A stretch of 53,245 nt of DNA from Thermodesulfovibrionales bacterium (GCA_963715195.1 CAVQRT010000033.1:1-53245), one strand, 5' to 3'. Shown: positions 1 to 53,245, numbered from the stretch's first letter. Notes: a model not told the origin generated them from the sequence alone. Numbers and translations are program-made.

Positions 1-2328
1 TAAACAGCTGCTTGTGAGAACAAGGCAGGGATGTAGCCGGGTTTGCTTTTTAGCATGCCTTCGTATACCTTCATTGCCGATGCGTAATCTCTTTTCTTCG
101 CATACAAATCTCCGAGCATCATCTGCGCCGCGAGATTATTTTGCTCAGCAGATATACCTTTCTTCAGGGATTCTATGGCACCGTTGAAATCGTTCTGACT
201 GACGTGTATGGAAGCAAGTACCATATGTCCGAAGGCTGAATTCGGTTTCTTCTGAATGATCTGGTTCGCGTTCTCCTTCGCTTTTTGAGGCTCCTTCATC
301 AATACATACATCTTTGACATCTCTGCCATAATGTCCAGTCTGTCGGGTTGCTTCTTCAGGCTACCCTCGAGTTTCTTCAGAGCGCTTTTGTAATCTCCGC
401 TTGAGGCATAAACCGCAACGATCTTCTGGAGGCCGACTTCTGCATTTACGCTCTCGAGATCCTCATAGACCTTAACTGCCTTTTTGAACTCTTTTTCACT
501 CACATAAATCCTGCCCGTCAGGTCCAGCACCGTCAGATCTTTCGGATTCGCTTTCCGTGCATCTTCGAGCACATCGAGCGCCTTGTCATTCTGTTTTTCT
601 CTCAGGAAATATTCCGCCAGGGCAATATAGCCGGCGGGAAGCTTTGTGTCCCTGGCCATTTTGTAATATTTCAGGGCGTCGCTGTCTTTGCCTTCCAATT
701 CATAAATCGCGGCGATGCCGAGCATTGCAGCAATGTTTTTATTGTCAATTTTCAGTACGGACTCGTATTCACCAATCGATACCGGCAAAATCCCTTTTTG
801 TTGCATGATATTTCGCCAGATTGAAATAAGGAGTGAGATACTGTGGATTGGTATCTTTCGCTTTTTTGAAGATACTTCAGCCCCTCTTCCGGTTTGTTCT
901 GTGCAAAAAACAGGGCTGCAATGTTGTTATAAAGCAGAGCATCATTCCTATTGCCTGCGATACCCTCTTCAAGGACTTTTTTGGCCTTTGTGTAGTCCTT
1001 CTGTTTGCACGTAATAGGAGAAAAGAATAAGCCGCGTATTGAGGAGTTCAGGTGCAATATTCACTGCAGTCACCAAATCCGCCTCGGCTTCTTTTGTCTT
1101 GCCTTTACCGAGATGGATGATGCCTTTCTTCAACTGGGCGTCAACGAGGTCGGGATTGGATTCAAGTGCTTCGTCGAAATGCTTCATGGCCTCGTCCGGT
1201 TGACCTTTTGCGAGGAGGGCCGTTCCGAGGATATTGTGTGCCAGGGCGTTCTCGCTGTCGAGCTTCAAAATCCATTGAGCCTGCTGAATAGCGTCGTCCA
1301 CCCTCTTCTGCTGGAGGAGAATGACAGATATCATCAGGCGCGCCCTGAGAAATGCAGGATCGAGGTCAACTGCCTTCTGGAACTGACTCAAAGCCTGTTC
1401 AAGTTCTTTCTTATAATAATGGCTCAATCCCAAAAAGTAATGAGCACTGATGTTCGGGAAGTCTTTCAGTGATTTCTGAAGTTCAGGGATCGCCTCATCG
1501 AACTTCTTTTCGTAAAAATAAAGTATTCCCTTGAGCCGGTATCCCTCCGGGCGACTGGAACGCTTTTTCAGTTCATCGGCTATCTCATGGGCTCTTTTCA
1601 GATCACCTTTCTGGATATAGAGAATACCTTCCATGAACTGTGCATTGAGGTCAGCGGGATTGATTTCGGATATCCTCTTATACATCTCTATGGCTTTTTG
1701 CTGATCGCCGTTGGCAGTTTCAAGACTGGCAAGCATGTAGTAAGCCTGGGTATTTTTGCTGTCTGTCTGGATTGTCTCTTCCAGGGTCGCCCGCGCAGCC
1801 TTCCAGTCATTTTGTGCCATATGGACTCTCGCAAGACCCAGCCGCGCTGAAACGAGGCTGTTATCTTTTTCCAGTGCTTTCCGGAAAAATTCCTCTGATT
1901 TTTTCATATCTCCCTTGAGGGCATAAGCCCATTCCCATCACTTCAAAGGCACCCGGATCTCCGCTATGGGATTGCAGATAGGTCTCAACCTCCTGCATCG
2001 CGTCGTCAGGCTTATTCGTATACACATAGGTACGGGCGAGTTCAATGTGGAGTCTCTGTCCGGGAGGGGTTCTGCTTGAGAACTTTCAGGAACTCTTTCT
2101 CTGCCTGCTCATACTTGCCGGCAGCGAGAGAGGCCCGGCCAGTTCAAGGCGGGCATCAAAAAAGTTCGGATCTTTCTCAAGCGCCTTTTTAAAGAGTACG
2201 ATTGCGCCCTGAGGATTATTCTTCTTGAAATGTCCGACGCCCTCCTGAAATAACTCTTCCTTTGTTTTCGGACTACATCCGCATATCAAAAGAAAAGCAC
2301 TGAGGATGACAATATATTTTTTAAACAA
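1..2328 (-). CDS. prsT: TPR-repeat lipoprotein, PEP-CTERM system PrsT-like; broken by several frameshifts and running off the left edge
   Basis: Lipoprotein signal (MFKKYIVILSAFLLICGC). TPR repeats continue across ORF fragments 2086-2328, 969-1907 and 752-1057 and an open frame from ~760 to 1. Frame changes near 2135, 2055, 1932, 1015 and 790-840. Confidence 0.65.
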
Positions 2329-2710
2329 TGTTATATCCTCCTATAAAATTGAGATCACCACATACCATGTCTTTCACCAGAGCCCTAAACTTTGTATAGT
2401 CGAGCGGCTTCATCATGCAGCAGGAATTGTTCAACCCTTCAAGCATTGATAAAAGGTCTCCGCTAAATTCATCTGCAAGCACAAGTTTTCCCGCCCGTAT
2501 GTCTCTTTTCTGCATCTCCCTAAGGAAATACAGTCCGTACGGGTAACTTGTTATGATCAACCCGAAGTCATTCTCGGAAAATCTTTTCGAGACATTCTGC
2601 ATGCTCGTGATGGTTTCAACGCGATAGCCGTCCTGCTCGAGAATGGCCGAACATATCCTCGAGAAACCTGCTTCATCAAGAATGAGAATCTTTTTACCGC
2701 GGTTGGACAT
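2321..2710 (-). CDS. Atypical single-domain response regulator (pseudo-receiver)
   Basis: Receiver-like pattern KKILILDE...GLIITSYP...MMKPLD. The expected phospho-acceptor Asp position reads Ser. Overlaps the prsT-like start. Confidence 0.7.
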   Translation of the reverse strand: MSNRGKKILILDEAGFSRICSAILEQDGYRVETITSMQNVSKRFSENDFGLIITSYPYGLYFLREMQKRDIRAGKLVLADEFSGDLLSMLEGLNNSCCMMKPLDYTKFRALVKDMVCGDLNFIGGYNIV

Positions 2711-2724
2711 CAAGGGTATGGAAC

Positions 2725-2740
2725 TGCAAATTATGTGCCT
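2725..2740 (-). promoter_or_regulatory. Sigma-54 (-24/-12) promoter
   Basis: Minus strand AGGCACATAATTTGCA gives GG-N10-GC and matches TGGCAC-N5-TTGCA, directly upstream of the pseudo-receiver/prsT-like genes. Confidence 0.75.
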
Positions 2741-2883
2741 TATTAAAAGAATCCCGTCTGGAGTGGTTTTGCACGTAATTAAGACTTTCTGCGAGCGTGC
2801 AATAGTGTTTCGTATGGAAACATCAACCAGGGAAGAAACAGGAAAGCCGTTTAAAAATGCGCTGTTCAGGTGCTTCGGAAAAA

Positions 2884-2900
2884 TGTATCCGCTGGATACA
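2884..2900. promoter_or_regulatory. Candidate enhancer-binding-protein site (UAS)
   Basis: Palindrome TGTATCC-GCT-GGATACA (TGT-N11-ACA), ~145 bp upstream of the sigma-54 box. Confidence 0.5.
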
Positions 2901-3016
2901 GAAAACAGGCAGGGTACACATTGTCTGAAGAAAAAGTGTCTACCTATAAAAAAAGAGTCAAATCTGATTCTCTTGACTTAAGAAATGCTTATTCTTAATA
3001 TAGTGCATCTACTGCT

Positions 3017-3352
3017 ATGAAAAAAGGCCTTTCAGAAACAGTCCCCCTTTCCCCGGATGTCCTCCGTCTGATCGTCAATCTGGAAAAACAGCTTGCAGAA
3101 CAGAGAGACCAGATGCAGAAGATAGAGGAGAAATCAGCACAGCTCGAAAAAAACTTGAGGATTTTAGTCAGTGAGTTGATACATGGGGGATATATCAATG
3201 TGCCTGAACGGAGAAAAATGCTCAAAAGGAGCTTGATCGATCATGAGGCACTCATGAATCTTCTCAAAAAGAAGGGCATAATCAGCAAAAGGGAATTCGT
3301 CAGAGAGATAAAGCAGCTCGTACAAAGAGAGCACAAAAAGAAAAGCGGGTAA
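3017..3352 (+). CDS. Hypothetical helical/coiled-coil protein (111 aa)
   Basis: Clean ORF with heptad pattern LEKQLAEQRDQMQKIEEKSAQLEKNL. TTGACT-17-TAATAT upstream (2973-3001). Confidence 0.65.
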   Translation: MKKGLSETVPLSPDVLRLIVNLEKQLAEQRDQMQKIEEKSAQLEKNLRILVSELIHGGYINVPERRKMLKRSLIDHEALMNLLKKKGIISKREFVREIKQLVQREHKKKSG

Positions 3353-3442
3353 TAAGAAATCTGCTTCTTAATAAATTCTATTGGATTAGTCTATTTATGA
3401 AGAGCGGCATAAATCTTTGCTCCATAACACGCTCACATAGGG

Positions 3443-3517
3443 TGTCATTCCGGCTTGTCCGGAATCTTTCTTTATTTTCAGAAGGATTCCCGACGCACTT
3501 CACTTGCGGGAATGACA
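3443..3517. repeat. REP-like palindromic element
   Basis: Ends TGTCATTCC...GGAATGACA, with internal hairpins ATTCCGG-CTTGT-CCGGAAT and ATTCCCG...CGGGAAT. Related inverted copy at 50043-50117. Confidence 0.65.
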
Positions 3518-3572
3518 TGCACTATTACTCATAACGTTATGTATAATTCATCAATTTGAATATTGACAGGAA

Positions 3573-3615
3573 ATAGTGTTTGAGCGGATTTATTTTGCAG
3601 ATATTCAAACACTAT
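3573..3615. repeat. Inverted repeat between convergent genes (possible terminator or structure)
   Basis: 11-bp arms ATAGTGTTTGA / TCAAACACTAT. Confidence 0.4.
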
Positions 3616-3717
3616 GCATTCAATAATAACGAGGCAAAATTCCTCGGAGGTCGAAGACCAAGAACGAGCGAAAAAACTGTGTCCTGTCAAGGTACCACAG
3701 TTTATGACTATTCTGGA

Positions 3718-4665
3718 TTAGGGTTGCTGCGGGGTAAAGCAGGCCTCCTCTTTCTGTAGTTTCTCCCACTCCCTGTCGATATCTTCCTGAATTTTTGCAA
3801 GCAGTCCCTCATTTTCGGGTTTAAAGAGATGCTTAAACCTCCCCTGTGGTTTCAGGAAATCGACAACTTGTTTTTTCTCTCTCGGCTTGAAGGTTATTTT
3901 CGTCACGCCATGGTCAATTTCATAGAGCGGCCAATAGCAGGTCTCGACTCCGAGCCTGCTCAGGGCGATCGCATCATCGCTTCGTGATCTCCAACCCCTG
4001 TTGCATGGCGCAATAATGTTCATGAATTTTGGCCCGTTTATTTCCAGGGCTTTTCTGACTTTCTTCACGAGATCACTCCAGTGACTCGGTGAAGCCTGGG
4101 CCGCATATGGAATGTTATGAGCTGCCATGATTTTTGTCAGGTTCTTTCTGAGCTCGGTCTTTCCCTGGACAACACTGCCTGCAGGTCTGGTTGTGGTGTC
4201 GGCTCCAAACGGAGTAGCGCTCGACCGCTGAATGCCGGTATTCATATAAGCGCCATTGTCATAACAGATGTAGAGCATGTCGTGTCCGCGTTCCATGGCT
4301 CCTGAAAGGCTCTGCAGCCCGATATCATAGGTGCCGCCGTCTCCCCCGAAAGCAATGAACTTGATATCCTGGTCTATTTTCCCCTGTTTCTTCAGCGACC
4401 GGTACATTGTCTCAACACCGGAGATCGTGGCAGCCGCGTTCTCAAAGGCATTGTGTATCCAGGGAATTTTCCACGCAGTATATCCTGATATGCAGCTGGA
4501 AACTTCCAGACATCCTGTTGCATTTGAGGCAATAAGCGGATAATCGGAGGCGAGCAGAACCATTTTTACGACTATCGGGGCCCCGCAGCCTGAGCACAAT
4601 CGGTGGCCGGACGACAGGTTAATTTCACGCTTTGAGAGCTCTTTTAGTGTCAGTATTTTTGCCAT
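3718..4665 (-). CDS. porB: Pyruvate:ferredoxin oxidoreductase beta subunit
   Basis: GHRLCSGCG, ATGCLEV and the TPP-binding motif GGDGGTYDIG...YDNGAYMNTG. Confidence 0.93.
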   Translation of the reverse strand: MAKILTLKELSKREINLSSGHRLCSGCGAPIVVKMVLLASDYPLIASNATGCLEVSSCISGYTAWKIPWIHNAFENAAATISGVETMYRSLKKQGKIDQDIKFIAFGGDGGTYDIGLQSLSGAMERGHDMLYICYDNGAYMNTGIQRSSATPFGADTTTRPAGSVVQGKTELRKNLTKIMAAHNIPYAAQASPSHWSDLVKKVRKALEINGPKFMNIIAPCNRGWRSRSDDAIALSRLGVETCYWPLYEIDHGVTKITFKPREKKQVVDFLKPQGRFKHLFKPENEGLLAKIQEDIDREWEKLQKEEACFTPQQP

Positions 4666-5847
4666 TTATTCCCTCACTCCTATGTATTCCTTATACATTC
4701 TCACTGTCCCCGTCTCTGTTATCTGAGTCAGCTCGTTTAGCACCGATTCAGCCTGTTCGGGGAGATAATCCCTGCCCCCGAGTCCATATATCTTGTTTAC
4801 CAGAATAGGCCTTTTCTCAAAAGGATATAAACTTGCTGCTATGTCCATATAAACCGGGCCGAAAGAACCGCCAAAGGCATCCGCCCTGTCCAGCACACAG
4901 AGTGCTTTGAGATGTTTCAGGGCCTCACCGGTCTCCTTGTACGGGAACGGCCGGTACAATCTGGGTTTTAAAAGACCTGCTTTTATTCCCCTGTTCCTGA
5001 ATTCATCGATGACATCTTTTGATGTGCCTGCCGCAGAGTTCAAGATGATGATTCCGATATCTGCATCGTCAAGCCTGTATGTTTCGAATAATCCGTATTT
5101 TCTTCCTGACAGCTTCTCGAAATCCGCGGCAACTTCAAGAACCACCCGGGAAACCTTTGAGGCCACTTCATCCTGGGCTCTCCGGTATTCCATATAATAG
5201 TCCTGAAGGACGAGAGGTCCGTAACTGACCGGATTCGCTATATCAAGCATGGGATTCAATTGCCTGAATTCACCGGTAAAATTTTTCACCTCTTCATCTT
5301 CGAGATATTCCAGCCTGCCGATAGAATGGCTTATGATGAATCCATCCATACATATCATTGCCGGGAGCCGTATGTCCATATGCTCTGCTATCCGGAATGC
5401 CTGTATGGTATTGTCATATGCCTCCTGAGCATTTTCAGACCAGAGCTGTATCCACCCGGTATCCCGGGCACCCATTGCGTCGGAATGGTCGCCATGAATA
5501 TTCAAAGGAGCCGAGAGGGCCCTGTTCACAACGGGCATGACAATGGGGAGCCGTGTCCCGGATGCAATGAACAATATTTCCCACATAAGAGCCAGTCCCT
5601 GCGACGAAGTTGCAGTAATAACCCGACCACCCGCTGCGGATGCCCCGACACATGAGCTCATGGCGCTGTGCTCACTCTCAACGAGAATCAGCTCCGTCTT
5701 CACCTGACCGTTTGATACAAAACTCGAAAACCGCTGCATCATTTCCGTTTGCGGGGTTATGGGATACGCAGCGCAGACATCCGGATTTACCTGTCTGAGG
5801 GCATTGGCAACGGCTTCATTTCCCGTTACAGCAGCAACCTTTGCCAT
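4666..5847 (-). CDS. porA: Pyruvate:ferredoxin oxidoreductase alpha subunit
   Basis: AYPITPQT, ESEHSAMS, ATSSQGL and NRAL motifs. Confidence 0.93.
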   Translation of the reverse strand: MAKVAAVTGNEAVANALRQVNPDVCAAYPITPQTEMMQRFSSFVSNGQVKTELILVESEHSAMSSCVGASAAGGRVITATSSQGLALMWEILFIASGTRLPIVMPVVNRALSAPLNIHGDHSDAMGARDTGWIQLWSENAQEAYDNTIQAFRIAEHMDIRLPAMICMDGFIISHSIGRLEYLEDEEVKNFTGEFRQLNPMLDIANPVSYGPLVLQDYYMEYRRAQDEVASKVSRVVLEVAADFEKLSGRKYGLFETYRLDDADIGIIILNSAAGTSKDVIDEFRNRGIKAGLLKPRLYRPFPYKETGEALKHLKALCVLDRADAFGGSFGPVYMDIAASLYPFEKRPILVNKIYGLGGRDYLPEQAESVLNELTQITETGTVRMYKEYIGVRE

Positions 5848-6141
5848 TTACGTACCCTCCTCGACCATAATAATCGCCTTGTTGCCTTTTTTACCGGGAC
5901 ACTCAAGTGCGCAGATCCCGCAGCCCTTGCAGAAATCATAGTCAAACTCAGCCCTCTTACCATCCTTGACTTTGATTGCCATATCAGGGCAGTACAGCCA
6001 GCAGAAAAGACACTGGATGCAGTTCTCCTCGATCCAGACAGGCTTCAATGACCTCCATGAACCGGTCTTGAATTCTCTCGAATTACCGGCTTCGGTAATG
6101 ACTGCGCCCGGATTCAATTCCCTCCAGCCTTTCAGTTTCAT
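5848..6141 (-). CDS. porD: Pyruvate:ferredoxin oxidoreductase delta subunit (2x[4Fe-4S])
   Basis: KTGSWRS, CIQCLFCWLYCP and CKGCGICALECP. Confidence 0.92.
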   Translation of the reverse strand: MKLKGWRELNPGAVITEAGNSREFKTGSWRSLKPVWIEENCIQCLFCWLYCPDMAIKVKDGKRAEFDYDFCKGCGICALECPGKKGNKAIIMVEEGT

Positions 6142-6712
6142 CCTTCCGTTACCTCCTCATATCCGCGCCGTGTAGCCTCGAGATTGCCGTCTATGATCTT
6201 CTGGGCAAATTTTTTTCCGAAGCTCTTTTGTACATCCTCAAGAAGATGTTCAAGGGTGATAAGTTCGGTTATCTTGCAAATAGCGCCAAGCATTGGCGAA
6301 TTCGGCAGAGCTCTTCCGATGCAATCCATGGCTATCTTGCTTGCGTCAACCGTAAAGATTCTCTGATGGGATCCGGGTGGAGCTTTTCCCGAATTTCCTG
6401 GGGAGTCTTTGATGTATTGACAACAAAAATCGCCTTTTCAGTAGCGCCATCGGCAACGTTTATGCTGTCAAGCAGGGTAGCGTCGACGACACTGACCACT
6501 TGCGGGTGGAGAACCGGACAGTGCATCCTGATTTCGTGCGAACTCACCCTGTTGTAAGCCCGCAAAGGAGCTCCGGCCCTTTCAGGGCCGTATTCCGGGA
6601 ATGCCTGCACATATCTTCCGCCACTCAGACAGGCATCAGCAAGTACCTTTGCAGCAGTTACCGTACCCTGTCCTCCCCGTCCATGCCATCGTATTTCTAC
6701 CGTATCAGACAT
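6138..6712 (-). CDS. porC: Pyruvate:ferredoxin oxidoreductase gamma subunit (one frameshift near 6370)
   Basis: EIRWHGRGGQG and FPEYGPERAGAP. The C-terminal half (TVDASKIAMDCIGRALPNSPMLGA) is in another frame; adding one base restores the protein. Confidence 0.88.
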
Positions 6713-6847
6713 TGTATTCCTCCAAGATTTTCGAAACGTAGTTTGTTATTTTATCACAAAAAAACCACCGGTTGTTTTTCCGCGTTGCGGGGAAACGTTA
6801 TTACTATACATAAAAAGATCATTATATTCAATCAGTTCGACCAGAGA

Positions 6848-6924
6848 AATGCATTTGCAAAGTGCAGATTTTGTGAGAAAAATTATTTTCGATCAATGTC
6901 TGCACTTTCCGGGTCAAATGCATT
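6848..6924. repeat. Interrupted long inverted repeat upstream of porC
   Basis: Nested 10-bp arms AATGCATTTG/CAAATGCATT and AAAGTGCAGA/TCTGCACTTT. Confidence 0.5.
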
Positions 6925-7037
6925 GATTGGGTTAATTGTCTGTTCAGGCAGGAAAATCTCATGGATGGATCTGCAAATGATGGCATCCAGAAAAAATCTT
7001 CCGTTTCTCCTGTCGTGTAAGATTTTTTACTCTGAAG

Positions 7038-9083
7038 TCAGGCTGCGGTTGCCCTCGACGCCTTGAGTTCGAGAAGCCAGGAAAGCCTTCTGCTCTGTAT
7101 CACAGAGGTATTGATATCCTCTATAAATTCCTTCGGAGACAGATCGAATACCTCTTTTCTGACAAACGGTCTGAAGGTTATTTTCCCTTTCGCTTTCATG
7201 GCCTTCCTGATCTCCGCTTCTGCCGGTTTTTTGAGTGGTGATTTCAGGATCTTCGAGAGAGCGATAAAGATATCCCGGTGGTTCTTGGAGGCTCCAGGGG
7301 GTTCAATCACCTTCTTCACCTCCTTGAATCTTCCCAGATAGTCCACCATGGTGCCATCGCTCTCGTAAAAGGTGGTTGAAGGCAGTACAACATCCGCCTG
7401 ACTTGCAAGCTTGTTCAAATGTGAGTTTTGCACCACGAGGAAATCAGTGTTAGGCCTTCTGTCGAGCGGGATCTCGCCGACGGCATAGAGAACTTTCATC
7501 CCGTCAGATACCATCTCGTGGTAGGTCTTTCCCTCGGATGACAGGCCAATCTGCGCTATGCCCCTTGCATTGCTTTCAAGCCCGACAGCGATAACTTTGC
7601 CTTTCAGTAAGGCAAGGTTTGCAGATGCGTCAAACAGTGCAGGCGAGGTAAAGATAAGCGGATTTTGTGCATCAAGGATAAGCTGGGCTGCCTTCTCAAT
7701 GTCCTTTGACATATCTGCATCTGCCACAGCAGATTCGAGCTGAACATCCGCTTTTGCCCCTTTCTCAAGCAGAGCCTTTGCGATGCCCTTTAAAAGAGCA
7801 ATTTCATCACCTTCCAGATTCACCGTTGCGGTTTCAAAAATCCGAGTTTCGGAAGCAGCGATATCCGAATTGATAACAATCAGCTTTCCGCCGCGGTGGA
7901 CCCTCTTCCGTATCGATGCATTGAGTGCGGGCAATATCCTGTTCCACTGTGACGGATTCAATCCGACAAGCACGATGAGGTCAGATTTTGTAATGAGCGA
8001 GGAGTGAGAATCCCTCAGACAATGCGTGTCTGCATAAAGGCTCAATGTTGTATCAACATGTTTTGTTTTGACAACATTTTTTGCAAACCTCTTCAACGTC
8101 AGGGCATCTTCGTTCATTATACCGGCGACGCTGACGAATCCGGCATCTTTGCCCGCCTCTCTCAGTTTTGCAGCAACGGTGCTGAGCGCATCTTTCCACG
8201 ACGTCTCCTTCAGGGCACCGTTTACCCTTTTCAGGGGAGCTGTGAGCCGCGTTTCCGAATTGACGTAATCATATCCGAACCGGCCGTAGGCACAAATATA
8301 CTTCTTTGCAGAACCGGGTTCAGCACCTGAGCTGATCTTCTGGATACTGCCGTCTTTCCTGCTTATCAGAATGTCACATCCGCTTCCGCAGAAAAGACAG
8401 ACGGAATGGATCTTTTCATACTCCCACTCTCTGCCTTTGCGCCATCTGTCTGCCTCGGGCAGGGCATTCACCGGACATGCATCAATGCAGCTTCCGCAGA
8501 ATGTGCAGCCAGATTCACGGAGCGGCTTGTTATACGCTGTCCCGATCTCTGCATGGATGCCCCTCCCGATGAAATCGAGGACCTTTGTCCCCTGCTCCTT
8601 GCAAACCCTCACACACCGCCCGCAGAGAATACAGTACAGGGGATCTCTTCTTATAAACGGGTTGACCTGATCAATCGGATATCCCATCTTTTTCCGGGTA
8701 AACGTCGTATCCTTCAGCTCATATTCATATGCATATTGCTGGAGATTGCATATCCCCGCCTTTGTACAGGTCAGACAATCCAGCGGATGGATGGAGAGGA
8801 TCAGGTCGAGGACAAACCGCCTGATTTCCCGCACTCTGTCGGTCTGCGTATGCACGACCATGCCTTCTTTAACTTTCGTATTGCATCCGATCAGGGGAGT
8901 CTTTATCCCTTCCACTTCAACAAGACAAAGTCTGCATGCTCCGAACCCTCTCATCCCCTTGAGATAGCAAAGATGCGGAATATGAATACCGGCACGTTCA
9001 GCCGCATCGATCAGATTCAGGCCAACCGGCGCACTCACTTCTTTTCCGTCAATCTGCAGCTTTACCATCGTTTCTTCCATCAA
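7038..9083 (-). CDS. NuoG/FdhA-like iron-sulfur subunit (BfuA-like) with a degenerate molybdopterin fold
   Basis: [2Fe-2S] CYLK..ACRLC..GC; HPLDCLTCTKAGIC; CILCGRCVRVC; CTFCGSCIDACP; CLFCGSGC...CAYG. No Cys/Sec at the FDH metal-ligand position (KHVDTTLSLY) and no H-cluster motifs. Confidence 0.8.
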   Translation of the reverse strand: MMEETMVKLQIDGKEVSAPVGLNLIDAAERAGIHIPHLCYLKGMRGFGACRLCLVEVEGIKTPLIGCNTKVKEGMVVHTQTDRVREIRRFVLDLILSIHPLDCLTCTKAGICNLQQYAYEYELKDTTFTRKKMGYPIDQVNPFIRRDPLYCILCGRCVRVCKEQGTKVLDFIGRGIHAEIGTAYNKPLRESGCTFCGSCIDACPVNALPEADRWRKGREWEYEKIHSVCLFCGSGCDILISRKDGSIQKISSGAEPGSAKKYICAYGRFGYDYVNSETRLTAPLKRVNGALKETSWKDALSTVAAKLREAGKDAGFVSVAGIMNEDALTLKRFAKNVVKTKHVDTTLSLYADTHCLRDSHSSLITKSDLIVLVGLNPSQWNRILPALNASIRKRVHRGGKLIVINSDIAASETRIFETATVNLEGDEIALLKGIAKALLEKGAKADVQLESAVADADMSKDIEKAAQLILDAQNPLIFTSPALFDASANLALLKGKVIAVGLESNARGIAQIGLSSEGKTYHEMVSDGMKVLYAVGEIPLDRRPNTDFLVVQNSHLNKLASQADVVLPSTTFYESDGTMVDYLGRFKEVKKVIEPPGASKNHRDIFIALSKILKSPLKKPAEAEIRKAMKAKGKITFRPFVRKEVFDLSPKEFIEDINTSVIQSRRLSWLLELKASRATAA

Positions 9084-9117
9084 ATCCTCCTCGCTATAAC
9101 AGGAATCTTCTGTTCGC

Positions 9118-11808
9118 TCATATATTTATGAATTCCTCTTTTGTCCTTGAGATTACTTCAATGGCCCCAGTCGGGCAGACGCTGACACATTCGCCACACC
9201 TCACACATACGTTCTTTCTGATCTCGAAGGGCAGAAAGCCCTCGGACGGTTCGGCTGTCTTACCCTCAACGGCGTCGTATTTGCACCTCTTTTTGCAGGC
9301 ACCGCACGCTATGCACAAGTCCGGGTTTACCACATACTCTATGGAGCTGATGCATTCCCTCTTCGGACAGATGCCAGAGAGGTGGACCCTGAATTCTTCC
9401 GGTGAAGATTCAAGCAGTTCAGCGAGGAACCTGCCTGTATCTCTTCCTTTTTTGCAGTACGAGCCTTCAATCATATAAAACGCGATTCTCCTGAGCGCCT
9501 CAATGTCGGATTCATCGGCATCATCAAGATGCTGACTCAGTCTGATCAATCTGATCTTGGCTTCTTCTGTTCCCAGTGAGCATGGATAGCATCTGCTGCA
9601 CATCGGCCCTGCGATGAACTCCTCAACAAAGGTGAGGGCCCTCTGAACGGCACAGGCCTTTTCTTCAGCGTCTTTCCGTATTTCATCGACCGTTATGTCT
9701 TCGATTAACTCTTCTTGTGCGGCAAGCGACGGGACCTCGGGAACAATCCCTTTCCTGAGAAGCTTTGTCTCCTTTTCAAATTTTATAGCTCCCATCGGGC
9801 ATACCCTGAAACAATCACCGCATTTCTTGCAGAGAGTGCTGTCGACCATAAAACCCGTTGAAGTCTCTTTAATGGCATCAACCCGGCAGATATTGATGCA
9901 ATTTCTGCAAAAATAGCAGAGTTCTTTATCGATAAATACTACCGGCTGTTCATGGATCTCGATTGCACCGAGGGGACAGACCGCGAAGCAGGCCTTGCAT
10001 CTCTGACAGCGAACCTGATCGACATAAAACAGGCCTTCTTCCGATTCCCTGATCGCTTCATACGGACAGATGTCCATACACCGTTTGCATTGATAACAGA
10101 TATCAGCATTGATCAGTACCTGTCCAAGACCCTGGCAGACAAAAGCCCTGCAGTATTTGTCTCTCACGTGTTCTTCGTACTCGTCACGGAAATACTGAAT
10201 TGTCGTCAGAACAGGATTGGGTGCGCTTTTGCCGAGGCCGCAGAGGGAACTGTTTTTAACATACCGCCCCAGCTTTTCGAGCCTCTCGATGTCGCCTTCT
10301 TCCCCATGGCCCGAGGTTATTTTCTCAAGGATCTGCAGCATCTGATATGTTCCAATCCTACAGGGATAACATTTTCCGCACGACTCTGCCTGGCAAAAAG
10401 AGAGGAAAAATTTTGCTATATCGACTATGCAAGTATCTTCATCCATTACGACCATGCCGCCGGAACCCATGATCGAACCGATTTTAGCAAGAGAGTCAAA
10501 ATCGATCGGGAGATCAAGAAATTGTTCCGGGATGCACCCGCCGGACGGACCGCCCGTTTGGACCGCCTTAAATTTCTTATTGCCGATGATCCCTCCTCCG
10601 ATATCAAAAATGATCTCCCGCAGGGTTATTCCCATTGGAACTTCAACCAGTCCGGTATTATTCACCTTCCCGGTCAATGCAAAGACCTTTGTACCGGGTG
10701 AGGATGCCGTCCCTGTCTTCAAAAACCATGCGGCTCCTTTTTCAATGATCGGTGGCACACATACATAGGTCTCTATATTGTTCAGATTCGCGGGATACCC
10801 CCATGGCCCGCCTCCATGTTCAGATAGCCTGGGAGGTCTTGGACTCGGGAATCCGCGTTCACCCTCTAGGGAAGCAACAAGCGCCGTAGATTCACCGCAT
10901 ACAAAGGCGCCCGCACCTTCCCTCACCTGTACGGTAAAATTAAAACCCGTGCCCAGAATATCTTTCCCCAGAAGGCCCAAATCGCGGGCCTGGTCAATTG
11001 CAATCCGCAAATGCTTGACGGCGAGCGGATACTCGTGACGTACGTAAATAATCCCTTTTTGTGCGCCGATCGCATATGCGCAGATCATCATCCCCTCGAG
11101 AAGGCTGTGGGGATCACCCTCCATAATCGACCGGTCCATGAATGCACCGGGATCGCCCTCATCACCATTAGCTATAACCAATTTAACCGGATCGGGTGCT
11201 TTCATGGTATGTTCCCATTTCACTCCAGCCGGGAATCCTGCACCGCCCCTTCCCCGCAGGTTGGCTGCTTTTACCTCTGAGAGAACCTGCTGGGGGGTCA
11301 TTTTCGAAAGTGCTTTTTCCAGAGCCCTGTATCCCCCGACTGCAAGTGAATGGAGGATGTTCGCAGGATCAATCCTTCCGTTATTCCTCAGCGCAATTCT
11401 CTGCTGTTTTCGGTAAAAAGGCACATCATGAATAAAAAAAGCGGGTCTTTCTGTGAGGGAACGCCGGAAGAGGAGATCCCAAAGCGGTTTCTGGTTTATG
11501 GAGGTACGGAATACAACGTCCTCTGCTCTTTCGGGCCTCACCTTCTGATAGAAATAACCCTGAGGTTCTACCGTCATAACCGGACCCAGCTGACATAAGC
11601 CCTGACATCCGGTAGTGACAATTTCTATATCCGCCTTGTTTCTCTTCACCTCCGCATGGAGTTCATCGACCAATCGGATCGAATTATTGGCCCTGCACGC
11701 GGTACCACAGCAGACCTTTATTCGCTTCTTGTCAGGGGCTAAGACCCCCTCACTGGAAAGTTTCTTGCGGAGGGCGGCAAGGTCTTCAAAACTTTTTACT
11801 TTTTTCAT
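9118..11808 (-). CDS. NuoF/HydB-like NAD(P)H-FMN subunit with extra ferredoxin domains and a duplicated FeS module
   Basis: Thioredoxin-like [2Fe-2S] (CCGTAC...CQGLC), LRGRGGAGFP, GDEGDPGAFMDR, GGPSGG and ESCGKCYPC. Six ferredoxin-type Cys motifs and a second CSRCYPC...SYC module. Confidence 0.88.
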   Translation of the reverse strand: MKKVKSFEDLAALRKKLSSEGVLAPDKKRIKVCCGTACRANNSIRLVDELHAEVKRNKADIEIVTTGCQGLCQLGPVMTVEPQGYFYQKVRPERAEDVVFRTSINQKPLWDLLFRRSLTERPAFFIHDVPFYRKQQRIALRNNGRIDPANILHSLAVGGYRALEKALSKMTPQQVLSEVKAANLRGRGGAGFPAGVKWEHTMKAPDPVKLVIANGDEGDPGAFMDRSIMEGDPHSLLEGMMICAYAIGAQKGIIYVRHEYPLAVKHLRIAIDQARDLGLLGKDILGTGFNFTVQVREGAGAFVCGESTALVASLEGERGFPSPRPPRLSEHGGGPWGYPANLNNIETYVCVPPIIEKGAAWFLKTGTASSPGTKVFALTGKVNNTGLVEVPMGITLREIIFDIGGGIIGNKKFKAVQTGGPSGGCIPEQFLDLPIDFDSLAKIGSIMGSGGMVVMDEDTCIVDIAKFFLSFCQAESCGKCYPCRIGTYQMLQILEKITSGHGEEGDIERLEKLGRYVKNSSLCGLGKSAPNPVLTTIQYFRDEYEEHVRDKYCRAFVCQGLGQVLINADICYQCKRCMDICPYEAIRESEEGLFYVDQVRCQRCKACFAVCPLGAIEIHEQPVVFIDKELCYFCRNCINICRVDAIKETSTGFMVDSTLCKKCGDCFRVCPMGAIKFEKETKLLRKGIVPEVPSLAAQEELIEDITVDEIRKDAEEKACAVQRALTFVEEFIAGPMCSRCYPCSLGTEEAKIRLIRLSQHLDDADESDIEALRRIAFYMIEGSYCKKGRDTGRFLAELLESSPEEFRVHLSGICPKRECISSIEYVVNPDLCIACGACKKRCKYDAVEGKTAEPSEGFLPFEIRKNVCVRCGECVSVCPTGAIEVISRTKEEFINI

Positions 11809-11863
11809 GCCTTAATGACCTTTCGGTTTTCTATAAGCCTGACGTCCTGCTTCTGCAAGACGT

Positions 11864-12352
11864 CTATGCTTCTCTGAGTGAAAGAATCAGATTTTCTACC
11901 TTCCTGCTTCCGGTGATTTCACCCACGACAGCATCATTCACGGTTGCAACAGGGGCAAGTCCGCAGCAACCGACGCACCCTACGGTTTCCAATGTTAGAG
12001 CAAGGTCCCCGGTGGTTTCTCCGTTCTTGATATCAAATGCATTTTCCATGGCATCAAGAACCTTCTTCGAACCGCGAACGTAACAGGCTGTGCCAAGGCA
12101 TACCTTCACAATCTTTTTCCCCCGCGGCTTGAAATAGAACATTTTATAAAAACTTGCCACGCTGAATATCTCGGATAGGGAAAGATTGAGATGCCTTGCG
12201 AGTTCTTCGACCTCATTTTCAGGCAGGTAACCGGAATCCTCCTGGATCTGCTGCAGGGCTTGCACCAAGATCCCCTTCTTTTTTTCCTGATCGGTCAGGA
12301 GGTCACCGATCTCCCCTATTTGCTCATCGACCAGTATCGTTTCTATCTGCAT
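11864..12352 (-). CDS. NuoE/HydC-like [2Fe-2S] subunit
   Basis: VASFY, VCLGTACYVRG and CVGCCGLAP. Confidence 0.9.
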   Translation of the reverse strand: MQIETILVDEQIGEIGDLLTDQEKKKGILVQALQQIQEDSGYLPENEVEELARHLNLSLSEIFSVASFYKMFYFKPRGKKIVKVCLGTACYVRGSKKVLDAMENAFDIKNGETTGDLALTLETVGCVGCCGLAPVATVNDAVVGEITGSRKVENLILSLREA

Positions 12353-12462
12353 AAATCCTCCGGTTTTTTGTGTCAGGCAAATAGTTTGCTGTGCTGATTT
12401 AGCTACATTGTATAATGATTTTCTTCACATTTGCAATACACGTGGCTAAACATTGAATTTAT

Positions 12463-12491
12463 TTGACTAAATTTTCTGACTCTTTTATAGT
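12463..12491 (+). promoter_or_regulatory. Sigma-70 promoter of the yicC operon
   Basis: TTGACT-17-TATAGT, ending 10 nt before the yicC ATG. Confidence 0.6.
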
Positions 12492-12501
12492 GTAAATCAC
12501 C

Positions 12502-13350
12502 ATGGTACAGAGCATGACAGGCTTCGGAAGCGCATCGGATGCTGACTTTTCCATAGAGATACGCTCGCTGAATCACCGGTTTATCGATATCTCGATCAAG
12601 ATGCCCCCATGCATGAACCAGCATGAGATACCTCTGAGGAATATTCTGAAAGAACATTTCGCGCGTGGGAGATTTGACATATTCATTTCACTCAATGAGC
12701 AAAAGCAGCCCCGGGTGCAATGGGACAGGGCACGGGCTGAGAACCTGCTTGCCACCCTTCAGGATATCCAGAAAGAGTTCTCTCTGCCCGGCAGGATAAC
12801 CATACAGACACTCTCTGAGTACCGGGATCTCCTGACAGAAGAGGAATCTTCGTACAATAGTGAAGCCTTATACCGCTTGTTTCACACGGCGATCCTCAGC
12901 CTCCGGGAGATGAGAATCCGGGAGGGGAATCTTCTTTCCGAAGAAATCCGTAAGCGGGCCGCCTTACTCGGGAATATGATCGAAACGATAAAAGAACGGG
13001 CACCCGATGAGCTTGTCCGGTGGCGAGAAAAATTCACTGCGCGGCTGAGTTTGATAGTCGATGCCGGGATGATGGATAATAGTAGAATCCTCCAGGAGGC
13101 TGCCATCATGGCGGAAAAACTGGATATCTCCGAGGAAGTAAGCAGAATAGAAAATCATCTGAAGCAGTTTGGAGAGATTCTTGATTCCGGGGATATCGTG
13201 GGGAAAAAACTTGATTTTCTCCTTCAGGAACTGAACAGAGAAGTGAATACCCTCGCTTGCAAATCCGCAGAATATGCAATTTCAGCCGTTGTCGTAGAGA
13301 TGAAGACAGAGCTCGAAAAAATGAGGGAACAGGCGCAGAATATCCAGTGA
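12502..13350 (+). CDS. yicC: YicC/YloC family endoribonuclease
   Basis: [29 protein letters not shown] and [10 protein letters not shown]. Conserved yicC-remA-gmk-rpoZ-coaBC order. Confidence 0.93.
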
Positions 13351-13393
13351 ATTATTAACCAAAAAAATGCAGAGGATGGTTAGGAGGATGAAG

Positions 13394-13678
13394 ATGAAGA
13401 AAGGTGATTTGAGTCCCATACTCGTCAATATAGGGTTTGGGAATGTTGTTGCAGCATCGAAGGTCGTTGCAATCGTGACGCCGGGGTCTGCGCCGATGAA
13501 GAGGCTTCGTGAGGAAGCAAAAAAGGCCGGCAGACTGGTTGATGCAACAGAGGGCAGGCGGACCCGCTCGATCATCGTGACCGACAGCAACCATATCATC
13601 CTGTCTGCAATACAGGCAGAGACCATTACCCAGCGGTTCTTTGAGGAAAAAGACAGTAGTGCTGGCGAAGAAGAATAG
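13394..13678 (+). CDS. remA: DUF370 / RemA family protein
   Basis: NIGFGNVV...SAPMKRL...[10 protein letters not shown]...[17 protein letters not shown] before ATG 13394. Confidence 0.9.
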
Positions 13679-14325
13679 AGGCACGCCTCTTTATCGTTTC
13701 TGCACCGTCCGGAGCAGGGAAAACAACGTTATGCACCAGGGTGCTCTCTCTCATCCCCAATCTCCGGTTTTCAGTATCTTATACAACCCGCGAGCCCAGG
13801 GCAGGGGAAATAATGGACCGGGACTATACCTTTATTTCGCGGAAGAGGTTTCAATCAATGACCGAAAAGGAAGAGTTTCTTGAGTGGGCTGAGGTTCACG
13901 GAGAACTGTATGGCACTTCAAAAACCAGGCTCGAGGCACTCACAGCTTCAGGCATCGACGTCTTGCTTGACATCGACACCCAGGGGGCGCTGCAGATAAA
14001 AAAGAGAGTCCGGGAAGGTGTATACATATTTATACTCCCGCCTTCACTTGCCGTACTGAAAACAAGGCTCGAAAAGCGCTTGACCGATTCACCGGACCAG
14101 ATAGTCAGGAGACTCCGGGCAGCCCTCTCTGAAATAAAAACGTATGAACAGTATGACTATGTTATAATTAACGACACCTTTGAGGATGCGCTCAGGGAGC
14201 TGGCGTCAATCCTCATCGCCCGGAGGGCATCTGTCAGCGCTATCGACCCCCTCTGGATCAGGAAACAATTTTTCAATCAGGAGGAGGAATACTATGGAAA
14301 TCATATCGCTTCCGATCGAGTATGA
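13659..14325 (+). CDS. gmk: Guanylate kinase (frameshift near 13686)
   Basis: P-loop [24 protein letters not shown] and LDIDTQG. The GTG start at 13659 is one frame off. Confidence 0.9.
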
Positions 14326-14695
14326 CCATCAGAAGATTGACGGAAGATTCAGAGTTATTGCGATAGCATCTCAGAGGGCCAAAGAACTTGCAGTCGGAGT
14401 ACAACCCAAAATCAAAACAAAATCCAGGAAAGTCACCACAATCGCCCTCGAAGAGACAATCAGCAACAGCCTCGAGTTCCTCACAGGTGAGCAGGCGAAA
14501 AAGGCAAAGGAAGAGGCTCAGAGGTTCGACTACCGGAAGCTTCTCGAAGAGAAAAGGAGAGAGATGACCGGTGAAGATATGACGGAATTCGAAAAAGATT
14601 TGAAAGTCTATCTCCATGAGAAGAAGGAAACAGTGGATAAAAAAGCTCTGGAAGGACTCTTCATTGAAAAACAAGAGGAAGGTACTGAGGAATAA
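14294..14695 (+). CDS. rpoZ: RNA polymerase omega subunit with C-terminal extension
   Basis: RFRVIAIASQRAKEL...KVTTIALEE. SD GAGGAGG. Lies between gmk and coaBC. Confidence 0.88.
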   Translation: MEIISLPIEYDHQKIDGRFRVIAIASQRAKELAVGVQPKIKTKSRKVTTIALEETISNSLEFLTGEQAKKAKEEAQRFDYRKLLEEKRREMTGEDMTEFEKDLKVYLHEKKETVDKKALEGLFIEKQEEGTEE

Positions 14696-15854
14696 ATCTG
14701 TACTCCTTGGCATTTCCGGTGGAGTTTCTGCCTACAAATCCATCGATCTCGCAAGAAGACTCCGTGAAGAAGGTGCACTGGTCAACGTAATCATGACAGA
14801 GGCTGCAAAGCACTTTGTCACGCCGCTGTCTCTCGAAGTTGCCTCCCGAAATACGGTCTATACAGACCTCTATGCTTCTCCCATGGCTCATATATCGCTT
14901 CCGGCGGATGCAGATATCATGGTTGTCGCACCTGCGACAGCTAACACAATAGGAAAATTCGCTCACGGAATTGCTGATGATCTGCTTAGCCTGAGCTTTC
15001 TCTCGTTCAAAGGAAATGTTGTCATTGCGCCGGCAATGAACTGGAGGATGTACGGGCATCCCGTCTTCCAGCGGAATCTCGACACTCTTCTGCAGCTCGG
15101 CATCATACAGGCAGGCCCCGAGAAGGGCTCACTGGCATGCGGTGAGGAAGGAATCGGCAGGATGGCTGAAGTTCCTGACATCATTGAAGTAGTCAAGGGA
15201 GCTCTTACCGCAAAGGACTTTGCCGATGAACGTGTCCTGGTAACTGCAGGCCCCACCCGTGAATATCTCGATCCCGTCAGATTCTTGTCGAACAGATCAT
15301 CCGGCAAAATGGGATATGCCCTTGCCAGGGCTGCCCTCAGGCGGGGGGCACAGGTCACCCTGATAAGCGGCCCTTCTGCATTGCCGCAGCCGAAAGGCAT
15401 CACATTCATTCCTGTTGAGACAGCCGGAGACCTGCAATCTGCTGTGCACCGGGAACTTCCTTCTTCAACTGTCCTTCTTATGGCTGCTGCTGTTTCTGAT
15501 TTCGTGCCGCCGAAAAAGTCCGATGAGAAGATCGAGAAATCTGATGAACTCTCCCTTAAATTGGTTCTCGCACCGGATATCCTCTCAGAAGCGGGCAGGA
15601 GAGAAAGCAAGTCGTTTCTCGTTGGTTTTGCGGCAGAAACAGGTCAGCAGATCAACAAGGCACGAAAGAAATTACAGGATAAGAACATTGATTTAATCGT
15701 ATTCAACGACGTGACCGAACCCGGCTCCGGGTTTGATGTCGACACGAACAAAGTCGTCCTTATAGACAGGGGCAGAGAAACAGCGCTCCCTCTCCTCAAT
15801 AAAGATGAAGTTGCCGATGCTATTCTGGACAGAATCGCAGAGCTCAGAGCTTGA
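14664..15854 (+). CDS. coaBC: Phosphopantothenoylcysteine decarboxylase/ligase (start uncertain)
   Basis: GISGGVSAYK, APATAN, PAMN, LACGEEG, TAGPTREYLDPVRFLSNRSSGKMG and GFAAET. Confidence 0.95.
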   Translation: MKNKRKVLRNKSVLLGISGGVSAYKSIDLARRLREEGALVNVIMTEAAKHFVTPLSLEVASRNTVYTDLYASPMAHISLPADADIMVVAPATANTIGKFAHGIADDLLSLSFLSFKGNVVIAPAMNWRMYGHPVFQRNLDTLLQLGIIQAGPEKGSLACGEEGIGRMAEVPDIIEVVKGALTAKDFADERVLVTAGPTREYLDPVRFLSNRSSGKMGYALARAALRRGAQVTLISGPSALPQPKGITFIPVETAGDLQSAVHRELPSSTVLLMAAAVSDFVPPKKSDEKIEKSDELSLKLVLAPDILSEAGRRESKSFLVGFAAETGQQINKARKKLQDKNIDLIVFNDVTEPGSGFDVDTNKVVLIDRGRETALPLLNKDEVADAILDRIAELRA

Positions 15855-15890
15855 CTTTTCCCCCTGATATGATGACAATTTGAGCATACC

Positions 15891-16727
15891 ATGTCACGGG
15901 AAGATATCGAAAGATTACAGCAAAAGATTGCAAAAGACCCCGATTCCAAACTGTTTGTACCTCTTGCTGAAGAATACAAAAAAGCAGGCATGGTTGAAGA
16001 AGCGATCAGGATCCTCGTTGAAGGCCTCGAAAAACAGCCGCAATATCTCAGCGCCCGCGTCTCGCTCGGTAAAATTTATATGGGCAAAGGGTTGCTCAGT
16101 GAGGCAAAAGAGGAGTTTCAGAAGGTTATTGGAATCATCCCTGACAATTTATACGCCCATAAAAAGCTAGCCGAAATTTACCTGGAACGCGGGGAAAGAG
16201 ACCAGACCATCAGTGAACTGAAGGTGGTACTGAATCTCAATCCGGCTGACGAGTGGGGGATTTCCACTCTTTCTGCTATCGAAAAAGAATCGAAGCAGAT
16301 TCCTGAAGAGCCGCCGGGTCAGGAGATTACCGGGTTCTCTGAAGCTTCCCCTGAAGTGACCACAGAGGTTCCGGAAGAACTTGAAATGCTTCAGGACACC
16401 GCTCAAGGCGAAGGAGCCACAGTCGAACAGCATGAAGATGAAGCATTTCAGTCATATGAAACCGGAGCAGCAGAACAGGCGCCTGAACAGAATCCCATCC
16501 TTGAGGCTGAAAACTGTATCAAACAGAGCAGGTTCAACGAGGCGATGGATATTTATAAGACCATCCTCTTCGAAGACCCTGAGAATACACCGGTCCTGCA
16601 GCGCATGGCCGAGCTGAAAGGGCTTTTCAAGATACTCGGCAAAGATCAGGAAGCGCATATTGCGCATCTCGAGAGCTTCCTCGAGGGAATAAAAAAGCGG
16701 AGAGACGAGTTCTTCGGCAGCACCTGA
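15891..16727 (+). CDS. TPR-repeat protein
   Basis: DPDSKLFVPLAEEY N-terminus, TPRs and an acidic linker. TTGACT-17-GACAAT upstream (15851-15879). Confidence 0.8.
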   Translation: MSREDIERLQQKIAKDPDSKLFVPLAEEYKKAGMVEEAIRILVEGLEKQPQYLSARVSLGKIYMGKGLLSEAKEEFQKVIGIIPDNLYAHKKLAEIYLERGERDQTISELKVVLNLNPADEWGISTLSAIEKESKQIPEEPPGQEITGFSEASPEVTTEVPEELEMLQDTAQGEGATVEQHEDEAFQSYETGAAEQAPEQNPILEAENCIKQSRFNEAMDIYKTILFEDPENTPVLQRMAELKGLFKILGKDQEAHIAHLESFLEGIKKRRDEFFGST

Positions 16728-16768
16728 AGACAAAGGAGGAAATTCTGGCTAAATCAAAAACGCAGAGT

Positions 16769-17200
16769 GTGAAAGTACTGGTCATTCACGGCCCCAATCT
16801 GAACCTTCTCGGCACAAGGGAGACATCGGTCTATGGAATAAAATCTCTTGAAGCAGTGAATAGGGATATCGATGCTCTTGCTGCAGAACTGAATATCGAG
16901 GTAAAAATCGCACAGATGAATAGTGAAGGAGAGATATTAGCCCTCATTCATAAAAATGATTATGACGCCCTGATCATCAATCCGGCAGCGTATACCCACA
17001 CAAGCGTTGCAATACGGGATGCAATTGCCGGAGTCGGTAAACCCGCTATAGAGGTACATCTGTCAAATATCCACAAACGGGAAGAGTTCAGACGGAAATC
17101 ATACATCGCTGAAGTCGCTCACGGACAAATAAGCGGCTTCGGTCCGGAGAGTTATCTCCTTGCCCTCCGTGCGGTGAAAACCATCCTCCCAAAACGGTAG
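16769..17200 (+). CDS. aroQ: Type II 3-dehydroquinate dehydratase
   Basis: HGPNLNLLGTRE, INPAAYTHTS and EVHLSNIHKREEFR. Confidence 0.96.
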   Translation: MKVLVIHGPNLNLLGTRETSVYGIKSLEAVNRDIDALAAELNIEVKIAQMNSEGEILALIHKNDYDALIINPAAYTHTSVAIRDAIAGVGKPAIEVHLSNIHKREEFRRKSYIAEVAHGQISGFGPESYLLALRAVKTILPKR

Positions 17201-17252
17201 CACCATCTCAGGCGATATGGGAGAAATATCTCATATTACACTTGCACCAACA

Positions 17253-18326
17253 ATGTCTGCACTTTTTGGATCAAGACTCTCTCTTATCAGGGAAACCCTG
17301 AAAAAGAAAAAAATCGATAGTTTCCTCGTTACTGACATGACAAACATCCGCTATCTCACCGGGTTTTCCGGTTCCTCCGGGTTCCTTTTCCTTACAGAAA
17401 AAGAGCACGTCTTCGCGACCGACTTCAGATATAAGGATCAGTCTCAGCAAGAGGTGAAGGGATGGGACATCATTATTGAAACGGGCAACAGGATCCAGAC
17501 CATTAAGAGCCTTTGCAGGAAGACCGGCACAAAGAACCTCGGCTTTGAATCCTCTATATCCTATCTGTTCTACAGGCAAATATGCCGGCAGGGATTTCAG
17601 ACAACCGCAACCGACCACCTAATCGAACGGTTGAGGGCGATAAAGACTTCGGCTGAGATCGATCTTATGAAGAAAGCTGTGAGCAGGGCTGAAGAGGCAT
17701 TTCTTGATGTGAAACCTTTTATCCGGGAAGGTACACGGGAGCGTGCAGTTGCATTGCGCCTTGGGAATCGCTTGCGGAAAAAGGGATGCAGGAATATTCC
17801 CTTTGAGATTATCGTTGCATCAGGTTCCCTTTCAGCCCTGCCCCATGCAACACCGACAGACAAAAAACTCCAAAAAGGAGACTTGATTATCATCGACTGG
17901 GGCGGTGAGGCTGACGGTTACTATTCTGATATGACGCGAACATTCCTTATCAGGGGACAGAATCTCAGCAGGCAGAAAGAGCTTTATCAGATTGTTCTGG
18001 AGGCGAACAGAAAGGCAACATCTGCAGTCGTTCCGGGCATTTCAGCAAAACAGATAGACAGCGCTGCACGCACGTACATCAGCAATGCAGGGTACGGCGG
18101 GCTGTTCGGCCATGGCACAGGCCATGGTGTCGGACTCCAGGTGCATGAATTACCCCGAATTTCGTGGAACAAGAGCGTGACTGTAAGGGAAAATATGGTC
18201 TTTACGATTGAGCCCGGTATTTATCTCCCCGGATTTGGAGGCGTCCGGATAGAAGATATGGTAGTTGTCAGAAAAAAGAAAGGTGAGGTGCTGACGTCGC
18301 TCAGGAGAGAACTGGAGATCCTTTAA
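17253..18326 (+). CDS. Xaa-Pro peptidase (M24B); alternative start 17217
   Basis: RYLTGFSGS, DFRY, YYSDMTRT, HGTGHGVGLQVHE, TIEPGIY and GVRIED. Confidence 0.92.
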   Translation: MSALFGSRLSLIRETLKKKKIDSFLVTDMTNIRYLTGFSGSSGFLFLTEKEHVFATDFRYKDQSQQEVKGWDIIIETGNRIQTIKSLCRKTGTKNLGFESSISYLFYRQICRQGFQTTATDHLIERLRAIKTSAEIDLMKKAVSRAEEAFLDVKPFIREGTRERAVALRLGNRLRKKGCRNIPFEIIVASGSLSALPHATPTDKKLQKGDLIIIDWGGEADGYYSDMTRTFLIRGQNLSRQKELYQIVLEANRKATSAVVPGISAKQIDSAARTYISNAGYGGLFGHGTGHGVGLQVHELPRISWNKSVTVRENMVFTIEPGIYLPGFGGVRIEDMVVVRKKKGEVLTSLRRELEIL

Positions 18327-18733
18327 CCTAACCTGTTAAGGTCTGGATAGTCTCTCACATTCTTCCTGAATTCCGCCTCTCTTTGATCCCCTATAACGAT
18401 GCGGATCAACTGAAAGCCCGCATTAATAAAAAGTCTGATACTTATATGGGTTATGCCCTAAAATCAACTCTCCCAGTCGGTATTTCTTTTGCATCAGTTC
18501 CCACCGTAATCAACAAATAACCTCTTACGATCTTAAGAAACGATTTTTGCTATTGTTACAAAAAGATCAAAAGAATATAATTCTTGAAAAAAGACAAGAT
18601 AAGAGGTATCTTGTCTCAGGAAATATCATTGTAGTGTTTAAGCATGCTGAAGCAAGTTATTGTCCATATATTCCGTATATATGCCTATCTAATTACATGC
18701 TTAAAAATTTTCTGGGAAGGATAAGTTTCTGAC

Positions 18734-19426
18734 GTGGATCACGAGAAAATATTAGTTGTTGAAGATGAGAAGAGAATCGCGGATATCGTCAAGGCATATC
18801 TTGAACGCGAAGGCTACCAGGTAACCATTGCTTCAACTGGCAAGTCTGCTGTAAGTTTACTCAGTGAAGGATTCGACCTGGTCATTCTTGACCTCATGTT
18901 ACCGGATATAGACGGAGAGACAATTTGTGCCTCTCTCCGGGAGATCTCGAACGTTCCTGTCATCATGCTTACGGCAAAAAGTTCTGAGGATGACAGGGTG
19001 AAGGGTCTCGGCATAGGAGCCGATGACTACGTAGTAAAGCCGTTCAGTGCAAAAGAACTTGTTGCACGCGTTAAGGCACATTTGAGACGGACTGCGGGTG
19101 CCAAAAAGAGAGCGCTTTCATTTAATAGCGGGACCCTCATGATCAATCCTGCCACACAAGAGGTGAAAAAACACAATATGCCTGTTTCACTAACCCCCAC
19201 TGAATTCAAAATATTGTTGCAGATTGCAGATAACCCTCAGGTTGTTTTCAGCAGATTGCAGATAATCAATCTTGTTCAGGGATTCGACTTCGAAGGATTC
19301 GACAGGGTTGTCGATGCGCACATCAAGAATCTCAGACAGAAGATTGAGGACAACCCCCGAACTCCTCTCTTCATAAAAACTGTTTATGGGAGTGGATATA
19401 AGTTCATCGGTATTCCCGATGCATAA
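18734..19426 (+). CDS. OmpR-family response regulator
   Basis: VVEDE, LDLMLP and KPFS, plus winged-helix motifs DAHIKNLRQK and TVYGSGY. Confidence 0.93.
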   Translation: MDHEKILVVEDEKRIADIVKAYLEREGYQVTIASTGKSAVSLLSEGFDLVILDLMLPDIDGETICASLREISNVPVIMLTAKSSEDDRVKGLGIGADDYVVKPFSAKELVARVKAHLRRTAGAKKRALSFNSGTLMINPATQEVKKHNMPVSLTPTEFKILLQIADNPQVVFSRLQIINLVQGFDFEGFDRVVDAHIKNLRQKIEDNPRTPLFIKTVYGSGYKFIGIPDA

Positions 19427-19432
19427 TGAGAT

Positions 19433-20782
19433 ATGAAAACGAAGTTTTTTCTCGCCTTCCTGATTGTGATAATCACTGCGCTGCTTTCACATTTTCTGTT
19501 TGAATGGCTCATTATGAGAGATTTTGAGAATTATGTGAACGGCGTTAGAGAGGATCAGCTATTCTGGATTACTGCATCAGCAGAGAACAGTTATGGGAAT
19601 GGGAAATGGATCCCTGAAACATTATCTGAGACCATCCATTGGGCAATGATGATGGGTCTCGATATCAAAATCCTTGATACGGAAGGAAAGGAAGTCGTTT
19701 CATCATCCCGGATTATGAAATCTCTTCATCCTGTAATGAAAAAACGGATGGAAGGCCTTTTCCATATTGATAAAACGAAGGGAACTTACCAGGAATATCC
19801 CCTTTACTCCGGTGGACACATAATAGGGAAACTTTCAGCAAGACCCTTCCAGAAACAGGACATCGCCGAAAAGGAGATGATATTTAAACGGAGAACAAAA
19901 GATTTCCTCATGATATCTCTCCTCATTGCGGGAATAGGTTCTCTCTTGATCGCGCTATTTCTCAGCCGATATCTCTCAAAACCTATAGCGGACCTCAAAC
20001 TGGCTGCAGAAAAAGTAGCACAGGGTAATTTCGGGGTGAGAACAGCTGTTCATTCATATGACGAGGTTGGAAAGCTTTCCGAAGTGTTCAATATGATGGC
20101 GGAGTCCCTCCAGAAGGAGGAGAAATTGAGAAAGCAGCTTATGTCCAATATTGCCCATGAGTTGAGAACGCCCCTGACCATCATGAAGACCCAGGTCGAG
20201 GCATTGTCGGACGGAATAATTACGGACAAGGAAAAAACCTTCCAGAATCTGAACGGCGAGATGGACAGATTAATAAGGTTGGTGAAAGGCATTGAGGATG
20301 TGACCACCGCAGAGGCAAGTTTTTTCAGAAGTCTTGAGGAGACGAACATTACCCTCAAGGAATTTCTTTCAGGAATTGCCTATGAAATGAGGCCTCTATT
20401 CAGGGACAAAAACCTCGCACTGGAATTGCAGGGTGAACAAGACCTGTCGTTTACTGTGGACGCAGAAAAACTTGAGATAATAGTGAGGAACATTCTCACG
20501 AATTCACTGAAATTTACGGATAAAGGCAAGGTGTCGATTCTTTATGGAAAAGAGAAAGACAGGATTTTTATCGAGATAAAGGATACGGGAAAGGGAATTC
20601 ACGAGGAGAACATCTCTTTATTATTTAATCGGTTTTACCGTCTGGAGAAAACAAATAACCAAGGACTGGGCCTTGGACTTGCAATCGCAAAGGAACTGGT
20701 AACGGTAATGCACGGTGAAATAACCGTGAAGAGCAAGATTGGGGAAGGGTCATGCTTCACTATTTTTCTGCCGGTTTCATGA
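19433..20782 (+). CDS. Membrane sensor histidine kinase (HAMP-HisKA-HATPase, BaeS-like)
   Basis: Two TM segments, HAMP, IAHELRTPL, NSLKFT, DTGKGI and GLGLGLAI. Confidence 0.93.
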   Translation: MKTKFFLAFLIVIITALLSHFLFEWLIMRDFENYVNGVREDQLFWITASAENSYGNGKWIPETLSETIHWAMMMGLDIKILDTEGKEVVSSSRIMKSLHPVMKKRMEGLFHIDKTKGTYQEYPLYSGGHIIGKLSARPFQKQDIAEKEMIFKRRTKDFLMISLLIAGIGSLLIALFLSRYLSKPIADLKLAAEKVAQGNFGVRTAVHSYDEVGKLSEVFNMMAESLQKEEKLRKQLMSNIAHELRTPLTIMKTQVEALSDGIITDKEKTFQNLNGEMDRLIRLVKGIEDVTTAEASFFRSLEETNITLKEFLSGIAYEMRPLFRDKNLALELQGEQDLSFTVDAEKLEIIVRNILTNSLKFTDKGKVSILYGKEKDRIFIEIKDTGKGIHEENISLLFNRFYRLEKTNNQGLGLGLAIAKELVTVMHGEITVKSKIGEGSCFTIFLPVS

Positions 20783-20866
20783 GTAAGACTATTCATCCTT
20801 TCGATAAATAAGAGAATTTGTTATTCAATTTGCCTATTCAATATAACGATTAGATAATCTCACACA

Positions 20867-20883
20867 CTTCATAATTTCTTCAT
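20867..20883 (+). promoter_or_regulatory. Candidate OmpR-family direct-repeat binding box
   Basis: CTTCAT-AATTT-CTTCAT (11-bp period), just upstream of the operon that follows the two-component genes. Confidence 0.4.
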
Positions 20884-20904
20884 GATTAGATGGTATCGTT
20901 GATC

Positions 20905-21219
20905 ATGAAGACATTAATCCTCATCATAGGTGCCCTGTTCATCGTTACCACGGGGGCCTTTGTTCATGCCGAAGAAAAAAATGCCACCCCTTTTGGGGCA
21001 GTATGTCCTTCATGCGAAACATACGGATATTGTCAAAAGCCTCTTACATATAGGCAGGCTATTCAAAATCTCACGGCATATTATACAGCGAAGGGACTTC
21101 GTGTTGCGGTCAGCAAACAGTTCGGACGTTTTCTCGAAGCAAATATTTACAGAGAAGGGAATTTCGTCGAGAGAGTTGTTTTTGACAGGCATACGGGGAG
21201 AATAAGACCAATTTATTAG
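20905..21219 (+). CDS. Small exported Cys-containing protein
   Basis: Signal peptide MKTLILIIGALFIVTTGAFVHA, CPSC..YGYC and a PepSY-like C-terminus (VFDRHTGRI). Confidence 0.65.
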   Translation: MKTLILIIGALFIVTTGAFVHAEEKNATPFGAVCPSCETYGYCQKPLTYRQAIQNLTAYYTAKGLRVAVSKQFGRFLEANIYREGNFVERVVFDRHTGRIRPIY

Positions 21220-21230
21220 GAGGGAAACCC

Positions 21231-21755
21231 ATGTCATTCAAATGTTGTGCAAACGAACAAGAGAGGAAAGACATTATGAAAAAAAGTGCGGCACCGATAA
21301 AAACCCTTGTAGCTCTTCTCATAACTGCCTTTGTCATCGGGATAGGTATATCTCCGGTCGTATTTGGTGAAAAAGGATCTTATGAACCTTCAAAGGCTAT
21401 ACAGTCATCTAAAAGTGTCGTGAAGATACCACTTGCACAGGTGAATGACGGGACAGCCCGGTTTTTCCACTATAAGGTTCAAGGTAAGGACATCAGGTTT
21501 TTTGTTCTGAAGAGTTCTGACGGTATTATACGGGCAGCCTTCGATGCCTGTGACATCTGCTATAAGGCGAGGAAGGGTTACAGACAGGAGGGAGACTTTA
21601 TGATCTGCAATAACTGCAGGAACAGGTTCCATTCAGTTAAAATCAACATCCTCAAGGGCGGGTGTAATCCTGTTCCCCTTGAAAGAACCATTTCAGGCAG
21701 CACATTGATCATAAGGGTCCAAGATATCCTGAAAGGAGATTCCTACTTCTCATGA
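21231..21755 (+). CDS. DUF2318 (FtrD-like) exported/membrane FeS protein
   Basis: DACDICY, GYRQEG, ICNNC and GGCNPVPL motifs, with a hydrophobic N-terminal segment. Confidence 0.85.
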   Translation: MSFKCCANEQERKDIMKKSAAPIKTLVALLITAFVIGIGISPVVFGEKGSYEPSKAIQSSKSVVKIPLAQVNDGTARFFHYKVQGKDIRFFVLKSSDGIIRAAFDACDICYKARKGYRQEGDFMICNNCRNRFHSVKINILKGGCNPVPLERTISGSTLIIRVQDILKGDSYFS

Positions 21756-22906
21756 GGCTTTATCATATTTCACTGGGAAATCTCAGGCGGAGAAAAGGGA
21801 AGATGATCCTTCTTTCACTCGGGCTTTCGATTGGTATTGCGGTTGTCATCGCCATGATCGGGATCACCTCTCAGATGAAAAAGGATGTGGAGAAAAAACT
21901 GGATGAGTACGGTGCGAATATTATTGTGTCTCCGAAGTCCAAGGGTTTGAGCCTTCATTACGGAGGTTTACATATTGGGGATACCTCCTATGATATCGAG
22001 GAACTGAGAACCGCTGATGCAAGACGGGTAAGAGAAATTAAGAATAACGCAAACATCAGTGCTGTTGCGCCGAAGATTATCGGTACATATAAATCCTCCG
22101 GAAGGAGCTACCTGCTTGTGGGTGTCGATTTCCCATCGGAACTCGTGGTGAAAAAATGGTGGCAGTGGAGCGGGAAGACACCTGATACAAAGAATGATGT
22201 GCTGATCGGTGCGATGATTGCAAAAAATCTGAACCTTGCCCCCGGCAATATTCTTTCGCTGGGTGGGCAGGATTATCATGTAGCAGGCGTACTGAAAGAG
22301 AATGCTTCCCAGGATGACTTCTCTGTCTTCCTGCACTTAGAAACAGCACAACAGCTGCTCAGGAAGCCGGACCAGCTGAGTATGATTGAAGTAAGCGCTT
22401 TGTGTTCGGCATGTCCCATAGATGATATCGTTGCACAGATAAGTGAGAAACTACCTTATGCCCGAGTCTCACCGGTAAGACAGGCAGTAGCCTTGCGGAT
22501 GCAGACAGTGGAACAGCTCATGAAATTCTCCGCAGCCATATCTGTGGTAATCATTATCATCGGGGCGCTCATTGTCCTGATTTCCATGCTCTCATCTGTG
22601 AATGAAAGGACGAAAGAAATAGGAATCCTCCGTGCAATCGGGTTCAGACAGTGGCATATCGTAAGGGTTATCCTCTTTGAAGCTTTGGTTGTGAGTGGAC
22701 TTTCTGGAATAGCGGGTTGGATTATCGGAAGTGTGTCTACTTCATTGCTGCTCCCTGTGGTAACCGGCACGGGAGGGTTTCTGTTCAATCCCTCTTTGCT
22801 TGCCTTTGCGGCGGGGATCGCGGTGTGCACCGGCATACTCAGCAGTATCTATCCTGCGGTGAAGGCGTCCAGACTTGAGCCCCTTGAGGCTCTCAGATAT
22901 TATTAG
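21752..22906 (+). CDS. MacB/FtsX-family ABC transporter permease
   Basis: TM1, large periplasmic domain and SVNERTKEIGILRAIG. Periplasmic CSAC motif. Confidence 0.9.
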   Translation: MRLYHISLGNLRRRKGKMILLSLGLSIGIAVVIAMIGITSQMKKDVEKKLDEYGANIIVSPKSKGLSLHYGGLHIGDTSYDIEELRTADARRVREIKNNANISAVAPKIIGTYKSSGRSYLLVGVDFPSELVVKKWWQWSGKTPDTKNDVLIGAMIAKNLNLAPGNILSLGGQDYHVAGVLKENASQDDFSVFLHLETAQQLLRKPDQLSMIEVSALCSACPIDDIVAQISEKLPYARVSPVRQAVALRMQTVEQLMKFSAAISVVIIIIGALIVLISMLSSVNERTKEIGILRAIGFRQWHIVRVILFEALVVSGLSGIAGWIIGSVSTSLLLPVVTGTGGFLFNPSLLAFAAGIAVCTGILSSIYPAVKASRLEPLEALRYY

Positions 22907-22914
22907 CAATAAGG

Positions 22915-23580
22915 ATGAAAAGCATGATCGAAATGAAAGAGATAAAAAAGCGGTTTTCGAGTAACGGATCATCCTTTGAGGCCCTAAAAGAGGTGACAAT
23001 TCATATCGGCCAGGGAGAATTCGTGTCAATCGTGGGGCAATCCGGATCCGGGAAAAGTACGCTCCTCTCCATCATCGGGGGTATTACGCCACCGTCCGAG
23101 GGGAAAGTGACAGTCGATTCAATTCCGATATATGAACTCCCGATCGAAAAACTTGCAGACTACAGACGTGAATATATAGGCTTTGTTTTTCAGCAGTTTC
23201 ACCTCCTTTCCTATCTTACAGCAGGAGAAAATGTTATGCTTCCTCTCTGTGTGACAAAGCACAGGGATATGGAAGAGCTTGCCCGAAGTGCACTGAGAAA
23301 GGTCGGCCTTGAACATAAGATGTCCAGATTGCCTTCACAACTGTCCGGCGGAGAACAGCAGCGAGTTGCTATGGCAAGGGCTATTGTAAACAGTCCGCCT
23401 ATAGTCCTCGCCGATGAACCTACAGGAAACCTTGATACGGACACAGGAGAAGATATATTCAGCCTTCTTAAGGAACTCAACAAGGATGGGCATACCATTA
23501 TCCTCGTTACCCATAACAGGGAACTCGCAGAAAGGTCCCAGAGGATTATTACGGTGAAAGACGGGAGACTAATGACATAA
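22915..23580 (+). CDS. ABC transporter ATP-binding protein (LolD/MacB type)
   Basis: [18 protein letters not shown] and [10 protein letters not shown]. Confidence 0.95.
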
Positions 23581-23663
23581 GCGATCTTTTATTTTATCTT
23601 CCCTTCATTTTTTCTCACAATTTCGATGTATTGTAACAACAGAAAAACAATGAACTACAGATG

Positions 23664-25202
23664 TCATATTGGTGGCATACTCACTTTCGCTCGTATAATC
23701 TCCTGAACCATTTCCGTAACAGTCCGGAAGTCCACCTTTCCGCTCCCCATCTTGGGGAGTTCCTCAATTACAACAAACTGCCTGGGGAGCGCAATGTTCG
23801 GGAGCTGTTCAGCCATCTGTTTCATGATCTTCTTTTCATCGACTTTCTCGGTTACCGCCGCAACGATTCTGACCCCTTTCAGTGCATCCGGCACTTCAAC
23901 CACTGAGCAGGTTATGTTTTGAGGAAGGCATTTCTGCAGAACATCTTCAACCCTTACCAGCGAGACCATCTCCCCTCCGATTTTGACGAACCGCTTCAGC
24001 CTGCCGGAATGCCACAGGAATCCGTCGGCATCCAGATATCCCATGTCCCCCGTATCGTACCAGCCATGGCGGATGCGCATTGAGGTCTCCTCGAAATCAT
24101 CCAGATATCCCTGCATGACCAGTTCGCCTTTCACCAGGATTCTGCCAACCTCTCCGGGACCGCACTCTTTGCCTGTCTCATAATTTTCGATGTGCACCAT
24201 AACATCAGGAAGCACTTTGCCGACACTTCCCGGTTTGTTGTGTTCAGGCGTATTGGTTGAAATAACCGGAGATGTTTCCGTAGCACCGTATCCTTCGTAG
24301 AGCGTAATGCCGTGTTTGTCCTGGAATTCTTTTCTCAGGACATCGGGGCATTTATCAGCCCCGCTCACAATAAGCCTGACGCTTTTGAAATCATCCTTCT
24401 CTGATTTGCGGAGATACCCCCAGAGAAAACTCGGGGTACCGACTATAATGGTCGGTCTTTCTTCCCGCACAACGGTGCAAACCATCTTGTAGTCAAGCGG
24501 ATTCGCATAAGCAACAATAGTCATCCCGAAATAGAGCGGCGTCCAGAGGTTAACCGTAAGTCCAAAAACGTGGAAGTATGGAAGGTTTGCAAGCATGACA
24601 TCTTTTTCAAAGATATTGACGGCCTTGCTGAAACTCTCGATATTTGAGGCTATATTCCGGTGCGTCAGTTGCACTGCCTTCGGATCTTTTTCGCTTCCGC
24701 TCGTGAAAAGAATGACAACGTTATCATTTTGTTGCCCTCCGTGCACGATTCTGAGGATGAGTGAAGCAGGAAGTTTTGCCTTGAATGCCGCCTTCAGTTT
24801 ATCTGCTGAAGAGATTGTCTCCATGATATCTTCTATGAAAACCATTCCATCCACAATAGGGCAGTTGATCTTTTCGAGCAGGATTTTTGACGTAATAATC
24901 GTTTTGAAGTTGCATTTTTTCTGGGCATAGAGGGCGTTGTTCGCGGCACCGGTTGAATAGTTGATCATAACAGGCGTTCTCCCGCTCATGAGTGCTCCAA
25001 GGATGGAGAGGGCGCAACCGGCGGAAGTAGGGATCATGATTCCGATGAAGCCTTCCTCGTATGCCTTGAATTTATCCGAGAGGATAAGAGAAGCAATGAG
25101 GGCCTTCGTATAGGTCACCCTTTTGTCAGAGGTACGGTCAATAAAAGCAAGCTTATTGCCGTATCTCCTTGCAACCTTTACAAAATGCTGGTGAAGGAGC
25201 AT
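23664..25202 (-). CDS. AMP-binding enzyme, Aas-type acyl-ACP synthetase domain
   Basis: LFTSGSEKDPK, EGYGATETSP, WYDTGD, GRLKRFVKIGGEMVSL and LPKMGSGKVD resemble the Aas C-terminal domain. No acyltransferase domain. Confidence 0.85.
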   Translation of the reverse strand: MLLHQHFVKVARRYGNKLAFIDRTSDKRVTYTKALIASLILSDKFKAYEEGFIGIMIPTSAGCALSILGALMSGRTPVMINYSTGAANNALYAQKKCNFKTIITSKILLEKINCPIVDGMVFIEDIMETISSADKLKAAFKAKLPASLILRIVHGGQQNDNVVILFTSGSEKDPKAVQLTHRNIASNIESFSKAVNIFEKDVMLANLPYFHVFGLTVNLWTPLYFGMTIVAYANPLDYKMVCTVVREERPTIIVGTPSFLWGYLRKSEKDDFKSVRLIVSGADKCPDVLRKEFQDKHGITLYEGYGATETSPVISTNTPEHNKPGSVGKVLPDVMVHIENYETGKECGPGEVGRILVKGELVMQGYLDDFEETSMRIRHGWYDTGDMGYLDADGFLWHSGRLKRFVKIGGEMVSLVRVEDVLQKCLPQNITCSVVEVPDALKGVRIVAAVTEKVDEKKIMKQMAEQLPNIALPRQFVVIEELPKMGSGKVDFRTVTEMVQEIIRAKVSMPPI

Positions 25203-25203
25203 C

Positions 25204-26532
25204 CTAAAAGCTCATAGTGAGCTGTGCACTGATAATGTCTATATGCGAACTGTATGAACCCTTGAGAGCTCCGCGCAATCTGTCATCGCCCGTTGCCGTT
25301 TTGTCGATATCAGGGTCATTGAGAAAAAGGTGCGCATATCCGATATCAAAACCGAACATATTCGAAACCTTATATCCCAGACCAATCGTTGTCCATATCC
25401 GGTCTGCGTCCGGGATACGGGGGGTTCGGTATTTTGCTTCTGAGACTGCCGATGTATCGTATGCAGTGCCGATTCTGAAAGTCCAGTTTTTATCAGGCAT
25501 ATACGATGCACCGAGTGCATAACGGTAACTGTCCTGCCAATTTTGAATTGTCCTGTTCGACGGCTGCCCGTCATCAAATTTCACGACCAAGTCTTCAAAG
25601 AGGCTCCAGTTTGTCCAGGTAAAATCTGCCATTATCATCCACTGGGGATTGAACTGATGGAAGAGGCTGATTGACAAACTGTCGGGCAGTGTAACATCAG
25701 CCTCTGCTCCTGTATCGCGAAACGTTGAACTGAGAGGTGAGGGAACTTTCGAAAAGTCAGCATCACCTTCAAGAGTATGATCGATTCTGGAACGATACGA
25801 GGCTCCAATACGGGTATTGGTTGTAACCTCATAGAGAAGACCAAGGTTATATCCAACCCCCCAACTGTCGCCTTCAAGATCAAAGAAACCGTCATTCTGC
25901 TGGGGAATCAGTCCGGGAATACCAAAGGAAAACCCGATGGTTCCGAAATCAACGGCGCTGGATAGCTCTGCATCGACATACTGGGCGCTAAAACCGGCAC
26001 CGATGGTCAACTTCTCCATTACCTTATAAGCTACAGAAGGGTTAATATTGATCGACATGAGATCGGACTTGATTGCATGATAACGGCCTACCCAAGTTCT
26101 GCTATACGTGGTGGAGAGACCAAAGGGGGTATTTATGCCAATTCCCGCGGAAAACCGATCACTAACCTTTCTGCTGTAATAGAAATTCGGGATAATCTTT
26201 GCGTCACCGGCATTGCCGTCGTCACCACCGCTGAGTGGTGCCCCGGTGACATGAGTTGATCCCCTGTTCTCAAAGTTCGCATAAGGCATAATAAAATGTG
26301 CTGCTATCACCACTTGGTGATCGCTCAGACGCGTCATGCCTGCCGGATTGAAAAATATCGTTGATGCATCTTCGGCACTTGCGGCCCCTCCGGCATAAGC
26401 GTTGCCTAATCCACTGACCCCCTGTTCAACCAATGCGAAGCCTGCCCCAAAAACAGAACCCACAGACACAAGAGAGATGCATACGACAAAGAAAAGAATA
26501 CCTTTCCAATGATACAATGTCCCCTTCTTCAT
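25204..26532 (-). CDS. fadL: FadL/OmpP1 family outer-membrane long-chain fatty acid transporter
   Basis: Signal peptide, AGFALVEQGVSGLGNAYAG, FNPAGM, PFGL, RIPDADR and a C-terminal Phe. Confidence 0.92.
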   Translation of the reverse strand: MKKGTLYHWKGILFFVVCISLVSVGSVFGAGFALVEQGVSGLGNAYAGGAASAEDASTIFFNPAGMTRLSDHQVVIAAHFIMPYANFENRGSTHVTGAPLSGGDDGNAGDAKIIPNFYYSRKVSDRFSAGIGINTPFGLSTTYSRTWVGRYHAIKSDLMSININPSVAYKVMEKLTIGAGFSAQYVDAELSSAVDFGTIGFSFGIPGLIPQQNDGFFDLEGDSWGVGYNLGLLYEVTTNTRIGASYRSRIDHTLEGDADFSKVPSPLSSTFRDTGAEADVTLPDSLSISLFHQFNPQWMIMADFTWTNWSLFEDLVVKFDDGQPSNRTIQNWQDSYRYALGASYMPDKNWTFRIGTAYDTSAVSEAKYRTPRIPDADRIWTTIGLGYKVSNMFGFDIGYAHLFLNDPDIDKTATGDDRLRGALKGSYSSHIDIISAQLTMSF

Positions 26533-26666
26533 ATTACCCTCCTAAGCATGAATTTCAATGACACGTAAAATTACCTGTTTTGAAAATCAATGTCAAGGGA
26601 AAAGATGCCCGGAGTTTCCTGATTTTTCAGGCCGTTATATACTGAAATTGCTCAAAACAGCATTAT

Positions 26667-26752
26667 TGTCAGGCTGAGTCCCGACATGGGATCGGGACGA
26701 AGAATCTCACACTACCAATACATTGAGATCCATCACTTCGTTCAGGATGACA
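26667..26752. repeat. REP-like palindromic element (second family)
   Basis: Ends TGTCA...TGACA, with internal GTCCCGA/TCGGGAC and GAAGAATCTC...GAGATCC..CTTCG segments. Confidence 0.5.
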
Positions 26753-26937
26753 TCGCGACACAGCCTCCAAGTCAGGAAATAACGCATAACGTAATACTTC
26801 ATTTATACACAGGCACTAAATCCTTTTGATTCTATTAAATAATTCCTCGTTCACTGCATTTGCCCTCAGGGACGGATTCAGTGGAAAAATTTGCAGAAAA
26901 TGCTACAATAGTACACTTTCTTCAGGAGGTACGGTTT

Positions 26938-27501
26938 TTGATTTCGACAAGCGACTTCAGAAAAGGTCTCAAGGTAGAATTCAGGGGCGAGCCCTGCGAA
27001 ATTATAGATTTTCAGCACGTGAAGATGGGCAGGGGAGGTGCTATCGTCAGGACAAAGTTCAAAAACCTGAAGACCGGCGCCGTCCTTGAGGAGACCTTCC
27101 GCTCCGGCGAAAAGCTGGAGAGACCCGGCCTTGAGGAAAAAAGCATGCAATATCTCTATGGGCAGGACGACCTTTATTACTTCATGGATATGGAAACATA
27201 CGAACAGATTCCGCTTACCGCCGGCCAGCTCGGTAATACCAGGAGTTTTCTCAAAGAAAATATGACCGTCAAAATTCTCTATCATAAAGAGATGCCGATC
27301 AGTGTTGAAGTTCCCACCTTCGTGGAACTTGTCGTGGCAAAGACAGACCCTGCGGGATTCAGAGGTGATACAGCCTCGGGAGGCGGCAAACCTGCAACGC
27401 TCGAGACAGGAGCTGTGGTTAAAGTGCCGTTTCACATCAATGAGGGGGATGCCATAAAAATTGATACGCGAACGTCTGAGTACATAGAAAGGGTAAAATA
27501 A
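26938..27501 (+). CDS. efp: Elongation factor P
   Basis: TTG start after [40 protein letters not shown] and IDTR. Confidence 0.95.
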
Positions 27502-27935
27502 TGGAACTTGAGGATTTAAAGGAACTCATCGAACTTCTCAAGGATACAGATATTACCGAACTGCAGATCGAGAAAGAAGGGACAAAGGTCAAGATCAGGA
27601 GGGAAAAAATACTCTCCTCCCTTGATATACCTGTTCATAAGTCTCAGGCTCTCCACGAAAAAATCACAGCTGAAACTGAAGACGATACCCAGAGGCTCTT
27701 TACCGTCACATCGCCGATTGTGGGCACCTTTTACAGGGCCCCCTCACCGGACGCAGATCTATTTACCGAGGTCGGGGCAAAAGTCAAAAAAAACCAGGTC
27801 ATCTGCATTGTTGAGGCAATGAAACTTATGAATGAAATTGAGAGCGAGGTCGACGGTATTGTCGTCAAGATATTGGTCGAAAACGGACAGCCCGTTGAAT
27901 ACGGCGAGCCACTTTTTCTCATTGAGCCGGTATAA
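27501..27935 (+). CDS. accB: Biotin carboxyl carrier protein
   Basis: SPIVGTFY and EAMKLMNEI. Confidence 0.96.
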
Positions 27936-27953
27936 TCCAAGAACTTTCCCGTC

Positions 27954-29315
27954 ATGAAAGTATTCAAGAAGATCCTCATAGCCAACCGCGGCGAGATTGC
28001 GGTAAGAATCATTCGCGCCTGCAGGGAGAGCGGGATTAAAACAGTTGCGGTGTATTCCGAAGCGGACAGGGCATCTCTCCACGTGCGGCTTGCCGATGAA
28101 TCAGTATGCATAGGACCCGCAAACGTTTCACAGAGCTATCTGAATATTCCTGCCATACTCAGCGCTGCTGAGATAACAGATGCAGATGCCATTCACCCCG
28201 GGTACGGCTTTCTTTCGGAAAACTATCATTTCGCCGAGGCATGTACTACTTCCAACATAACCTTCATCGGTCCTACCTCTGAAAACATTAGGCTCGGAGG
28301 CGACAAGGCAAAGGCCCGGCAGATCATGAAGAGGAAAGGTGTACCTGTCGTTTCGGGGAGTGACGGGCCTGTTCCCAACGAAGAGATTGCGATAAAGGTT
28401 GCAAAGAAGATCGGATTTCCCATCGTCCTAAAGGCATCTGCCGGCGGAGGCGGACATGGGATAAAAATCGTTAAGGAGGAAAAAGACCTTGACCAGTCCT
28501 TCTATCTGGCTCAGCGTGAGGCCCTCACGGCGTTCGGGAACAGCGAGATTTACATAGAAGAATATATCCCGGAACTGAGGCATGTCGAGGTGCAGATTAT
28601 TGCAGACAACAAGGGGAATACCATTTATCTTGGTGAGAGGGATTGCACGATACAGAGGCGTCATCAGAAACTGATAGAAGAATCACCGTCACCGATTTCA
28701 ACAACAGATAAATTTAAAAAGCGGATCGGGGAACTCGGAGTGAAAGCTGCCCGTGCAGTTAAGTACAGGAATGCCGGAACCGTTGAGTTCATCGTTGATC
28801 CGAAAGGCAATATTTACTTTATTGAGATGAACACCCGCATTCAGGTGGAGCATCCCGTGACTGAAGCAGTAACCGGCATCGACATCATCAAGGAACAGAT
28901 CAAACTTGCAGCAGGACTCCCGCTCGATTACAGACAGAACCAGATACGCCCGACGGGTCATGCAATAGAATGCAGGATTAATGCAGAGGACCCGGACCGG
29001 TTCATACCATCACCGGGTACGATCACGTTCCTCTCCCTTCCAGGAGGCCCGGGTGTGAGGGTTGACACCGGAATATACAACGGGTATTCCATACCGTCTC
29101 ACTATGATTCTCTCATTGCCAAACTGATCGTTCACGGCGGGGACCGCTCAGAGGCGATCATGAAAATGAAAAGCGCGCTCGAAGAATTCATCATCGAGGG
29201 GGTTAACACCACTATCCCTTTCCACAAGAAGGTTCTGAACAATCCTGATTTTATCAGTGGAAATTTCCACACTAATTTCATCGAAAAGCTGAACAGTCTT
29301 CGGGAAAATGCTTAG
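27954..29315 (+). CDS. accC: Biotin carboxylase
   Basis: [26 protein letters not shown] and [14 protein letters not shown]. Confidence 0.96.
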
Positions 29316-29320
29316 CCGCA

Positions 29321-29941
29321 ATGTATTTCGGCGGTCTTTGCTTTATTACTGATCTCAGAGCCGGCAGAGGTTCTTACGGGGATATGGTGCGCCTGGTACT
29401 CGATGCAGGAGCAACATGGATACAATACCGGGACAAGGAAGGTTCCGGACGGGACATATACCGCACTGCTCTAAACCTCAGAAGCATCACAAAGGATTAC
29501 AACGCCGTGTTCATCGTCAATGATTATACTGATATCGCACTCGCCGTAGAGGCGGACGGGGTTCATCTCGGCCAGGATGACCTTCCTGTTGAAAAAGCCC
29601 GGGAGATACTCGGCAGAGAGAAGCTGATCGGCCTCTCGACCCACACGATAGAACAGGCGGCAGATGCCGAAGCTTCGGGTGCTGACTATCTTGGGTTTGG
29701 CCCTGTCTTTCATACAGAGACAAAAGACGCCGGCAGTCCCAGAGGACTTCAGTTACTTCATCAGTTAAGGAGGCAGATACACATGCCGATTGTTGCGATA
29801 GGCGGGATTACTCTTGAAAATCTCCGGCCGGTTTTGGAGACAGGCATTGATGCAGTTGCAGTGGCTTCAGCGATCCTGAAAGGGGATATTAAAGAGAATA
29901 CAACAAGATTTCTGGAGATTATTCATTCAATAGGAGGTTAA
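29321..29941 (+). CDS. thiE: Thiamine-phosphate synthase
   Basis: QYRDK, VND, DGVHLGQDD, STH, TETK and AIGGI. Confidence 0.94.
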   Translation: MYFGGLCFITDLRAGRGSYGDMVRLVLDAGATWIQYRDKEGSGRDIYRTALNLRSITKDYNAVFIVNDYTDIALAVEADGVHLGQDDLPVEKAREILGREKLIGLSTHTIEQAADAEASGADYLGFGPVFHTETKDAGSPRGLQLLHQLRRQIHMPIVAIGGITLENLRPVLETGIDAVAVASAILKGDIKENTTRFLEIIHSIGG

Positions 29942-29942
29942 G

Positions 29943-31049
29943 GTGAAAAATATCCTTTTTTTGCTCCTGTCACTTTGCATCGTGTCCTTTGGTTGTCAAA
30001 AGAAAGGGGATGTCATTAAGATTGCTATTGCCGGGCCCATGACAGGCGATCAGGCAAAGATGGGCATGGATTTCAGGAACGGTGCAACACTTGCAGTTGA
30101 GGAATGGAACAGCAGGGGCGGAGTCCTCGGCAAAAAAATTGAGTTGATCGTCAGCGATGACCAGCATGATCCGAAACAGGCTGTTTCTCTTGCAAACAAA
30201 ATGGTCAATGAAGGGGCTGCAGGGGTTATCGGTCACTTCAACTCAAGCTGTTCCATACCCGCCTCCGACGTCTATAACAGGGCAGGGATTCCGATGATTA
30301 CCCCCGGTTCAACAAATCCGCAGCTTACAGAGAAAGGATACAGAAATGTATTCAGGGTATGCGGCAGGGATGACCAGCAGGGAAAGGTCGGAGCAGAATT
30401 TGTTTCGCGAAACCTCCAATTGAAGCGCGTTGCTGTTCTCCACGACAAAACGACGTACGGGCAGGGTCTTGCTGATGAGTTCAAAAGATTCCTCGCGGAA
30501 GGAGTTGAGGTAGTCTATTACGAAGGCATCGTACAGGGCGACAAGGACTTCAAAATGATTCTGACGGCAGTGAAAAACAGGAATCCTGAGCTCATCTTTT
30601 TCGGCGGTATCTATCCCGAGGCGGGCCTTCTGGTAAAACAGGCAAAAGAACTTGGCCTCAATGCGCCGTTCATGAGCGGCGACGGAACGATAGACCCGAA
30701 ATTCATCGAAATTGCAGGCCCGCAGGCAGCAGAAGGCACTTTTCTTACCTTCAGTCCTGATCCGAACAATATTCCGACCGCAAGAACTTTCATAGAACAC
30801 TACCGTGCCCGATTCGGGGAACTCGGGCCATATTCCATCTATGCATATGATGCAACGAATCTTCTCCTGACTGCAATCAGAGAGGCGCAGAGTACCGAAG
30901 GGGAGCAGATTATTGATAGGTTGCATTCGCTGGAATTCGATGCTGCCCTCGGAAAGATTACGTTTGATGCACGAGGGGATGTAACTGTTTCACCTTACGT
31001 TGTGTGGATTACACGGGACGGAAAATTCGTAGAACACTGGAAACCGTAA
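29943..31049 (+). CDS. Branched-chain amino acid ABC transporter substrate-binding lipoprotein (LivJ/K family)
   Basis: Lipobox SFGC, GHFNSSCSIPAS and DKTTYGQGLA. Confidence 0.9.
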   Translation: MKNILFLLLSLCIVSFGCQKKGDVIKIAIAGPMTGDQAKMGMDFRNGATLAVEEWNSRGGVLGKKIELIVSDDQHDPKQAVSLANKMVNEGAAGVIGHFNSSCSIPASDVYNRAGIPMITPGSTNPQLTEKGYRNVFRVCGRDDQQGKVGAEFVSRNLQLKRVAVLHDKTTYGQGLADEFKRFLAEGVEVVYYEGIVQGDKDFKMILTAVKNRNPELIFFGGIYPEAGLLVKQAKELGLNAPFMSGDGTIDPKFIEIAGPQAAEGTFLTFSPDPNNIPTARTFIEHYRARFGELGPYSIYAYDATNLLLTAIREAQSTEGEQIIDRLHSLEFDAALGKITFDARGDVTVSPYVVWITRDGKFVEHWKP

Positions 31050-31146
31050 TTGTAAATGACCAATAACCAAATTGCAAAATACAAACATTCTGCATAATTT
31101 GGATTTTGGCTTTCATTTGATGTTTGGTTATTGATGTTTGGAATTT
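31050..31146. repeat. Degenerate ~7-nt-periodic inverted repeat element
   Basis: CAATAACCAAA (31061-31071) pairs with TTTGGTTATTG (31123-31133). Left half is A-rich (CAAA units), right half T-rich (TTTGG units). Confidence 0.55.
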
Positions 31147-31152
31147 GTAGGG

Positions 31153-31668
31153 ATGGATATCTTAAAAGCAGTCAGAGAACGGAGAAGCGTCCGGAACTTT
31201 CAGAAGAAGAAAATTCCTGATGATCTTATGATCAAGCTGATACAAGCCCTGATATGGGCGCCGAGTGCCGGCAATCTCCAGTCACGAAAATTCTATTTCG
31301 TCAAGAATGAGAGAATAAGGAAATTGCTCGCCCGGGCAGCCTTACATCAGGACTTTATTGGAGAGGCACCGCTTGTCATCGTCGGCTGTTCAGACAGCCG
31401 TATTGCAAATAAATATGGCACTCGCGGAGTGGATTTATATACCATTCAGGATGTAGCACTCAGCATCATGGGGATGATGCTCGTTGCACATGAAAACAGC
31501 CTCGGCTCTACATGGGTCGGCGCTTTTCATGAGGGTGAAGTTATCAGGATATTGCGTTTACCGAAACATCTGAGGCCGGTCGCCTTAGTTCCTGTTGGTT
31601 ATCCGTCAAAAATTCCTTCCCCTCCTCCGAGGGTGTCAACAAAAGAAGCAGTGGAGGTTATTGAATGA
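31153..31668 (+). CDS. Nitroreductase family protein
   Basis: RRSVRNF, APSAGNLQ, LGSTWVGAF and VGYP. Confidence 0.92.
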   Translation: MDILKAVRERRSVRNFQKKKIPDDLMIKLIQALIWAPSAGNLQSRKFYFVKNERIRKLLARAALHQDFIGEAPLVIVGCSDSRIANKYGTRGVDLYTIQDVALSIMGMMLVAHENSLGSTWVGAFHEGEVIRILRLPKHLRPVALVPVGYPSKIPSPPPRVSTKEAVEVIE

Positions 31669-32744
31669 AAATCGCTGTCAATACAGGCGGAGGTGATGCT
31701 CCCGGGCTCAATGCCGTCATCCGGAGTGTTGTCCTTGCTGCCAGACAGAAAGGCTGGGATGTTTACGGAATCAAATACGGGTACCGGGGTCTCATCGATA
31801 CAAAGCATATCATCCGGTTGACTCCCGAAGATGTCTGGGATATTACGAACATTGGAGGAACAATCCTCGGGACGGCAATCAAAGGCAATCCATTTGATTT
31901 CACGGTTGCCAAACCGGACGGCACTTTTGCCGAGACCGACATATCAGATACCATCATGTCGAACTTTCACGCACTCGGTTTCGATGCGCTCATCGCCATC
32001 GGGGGTGACGGCAGCCTCCGCATTGCAAACCGGTTTTTCAAGAAGGGAATGCCGATCATCGGCGTTCCGAAAACCATTGACAATGACATCAACGCTACCG
32101 ATGTTACTTTTGGATTCGATACCGCAGTCAATACTGCAACTGAAGCCATAGACAAACTGCATACAACGGCAAAATCTCATGACCGGGTTATGGTCGTTGA
32201 GGTTATGGGGAGGTACGTGGGTTGGATTGCACTGCACTCCGGTATATCGGGCTCAGCCGATGTCATCTTGATTCCTGAAATACCATTCGATCTGGAAAGA
32301 GTCTGCAAGAAAATCAGGCAGCTGGCCCTCATTGGCCAGGACTACGCGATTGTTGTGGTAGCTGAAGGGGCGAAACAGATCGGCGGTGAAATCACAGTCA
32401 TAGAAAAGGCCGGCATGGGCTCCGAAGCACGACTCGGGGGAATCGGAAGAAAAGTTGCAGACGCAATCGGCAAAATCACCGGCAAGGAAACACGGCATAT
32501 CGTTTTGGGACATCTTCAGAGAGGAGGAGCGCCGACGACTTTCGACAGGCTTCTCGCGCTGAGATTCGGTGCCGCAGCAGTGAGGTTTGCTGAGGCCGGG
32601 AAATTCGGCACTATGGCTGCATTGCACTCAGCCGAAATCGTCTCGGTGCCGATCGAGGAAGCTGTCAGCCGGATGAAATCAATCTCGCCCGACTCGGATA
32701 TCATCATCACAGCCCGTTCCCTGGGAATCTGCTTCGGGGATTAA
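31665..32744 (+). CDS. pfkA: 6-phosphofructokinase (likely ATP-dependent)
   Basis: TGGGDAPGLN, GGDGS, PKTIDND, EVMGR and LGHLQRGG. Confidence 0.92.
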   Translation: MKIAVNTGGGDAPGLNAVIRSVVLAARQKGWDVYGIKYGYRGLIDTKHIIRLTPEDVWDITNIGGTILGTAIKGNPFDFTVAKPDGTFAETDISDTIMSNFHALGFDALIAIGGDGSLRIANRFFKKGMPIIGVPKTIDNDINATDVTFGFDTAVNTATEAIDKLHTTAKSHDRVMVVEVMGRYVGWIALHSGISGSADVILIPEIPFDLERVCKKIRQLALIGQDYAIVVVAEGAKQIGGEITVIEKAGMGSEARLGGIGRKVADAIGKITGKETRHIVLGHLQRGGAPTTFDRLLALRFGAAAVRFAEAGKFGTMAALHSAEIVSVPIEEAVSRMKSISPDSDIIITARSLGICFGD

Positions 32745-32778
32745 GCCGTAGCGAACGCTGTCCCATCTGAGATAACTT

Positions 32779-33735
32779 TTAGGATCTTTGAGAAATTATT
32801 TCATCACCGATATTCATCTCTTCAATTTTATCAACCATATCCTTTGGCAAGGGTGTTGAGAATTCCAGATACTCACCGAAGACGGGATGGATAAACCCCA
32901 GCAGTTCTGCATGCAGCATCTGGCGAAGGAAGAGGATTTTTCTTCCCCCCTTGATTTCAAGTGTTGTCTTCTTCCCGTAGGTCCTGTCCCCAAGCACAGG
33001 ATGTCCTGTTGATGCAAAATGCACTCTGATCTGATGCGTCCGGCCGGTGCCGAGTTTTACCCTTATCAAAGTCGCGTTATCGAATCTCCTGATCACCGTC
33101 CATTCAGTAACCGCTTCTTTTCCTCTCTTCGAGCGGGTTGACATTTTTTTCCTGTCCGATTCTGAACGGCCTATCTTCAGGACTATCCGGCCTTCATTTC
33201 CCGGCAAATGACCATGGACCAGCGCAGCATATTTCCTGTTGATACTTCTCTCTTTAAACTGTCCGGCAAGGCTGTAATAAGCGTTGTCATTCAGGGCAAC
33301 AACCATCACTCCTGACGTATCCTTATCAAGCCTGTGCACGATGCCCGGCCTGAGGGGGCCTCCCACAGATGCAAGCTGGTCGCAGGCATAGGAGAGAGCA
33401 TTCATCAGTGTGCCATGGCCGTGACCGGCGGAAGGGTATACAACCATGCCTGACGGCTTATTTACTACAATGAGATGATCATCCTGGTGAAGGATATCAA
33501 CCGGAATCGGCTCAGGGATAAGCTCTTCGTTTTTCTTCTCGGCCAACCTGATGGTGATAATATCCTGTATTTTTATCCGGTAATGCTGGTTTGCCGGTCT
33601 TTCGTTAACGAGGATATCGCTGTTCTGAATCAGTTTCTGAATCTGTGAACGGGTAATGCCGGTTTTTTTCGCGAGAAAGGTGTCTATTCTCTCACCGGAT
33701 TCTGCGGGCTGAATGACAATTTTCTCCTGGGCCAT
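32779..33735 (-). CDS. rluD: RluA-family (RluD-like) pseudouridine synthase
   Basis: S4 domain, VHRLDKDTSG, TGRTHQIRVH and QMLHA. Confidence 0.9.
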   Translation of the reverse strand: MAQEKIVIQPAESGERIDTFLAKKTGITRSQIQKLIQNSDILVNERPANQHYRIKIQDIITIRLAEKKNEELIPEPIPVDILHQDDHLIVVNKPSGMVVYPSAGHGHGTLMNALSYACDQLASVGGPLRPGIVHRLDKDTSGVMVVALNDNAYYSLAGQFKERSINRKYAALVHGHLPGNEGRIVLKIGRSESDRKKMSTRSKRGKEAVTEWTVIRRFDNATLIRVKLGTGRTHQIRVHFASTGHPVLGDRTYGKKTTLEIKGGRKILFLRQMLHAELLGFIHPVFGEYLEFSTPLPKDMVDKIEEMNIGDEIISQRS

Positions 33736-34011
33736 GATTGATTTTACCTGATCAGGAAAATCATTGTCGAAGGAGACCGCCTCAGGAAGACGCTCGCTCT
33801 CTGACTGGAAAACTAACAGTTGGAGGCCAAAACTGCAAATCTATCAGTGTTTGCCCCTGCTAAGTGTTAAGAACCCTGCGCCAAGAGCACAGGGAGTTCT
33901 TGCTTGTTCCTTAAAATAAACTGTATTTTACAAAGAGTTATAAATTGGTCTTGCAATTTTTCAGAAAATCGAGTTTGATAATAGCTGAAGACCGCAAGAA
34001 GAGAAGACCAT

Positions 34012-34041
34012 AAAAAAGGCTGGAGAGATCATCCCCAGCCT
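34012..34041 (-). terminator. Intrinsic terminator after the Lys-rich microprotein gene
   Basis: Minus strand AGGCTGGGGA-TGATC-TCTCCAGCCT followed by a T run. Confidence 0.65.
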
Positions 34042-34070
34042 AAAATAAAAAAACATCTGTTGAGGGAAAC

Positions 34071-34169
34071 TTATTTCTTCTTTTTTGCGGTCTTCTTTTT
34101 TGCAGTCTTCTTTGTTGCAGTTTTCTTCGTGGCTGCTTTTTTCGTTGTGGCTTTCTTCTTTACTGGCAT
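34071..34169 (-). CDS. 32-aa Lys/Ala/Thr-rich histone-H1-like microprotein (not in the ORF track)
   Basis: MPVKKKATTKKAATKKTATKKTAKKKTAKKKK. SD GGGAGGTG, promoter TTGACA-17-TATTAT (34224-34252) and its own terminator. Confidence 0.75.
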   Translation of the reverse strand: MPVKKKATTKKAATKKTATKKTAKKKTAKKKK

Positions 34170-34527
34170 GAACTCTTTCACCTCCCTTTCTTTGTATAGA
34201 TTTAAAAATACAACACTAAGAAAATAATATGTGAATACTGCGCATATGTCAACAAAAATTACTGTTTATATTCAGAGAACGATCGTTTATCAAATAGAAA
34301 CGTTTGTTGAAATTCAGGCATTGATATCGTGCAGCTCCGGTATGCGATGGTTCCTGCGGTGCAACAGGGATGAAGGGCACGGTATCTTTCCGGGATAGAT
34401 TCACACCGGTTGTCGGCTATGCCGGGACGGGTGATGTCATACAGGTGATTGTTGATTGACAGCGAAAGAGTAAAGTATACTGTTGCATCATGTTCATTTG
34501 TTGAAATATTTTTTGAAAGGAGCCGGC

Positions 34528-35079
34528 ATGGAAAAATTCTTCCCTGATAGGAACAATACTGCCTTACTGATCATTGATATTCAGGAGAGGCTCGCAACGG
34601 TCATGAAAATGAAAGACGCCGTTATCAATAATTGCCTTCATCTGATCGAACTCTCTAAAATGCTTTCTATCCCGATTGTTGTGACCGAACAGTATTCAAA
34701 AGGTCTCGGACATACGGTTGAACCATTGCGGAATGCACTGCCCGATTACCGGCCGGTCGAGAAGCTGACGTTCAGTTGCTGCGATGAACCATCATTCCTT
34801 GATGCCATCAGAACACTGAATAAAAAAACCCTTATCGTGACCGGCATGGAAACCCATATCTGCATTCTTCAGACGAGTATCGGCCTCCTTCGGGAAGGGT
34901 TCAATGTCCATCTTGTCAAGGATGCGGTCTGCTCAAGGACCAAAGAGAACTGGAAAGTTTCCTGCGAATTTATCCGTAATGCAGGGGGTATTGTCACCTG
35001 CACGGAAACAGTGCTGTTCCAGCTTCTAAAAGTTGCCGGTACGGAGGAGTTCAAAACAATCTCAAAAAGGATCAGATAA
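34528..35079 (+). CDS. Isochorismatase-like cysteine hydrolase (YcaC-related)
   Basis: IIDIQERL, TEQY, KLTFSC, GMETHICILQT and DAVCSR. Confidence 0.9.
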   Translation: MEKFFPDRNNTALLIIDIQERLATVMKMKDAVINNCLHLIELSKMLSIPIVVTEQYSKGLGHTVEPLRNALPDYRPVEKLTFSCCDEPSFLDAIRTLNKKTLIVTGMETHICILQTSIGLLREGFNVHLVKDAVCSRTKENWKVSCEFIRNAGGIVTCTETVLFQLLKVAGTEEFKTISKRIR

Positions 35080-35085
35080 TATCCT

Positions 35086-35316
35086 ATGAACGGTGAATGG
35101 GTTCAACTTCTGATCACTTTTGACCCTCTTGAGGCAGAGATGATAAAAGACCTGCTTGAAAGCGGCGGCATCCCTGTAGTGTTGCGGTCATCCAAGGTAA
35201 GTCCCTATCCCGTTAATATTGGAAAAATTGGAGAGATTAAGGTTCTGGTGAAAAAAGAAGATCAGGAAGCAGCGGAAGAATTTTTACGGGAGGATTCGCA
35301 TTCGACCGGTTCCTGA
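35086..35316 (+). CDS. DUF2007-like (PII-like fold) small protein
   Basis: EAEMIKDLLESGGIP...IKVLVKKEDQEAA. Confidence 0.75.
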   Translation: MNGEWVQLLITFDPLEAEMIKDLLESGGIPVVLRSSKVSPYPVNIGKIGEIKVLVKKEDQEAAEEFLREDSHSTGS

Positions 35317-35410
35317 ACCGTAAATCATATTCTTAACCTTAACGGCACATACTGACTGCAAGACTTCATCGACAGGGGAAAAAAGCAATGGTTAATCAGT
35401 TGCAGGAATT

Positions 35411-36838
35411 TCAGAAGCCTTTGACGGCTGCCTTCGCAAACTCGACAAGTGCTGTCGGGAAAACACCAATAATAAGCACTGCTGCAGTCGTTACTGCAAG
35501 CACAACACCGCTCGAAAACGATGTGGTGAGTGTTACCGTCGTCTTCGGATCCCGCATGTACATGTACATGACGATCCTCAGGTAGAAGTATGCAGATATT
35601 GCGCTGAAGAGAACGGCTACAATAACAAGCCAGGTATACCCTGCATTGATCGCTGCCATGAAGATGTATAATTTCCCGATGAATCCGGCAGTCGGAGGAA
35701 TTCCGGTAAGGGAGAACATGAAAATAAGCATGAGCGCTGCAGCCAGCGGATGGGTCTTTGCAAGCCCTTCATAATCGTATATGCTGTCTCCCCTGAAGCC
35801 CTCACTCCTGAGCATGACAATGACCGCAAACGCCCCGATGTTCATGAATGCGTAAATCATCAGGTAATTCATCATGCTTGCAAGCCCTTCATTGTTTGCA
35901 ACAATAATACCCAGCAGTGCATATCCTGCATGAGCAATCGATGAGTATGCAAGCATTCTCTTGATATTGGTTTGGGAGAGCGCAACAATATTTCCGACCG
36001 CCATGGTGAGGATCGAGAGTGGAATCAGGATGGCAACCCAGTCAACCTTAACCGATGCAAATGCCACGAGGAAGACTCTTCCGAGAACCGCAAACCCTGC
36101 TGCTTTCGGGCCCACGGACATAAAGGCGGTAATAGAAGTAGGCGCACCTTCATAAACGTCTGGTGCCCACATATGGAACGGTGCTGCGGCAATTTTGAAT
36201 CCGAACGCTACCGTCAGGAAGATGACCGAGAGGAGGAGAGACAAATTATCAGAGAGTCCTCTTTCACCAATGAAAGAGGCGATCGCCTTCAGATCGGTAG
36301 TACCGGTCAGGCCGTATACCAGTGAAATGCCATAAAGCAGGAAGCCTGATGAGAATGCCCCCAGCAGAAAATATTTCATGGCTGCTTCATTCGATTTTAC
36401 ATCCTGTCTGATAAAACCGGCAAGGATATAGGTGCTGAGGGCCATCAGCTCGAGACCGAGATACAGAACGATCAGATCTCCGGCAGACGCCATAATCATC
36501 ATCCCGATCGTCGAAAAGAGGATCAGGCCGTAGTATTCACCGTAATTCACCCGTTCGACTGAAATATATTTTATGGATATCAGAATGGTCAAAATCACAT
36601 TGATGAAAAAAATGAGTTTAAAAAATGTACTGTAGCCGTCAGAAATAAACATCGTCCCGAAGGTTTCACCGCGCGGTCCGAGGAGCGATAATCCCACAAG
36701 AGCAACTCCCGCCATGCTGATAACCGCCATAACTTCCTTTTTTTTCACAAAAAGGTCGACCAGAATGACAATGAGAGCCAGAGCCGTCATCATGAGTTCG
36801 GGCCTCATCGGGATAAGATCAGGGAGCTGGAAATTCAT
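35411..36838 (-). CDS. nuoN: NADH-quinone oxidoreductase subunit N
   Basis: EAAMKYF, FKIAAAPFHMWAPDVYEGAP and KRMLAYSSIAH. Confidence 0.95.
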   Translation of the reverse strand: MNFQLPDLIPMRPELMMTALALIVILVDLFVKKKEVMAVISMAGVALVGLSLLGPRGETFGTMFISDGYSTFFKLIFFINVILTILISIKYISVERVNYGEYYGLILFSTIGMMIMASAGDLIVLYLGLELMALSTYILAGFIRQDVKSNEAAMKYFLLGAFSSGFLLYGISLVYGLTGTTDLKAIASFIGERGLSDNLSLLLSVIFLTVAFGFKIAAAPFHMWAPDVYEGAPTSITAFMSVGPKAAGFAVLGRVFLVAFASVKVDWVAILIPLSILTMAVGNIVALSQTNIKRMLAYSSIAHAGYALLGIIVANNEGLASMMNYLMIYAFMNIGAFAVIVMLRSEGFRGDSIYDYEGLAKTHPLAAALMLIFMFSLTGIPPTAGFIGKLYIFMAAINAGYTWLVIVAVLFSAISAYFYLRIVMYMYMRDPKTTVTLTTSFSSGVVLAVTTAAVLIIGVFPTALVEFAKAAVKGF

Positions 36839-38376
36839 CGGATTACCTCCATGATGGCTTTTGCTGCAGCAGCCTCCTGCATACCGGCCGAAGAAACCCT
36901 CTCCAGAAGGTGCGCGACTGTAACGTGCATGAAGCTGAGGAATGCATTCGGATAAACCCCGATCCAGAGAACCAGGATGATAAGTGGGATAAGGGTAATA
37001 GCTTCCCTGATATCCATATCAGGCAGGCCAGCCACTTTTGGATTGACTTCCATGAAGAATATCCGCTGGTAGAGCCAGAGCATGTACCCTGCACCGATAA
37101 TAATTCCCGTGCTTGCAAGAACACCGGCGAGCTTGCTCTTGGTAAATCCTCCCAGAAGAATCAGGAATTCACCGATGAACCCGTTTGTAGCCGGAAGCCC
37201 TACGGCTGCGAGCGTAAATACCATAAAGAATGCAGCATAGATAGGCATAACGGTAGCCAGCCCTCCATAGTCTGCGATCTTCCTTGTATGGGTCCTGTCA
37301 TACACGATACCGACAGACAGGAAGAGCGCACCGGTAACAATACCATGATTGATCATCTGGAGAATTCCGCCCTCCAGCCCCTGGGTGTTCAGGGCAAAAA
37401 TTCCGAGTGTCACAAATCCCATGTGACTTACGGAACTATATGCGATAAGTCTCTTCAGGTCAGTTTGAGCAAGGCATATGACCGCGCCGTAAATAATCGC
37501 TATGACCGAGAGCGTTAACATGACAGGGGTCATTGCCTTTGCTGCTTCGGGGAAGAGCGGGAGGGAAAATCTCAGAAAACCGTAAGCGCCCATCTTGATG
37601 AGAATTGCTGCAAGGATAACACTACCTGCTGTCGGGGCTTCGGTATGTGCGTCAGGAAGCCAGGTATGGACAGGCCACATCGGGACTTTCACAGCAAATG
37701 CGGCAAAGAACGCCCAGAAGAGCCACATTTGCATGGTGTAGGGATACGACCTTGTCATTAAATCAAGGATGTTAAAGGTCTTGCCTGCATAAAAGTAGAG
37801 GACGATGATGCCGACAAGCATGAGAACGCTTCCGACTAACGTGTAGAGGAAGAACTTGATCGCTGCATAAATCCTGTTCGGCCCACCCCAGACACCGATA
37901 ATGAGGAACATGGGTATAAGCATTGCTTCCCAGAAAAGATAGAAGAGGAAAAAGTCCAAAGAACAGAAAACGCCGATCATGAATGATGTCGTCAGCAGGA
38001 TCGCAATATAAAATTCTTTCACCTTCTTCGTAATCGATTCCCATGAGATGAGGACGCACAGTATCGCAGTGAGTGTTGAGAGGAGGACAAGCAAGATGCT
38101 GATGCCGTCCACCCCGATGAAATAATTGATATTCCAGTTGGGGATCCAGCTATGTAGCTCGGCATACTGCATTTTATGCGTTGTTTTGTCGAATTCCGTG
38201 AAAAGGGGAATCGATAGAAGGAATGTCGCGATGCTTGTCGCCAAAGCAATAGATTTGGTGAGGAGTTCCCATGACCTTCTCAGAATAAGGATGAGGAGGG
38301 CACCGAGCACAGGCAGAAATATGAGTGTGCTCAGAATCGGATAATTCAACTGGTTCATGATTACCTGATGTTCCAT
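36835..38376 (-). CDS. nuoM: NADH-quinone oxidoreductase subunit M
   Basis: FWEAMLIP, VKVPMWPVHTWLPDAHTEAP and KRLIAYSSVSH. Confidence 0.95.
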   Translation of the reverse strand: MEHQVIMNQLNYPILSTLIFLPVLGALLILILRRSWELLTKSIALATSIATFLLSIPLFTEFDKTTHKMQYAELHSWIPNWNINYFIGVDGISILLVLLSTLTAILCVLISWESITKKVKEFYIAILLTTSFMIGVFCSLDFFLFYLFWEAMLIPMFLIIGVWGGPNRIYAAIKFFLYTLVGSVLMLVGIIVLYFYAGKTFNILDLMTRSYPYTMQMWLFWAFFAAFAVKVPMWPVHTWLPDAHTEAPTAGSVILAAILIKMGAYGFLRFSLPLFPEAAKAMTPVMLTLSVIAIIYGAVICLAQTDLKRLIAYSSVSHMGFVTLGIFALNTQGLEGGILQMINHGIVTGALFLSVGIVYDRTHTRKIADYGGLATVMPIYAAFFMVFTLAAVGLPATNGFIGEFLILLGGFTKSKLAGVLASTGIIIGAGYMLWLYQRIFFMEVNPKVAGLPDMDIREAITLIPLIILVLWIGVYPNAFLSFMHVTVAHLLERVSSAGMQEAAAAKAIMEVIR

Positions 38377-38383
38377 CGTTCTC

Positions 38384-40353
38384 CTATTTCAGCAACAATA
38401 CCAGCGCGATTATGAAAACCGCACCGGCAGCCATAAAGATTCCATAATGCTCCACCAGCCCTGTCTGAATCTTCCGCAAACTCTGGCTGAACCTTCCTAT
38501 CGCCCCCGGTACGCCGTTGACAATTCCTTCGATCATCTTTGCATCGGTGATCGCAACAAGAATGTTTTTTGCGATCCACATCGTCGGCTTTATAATGGTA
38601 TAGTCATATAATTCGTCGATGAAATATTTATTATAAAGGATGGTATATAACCCCTTGAATGCCTTTCCGATCTTTACCGGCAAATCTGTCGTCCGCAGGT
38701 AGAGAAATGCTGCAAGCCCTAATCCGATTAATGCCAATGTCGTCGAGAGGCCCATAACGCGCCACTCCTCTGCATGGGTCCCGTGAAATTCAGGATGTCC
38801 GACTACCGGTTTGAGGAAATGGGCAAAATGTGCCCCTCCTCCAAGTATGGGCGGAATGCCGAACCATCCTGCAGCGACGGCGCCGACCGCAAGGAGCATT
38901 AAGGGTATTGTCATAACCTTTGGTGATTCATGAAAATGGTGTTCTCCATGGTGAGAACCGTGTGCACCGTGATTTCCATGTCCCTCCTGATGAACTCCGC
39001 GGTGTTTTCCGTGGAAGGTGAGGAATATGAGCCTGAATGTATAAAATGGCGTAAAGAATGCACCTGCAAGTGCGAGAATCCAGACGAATGTTCCCACAGG
39101 GGTGTGCGCCGCATAGGCAGACCAGATAATCTCGTCCTTGCTGAAGAACCCGGAAAGCCCGGGGAACCCGCCGGCACTCAGTCCGCCAAGCACGAAGACT
39201 GCATAGGTAATCGGCATATATTTTTTGAGGCCACCCATCTCCTGGATATTGTTTGTATGCACGGCATGGATTACGCTTCCGGCAGAAAGGAAGAGAAGGG
39301 CCTTAAAGAATGCATGGGTATATAGATGGAATATGCCGGCAGCATAAGCACCAACACCACATGCGAGGAACATATATCCCAAATGACTGCAGGTGGAGTA
39401 TGCGATGATTCTCTTTATATCATTCTGAACAATGGCAATCGTTGCAGCAAAAAACATCGTTAAGGCACCGATCACCGCTACGACATTCATTGCCACCTCG
39501 GAGAGGTCAAAGATCGGGCTGCAACGAGCAACGAGGAATACACCTGCGGTAACCATGGTTGCGGCATGAATCAAGGCGCTCACCGGGGTAGGACCCTCCA
39601 TTGCGTCAGGGAGCCAGACATGCAACGGGATCTGGGCCGATTTTCCGACTGCCCCGCAGAAAAGAAGGAGCGCAATAAGGGTCGGAAGGTCAACATTCCA
39701 CCCCAGGAAATTTACCCTTTGACCGATCATCATAGAGACGTTGGAGAAGACTTCAGAATAATGGAGGGTGCCAAAGGTTAAGAAGATCATGAAAACGCCG
39801 ATGCCAAATCCGAAATCTCCGAACCGGTTGACGATAAATGCCTTCTTGCCGGCATCAGCTGCTGATTTCTTGTTGAAGTAATATCCGATGAGGAAATAAG
39901 AACAGAGCCCGACGCCTTCCCATCCGAAGTAGAGCTGGAGGAAATTATTCCCCATGACCAGCATAAGCATACAGAAGGTAAAGAGGTTCAGGTACGCGAA
40001 GAACCTGTAGTAACCCGTATCGCCGTGCATATATCCGATTGCATAAATATGAATGAGAGTGGCGCACGTTGTGACAACCATGAGCATGACCGCGGTCAGC
40101 GGATCGATGAGGAATCCGACAGAAACCTTGAAGGTCCCGGACACGATCCATGAATAGAGGTCCGCATTAATTACGTTTCCCGCCAAGACATCCCGACAGG
40201 GCAAAGAGTGAGCACACCCAGGATCCTGCAACAGCAAGAACTGCAGGCCAGTGAGCATTAGACTCGGGTCACTTCTTTTCCGATCAGAATATTGATGATA
40301 AAAGCCGCCAGCGGCAGAAACGGTATCAAGATATGGTAGAATTGCAGTTCCAT
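38384..40353 (-). CDS. nuoL: NADH-quinone oxidoreductase subunit L (N-terminal frameshifts near 40260 and 40195)
   Basis: WEGVGLCS and GKSAQIPLHVWLPDAMEGPTPVSALIH. The true N-terminus MELQFYHILIPFLPLAAF starts at 40353 in another frame. Confidence 0.92.
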
Positions 40354-40407
40354 GTTAACGCATCCCTATATAGTATTCCACTGCTAAAGCTTCATCTTTC
40401 CTTGGCA

Positions 40408-40710
40408 TCATCCGTGCATCTCCTTCACATCATCCACGTGGGATGTCGCCTTGTTTCTGAATAAGGCAATGACAATCGCAAGTCCGATCGCGGCTTCGGC
40501 AGCAGCAACAGCTATCACGAAGAACGCCAGGATCTGACCTCTCAGGTCCTGAAGGTAATGACTCATGGCGATGAGATTAATGTTGACCGCGTTCAGCATC
40601 AACTCAATGGACATGAACATGAGGATGATATTCCTCCTCGACAGGAATCCAAAGACTCCGATCGAAAAGACAATGATGCTGAGCACCATATACCAGCTTA
40701 ACGGAACCAT
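40408..40710 (-). CDS. nuoK: NADH-quinone oxidoreductase subunit K
   Basis: SIELMLNAVN and AAAEAAIGLA. Confidence 0.96.
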   Translation of the reverse strand: MVPLSWYMVLSIIVFSIGVFGFLSRRNIILMFMSIELMLNAVNINLIAMSHYLQDLRGQILAFFVIAVAAAEAAIGLAIVIALFRNKATSHVDDVKEMHG

Positions 40711-41222
40711 TACCCTTTCAGCCTCCTTTTCGCGAGGACGATTGCCCCGATGATCGCAACGAGAAGTATCAATGAAGCCACTTCAAAGGGATAGAGAAAT
40801 TCCGTATACAGTATCTTCCCCAAGACTATCGTATGCGTTTCCTGCTGTATGAGATCAACCGTGTAGATGCCGGGCGGAGCTGCGATAAACGATCGTATCG
40901 ACATGAGAACAACAACCAGGAGTGCAACTGCAAAGGTAAAGCCTGTTGCCCCGGCGCCGATATATTTGCCGATTTTCAGTTCTTCCCGGATATTCACCAA
41001 GAGCACAGCAAAGAGGAACAGAACCAGGATACCCCCTGCGTATACAATAACCTGGACAGCAGCCAGAAACTCCGCATTGAGAAAGAGGTACAAGCTTGCG
41101 ATATGGAAAAACAGCAGGAGCATCCAGGCAACACTGTGAATCGGGTTCCTTCTCGTGACAACGAGGAGCGAGAGAACCGTAATCGCAAATGCAAAATACC
41201 CGAAAAATGCCTGTTGGATCAT
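40710..41222 (-). CDS. nuoJ: NADH-quinone oxidoreductase subunit J
   Basis: NPIHS, AEFLAAVQVIVYAGGILVLFLF and PFEVASLILL. Confidence 0.95.
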   Translation of the reverse strand: MIQQAFFGYFAFAITVLSLLVVTRRNPIHSVAWMLLLFFHIASLYLFLNAEFLAAVQVIVYAGGILVLFLFAVLLVNIREELKIGKYIGAGATGFTFAVALLVVVLMSIRSFIAAPPGIYTVDLIQQETHTIVLGKILYTEFLYPFEVASLILLVAIIGAIVLAKRRLKG

Positions 41223-41762
41223 GAGCCTTTCCTCCGGGAGACTGCCTGGCCCGGCGGGGTACCGAAATCCTCGGACATCGGCCGCCAGAATTTGCGTAAA
41301 TATTCTTCACCCTTTTTGCCAGGCATGTATTTATCCCAGCTTTCCAGGAGCCTGTCTTTTTTGAGGAGCAGGTCCTCCTTCCGGTATGCGGAATATTCAT
41401 AATTTTCCGTGAGCACAATTGCACCGTAAGGACATGCCTCAACACAGAATCCGCAATAGATGCACCGCAGGATGTCGACCTCGTACTTTTCTACCTGTCC
41501 CTTTGCGCGCGACAATGCTTATGCATTGGGACGGGCAGATCGTTGCACAGAGTCCGCAGCCGACGCACTTGGCCTTGCCCTGGCTTTTTGCAAGGGCATG
41601 CTGCCCTCTGAAGCCAGGAGCTATATGCCTTCTTTCCTTGGGATACTGAATCGTAACAGCATGGGAAAACATCTTCCGGAGGGTCAGGGCCATACCCTGG
41701 AATATCTCGATAAAGGTAAACCTTTTTACGATGTTCCGAACTGTCACTTTCCATTCCCTCAT
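41219..41762 (-). CDS. nuoI: NADH-quinone oxidoreductase subunit I (frameshift near 41505)
   Basis: TIQYP...FRG and CVGCGLCATICP in one frame; RCIYCGFCVEACP in the next. Confidence 0.9.
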
Positions 41763-41764
41763 GG

Positions 41765-42811
41765 TTATATGATGAGTTTTACTAAACCCGTTATGAGAAT
41801 ATTTGCCAGTGCTATCGGGATAAGTATCTTCCAGCCGATTTTCATAAGCTGGTCATACCGGTACCTCGGTACTGTTGCCCTGATCCAGTAATAGAAAAAG
41901 ATAAATGCGTAGACTTTTATCAGATACCAGACAATACCGGGCACAAGGTTCAGGAATGGCAGTACCTTTGTCACATACCATGGCAATGTCCATCCCCCGA
42001 GGAAACATACCGCTGCGATTGAGGCCATAATGAACATCGCGATATACTCGCCGAGAAAAAAGAGGGCAAATCTGAACCCGCTGTATTCGGTAAAGTATCC
42101 TGCGACCAGTTCGCTCTCTGCCTCGGGCAGATCGAACGGTGTCCTGTTGGTCTCGGCAACAGCTGAAATCGTAAAGACAATAAAAGCCACAAACTGTGGT
42201 ATCGCGTATACCCCAAAAATCGATGCCTGCTGGGCCCTCACAATATCAGAAAGGTTCAATGAACCGGTAAGGATCATAACGCCGACAAGGCTAAGGCCCA
42301 TCGCAATCTCGTAGCTGAGCACCTGGGCAGATGAACGCAAACCGCCGATAAAGGCATATTTTGAATTGGAAGCCCATCCGGCAAGGAATATCCCGTATAC
42401 CCCGACGCCAGCGATGGCGAAAAGAAACAGAAGTCCGACATTCAGATCTGCGATGACAAAGTTTTCCGAATACGGAATGACCGATAAATTCACCATGGCA
42501 GATGCCATGAAAATGACAGGAGCCAGATAGAACATGGCCTTATCCGCTTGAGCCGGGATAATATCCTCCTTGAAGAATAACTTCAGTCCGTCGGCAAAAG
42601 GCTGCAAAAGTCCATGCGGCCCTACCCTCATGGGGCCAAGCCTAACTTGCATATGCCCAATGACTTTCCGTTCGAAATATGTTGCATATGCAACATGGAG
42701 CAATCCAACGGCGAGAACAACCACAATCTTAAGAACAATGATAAGCACATTGATCCCGAATGCTATTAATCCGTCAAGCATTTCAGGTGATATGATATTC
42801 CCGACATTCAT
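41765..42811 (-). CDS. nuoH: NADH-quinone oxidoreductase subunit H
   Basis: ERKVIGHMQVRLGP, GLLQPFADGLK, ETNRTPFDLPEAE and PRYRYDQLM. Confidence 0.96.
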   Translation of the reverse strand: MNVGNIISPEMLDGLIAFGINVLIIVLKIVVVLAVGLLHVAYATYFERKVIGHMQVRLGPMRVGPHGLLQPFADGLKLFFKEDIIPAQADKAMFYLAPVIFMASAMVNLSVIPYSENFVIADLNVGLLFLFAIAGVGVYGIFLAGWASNSKYAFIGGLRSSAQVLSYEIAMGLSLVGVMILTGSLNLSDIVRAQQASIFGVYAIPQFVAFIVFTISAVAETNRTPFDLPEAESELVAGYFTEYSGFRFALFFLGEYIAMFIMASIAAVCFLGGWTLPWYVTKVLPFLNLVPGIVWYLIKVYAFIFFYYWIRATVPRYRYDQLMKIGWKILIPIALANILITGLVKLII

Positions 42812-42813
42812 GG

Positions 42814-44286
42814 TTATCTGTCACATTCTCCGAGAACGATATCGATCGTACCGATTGCTGCGATGACGTCAGCAACCAGGTGGCCCGCACAGAGCCTTGG
42901 CAGACAGCCGGCATGTATAAATGACGGGGCCCTCACTCTCATCCGGTAAGGCTTCCCTGTCCCGTCGCTCACGAAATAAAAACCGAGTTCCCCTTTCGGA
43001 ACCTCGGTCGCAACATAAATCTCACCTTCGGGGGCTTTCGGGCCTTTCTTGACGAATTCGAACTGCCTGACAAGATACTCTCCGGCTTTTTTTATGTCGT
43101 CTGGTAGTTCATTCGGAGCAACCGCGAGTTCCGCAAGTTTTTCATCGCTCAACCCTTTCCCGCCGGGCACAATCGTCAGGGCCTTGAATTTGCAGGTAGC
43201 GTAGCAGGTTGCGCAACTAACGCAGAGCTCCTGTTTAATTGTATGGGGTACTTTCTTTTGCCCAACAATTGCCTTTGCAGGGCAAGCCCTCAGGCACATG
43301 CCGCATGCCTTACATGCCTTTTCGAGAATAAAATATGCGTGCTGTTTTGTCGGATGCGTAATGGCCATCATTTTGTCCTTGGGCTGCATCGTAAATTTCG
43401 GTTCATCCGCCATTACGGGGCCTGCCGGCAACTTTTCGATACACTGCCTGATAATGTTGTTCGACTGCCTCATTTCCAGCATTCTGCACCGGTATCTGTC
43501 ATAGGTATCGCCCTCTGTTCCGATCGGCACATCGAATTCAACTTTATCGTACGCATCATAGGGTATATGCTTCCTTATATCATAGGAGACACCGGAACCT
43601 CTCAGCGTTGGACCTGTCATTCCCCAGTTTACCGCCTCTTCAGCCGAAATAACACCTATTCCCACTGTCCTTTTAAGCCAGATCCTGTTCTGGTCAATCA
43701 GGGTTTCGTACTCGAGAATCCTCGACGGGAATTCATCGGTAAACTTCCACAGGCTGTCGAGGAACTCCTGCGGGACATCGTTTCGAACTCCGCCTACTCT
43801 CGGGAAGGTGACAGTTAGCCGCGCTCCGCAGATCATCTCATAGAGATCAAGGATCCATTCCCTCTCTCTGAAGCAATAGAGAAATACGGTCATTGCACCG
43901 ATATCAAGGGCATGAGTTGCAAGCCAGAGCAAGTGGTTTGCGATCCTCGACATCTCCCCAACGATGGTTCTGATGAATTTTGCCCTCTCGGGAGCTTCTA
44001 TTCCAAACAGTTTTTCGACAGCCACACAATAGCCGATGTTATTTGACATCGCAGAGACATAGTCCATTCTGTCGGTGAGGGGGAGAGCCTGGAAATAGCT
44101 CAGACTTTCACCAAGCTTTTCAATACCCCTATGCAGGTATCCGACATATGGGGTAACGTTCACAATCGTTTCACCGTCAATATCAAGGACGAGCCGCAGA
44201 ACACCGTGGGTAGCCGGATGCTGTGGCCCCATATTGACACTGAGTTCTCTTGTCTCGAATATCTTCTCTGCTTCTTTCTGAATCAT
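42814..44286 (-). CDS. nuoD: NADH-quinone oxidoreductase subunit D with an inserted 2x[4Fe-4S] ferredoxin domain (alternative start 44304)
   Basis: [32 protein letters not shown] and DIVLGECDR. The insert carries [12 protein letters not shown] and [12 protein letters not shown]. Confidence 0.92.
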
Positions 44287-44287
44287 C

Positions 44288-44869
44288 TTATCCTGCCCAC
44301 TCAAACTCTCTCAGTTCCTTCGAACGCTTGACGACGTCAGTGAAACCGGCCCAATCCTTATCGAACTCCGGTCCTTTCAACGGATAATCTTTTCTCAGCG
44401 GATACCCTTCCCAGTCCTCCGGCATGAGGATCCTTCTGAGGTCGGGGTGACCGACAAAGTTAATTCCGAACATATCGTAGCATTCCCGTTCATGCCAGTT
44501 TGCACCAGCCCATACGGATACAACAGAGTCGATCTTCGGATCGTTTTCAGGTACCTGAGCCCGAATTCTGATTCTGTGACGGTATCTGATCGAATAGATG
44601 TTATACACCACTTCGAACCGTATCTCTTTTTTCTTGATGTAATCGACTGCGGTGAGATCCTGAAGATGATCGAAACTAAGCAGCGGGTCATCATGAAGAA
44701 ACCTGAGAATCGCGACAATCTGATCCCTCTTTATAATTACAGAGACCTGATCTCTGGATTCAACGACTTCAATTACCTGGTCGGGAAATTTCCCCTTTAT
44801 TGTCTCCGCTATATCAATTGGTGCAAGTCCTGAGGGCTCTAAGGTAAGCCTTACTTCCGTTACCGCCAT
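44288..44869 (-). CDS. nuoC: NADH-quinone oxidoreductase subunit C
   Basis: [32 protein letters not shown] and [11 protein letters not shown] 44869 follows SD GGTGGAG. Confidence 0.94.
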
Positions 44870-45381
44870 GGACTCCACCTCGCACGTTCTTTTCGAATCT
44901 TTTCCTGGAGCATCATCATACCTTCGAGCAGGGTCTCTGGCCTCGGGGGACATCCCGGCACATAGACATCGACCGGCAGGAAAGTTTCGCATCCCTGAAC
45001 GGTGCTGTAGGTTTTAAATACACCACCGGTGCATGCACAGCTTCCCATCGCCACAACATACCGTGGGTCGGGAATCTGGTCATATACCCTTCTTATCACA
45101 GGGGCCATCTTCTTCGTAACGGTGCCGGCGACGATCACACAGTCAGCCTGCCTTGGTGAGCCTCGGAAAATAATGCCAAACCGGTCGAAATCGTAATGTG
45201 ATGCGCCCACGGCCATCATCTCAATGGCGCATCAAGCGAGTCCGAAGGTCGTTGGCCAGATCGAGGATAATCTTCCCCAGTTGATGATCTTGTCGAATGT
45301 CGTAACGATGAGGTTGGGTGGTAATACCTTTACGCCTTCCTCTACTTCGACGAGACCCGTTGCAGATGTTTCGATCAACAT
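44860..45381 (-). CDS. nuoB: NADH-quinone oxidoreductase subunit B with in-frame TGA at codon 50 (probable Sec or Cys recoding)
   Basis: One frame from ATG 45381: ...[22 protein letters not shown]...SPRQAD...MGSCACTGG...PGCPPRPE. The TGA (45232-45234) replaces the first Cys of GLACCAIE. Confidence 0.88.
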
Positions 45382-45402
45382 CTCTTTCCCCCTGTAATTA
45401 GG

Positions 45403-45774
45403 TTAATCCCATTCGAAAGCTTCTTTTCTCCAGGCATAGATGTATCCGACCAGGAGTATGGCAATAAAAAGAACCATCTCGATGAATGCATAAATACCGA
45501 TCTTATCAAAAACAAGAGCCCATGGATAAATGAATATCGCTTCAACATCAAACACCACAAAAAGCATCGCGATGATGTAAAAGCGGATGGAGAATCTGTA
45601 ACGTGGCTCTCCCTTTGGGGTGATGCCCGATTCATAGGGCATGAGCTTCTCATAATATGGCTTTCTGGGTCTGAAAACGAAACCGATGAGGAGAGCGCCA
45701 AGGCCAAATACCGAGGCGATAAGGATGAAGATGAGCACCGGTAAATATTCTGATGGCAAATACGTTCCAGGCAT
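45403..45774 (-). CDS. nuoA: NADH-quinone oxidoreductase subunit A
   Basis: PYESGI and FYIIAMLFVVFDVEAIFIYPWA. Confidence 0.96.
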   Translation of the reverse strand: MPGTYLPSEYLPVLIFILIASVFGLGALLIGFVFRPRKPYYEKLMPYESGITPKGEPRYRFSIRFYIIAMLFVVFDVEAIFIYPWALVFDKIGIYAFIEMVLFIAILLVGYIYAWRKEAFEWD

Positions 45775-45784
45775 AAGCGGTTAT

Positions 45785-45814
45785 GTTATACTGAAAAGCC
45801 TTAATGCTTGTCAA
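45785..45814 (-). promoter_or_regulatory. Sigma-70 promoter of the nuo operon
   Basis: Minus strand TTGACA-18-TATAAC, ending 10 nt before the nuoA ATG. Confidence 0.6.
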
Positions 45815-45850
45815 GCAAAAAAATTGTTGTTCTCTTGGGAGGAGATTTGC

Positions 45851-48127
45851 ATGTATAAGATCCTGAGGAAGGAAGTGCTTTCCGATTTCGTAATCCTGTT
45901 CGAGATAGAAGCCCCCGAGATCGCAAAAAAGGCAAAGGCAGGGAATTTCTTTGTGCTCAGGATACATGAACAGGGAGAGCGGATTCCGTTAACGATAGCT
46001 GATTTCGATAGGGAAAGAGGGACGATAACGACGGTCTTTCAGAAAGTCGGCAAGACAACAAACCACCTGGCGACGTTGAAGGAGGGTGACTTCCTTACTG
46101 ACGTGGCCGGCCCCCTCGGCATGCCTTCTCACATCAAACATTTCGGGAAGGTCGTCTGTGTAGGGGGCGGCGTCGGGATAGCACCCGTTTATCCGATAGC
46201 ACGTTCATTAAAAGAGGCAGGCAACACCGTTATTTCGATTATAGGGGCACGGATGAAGGAATTGATTTTCTGGGAAGAAAAAATGCGCAGCGTCTCTGAT
46301 GAACTCATCGTCACGACAGATGACGGCTCCTATGGGCGAAAAGCTGTGGTCACCGTTCCGCTTGACGAGCATCTCAAGGACCATAAAGACGTAAAACTTG
46401 TATATGCTATCGGCCCGGCCATCATGATGAAATTTGTCTGTCTCACAACAGAAAAGCACAAGGTAAAGACGATCGTCAGCCTCAACTCCATCATGGTTGA
46501 CGGGACCGGGATGTGCGGGTCATGCAGGGTGGAAGTGGGTGGAGAAACAAGATTTGCCTGTGTCGATGGCCCGGAATTTGACGGCCATCAGGTTGATTTT
46601 GATCTGCTCATGTCACGCCAGAGGATGTATATAGGCGAGGAAAAAGAAGCTATGGAACACTTTAGGGTAAAGACCGGGAGACAGGTAGTGGACGAAAAAC
46701 GCGCGAGCAGGAAGACGGAGAACAGGGTGGTAATGAGGGAGCAACCCCCGCTCGAGCGGGCGCGGAATTTCATGGAAGTTCCTTACGGTTATACACCTGA
46801 GGAAGCCATGAAAGAAGCATCGAGATGCCTGAACTGCCTGAAGCCGACCTGCAGGAACGGATGCCCTGTTTCGGTAGACATTTCTTCATTTATCAAATTG
46901 ATCAGGGAAGGCAGGTTTATCGAGGCAGCATGGAAAATCAAGGAGGAGAATGCACTTCCTGCCGTGTGCGGCAGGGTATGTCCGCAGGAGATACAGTGCG
47001 AATCCATGTGCATTCTCGGAAAGAAAGGCGATCCCGTCGCAATCGGGAATCTGGAGCGCTTTGTCTCTGATTACGAGAGGGAATCGGAAGAGATCCAGAT
47101 CCCGGATAAGCCGGCCCCATCAGGCAGAAAAATCGCGGTAATCGGTTCAGGTCCTGCTGGACTCTCCTGCGCTGCCGACCTCGCGAAATCAGGGCATCAG
47201 GTTACATTGTTCGAAGCCCTGCATAAGCCCGGCGGCGTCCTGATCTATGGAATACCGGAATTCAGACTTCCCAAGGTAATTGTCGAAAAAGAAGTTGACT
47301 ATATCAAAAAGCTCGGCGTGGAGGTCCTCGTCAATGCAGTGATCGGGAAGCTGCATACCATCGAAGAGTTATTGACCATACACCAATATGATGCATGCTT
47401 CATTGCGACAGGGGCCGGACTGCCGCTATTTCTCGGCATACCCGGTGAAAATCTCAATGGTATCTATTCCGCCAATGAATTTCTCACACGGGCGAATCTC
47501 ATGAAATCATATCTTTTCCCTGAATACGACACACCCATAAAGAGAGGGAAACATGTTGCGGTAATCGGCGGCGGGAATGTTGCAATGGATGCTGCACGGG
47601 TTGCCCTCCGTTTGGGAGCAGAGAAAGTACATCTCATATACAGACGTTCAGAAGATGAGATGCCTGCTCGCAAGGCGGAAGTCCATCACGCCCGTGAAGA
47701 AGGAATAGCATTTAACCTGCTGACGAATCCGGTCCGGTTTATCGATGACGGAAAAGGAAATGTTGCCGCTGTTGAATGTATCAGAATGGAACTGGGTGCA
47801 CCAGATGATTCCGGCAGAAGAAGGCCTGTCCCTGTTCAGGGCAGTGAATTTCAGATCACGATCGACGTTGCCATCCCCGCGCTCGGGACACGGTCAAATC
47901 CGCTCCTTATCAGAAATGTGCCGGACCTCTTACTGAACAAGAGAGGCTATATCATTGCGGACGAAAAGACAGGTATGACCTCAAAACAAGGGGTATTTGC
48001 CGGCGGAGATATCCTTACAGGATCTGCAACGGTCATTCTTGCACTAGGGGCCGGAAGAAAAGCAGCACAGGGGATTAATGATTACCTCAAATGGAAATTC
48101 TGGGATACGCGAAAATTCGTGAAATGA
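45851..48127 (+). CDS. nfnAB: Fused NfnA-NfnB (SudB-SudA / PyrK-GltD-like) NADH-dependent reduced ferredoxin:NADP+ oxidoreductase
   Basis: ATG 45851 after SD GGAGGAG. NfnA part: GERIPLTI, GGGVG and MVDGTGMCGSC...CVDGPEFDG. NfnB part: RCLNC..PTC..GCP, CGRVCPQEIQCE, GSGPAG, YGIPEFRLP, GGGNVAMD and YRRS. Confidence 0.88.
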   Translation: MYKILRKEVLSDFVILFEIEAPEIAKKAKAGNFFVLRIHEQGERIPLTIADFDRERGTITTVFQKVGKTTNHLATLKEGDFLTDVAGPLGMPSHIKHFGKVVCVGGGVGIAPVYPIARSLKEAGNTVISIIGARMKELIFWEEKMRSVSDELIVTTDDGSYGRKAVVTVPLDEHLKDHKDVKLVYAIGPAIMMKFVCLTTEKHKVKTIVSLNSIMVDGTGMCGSCRVEVGGETRFACVDGPEFDGHQVDFDLLMSRQRMYIGEEKEAMEHFRVKTGRQVVDEKRASRKTENRVVMREQPPLERARNFMEVPYGYTPEEAMKEASRCLNCLKPTCRNGCPVSVDISSFIKLIREGRFIEAAWKIKEENALPAVCGRVCPQEIQCESMCILGKKGDPVAIGNLERFVSDYERESEEIQIPDKPAPSGRKIAVIGSGPAGLSCAADLAKSGHQVTLFEALHKPGGVLIYGIPEFRLPKVIVEKEVDYIKKLGVEVLVNAVIGKLHTIEELLTIHQYDACFIATGAGLPLFLGIPGENLNGIYSANEFLTRANLMKSYLFPEYDTPIKRGKHVAVIGGGNVAMDAARVALRLGAEKVHLIYRRSEDEMPARKAEVHHAREEGIAFNLLTNPVRFIDDGKGNVAAVECIRMELGAPDDSGRRRPVPVQGSEFQITIDVAIPALGTRSNPLLIRNVPDLLLNKRGYIIADEKTGMTSKQGVFAGGDILTGSATVILALGAGRKAAQGINDYLKWKFWDTRKFVK

Positions 48128-48134
48128 TATAGCA

Positions 48135-48257
48135 TTATTTCTGCCATCTCTGTCGCAACCCCAAAAAGACCAAGGCCGCTGCCCCGGCCCCAATAAACAT
48201 TCTAACAACCGCACCGGAGACTTTTATAACCTTTTCGATGGTTTCTTTCTTACCCAT
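48135..48257 (-). CDS. 40-aa putative single-TM microprotein (not in the ORF track)
   Basis: MGKKETIEKVIKVSGAVVRMFIGAGAAALVFLGLRQRWQK, with SD AAGGA upstream. Confidence 0.5.
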   Translation of the reverse strand: MGKKETIEKVIKVSGAVVRMFIGAGAAALVFLGLRQRWQK

Positions 48258-48398
48258 GATATTCCTTCTTACATTATTATACTATCGCAACTGGGAAACA
48301 GATGGGAATAATCGTAAAATATTTTTTCCTTCGTGTATGCATCTGAATTTTTTGTGATATACTGTATCTAAACATATTTTTTACTCTAAGGAGGGGAC

Positions 48399-48509
48399 AT
48401 GGCAACTGCAAAGAAAGCAAGATGTGTTGCAAAGACCAAAGAAGGGAAACAGTGCAAGAACACGGCAACCGGTAAATCAAAGTTCTGCAATACCCACAAG
48501 AAAAAATAA
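48399..48509 (+). CDS. 36-aa basic CCCH zinc-finger microprotein (DUF5763-like; not in the ORF track)
   Basis: MATAKKARCVAKTKEGKQCKNTATGKSKFCNTHKKK, with strong SD AAGGAGG. Confidence 0.75.
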   Translation: MATAKKARCVAKTKEGKQCKNTATGKSKFCNTHKKK

Positions 48510-48550
48510 ACTGATCAAGGGGAAAGCGTCTCCGGCGATTCGGAGACGCT

Positions 48551-49339
48551 TTACTCCAGCGACAATCTCTGCTGTACAAACTCTGTTAAAAAGAGTGACA
48601 GCTGCAGTATCTCTTCTGTTTGCGGGAGTTTGTCAATAATCCTTTCTATATAATTTCTCTCACCGAGCAACCGAAATGCCGGTTTATAATTCAGGTCGAA
48701 TATCCAAGAGAGTTGGAGCAGCTTGAAATCATTCAGAGTTCTTATCTTGGCAAGCGATATGATCTCCCTTTTATATATGTATGAAAGAACGTCTGTTGAA
48801 TATTCAGGGAGATCTGGCAGTCCGAGCCCGACTGCAGAGGCTTTGCCCTCTTGATGGCTTTCATAATATTCAAGGAACACACGCCATATATCCAGCTTAT
48901 CGGCATCCCTGACCAGCCTGATAAAAAACTTGATCACCTCATTTTCTTTTTTTGGTACTGAGAAGGCATTATGGAATTTGACCGATTCTATGACAATGCT
49001 CTGTTCATCTTCAGGGAGTTGAAGGAGTATCTTTTCCTGGATAAGTATTTCGACCCCGAGGAATCCGTGATTGACCGAGATGCTATCCTTGAATGTCTTG
49101 TACCGGGCATACTGAGGAAATCTTCCGATATCATGAAACAGTGCAACAGTCTCTGCCAATAATTTTTGGCTGTCATTCAGAGAGAGGTCACCTGCTAAAT
49201 AAAGAATATTTTTACACACATTGAATGTGTGTAATTCCTTCAGCAGGATGTTCTTCTGGTCTTCTGCATTCGGTGAATAGAATGATTTGCAGTAATCAGC
49301 GAACCATTCTTTAAAATATTGCACATCCTGATATGTCAT
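48551..49339 (-). CDS. HD-domain phosphohydrolase
   Basis: HTFNV, ALFHDIGRF, NHG, FHN and RDADKLD. Confidence 0.88.
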   Translation of the reverse strand: MTYQDVQYFKEWFADYCKSFYSPNAEDQKNILLKELHTFNVCKNILYLAGDLSLNDSQKLLAETVALFHDIGRFPQYARYKTFKDSISVNHGFLGVEILIQEKILLQLPEDEQSIVIESVKFHNAFSVPKKENEVIKFFIRLVRDADKLDIWRVFLEYYESHQEGKASAVGLGLPDLPEYSTDVLSYIYKREIISLAKIRTLNDFKLLQLSWIFDLNYKPAFRLLGERNYIERIIDKLPQTEEILQLSLFLTEFVQQRLSLE

Positions 49340-49541
49340 TCTTTAATAAGTACCTCCACTCAGCCCATTGTGCAGAAAGGTTTCTGATAAAGCCCGGGAC
49401 AGAGAAGATTTTCTAACCATGGTAATCGCGGGCTTCAGCTTGCGAACAGGATTTGCAACCCAAAGGGTGCGATATTGATATACTACATCTGCTTTTTCGC
49501 ATTGTCGAGCTTCCCACTCTTCCGATACAATAGTAATCGTC

Positions 49542-49994
49542 ATGGGGGAAGAAGACATCCAATTCATGAAAGTGGCTCTTAAAGAAGCACATATCGCATT
49601 TGCCGAAGGCGAAGTCCCTGTGGGTTCAGTCCTGGTGATAGATGATACGGTAATCGCGAAAGCACATAATAATAAAGAGTGTTTGCAAGATCCGACAGGA
49701 CACGCAGAGCTCCTTGCACTCAAATCCGGAGCATGTGAAATTGGCAACTGGAGACTGACGGATGCAACGCTCTATGTTACGAAGGAACCGTGCATCATGT
49801 GTGCTGGGGCAATGGTAAATGCCAGGTTAAGGAGACTTGTATACGGTTGCAGGGATGAAAAAGGCGGTGCCGTTGACAGTCTCTATACCCTGCTCTCAGA
49901 CAAAAGACTGAACCATCAGGTTGATGTTGTTTCAGGAGTTCTTGAAGAAGAATGTGCGGAAATACTGACAAGATTTTTTCGAGAGAAGAGATAA
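49542..49994 (+). CDS. tadA: tRNA adenosine(34) deaminase
   Basis: GEVPVG, DPTGHAE, NWRL, EPCIMCAGA and FF at the C-terminus. Confidence 0.93.
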   Translation: MGEEDIQFMKVALKEAHIAFAEGEVPVGSVLVIDDTVIAKAHNNKECLQDPTGHAELLALKSGACEIGNWRLTDATLYVTKEPCIMCAGAMVNARLRRLVYGCRDEKGGAVDSLYTLLSDKRLNHQVDVVSGVLEEECAEILTRFFREKR

Positions 49995-50000
49995 GGAGTA

Positions 50001-50260
50001 TAAAATCCTAAATTCTAAGAGAACTGAATATTCGTTTTTGTTGGCGTTCCCGCTTGTCGGGAATCCCTACGACTATTTGCAATCGTGAAAAAAGATTCCG
50101 GCCAAACAGGAATAACAGCACTATGGAACTGCGGCAAAGACCGCAGAGTGTAAAACTCACGAGGTATTATAATAAAATCTCCGCAGCACAAAAATATAGA
50201 CAACATTTGTGAGCTTTGATATTTTTATTGAGAATTTAGATATTAGGATTTAGGATTTTA
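50001..50260. mobile_element. MITE-like element with 18-bp terminal inverted repeats and a nested REP-like element
   Basis: TAAAATCCTAAATTCTAA (50001-50018) and TTAGGATTTAGGATTTTA (50243-50260) are inverted with one mismatch and built of 7-nt units. No credible coding content. Confidence 0.5.
50043..50117. repeat. REP-like element, inverted relative of 3443-3517
   Basis: Reverse complement TGTTATTCCTGTTTGGCCGGAATCTTT...GGATTCCCGACAAGCGGGAAC aligns with TGTCATTCCGGCTTGTCCGGAATCTTT...GGATTCCCGAC...GCGGGAATG. Confidence 0.6.
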
Positions 50261-50264
50261 CAGT

Positions 50265-50354
50265 GGAGAGGTGCCAGAGTGGTTGAATGGGACGGTCTCG
50301 AAAATCGTTGTGGGGGCAACTCCACCCAGGGTTCGAATCCCTGCCTCTCCGCCA
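50265..50354 (+). tRNA. tRNA-Ser(CGA)
   Basis: Acceptor stem GGAGAGG/CCTCTCC, anticodon arm ACGGT-CTCGAAA-ATCGT, long variable arm, GGTTCGAATCC and encoded CCA. Confidence 0.96.
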
Positions 50355-50396
50355 TTGACCATATAAAATATTATTTGAACCCTTTATATAACACCG

Positions 50397-51305
50397 GTGG
50401 ATAATAACCGAACTATTAACATATTGCTGATCGAAGACTGCCGTGCAGATTGCTGCCTCATGGAGGGCATGCTGAAAGATTCCGATATTCTTCATTTCGA
50501 TATCGAAACCGTTAGTACCCTTTCAATTGGTACCGCCCGTCTTTCCGAGAAAAAGTTTGATGTCGTGATCCTTGACCTCGGACTGCCCGAGAGCAGTGGA
50601 ATGGACACCCTGAAAAAAATGCTTGTGCATAATTTAGAGGTACCAATCATCGTGCTCACCGGACGAGATGACGACCAATTGGGCATGGAGGCAGTCAAGG
50701 AAGGAGCACAGGATTATCTTTCAAAAGGTCAGCTGGATAAAAACTGGCTTGCACGTTCAATACGCTATGCGGTCGAGCGCCACCGTCTCCTCGCTGAATT
50801 GCACAAGCAGTCATTGAAGGATTATCTCACCGGCCTCAACAACAGACGTGGGTTTTTTCTTCTTGCTCAGCAACACACAAAACTTGCAAAACGGATGAAG
50901 AGATCGGTTCTGTTTGTTATTGCTGATCTTGACGGCATGAAAAAGATTAACGACACCTTTGGCCATGAAGCGGGTGATCAGGCACTAATTAAAACCGCCG
51001 ATATCTTAAAAAAAACATTTCGTGATGCCGATATCCTCGGAAGGATCGGCGGCGACGAATTTGCAGTTTGTATCATGGAAGATGATACCTCGACTGCAGA
51101 GGTTATTACCGAACGTTTGGAGGAAAATATCCAGGTAGCCAACAATATGAAAACAGTGCCGTATGAACTTTCCATCAGTGCAGGCATAGCCCGATTTGAA
51201 TCAGATTCGCAGAACTCATTCGAACAGATGCTCGCTCAGGCAGATGCACTGATGTATGAAAAAAAACGAAGCAGGCAACAGTATCTGCAGACAAAAAAGT
51301 TCTAA
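50397..51305 (+). CDS. Receiver-GGDEF diguanylate cyclase
   Basis: LLIED, LDLGLP, DYLTGLNNRR and RDAD (RxxD I-site) before GGDEF. Confidence 0.92.
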   Translation: MDNNRTINILLIEDCRADCCLMEGMLKDSDILHFDIETVSTLSIGTARLSEKKFDVVILDLGLPESSGMDTLKKMLVHNLEVPIIVLTGRDDDQLGMEAVKEGAQDYLSKGQLDKNWLARSIRYAVERHRLLAELHKQSLKDYLTGLNNRRGFFLLAQQHTKLAKRMKRSVLFVIADLDGMKKINDTFGHEAGDQALIKTADILKKTFRDADILGRIGGDEFAVCIMEDDTSTAEVITERLEENIQVANNMKTVPYELSISAGIARFESDSQNSFEQMLAQADALMYEKKRSRQQYLQTKKF

Positions 51306-51597
51306 CAAAAAGAAGATTTAAGTTATTGATTCTCAAAGAGCCCGTTATTCGTCCTAAAGGATAAAGTTCTTATTTTTCGGGTGAAAGACAACCAAGTCCT
51401 TACATTCGTAAACAATAAAGTTCTTCCCTTTTTAAGCTCCGGGGTAATTTTTTGATTTCGCTAACATTCTGAGAGCAGTCTGAGGTATTTCGAAGGCGTT
51501 TAGTCCTTCAAATACTCACATCGACGACTTTCCCATCGGTACGCATTACTACAGGTAATTAATACTACGGACGATTTCAGATAAGACGTAATATGGT

Positions 51598-52182
51598 TTA
51601 TATCTTTAATTGCACATTAATAAAATCAGTTATTTCCTGGAGCTCATCGCTGGTAAAGTTAATGGAGATTTTTGATTTTTTTTCATCGATCAACCTATCC
51701 ACCTTATCAATGACACCTATTATATCTGCTGCCGAAAGGTTCAGTCTCCGGATTGTCTTTTCGTTGCCAGTCTTTTGATACAGAACTTCCAGCAAGTCCT
51801 CAAGGTCTTCCGCTGATATTTTCAATCTGAAGGACTGAAGCGCTGGTGTGCTAATCGATATACAGCCATCTCTCTGTGAAAGGGTAAACAACCAAGAATC
51901 AATCTCTTTGATCACTTCTTCATCATGCCTATGGCTGCAGGTGTTATTGTCCCTGGGCTGTACATCATGACTCTCCGATTGACTCAGTAAGGACTGAGTT
52001 TGATCATTTGTGCAACCCGATGGGATATCGACAGACTGTTCAACATCTCCCGAAGCATGTTGATAGTCCTTCAGTTCTTGTTTCATGAGAACACCCCCTT
52101 TACTGGATTGGCCGCATTCGCAATTGATAAAGGGGTCATGATTTTCGCGACTACATGATGGACATTTCCATGACATGACCAT
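51598..52182 (-). CDS. Hypothetical protein with an N-terminal zinc-ribbon-like motif
   Basis: WKCPSCSRENHDPFINCECG, a low-complexity linker and a helical C-terminus. SD AAGGGAG. Confidence 0.6.
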   Translation of the reverse strand: MVMSWKCPSCSRENHDPFINCECGQSSKGGVLMKQELKDYQHASGDVEQSVDIPSGCTNDQTQSLLSQSESHDVQPRDNNTCSHRHDEEVIKEIDSWLFTLSQRDGCISISTPALQSFRLKISAEDLEDLLEVLYQKTGNEKTIRRLNLSAADIIGVIDKVDRLIDEKKSKISINFTSDELQEITDFINVQLKI

Positions 52183-52484
52183 TCTCCCTTATGATTCAAT
52201 TGCATTAACCTTCAGATATTCAGCAGAAAAACTATCTGAGGATATCGAACCATCGTTACTTCAATGCTGCCATAATTCAGAAAGGAGTACCGTGATAAAA
52301 ATCACCAAACATATGGGGATCTTCCTTCTATCAGGACCTTACGGGACGTCTGCTTTAGGAAGAAATCGAACCGTGAGCATCAACTTCTTGGAGCATAAGT
52401 TCGTATATTAAATGCTCTATGGCGAAACTGTTGACAAAGCTCCTGTTCTTACTGCAAGTTAGAGCAAGCCTATCTGAGAGAAAT

Positions 52485-52757
52485 ATGTTAGAGAGAAGAA
52501 AACATCAACGAGATGACCTGATGGAAGTTTTAAACTGTGCTCCTTTGCCGAACATTTCTGGTTCCATTTTCAGGGGATTGATACAAGACTACAGCAATTC
52601 AGGATTATGCCTAATAACGAATCGGGCTATTGAAAAAGGGCAAGAAATTATTGTCAATCACCGTATCATGCCATCTTCAAAGAGGGCTACCGTCAAATGG
52701 CAACAAAATATTAGCGAGGTTGCCTATAAGGTTGGGATAGAGTTCAAAAGAGAATGA
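52485..52757 (+). CDS. Stand-alone PilZ-domain protein
   Basis: RRKHQR (RxxxR), DYSNSG (DxSxxG) and VKW...VGIEF. Confidence 0.8.
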   Translation: MLERRKHQRDDLMEVLNCAPLPNISGSIFRGLIQDYSNSGLCLITNRAIEKGQEIIVNHRIMPSSKRATVKWQQNISEVAYKVGIEFKRE

Positions 52758-52776
52758 ACTCAAAGTAAAATTCCAT

Positions 52777-53160
52777 ATGACTTCCCGATCGAAAAAGAAA
52801 GCCAAAGACCATCCCCTCCTTTGGGTTGTTGAATCTCTGATGGAAGTACCAAGTTATTTAGCAAAACCCATGTTTGGATGTCTTGGGATTTATCTGCATG
52901 GGAGGCTTATGCTTGTTCTTGCGTCAGGAGAAGAACCATGGGATGGTTTATTGATCCCAACTGAACATCAGTTTCATGATGCTATTCTGAAAGAGTTCAG
53001 AGATGTCGTTCAACATTCTGTCCTGAAAAAATGGCTATATTTGCCTGAAGCAACGGAGGATTTTGAAACATTGGCTTCCGATATCGTTGAGGCAGTCAAG
53101 ATGAATGATCAGAGGTTTGGGGTCGAACCACAGGAAAAAGTTTCTCGAAAAAAGAAGTAG
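52777..53160 (+). CDS. TfoX-like conserved hypothetical protein
   Basis: KPMFGCLGIYLHGRL and KWLYLP resemble the TfoX N-terminal fold. Confidence 0.6.
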   Translation: MTSRSKKKAKDHPLLWVVESLMEVPSYLAKPMFGCLGIYLHGRLMLVLASGEEPWDGLLIPTEHQFHDAILKEFRDVVQHSVLKKWLYLPEATEDFETLASDIVEAVKMNDQRFGVEPQEKVSRKKK

Positions 53161-53245
53161 CTTCTTCAGGGTGAGAACAAAAAAATTCTTCATGAACGTT
53201 GCAGGAATCGGCTATCTTTTCTGGTCAATAGTGCACCTGATACTC

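Follow-up and report, generated by a model that had tools for sequence, protein, structure and literature searches.

An 11-subunit complex I operon of a Thermodesulfovibrionales bacterium (genome G000, GCA_963715195.1) encodes a NuoD subunit that carries an insert of 92 residues, and this insert, confirmed as real and under selection, is modelled as a 2x[4Fe-4S] ferredoxin-type domain on an otherwise intact NuoD. The whole stretch of DNA that was analysed, referred to below as the window, is contig C33 of this genome (CAVQRT010000033.1, 53,245 nucleotides). With moderate confidence, the insert is regarded as an entry relay through which electrons would pass from ferredoxin to menaquinone.

Operon organization and assembly

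The window holds nuoA-B-C-D-H-I-J-K-L-M-N on the minus strand at 35411-45774, the gene set of the 11-subunit type (nuoABCDHIJKLMN present, nuoEFG missing from the operon). The features, in window coordinates, were:

45686..48127, plus strand: nfnAB-like transhydrogenase in a single frame, divergent from nuoA
45403..45774, minus strand: nuoA
44860..45381, minus strand: nuoB, read in frame through a TGA (45232-45234) where the tandem-Cys N2 ligand motif has its first Cys
44288..44872, minus strand: nuoC
42814..44304, minus strand: nuoD, 496 aa, quinone-site motifs intact and NiFe CxxC absent (TIGR01962 549.4 bits, cut-off 459.35)
43093..43368, minus strand: NuoD insert, 92 residues (313-404), with a short linker, a 2x[4Fe-4S] core and a tail helix
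43165..43338, minus strand: ferredoxin-fold core, NuoD residues 323-380, net charge about +7
41765..42811, minus strand: nuoH, starting 3 bases past the nuoD stop, nuoEFG being absent between them
41219..41762, minus strand: nuoI, split into two ORFs by one extra base; short hairpin type between the two cluster motifs
35411..41222, minus strand: nuoJ, K, L, M and N, named from sequence and position without a family scan; nuoL has two one-base assembly errors

NuoD also passed PF00346 (380.5, cut-off 24). As the first-pass annotation had stated, its quinone-site motifs are kept and the NiFe ligands are absent: GPQHPATH (His29, His33) and RMDY (Tyr82) are present, and CxxC occurs nowhere outside the insert. 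His29, His33 and Tyr82 are taken by us to be quinone-site residues. NuoD has neither the N-terminal nor the C-terminal CxxC ligands of the group 4 [NiFe]-hydrogenases, and the operon lacks the NuoE, short NuoF and NuoG orthologues of a 14-subunit NADH:quinone oxidoreductase. The best match in all of G000 to the operonic NuoF of a relative was at 47%, against 72% among true orthologues.

The apparent frameshift in nuoI is due to one extra base at 41510-41512, absent in the contigs of all four runs compared, and those in nuoL to extra bases at 40196-40197 and 40263-40264, which independent contigs do not have; both are errors of the window's assembly. Of 72 conserved genes checked in other parts of the G000 assembly, 3 likewise showed frameshifts; contamination of the genome is 6.57%. 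A decaying operon, as the nuoI and nuoL frameshifts and the nuoB stop might have indicated, was rejected because the extra bases are missing in independent contigs and the TGA recurs in relatives. Another contig (G000:C35:33000-52999, L055) carries a further nuo operon of divergent sequence, which has the insert, a Cys-type nuoB and several frameshifts and is probably contamination from a related organism.

The nfnA and nfnB genes share one reading frame at 45686-48127 (plus strand), with a start probably near 45857, and are two genes in most relatives. A tRNA-Ser(CGA) is found at 50265-50354 (plus strand). A Bfu-type cluster at 7038-12352 (minus strand) adjoins pyruvate:ferredoxin oxidoreductase-like genes; its BfuB, of 896 aa, has six CxxCxxCxxxC motifs (a polyferredoxin tail), and its BfuA, of 681 aa, lacks the formate-dehydrogenase motif.

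Sequence, conservation and fold of the insert

NuoD residues 17-312 match residues 112-407 of the 49-kDa subunit 7zm7_C, and residues 405-496 match 408-499, which places the insertion at a contiguous site. The first-pass annotation had reported about 90 extra in-frame residues at 43087-43365; the comparison with 7zm7_C, in which the two flanks adjoin, gave 92, and the span held to within a few codons, the exact limits being 43093-43368. The Complex1_49kDa domain interrupted by Fer4 that it had suggested looking for was recovered in a Pfam scan as two stretches of Complex1_49kDa and a Fer4 match (31.9 bits, cut-off 21.1); Fer4_21 scored 30.7, below its cut-off of 35. The two CxxCxxCxxxC motifs are formed by Cys331/334/337/341 and Cys361/364/367/371, and the second ends in CKF instead of CP, as in BfuB.

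At least half of the sampled words were found in 14 (estuary, sediment and seawater metagenomes) of the 24 sequencing runs listed, and contigs were compared across the window for four of the 24. One contig from run X1 (43054-43482) crosses the entire insert with 1 difference, and contigs from run X2 bridge each junction, so that sequence spanning the insert, proposed earlier as a check, was found. An RNA run (X18) contained only small pieces, in nuoK, nuoI and the 3' end of nuoD; none fell in the insert, on the expression of which the run is uninformative. The other proposed check, for the insert in related genomes, was also borne out: an insert-bearing NuoD is encoded by 43 of 57 genomes of the family (Nitrospirota, relatives in the Thermodesulfovibrionales). 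Since the X1 and X2 contigs bridge the insert and 43 family genomes carry it, it is not an assembly artefact.

In the protein collection PF00346 and Fer4 occurred together in 72 of 74 hits, and all eight Cys of the insert were kept in 72 of 72 protein clusters. The median dN/dS in the insert was 0.06 (3 of 17 pairs, those with measurable dS). This value and the retention of the eight Cys show that the insert is not there by chance. Several Lys and Arg positions are invariant across all 28 inserts compared, in each of which the core has a net charge of +6 to +8.

An AlphaFold2 model of NuoD (single chain, no clusters, 129-sequence alignment) had a pLDDT of 93.2 and a pTM of 0.91, with 10-residue blocks of the insert at 89-96; an alignment of 18 near-identical sequences gave a pLDDT of 43.5. 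The core of the model superimposed on 49-kDa subunits (Z 52.1, rmsd 2.9 A over 396 residues), and residues 323-380 on the 2x[4Fe-4S] ferredoxin 1dur_A (Z 9.8, rmsd 1.4 A over 55) and on 8zqd_A (Z 11.7, rmsd 0.8 A over 56). The PDB sequence and structure matches included no solved NuoD-like chain with such an insert. When the insert and NuoI of G002 were modelled as a complex with four 4Fe-4S clusters, the prediction returned no answer (score 0.00, mark 0.32) and is neutral on binding.

The NuoD loop that receives the insert would lie within the NuoG footprint. General support for docking of the NADH module on this face of the arm comes from E. coli (PMC8357420, in excerpt). In NDH-1L, the reported ferredoxin contacts are Lys315 and Lys321 of NdhH and Lys86/89/91 of NdhI (PMC7021789, in excerpt), and the NDH-1 ferredoxin pocket is described as the NdhI hairpin plus the C-terminal fragment of NdhH, 9.6 A from N6a (PMC6992706, in excerpt). 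NuoD 423-496 aligns at equal length with Thermosynechococcus elongatus NdhH 321-394, NdhH Lys321 corresponding to NuoD Lys423 and Lys315 to about residue 417 (NdhH 295-320 did not align with NuoD); a stretch of 13-19 residues thus separates the end of the insert from the counterparts of the NdhH ferredoxin contacts, which lie just after it and not within it. By analogy, the two parts changed here, this region of NuoD and the NuoI hairpin, would be the two walls of the NDH-1 ferredoxin pocket.

Origin of the insert

The likeness to the C-terminal domain of HydB and long NuoF that had been noted on first reading was upheld, and PDB hits, identities and trees narrowed it to nuo-linked BfuB. The PDB matches of the insert were HydB-type chains (7p5h_B 570-626 and 7t2r_B 541-594), and its closest sampled relatives were the C-terminal domains of nuo-linked BfuB (55-72% over the core). 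The homology with BfuB extends into the tail helix (54% over 74 aa; insert tail REASETELAELA). A tree of 74 columns was built for 28 inserts together with 15 BfuB domains, the latter taken only from the loci studied here; its root is uncertain, and in it the inserts formed one branch (99/100) inside the nuo-linked type (92/97). In a second domain tree the inserts, including a truncated NuoD row (L127), again formed one branch (92/100). Derivation of the insert from the C-terminal domain and tail of nuo-linked BfuB (long NuoF), the closest source sampled, is thus supported at the sequence level.

Among the 57 family genomes, 43 had the insert, 8 had the donor-type BfuB domain, 6 had neither (three of these are 60-81% complete) and none had both; that is, the donor-type domain was found in 0 of 43 insert genomes and the insert was absent in 8 of 8 donor carriers. 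An orthologue of the donor BfuA (53% or more) was present in 7 of 28 genomes tested, all insert-less. Donor-type BfuB and BfuA were not found in G000, and of the Bfu core (BfuBC with FMN, six clusters) the complex has the C-terminal domain alone.

Insert-less relatives have a sensor kinase, response regulators, often nfnAB, a receiver-fused BfuC, BfuB and a NuoG-like BfuA beside or inside the nuo operon. The donor-cluster BfuA passes TIGR01973 narrowly (471.1, cut-off 470.05) and lacks the formate-dehydrogenase Cys/Sec motif. In G254 (L146, L152) nuoD and nuoH are separated by the entire donor Bfu cluster, kinase and accessory genes included, at the site where nuoEFG normally lie, and this layout matches the Nuo-Bfu arrangement predicted in PMC9304861 (in excerpt). 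The nfnAB-like gene of the window is what is left of an ancestral divergent cluster in which the donor BfuABC was encoded as well.

The donor NuoE/BfuC is fused to a response-regulator receiver domain and lies beside a sensor kinase at L059:8751-9686, L146:12052-12984 and similar loci, a fusion and neighbourhood that suggest phosphorylation control of the bifurcating enzyme. No free-standing small ferredoxin like the insert was found among proteins of 36-118 aa by a word search requiring shared 5-residue words.

Changes that accompany the insert

The nuoD-nuoH junction lacked nuoEFG in 27 of 27 insert loci with the junction in view. The earlier description of a complex I without NuoEFG thus holds for this operon and these loci; it does not hold for the whole family, and absence of nuoEFG family-wide was rejected, since G070-G072 keep nuoEFG and have no insert. 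No orthologue of the canonical short NuoF was found in the 20 insert-bearing genomes tested; in G004 a short NuoF (48%) lies next to a second, NuoCD-type complex.

Between its cluster motifs, NuoI has a segment of 17 aa at each of the 28 insert loci (29 rows, less one duplicate with an identical hairpin) and a longer one, of 21-23 aa, at each of the 27 insert-less loci; 6 further rows had no NuoI in view. The hairpin is 5 residues shorter with the insert, and the short form was seen in none of the 27 insert-less loci; it is mostly basic, the long form acidic. The counts for the hairpin and for nuoEFG are not independent, owing to kinship, and transfers provide the repeats. Complexes that lack EFG and have no insert occur in G012, G017, G018, G023, G029 and G063, most with a Bfu cluster nearby, and the insert is therefore not required once EFG has been lost. 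In insert-less G058 a 203-aa remnant between nuoD and nuoH (L120:9694-10305) has a NuoE-like start and a NuoG-like end, and reads as another nuoEFG deletion scar.

Two insert carriers (G042, L123:7393-13695; G053, L128:7833-14120) have genes for a NuoE-like protein, a 1061-aa protein and a NuoG/Fdh-like protein, then nfnAB, divergent from nuoA.

Distribution and transfer

Loci of relatives came from Nitrospirota, Thermodesulfovibrionales, in 17 of 18 cases, the 18th matching the ferredoxin part only. The insert was found in 14 of 401 genomes sampled across the phylum, 13 from this family and 1 from another. A comparison with 1.84 billion 50%-cluster representatives placed a single member of the insert-bearing NuoD family among the best 150; in the other 149 a CxxCxxCxxxC motif occurred only in P0111. 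The ESM Atlas contained one 50-member cluster with the insert architecture, its commonest phylum being Nitrospirota. In P0111, a NuoCD fusion, the NuoC part contains a CxxCxxCxxxCP...CxxCxxCxxxCP domain; one member of its protein cluster is named as from Candidatus Altiarchaeales. Here a cluster domain was grafted onto the hydrophilic arm independently.

The insert carriers are mostly kin, so the independent events number about three, not 28. Monophyly of the carriers was neither shown nor rejected (AU test, p 0.177; the tree backbone is open). A single, vertically inherited clade of carriers is unsupported: mosaic genomes show transfer, and the p-AU is 0.177.

The insert, the short hairpin and the EFG-less junction have spread as a package by recombination. 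The other three genomes of the genus of G006 have nuoEFG, the donor cluster and the long hairpin. In G006, nuoD codons 201-290 are 94-98% identical to those of its own genus and codons 326-415 are 91-96% identical to those of another, insert-bearing genus; most windows of nuoH again resemble its own genus best, nuoI shares its 15-base gap with other insert carriers (with a weaker DNA signal for the tract, 79-80% against 72-74%), and in the nuoD-nuoH gap the first 21 codons of nuoE are joined to the last bases of nuoG. In G006, therefore, the import of the insert, the deletion of nuoEFG and the shortening of the hairpin were separate events around a native nuoH, as far as a single 8.1-kb contig from a fragmented assembly can show.

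The insert form was found in 2 of 20 genomes of family f12 (G332 and G454). The nuoB-C-D-H-I genes of G332 are 90-96% identical to insert-bearing loci and for nuoJ-K-L the identity is 91-97%, with the EFG-bearing members of its own genus; the hydrophilic arm was replaced in place. The genes of G332 and G454 came as one block, so their association reflects linkage and not separate selection.

Probable selenocysteine in NuoB

The in-frame TGA of nuoB (45232-45234) takes the place of the first Cys in the tandem-Cys motif and probably encodes a selenocysteine ligand of N2. A TGA was found in 11 of 39 nuoB rows, including the window, across several families, and also in G277. It is not tied to the insert, being present in 6 rows with the insert and 5 without. 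G000 has selenocysteine machinery (SelA, a SelB wing domain and tRNA-Sec); SelA was present in 11 of 11 TGA-bearing relatives, and a Cys-type nuoB in all 4 of 38 genomes without SelA. A hairpin after the TGA was predicted in 11 of 11 TGA rows, with Cys rows nearly equal (-7.9 against -6.7 kcal/mol, p 0.09). A term search of the main text of a 2026 review (PMC13188914, in excerpt) gave only 'NADH:ubiquinone oxidoreductase subunit E', and one of PMC12013277 gave nothing. Elsewhere in G000 (C7, L096:10089-12848), a formate dehydrogenase with an in-frame TGA at the catalytic position lies in a Bfu cluster with an Fhs-like neighbour; the BfuB of this cluster is split by a frameshift.

Comparison with known systems

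The operon shares gene set, order and lack of nuoEFG with the 11-subunit enzymes without an N-module, e.g. nuoABCDHIJKLMN of Desulfitobacterium hafniense (PMC11238625, in excerpt), for which the same source treats the electron donor as an open question and ferredoxin as proposed. Unlike these enzymes, it has a two-cluster domain in NuoD and a shortened hairpin in NuoI. Like cyanobacterial NDH-1L (6HUM/6KHI/6L7O), it has no N-module, and by analogy its altered region would be the ferredoxin site of the NdhI hairpin and NdhH C-terminus, with a basic surface. NDH-1, however, has a long hairpin, the extra subunits NdhO/S/V and no added cluster, whereas NuoD here would add two clusters covalently; NuoD scored 376.9 with the NdhH-type model NF005649 (cut-off 583), and none of NdhL/M/N/O/S/V was seen within the operon of the window.

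The insert is homologous to the B3/B4 domain of BfuB/HydB (54-72% to nuo-linked BfuB), and predicted Nuo-Bfu complexes have been reported for Nitrospirae (PMC9304861, in excerpt). Of the Bfu enzyme, the complex retains the C-terminal domain alone; as FMN, BfuC and BfuA are all missing from the operon, it cannot bifurcate. The NuoD fold and quinone-site motifs are those of canonical 14-subunit complex I (7zm7, 8qby, 7p61), from which the enzyme differs in the lack of NuoEFG and in the 92-residue insert at a position contiguous in 7zm7_C. No published description of a ferredoxin-domain insert in NuoD was found in the main texts searched, and the excerpt of PMC5812927 does not mention one; databases name the insert-bearing proteins simply NuoD.

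Proposed function and alternatives

In the entry relay favoured here, the insert would sit atop the hydrophilic arm, in the place that a docked NADH or Bfu head takes in other complexes, and the NuoI hairpin may have been shortened to make room for it. Its basic surface would bind acidic reduced ferredoxin, as proposed for the same domain in HydB; electrons would pass from the insert clusters to N6a, N6b, N2 and menaquinone, and their flow would drive proton pumping through NuoHAJKLMN. An electron port is supported indirectly: EFG loss and hairpin shortening co-occur with the insert and recur after transfer, and the insert is placed beside the residues matching the ferredoxin contacts of NDH-1. 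The loss of NuoEFG and the shortened NuoI loop together with the insert suggest a built-in socket for electrons from ferredoxin. The corresponding clusters of the HydB C-terminal domain, B3/B4, have been called 'prime candidates' for ferredoxin transfer (PMC8880783, in excerpt). Reported potentials are about -500 mV for ferredoxin and -74 mV for menaquinone, and transfer from NADH to menaquinone is reported to be too weak for four protons (PMC9304861, in excerpt). Ferredoxin has about twice the driving force of NADH toward menaquinone, which is a possible reason for the repeated import.

G000 encodes acidic ferredoxin-like ORFs (net charges -8 and -7), its acidic ferredoxins being at C2:68474 and C30:69310, two PF02621 menaquinone-pathway genes and RnfC; a pyruvate:ferredoxin oxidoreductase-like gene set is found in the window, and CODH/ACS-like and Fhs-like genes and four Bfu-type clusters in the genome (the names of all these sets were read from sequence, those in the genome partly profile-checked). 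Several points count against the relay. The insert and the short hairpin are both basic, and so do not complement each other electrostatically; the mapped NdhH contacts are outside the insert; EFG-less complexes occur without it; the independent events number only about three, and in G332 and G454 the genes came as one block; and the Bfu-type clusters, RnfC and the modules beside nuoA in G024, G042 and G053 are other partners or ferredoxin sinks.

The same relay could dock a soluble enzyme directly instead of free ferredoxin: NfnAB, a NuoF-like protein without its own C-terminal domain, or pyruvate:ferredoxin oxidoreductase. We regard this as unlikely, even though nfnAB is the divergent neighbour of nuoA here and at 15 of 19 other insert loci compared, G000 has a 548-aa BfuB-like protein without ferredoxin motifs, and a docking-platform role has been proposed for 11-subunit enzymes (PMC11238625, in excerpt). 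The nfnAB link is ancestral, being present in insert-less G012, G018, G058, G071 and G439, and it is not universal, nfnAB not lying beside nuoA in the insert carriers G008, G022, G057 and G332; NfnAB as a dedicated partner is weakened on both counts. BfuB-like matches ending near residue 537-540 occur, moreover, in insert-bearing and insert-less genomes alike.

Co-occurrence with EFG loss and hairpin shortening would be explained equally well by a structural cap that fills the NuoG footprint, shielding N6a or blocking the NuoG-like BfuA proteins that G000 encodes, its clusters being off-path or redox-sensing. Off-path cluster N7 is a known case, and so are lineage-specific insertions that stabilize the arm, such as the G-loop of E. 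coli NuoG (PMC8357420, in excerpt). A cap nevertheless seems distinctly unlikely, given the eight Cys kept in every cluster and the invariant Lys and Arg; alone it would leave the enzyme without an input and the repeated import unexplained.

An exit port, in which the proton-motive force would drive a reversed complex from menaquinol to ferredoxin for CO2 fixation, receives little credence. A typical proton-motive force is 150-180 mV. By our calculation, moving two electrons from -74 mV to about -500 mV costs about 0.85 eV, more than four protons provide at that force, and G000 has other sources of reduced ferredoxin (Bfu clusters, Nfn and RnfC). On the other side, the CODH/ACS-like and Fhs-like genes of G000, so named from sequence, need reduced ferredoxin, and the domain of the donor enzyme has been proposed to deliver electrons to ferredoxin (PMC8880783, in excerpt).

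An assembly chimera or neutral passenger, for which the one-base errors in nuoI and nuoL, the contamination and the second, frameshifted nuo copy on C35 might speak, can practically be dismissed, being contradicted by the independent contig across the insert, the 43 family genomes and the dN/dS of about 0.06 where measurable.

Implications

Extending the ferredoxin entry relay, we put forward more tentatively, as a reading slightly more open to doubt than to belief, that the insert and the short hairpin are a portable ferredoxin-input module from a bifurcating Bfu head. Spread by recombination, the module would have turned an NADH- or Bfu-driven complex I into a self-contained ferredoxin:menaquinone proton pump wired by five clusters (the two of the insert, N6a, N6b and N2), of which N2 would have a selenocysteine ligand here and in several other genomes; such a ligand would be a second departure from the textbook wire. 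The candidate electron input is fused into a core subunit and is thus testable through one domain. Natural controls are offered by relatives that are EFG-headed (G070-G072, G439), Bfu-headed (G254, G012, G018) or insert-bearing, and the mosaics with a deletion scar give a rare view of complex I switching its input module. The carriers are uncultured sediment bacteria, in which the graft coincides with loss of the NADH-oxidising head.
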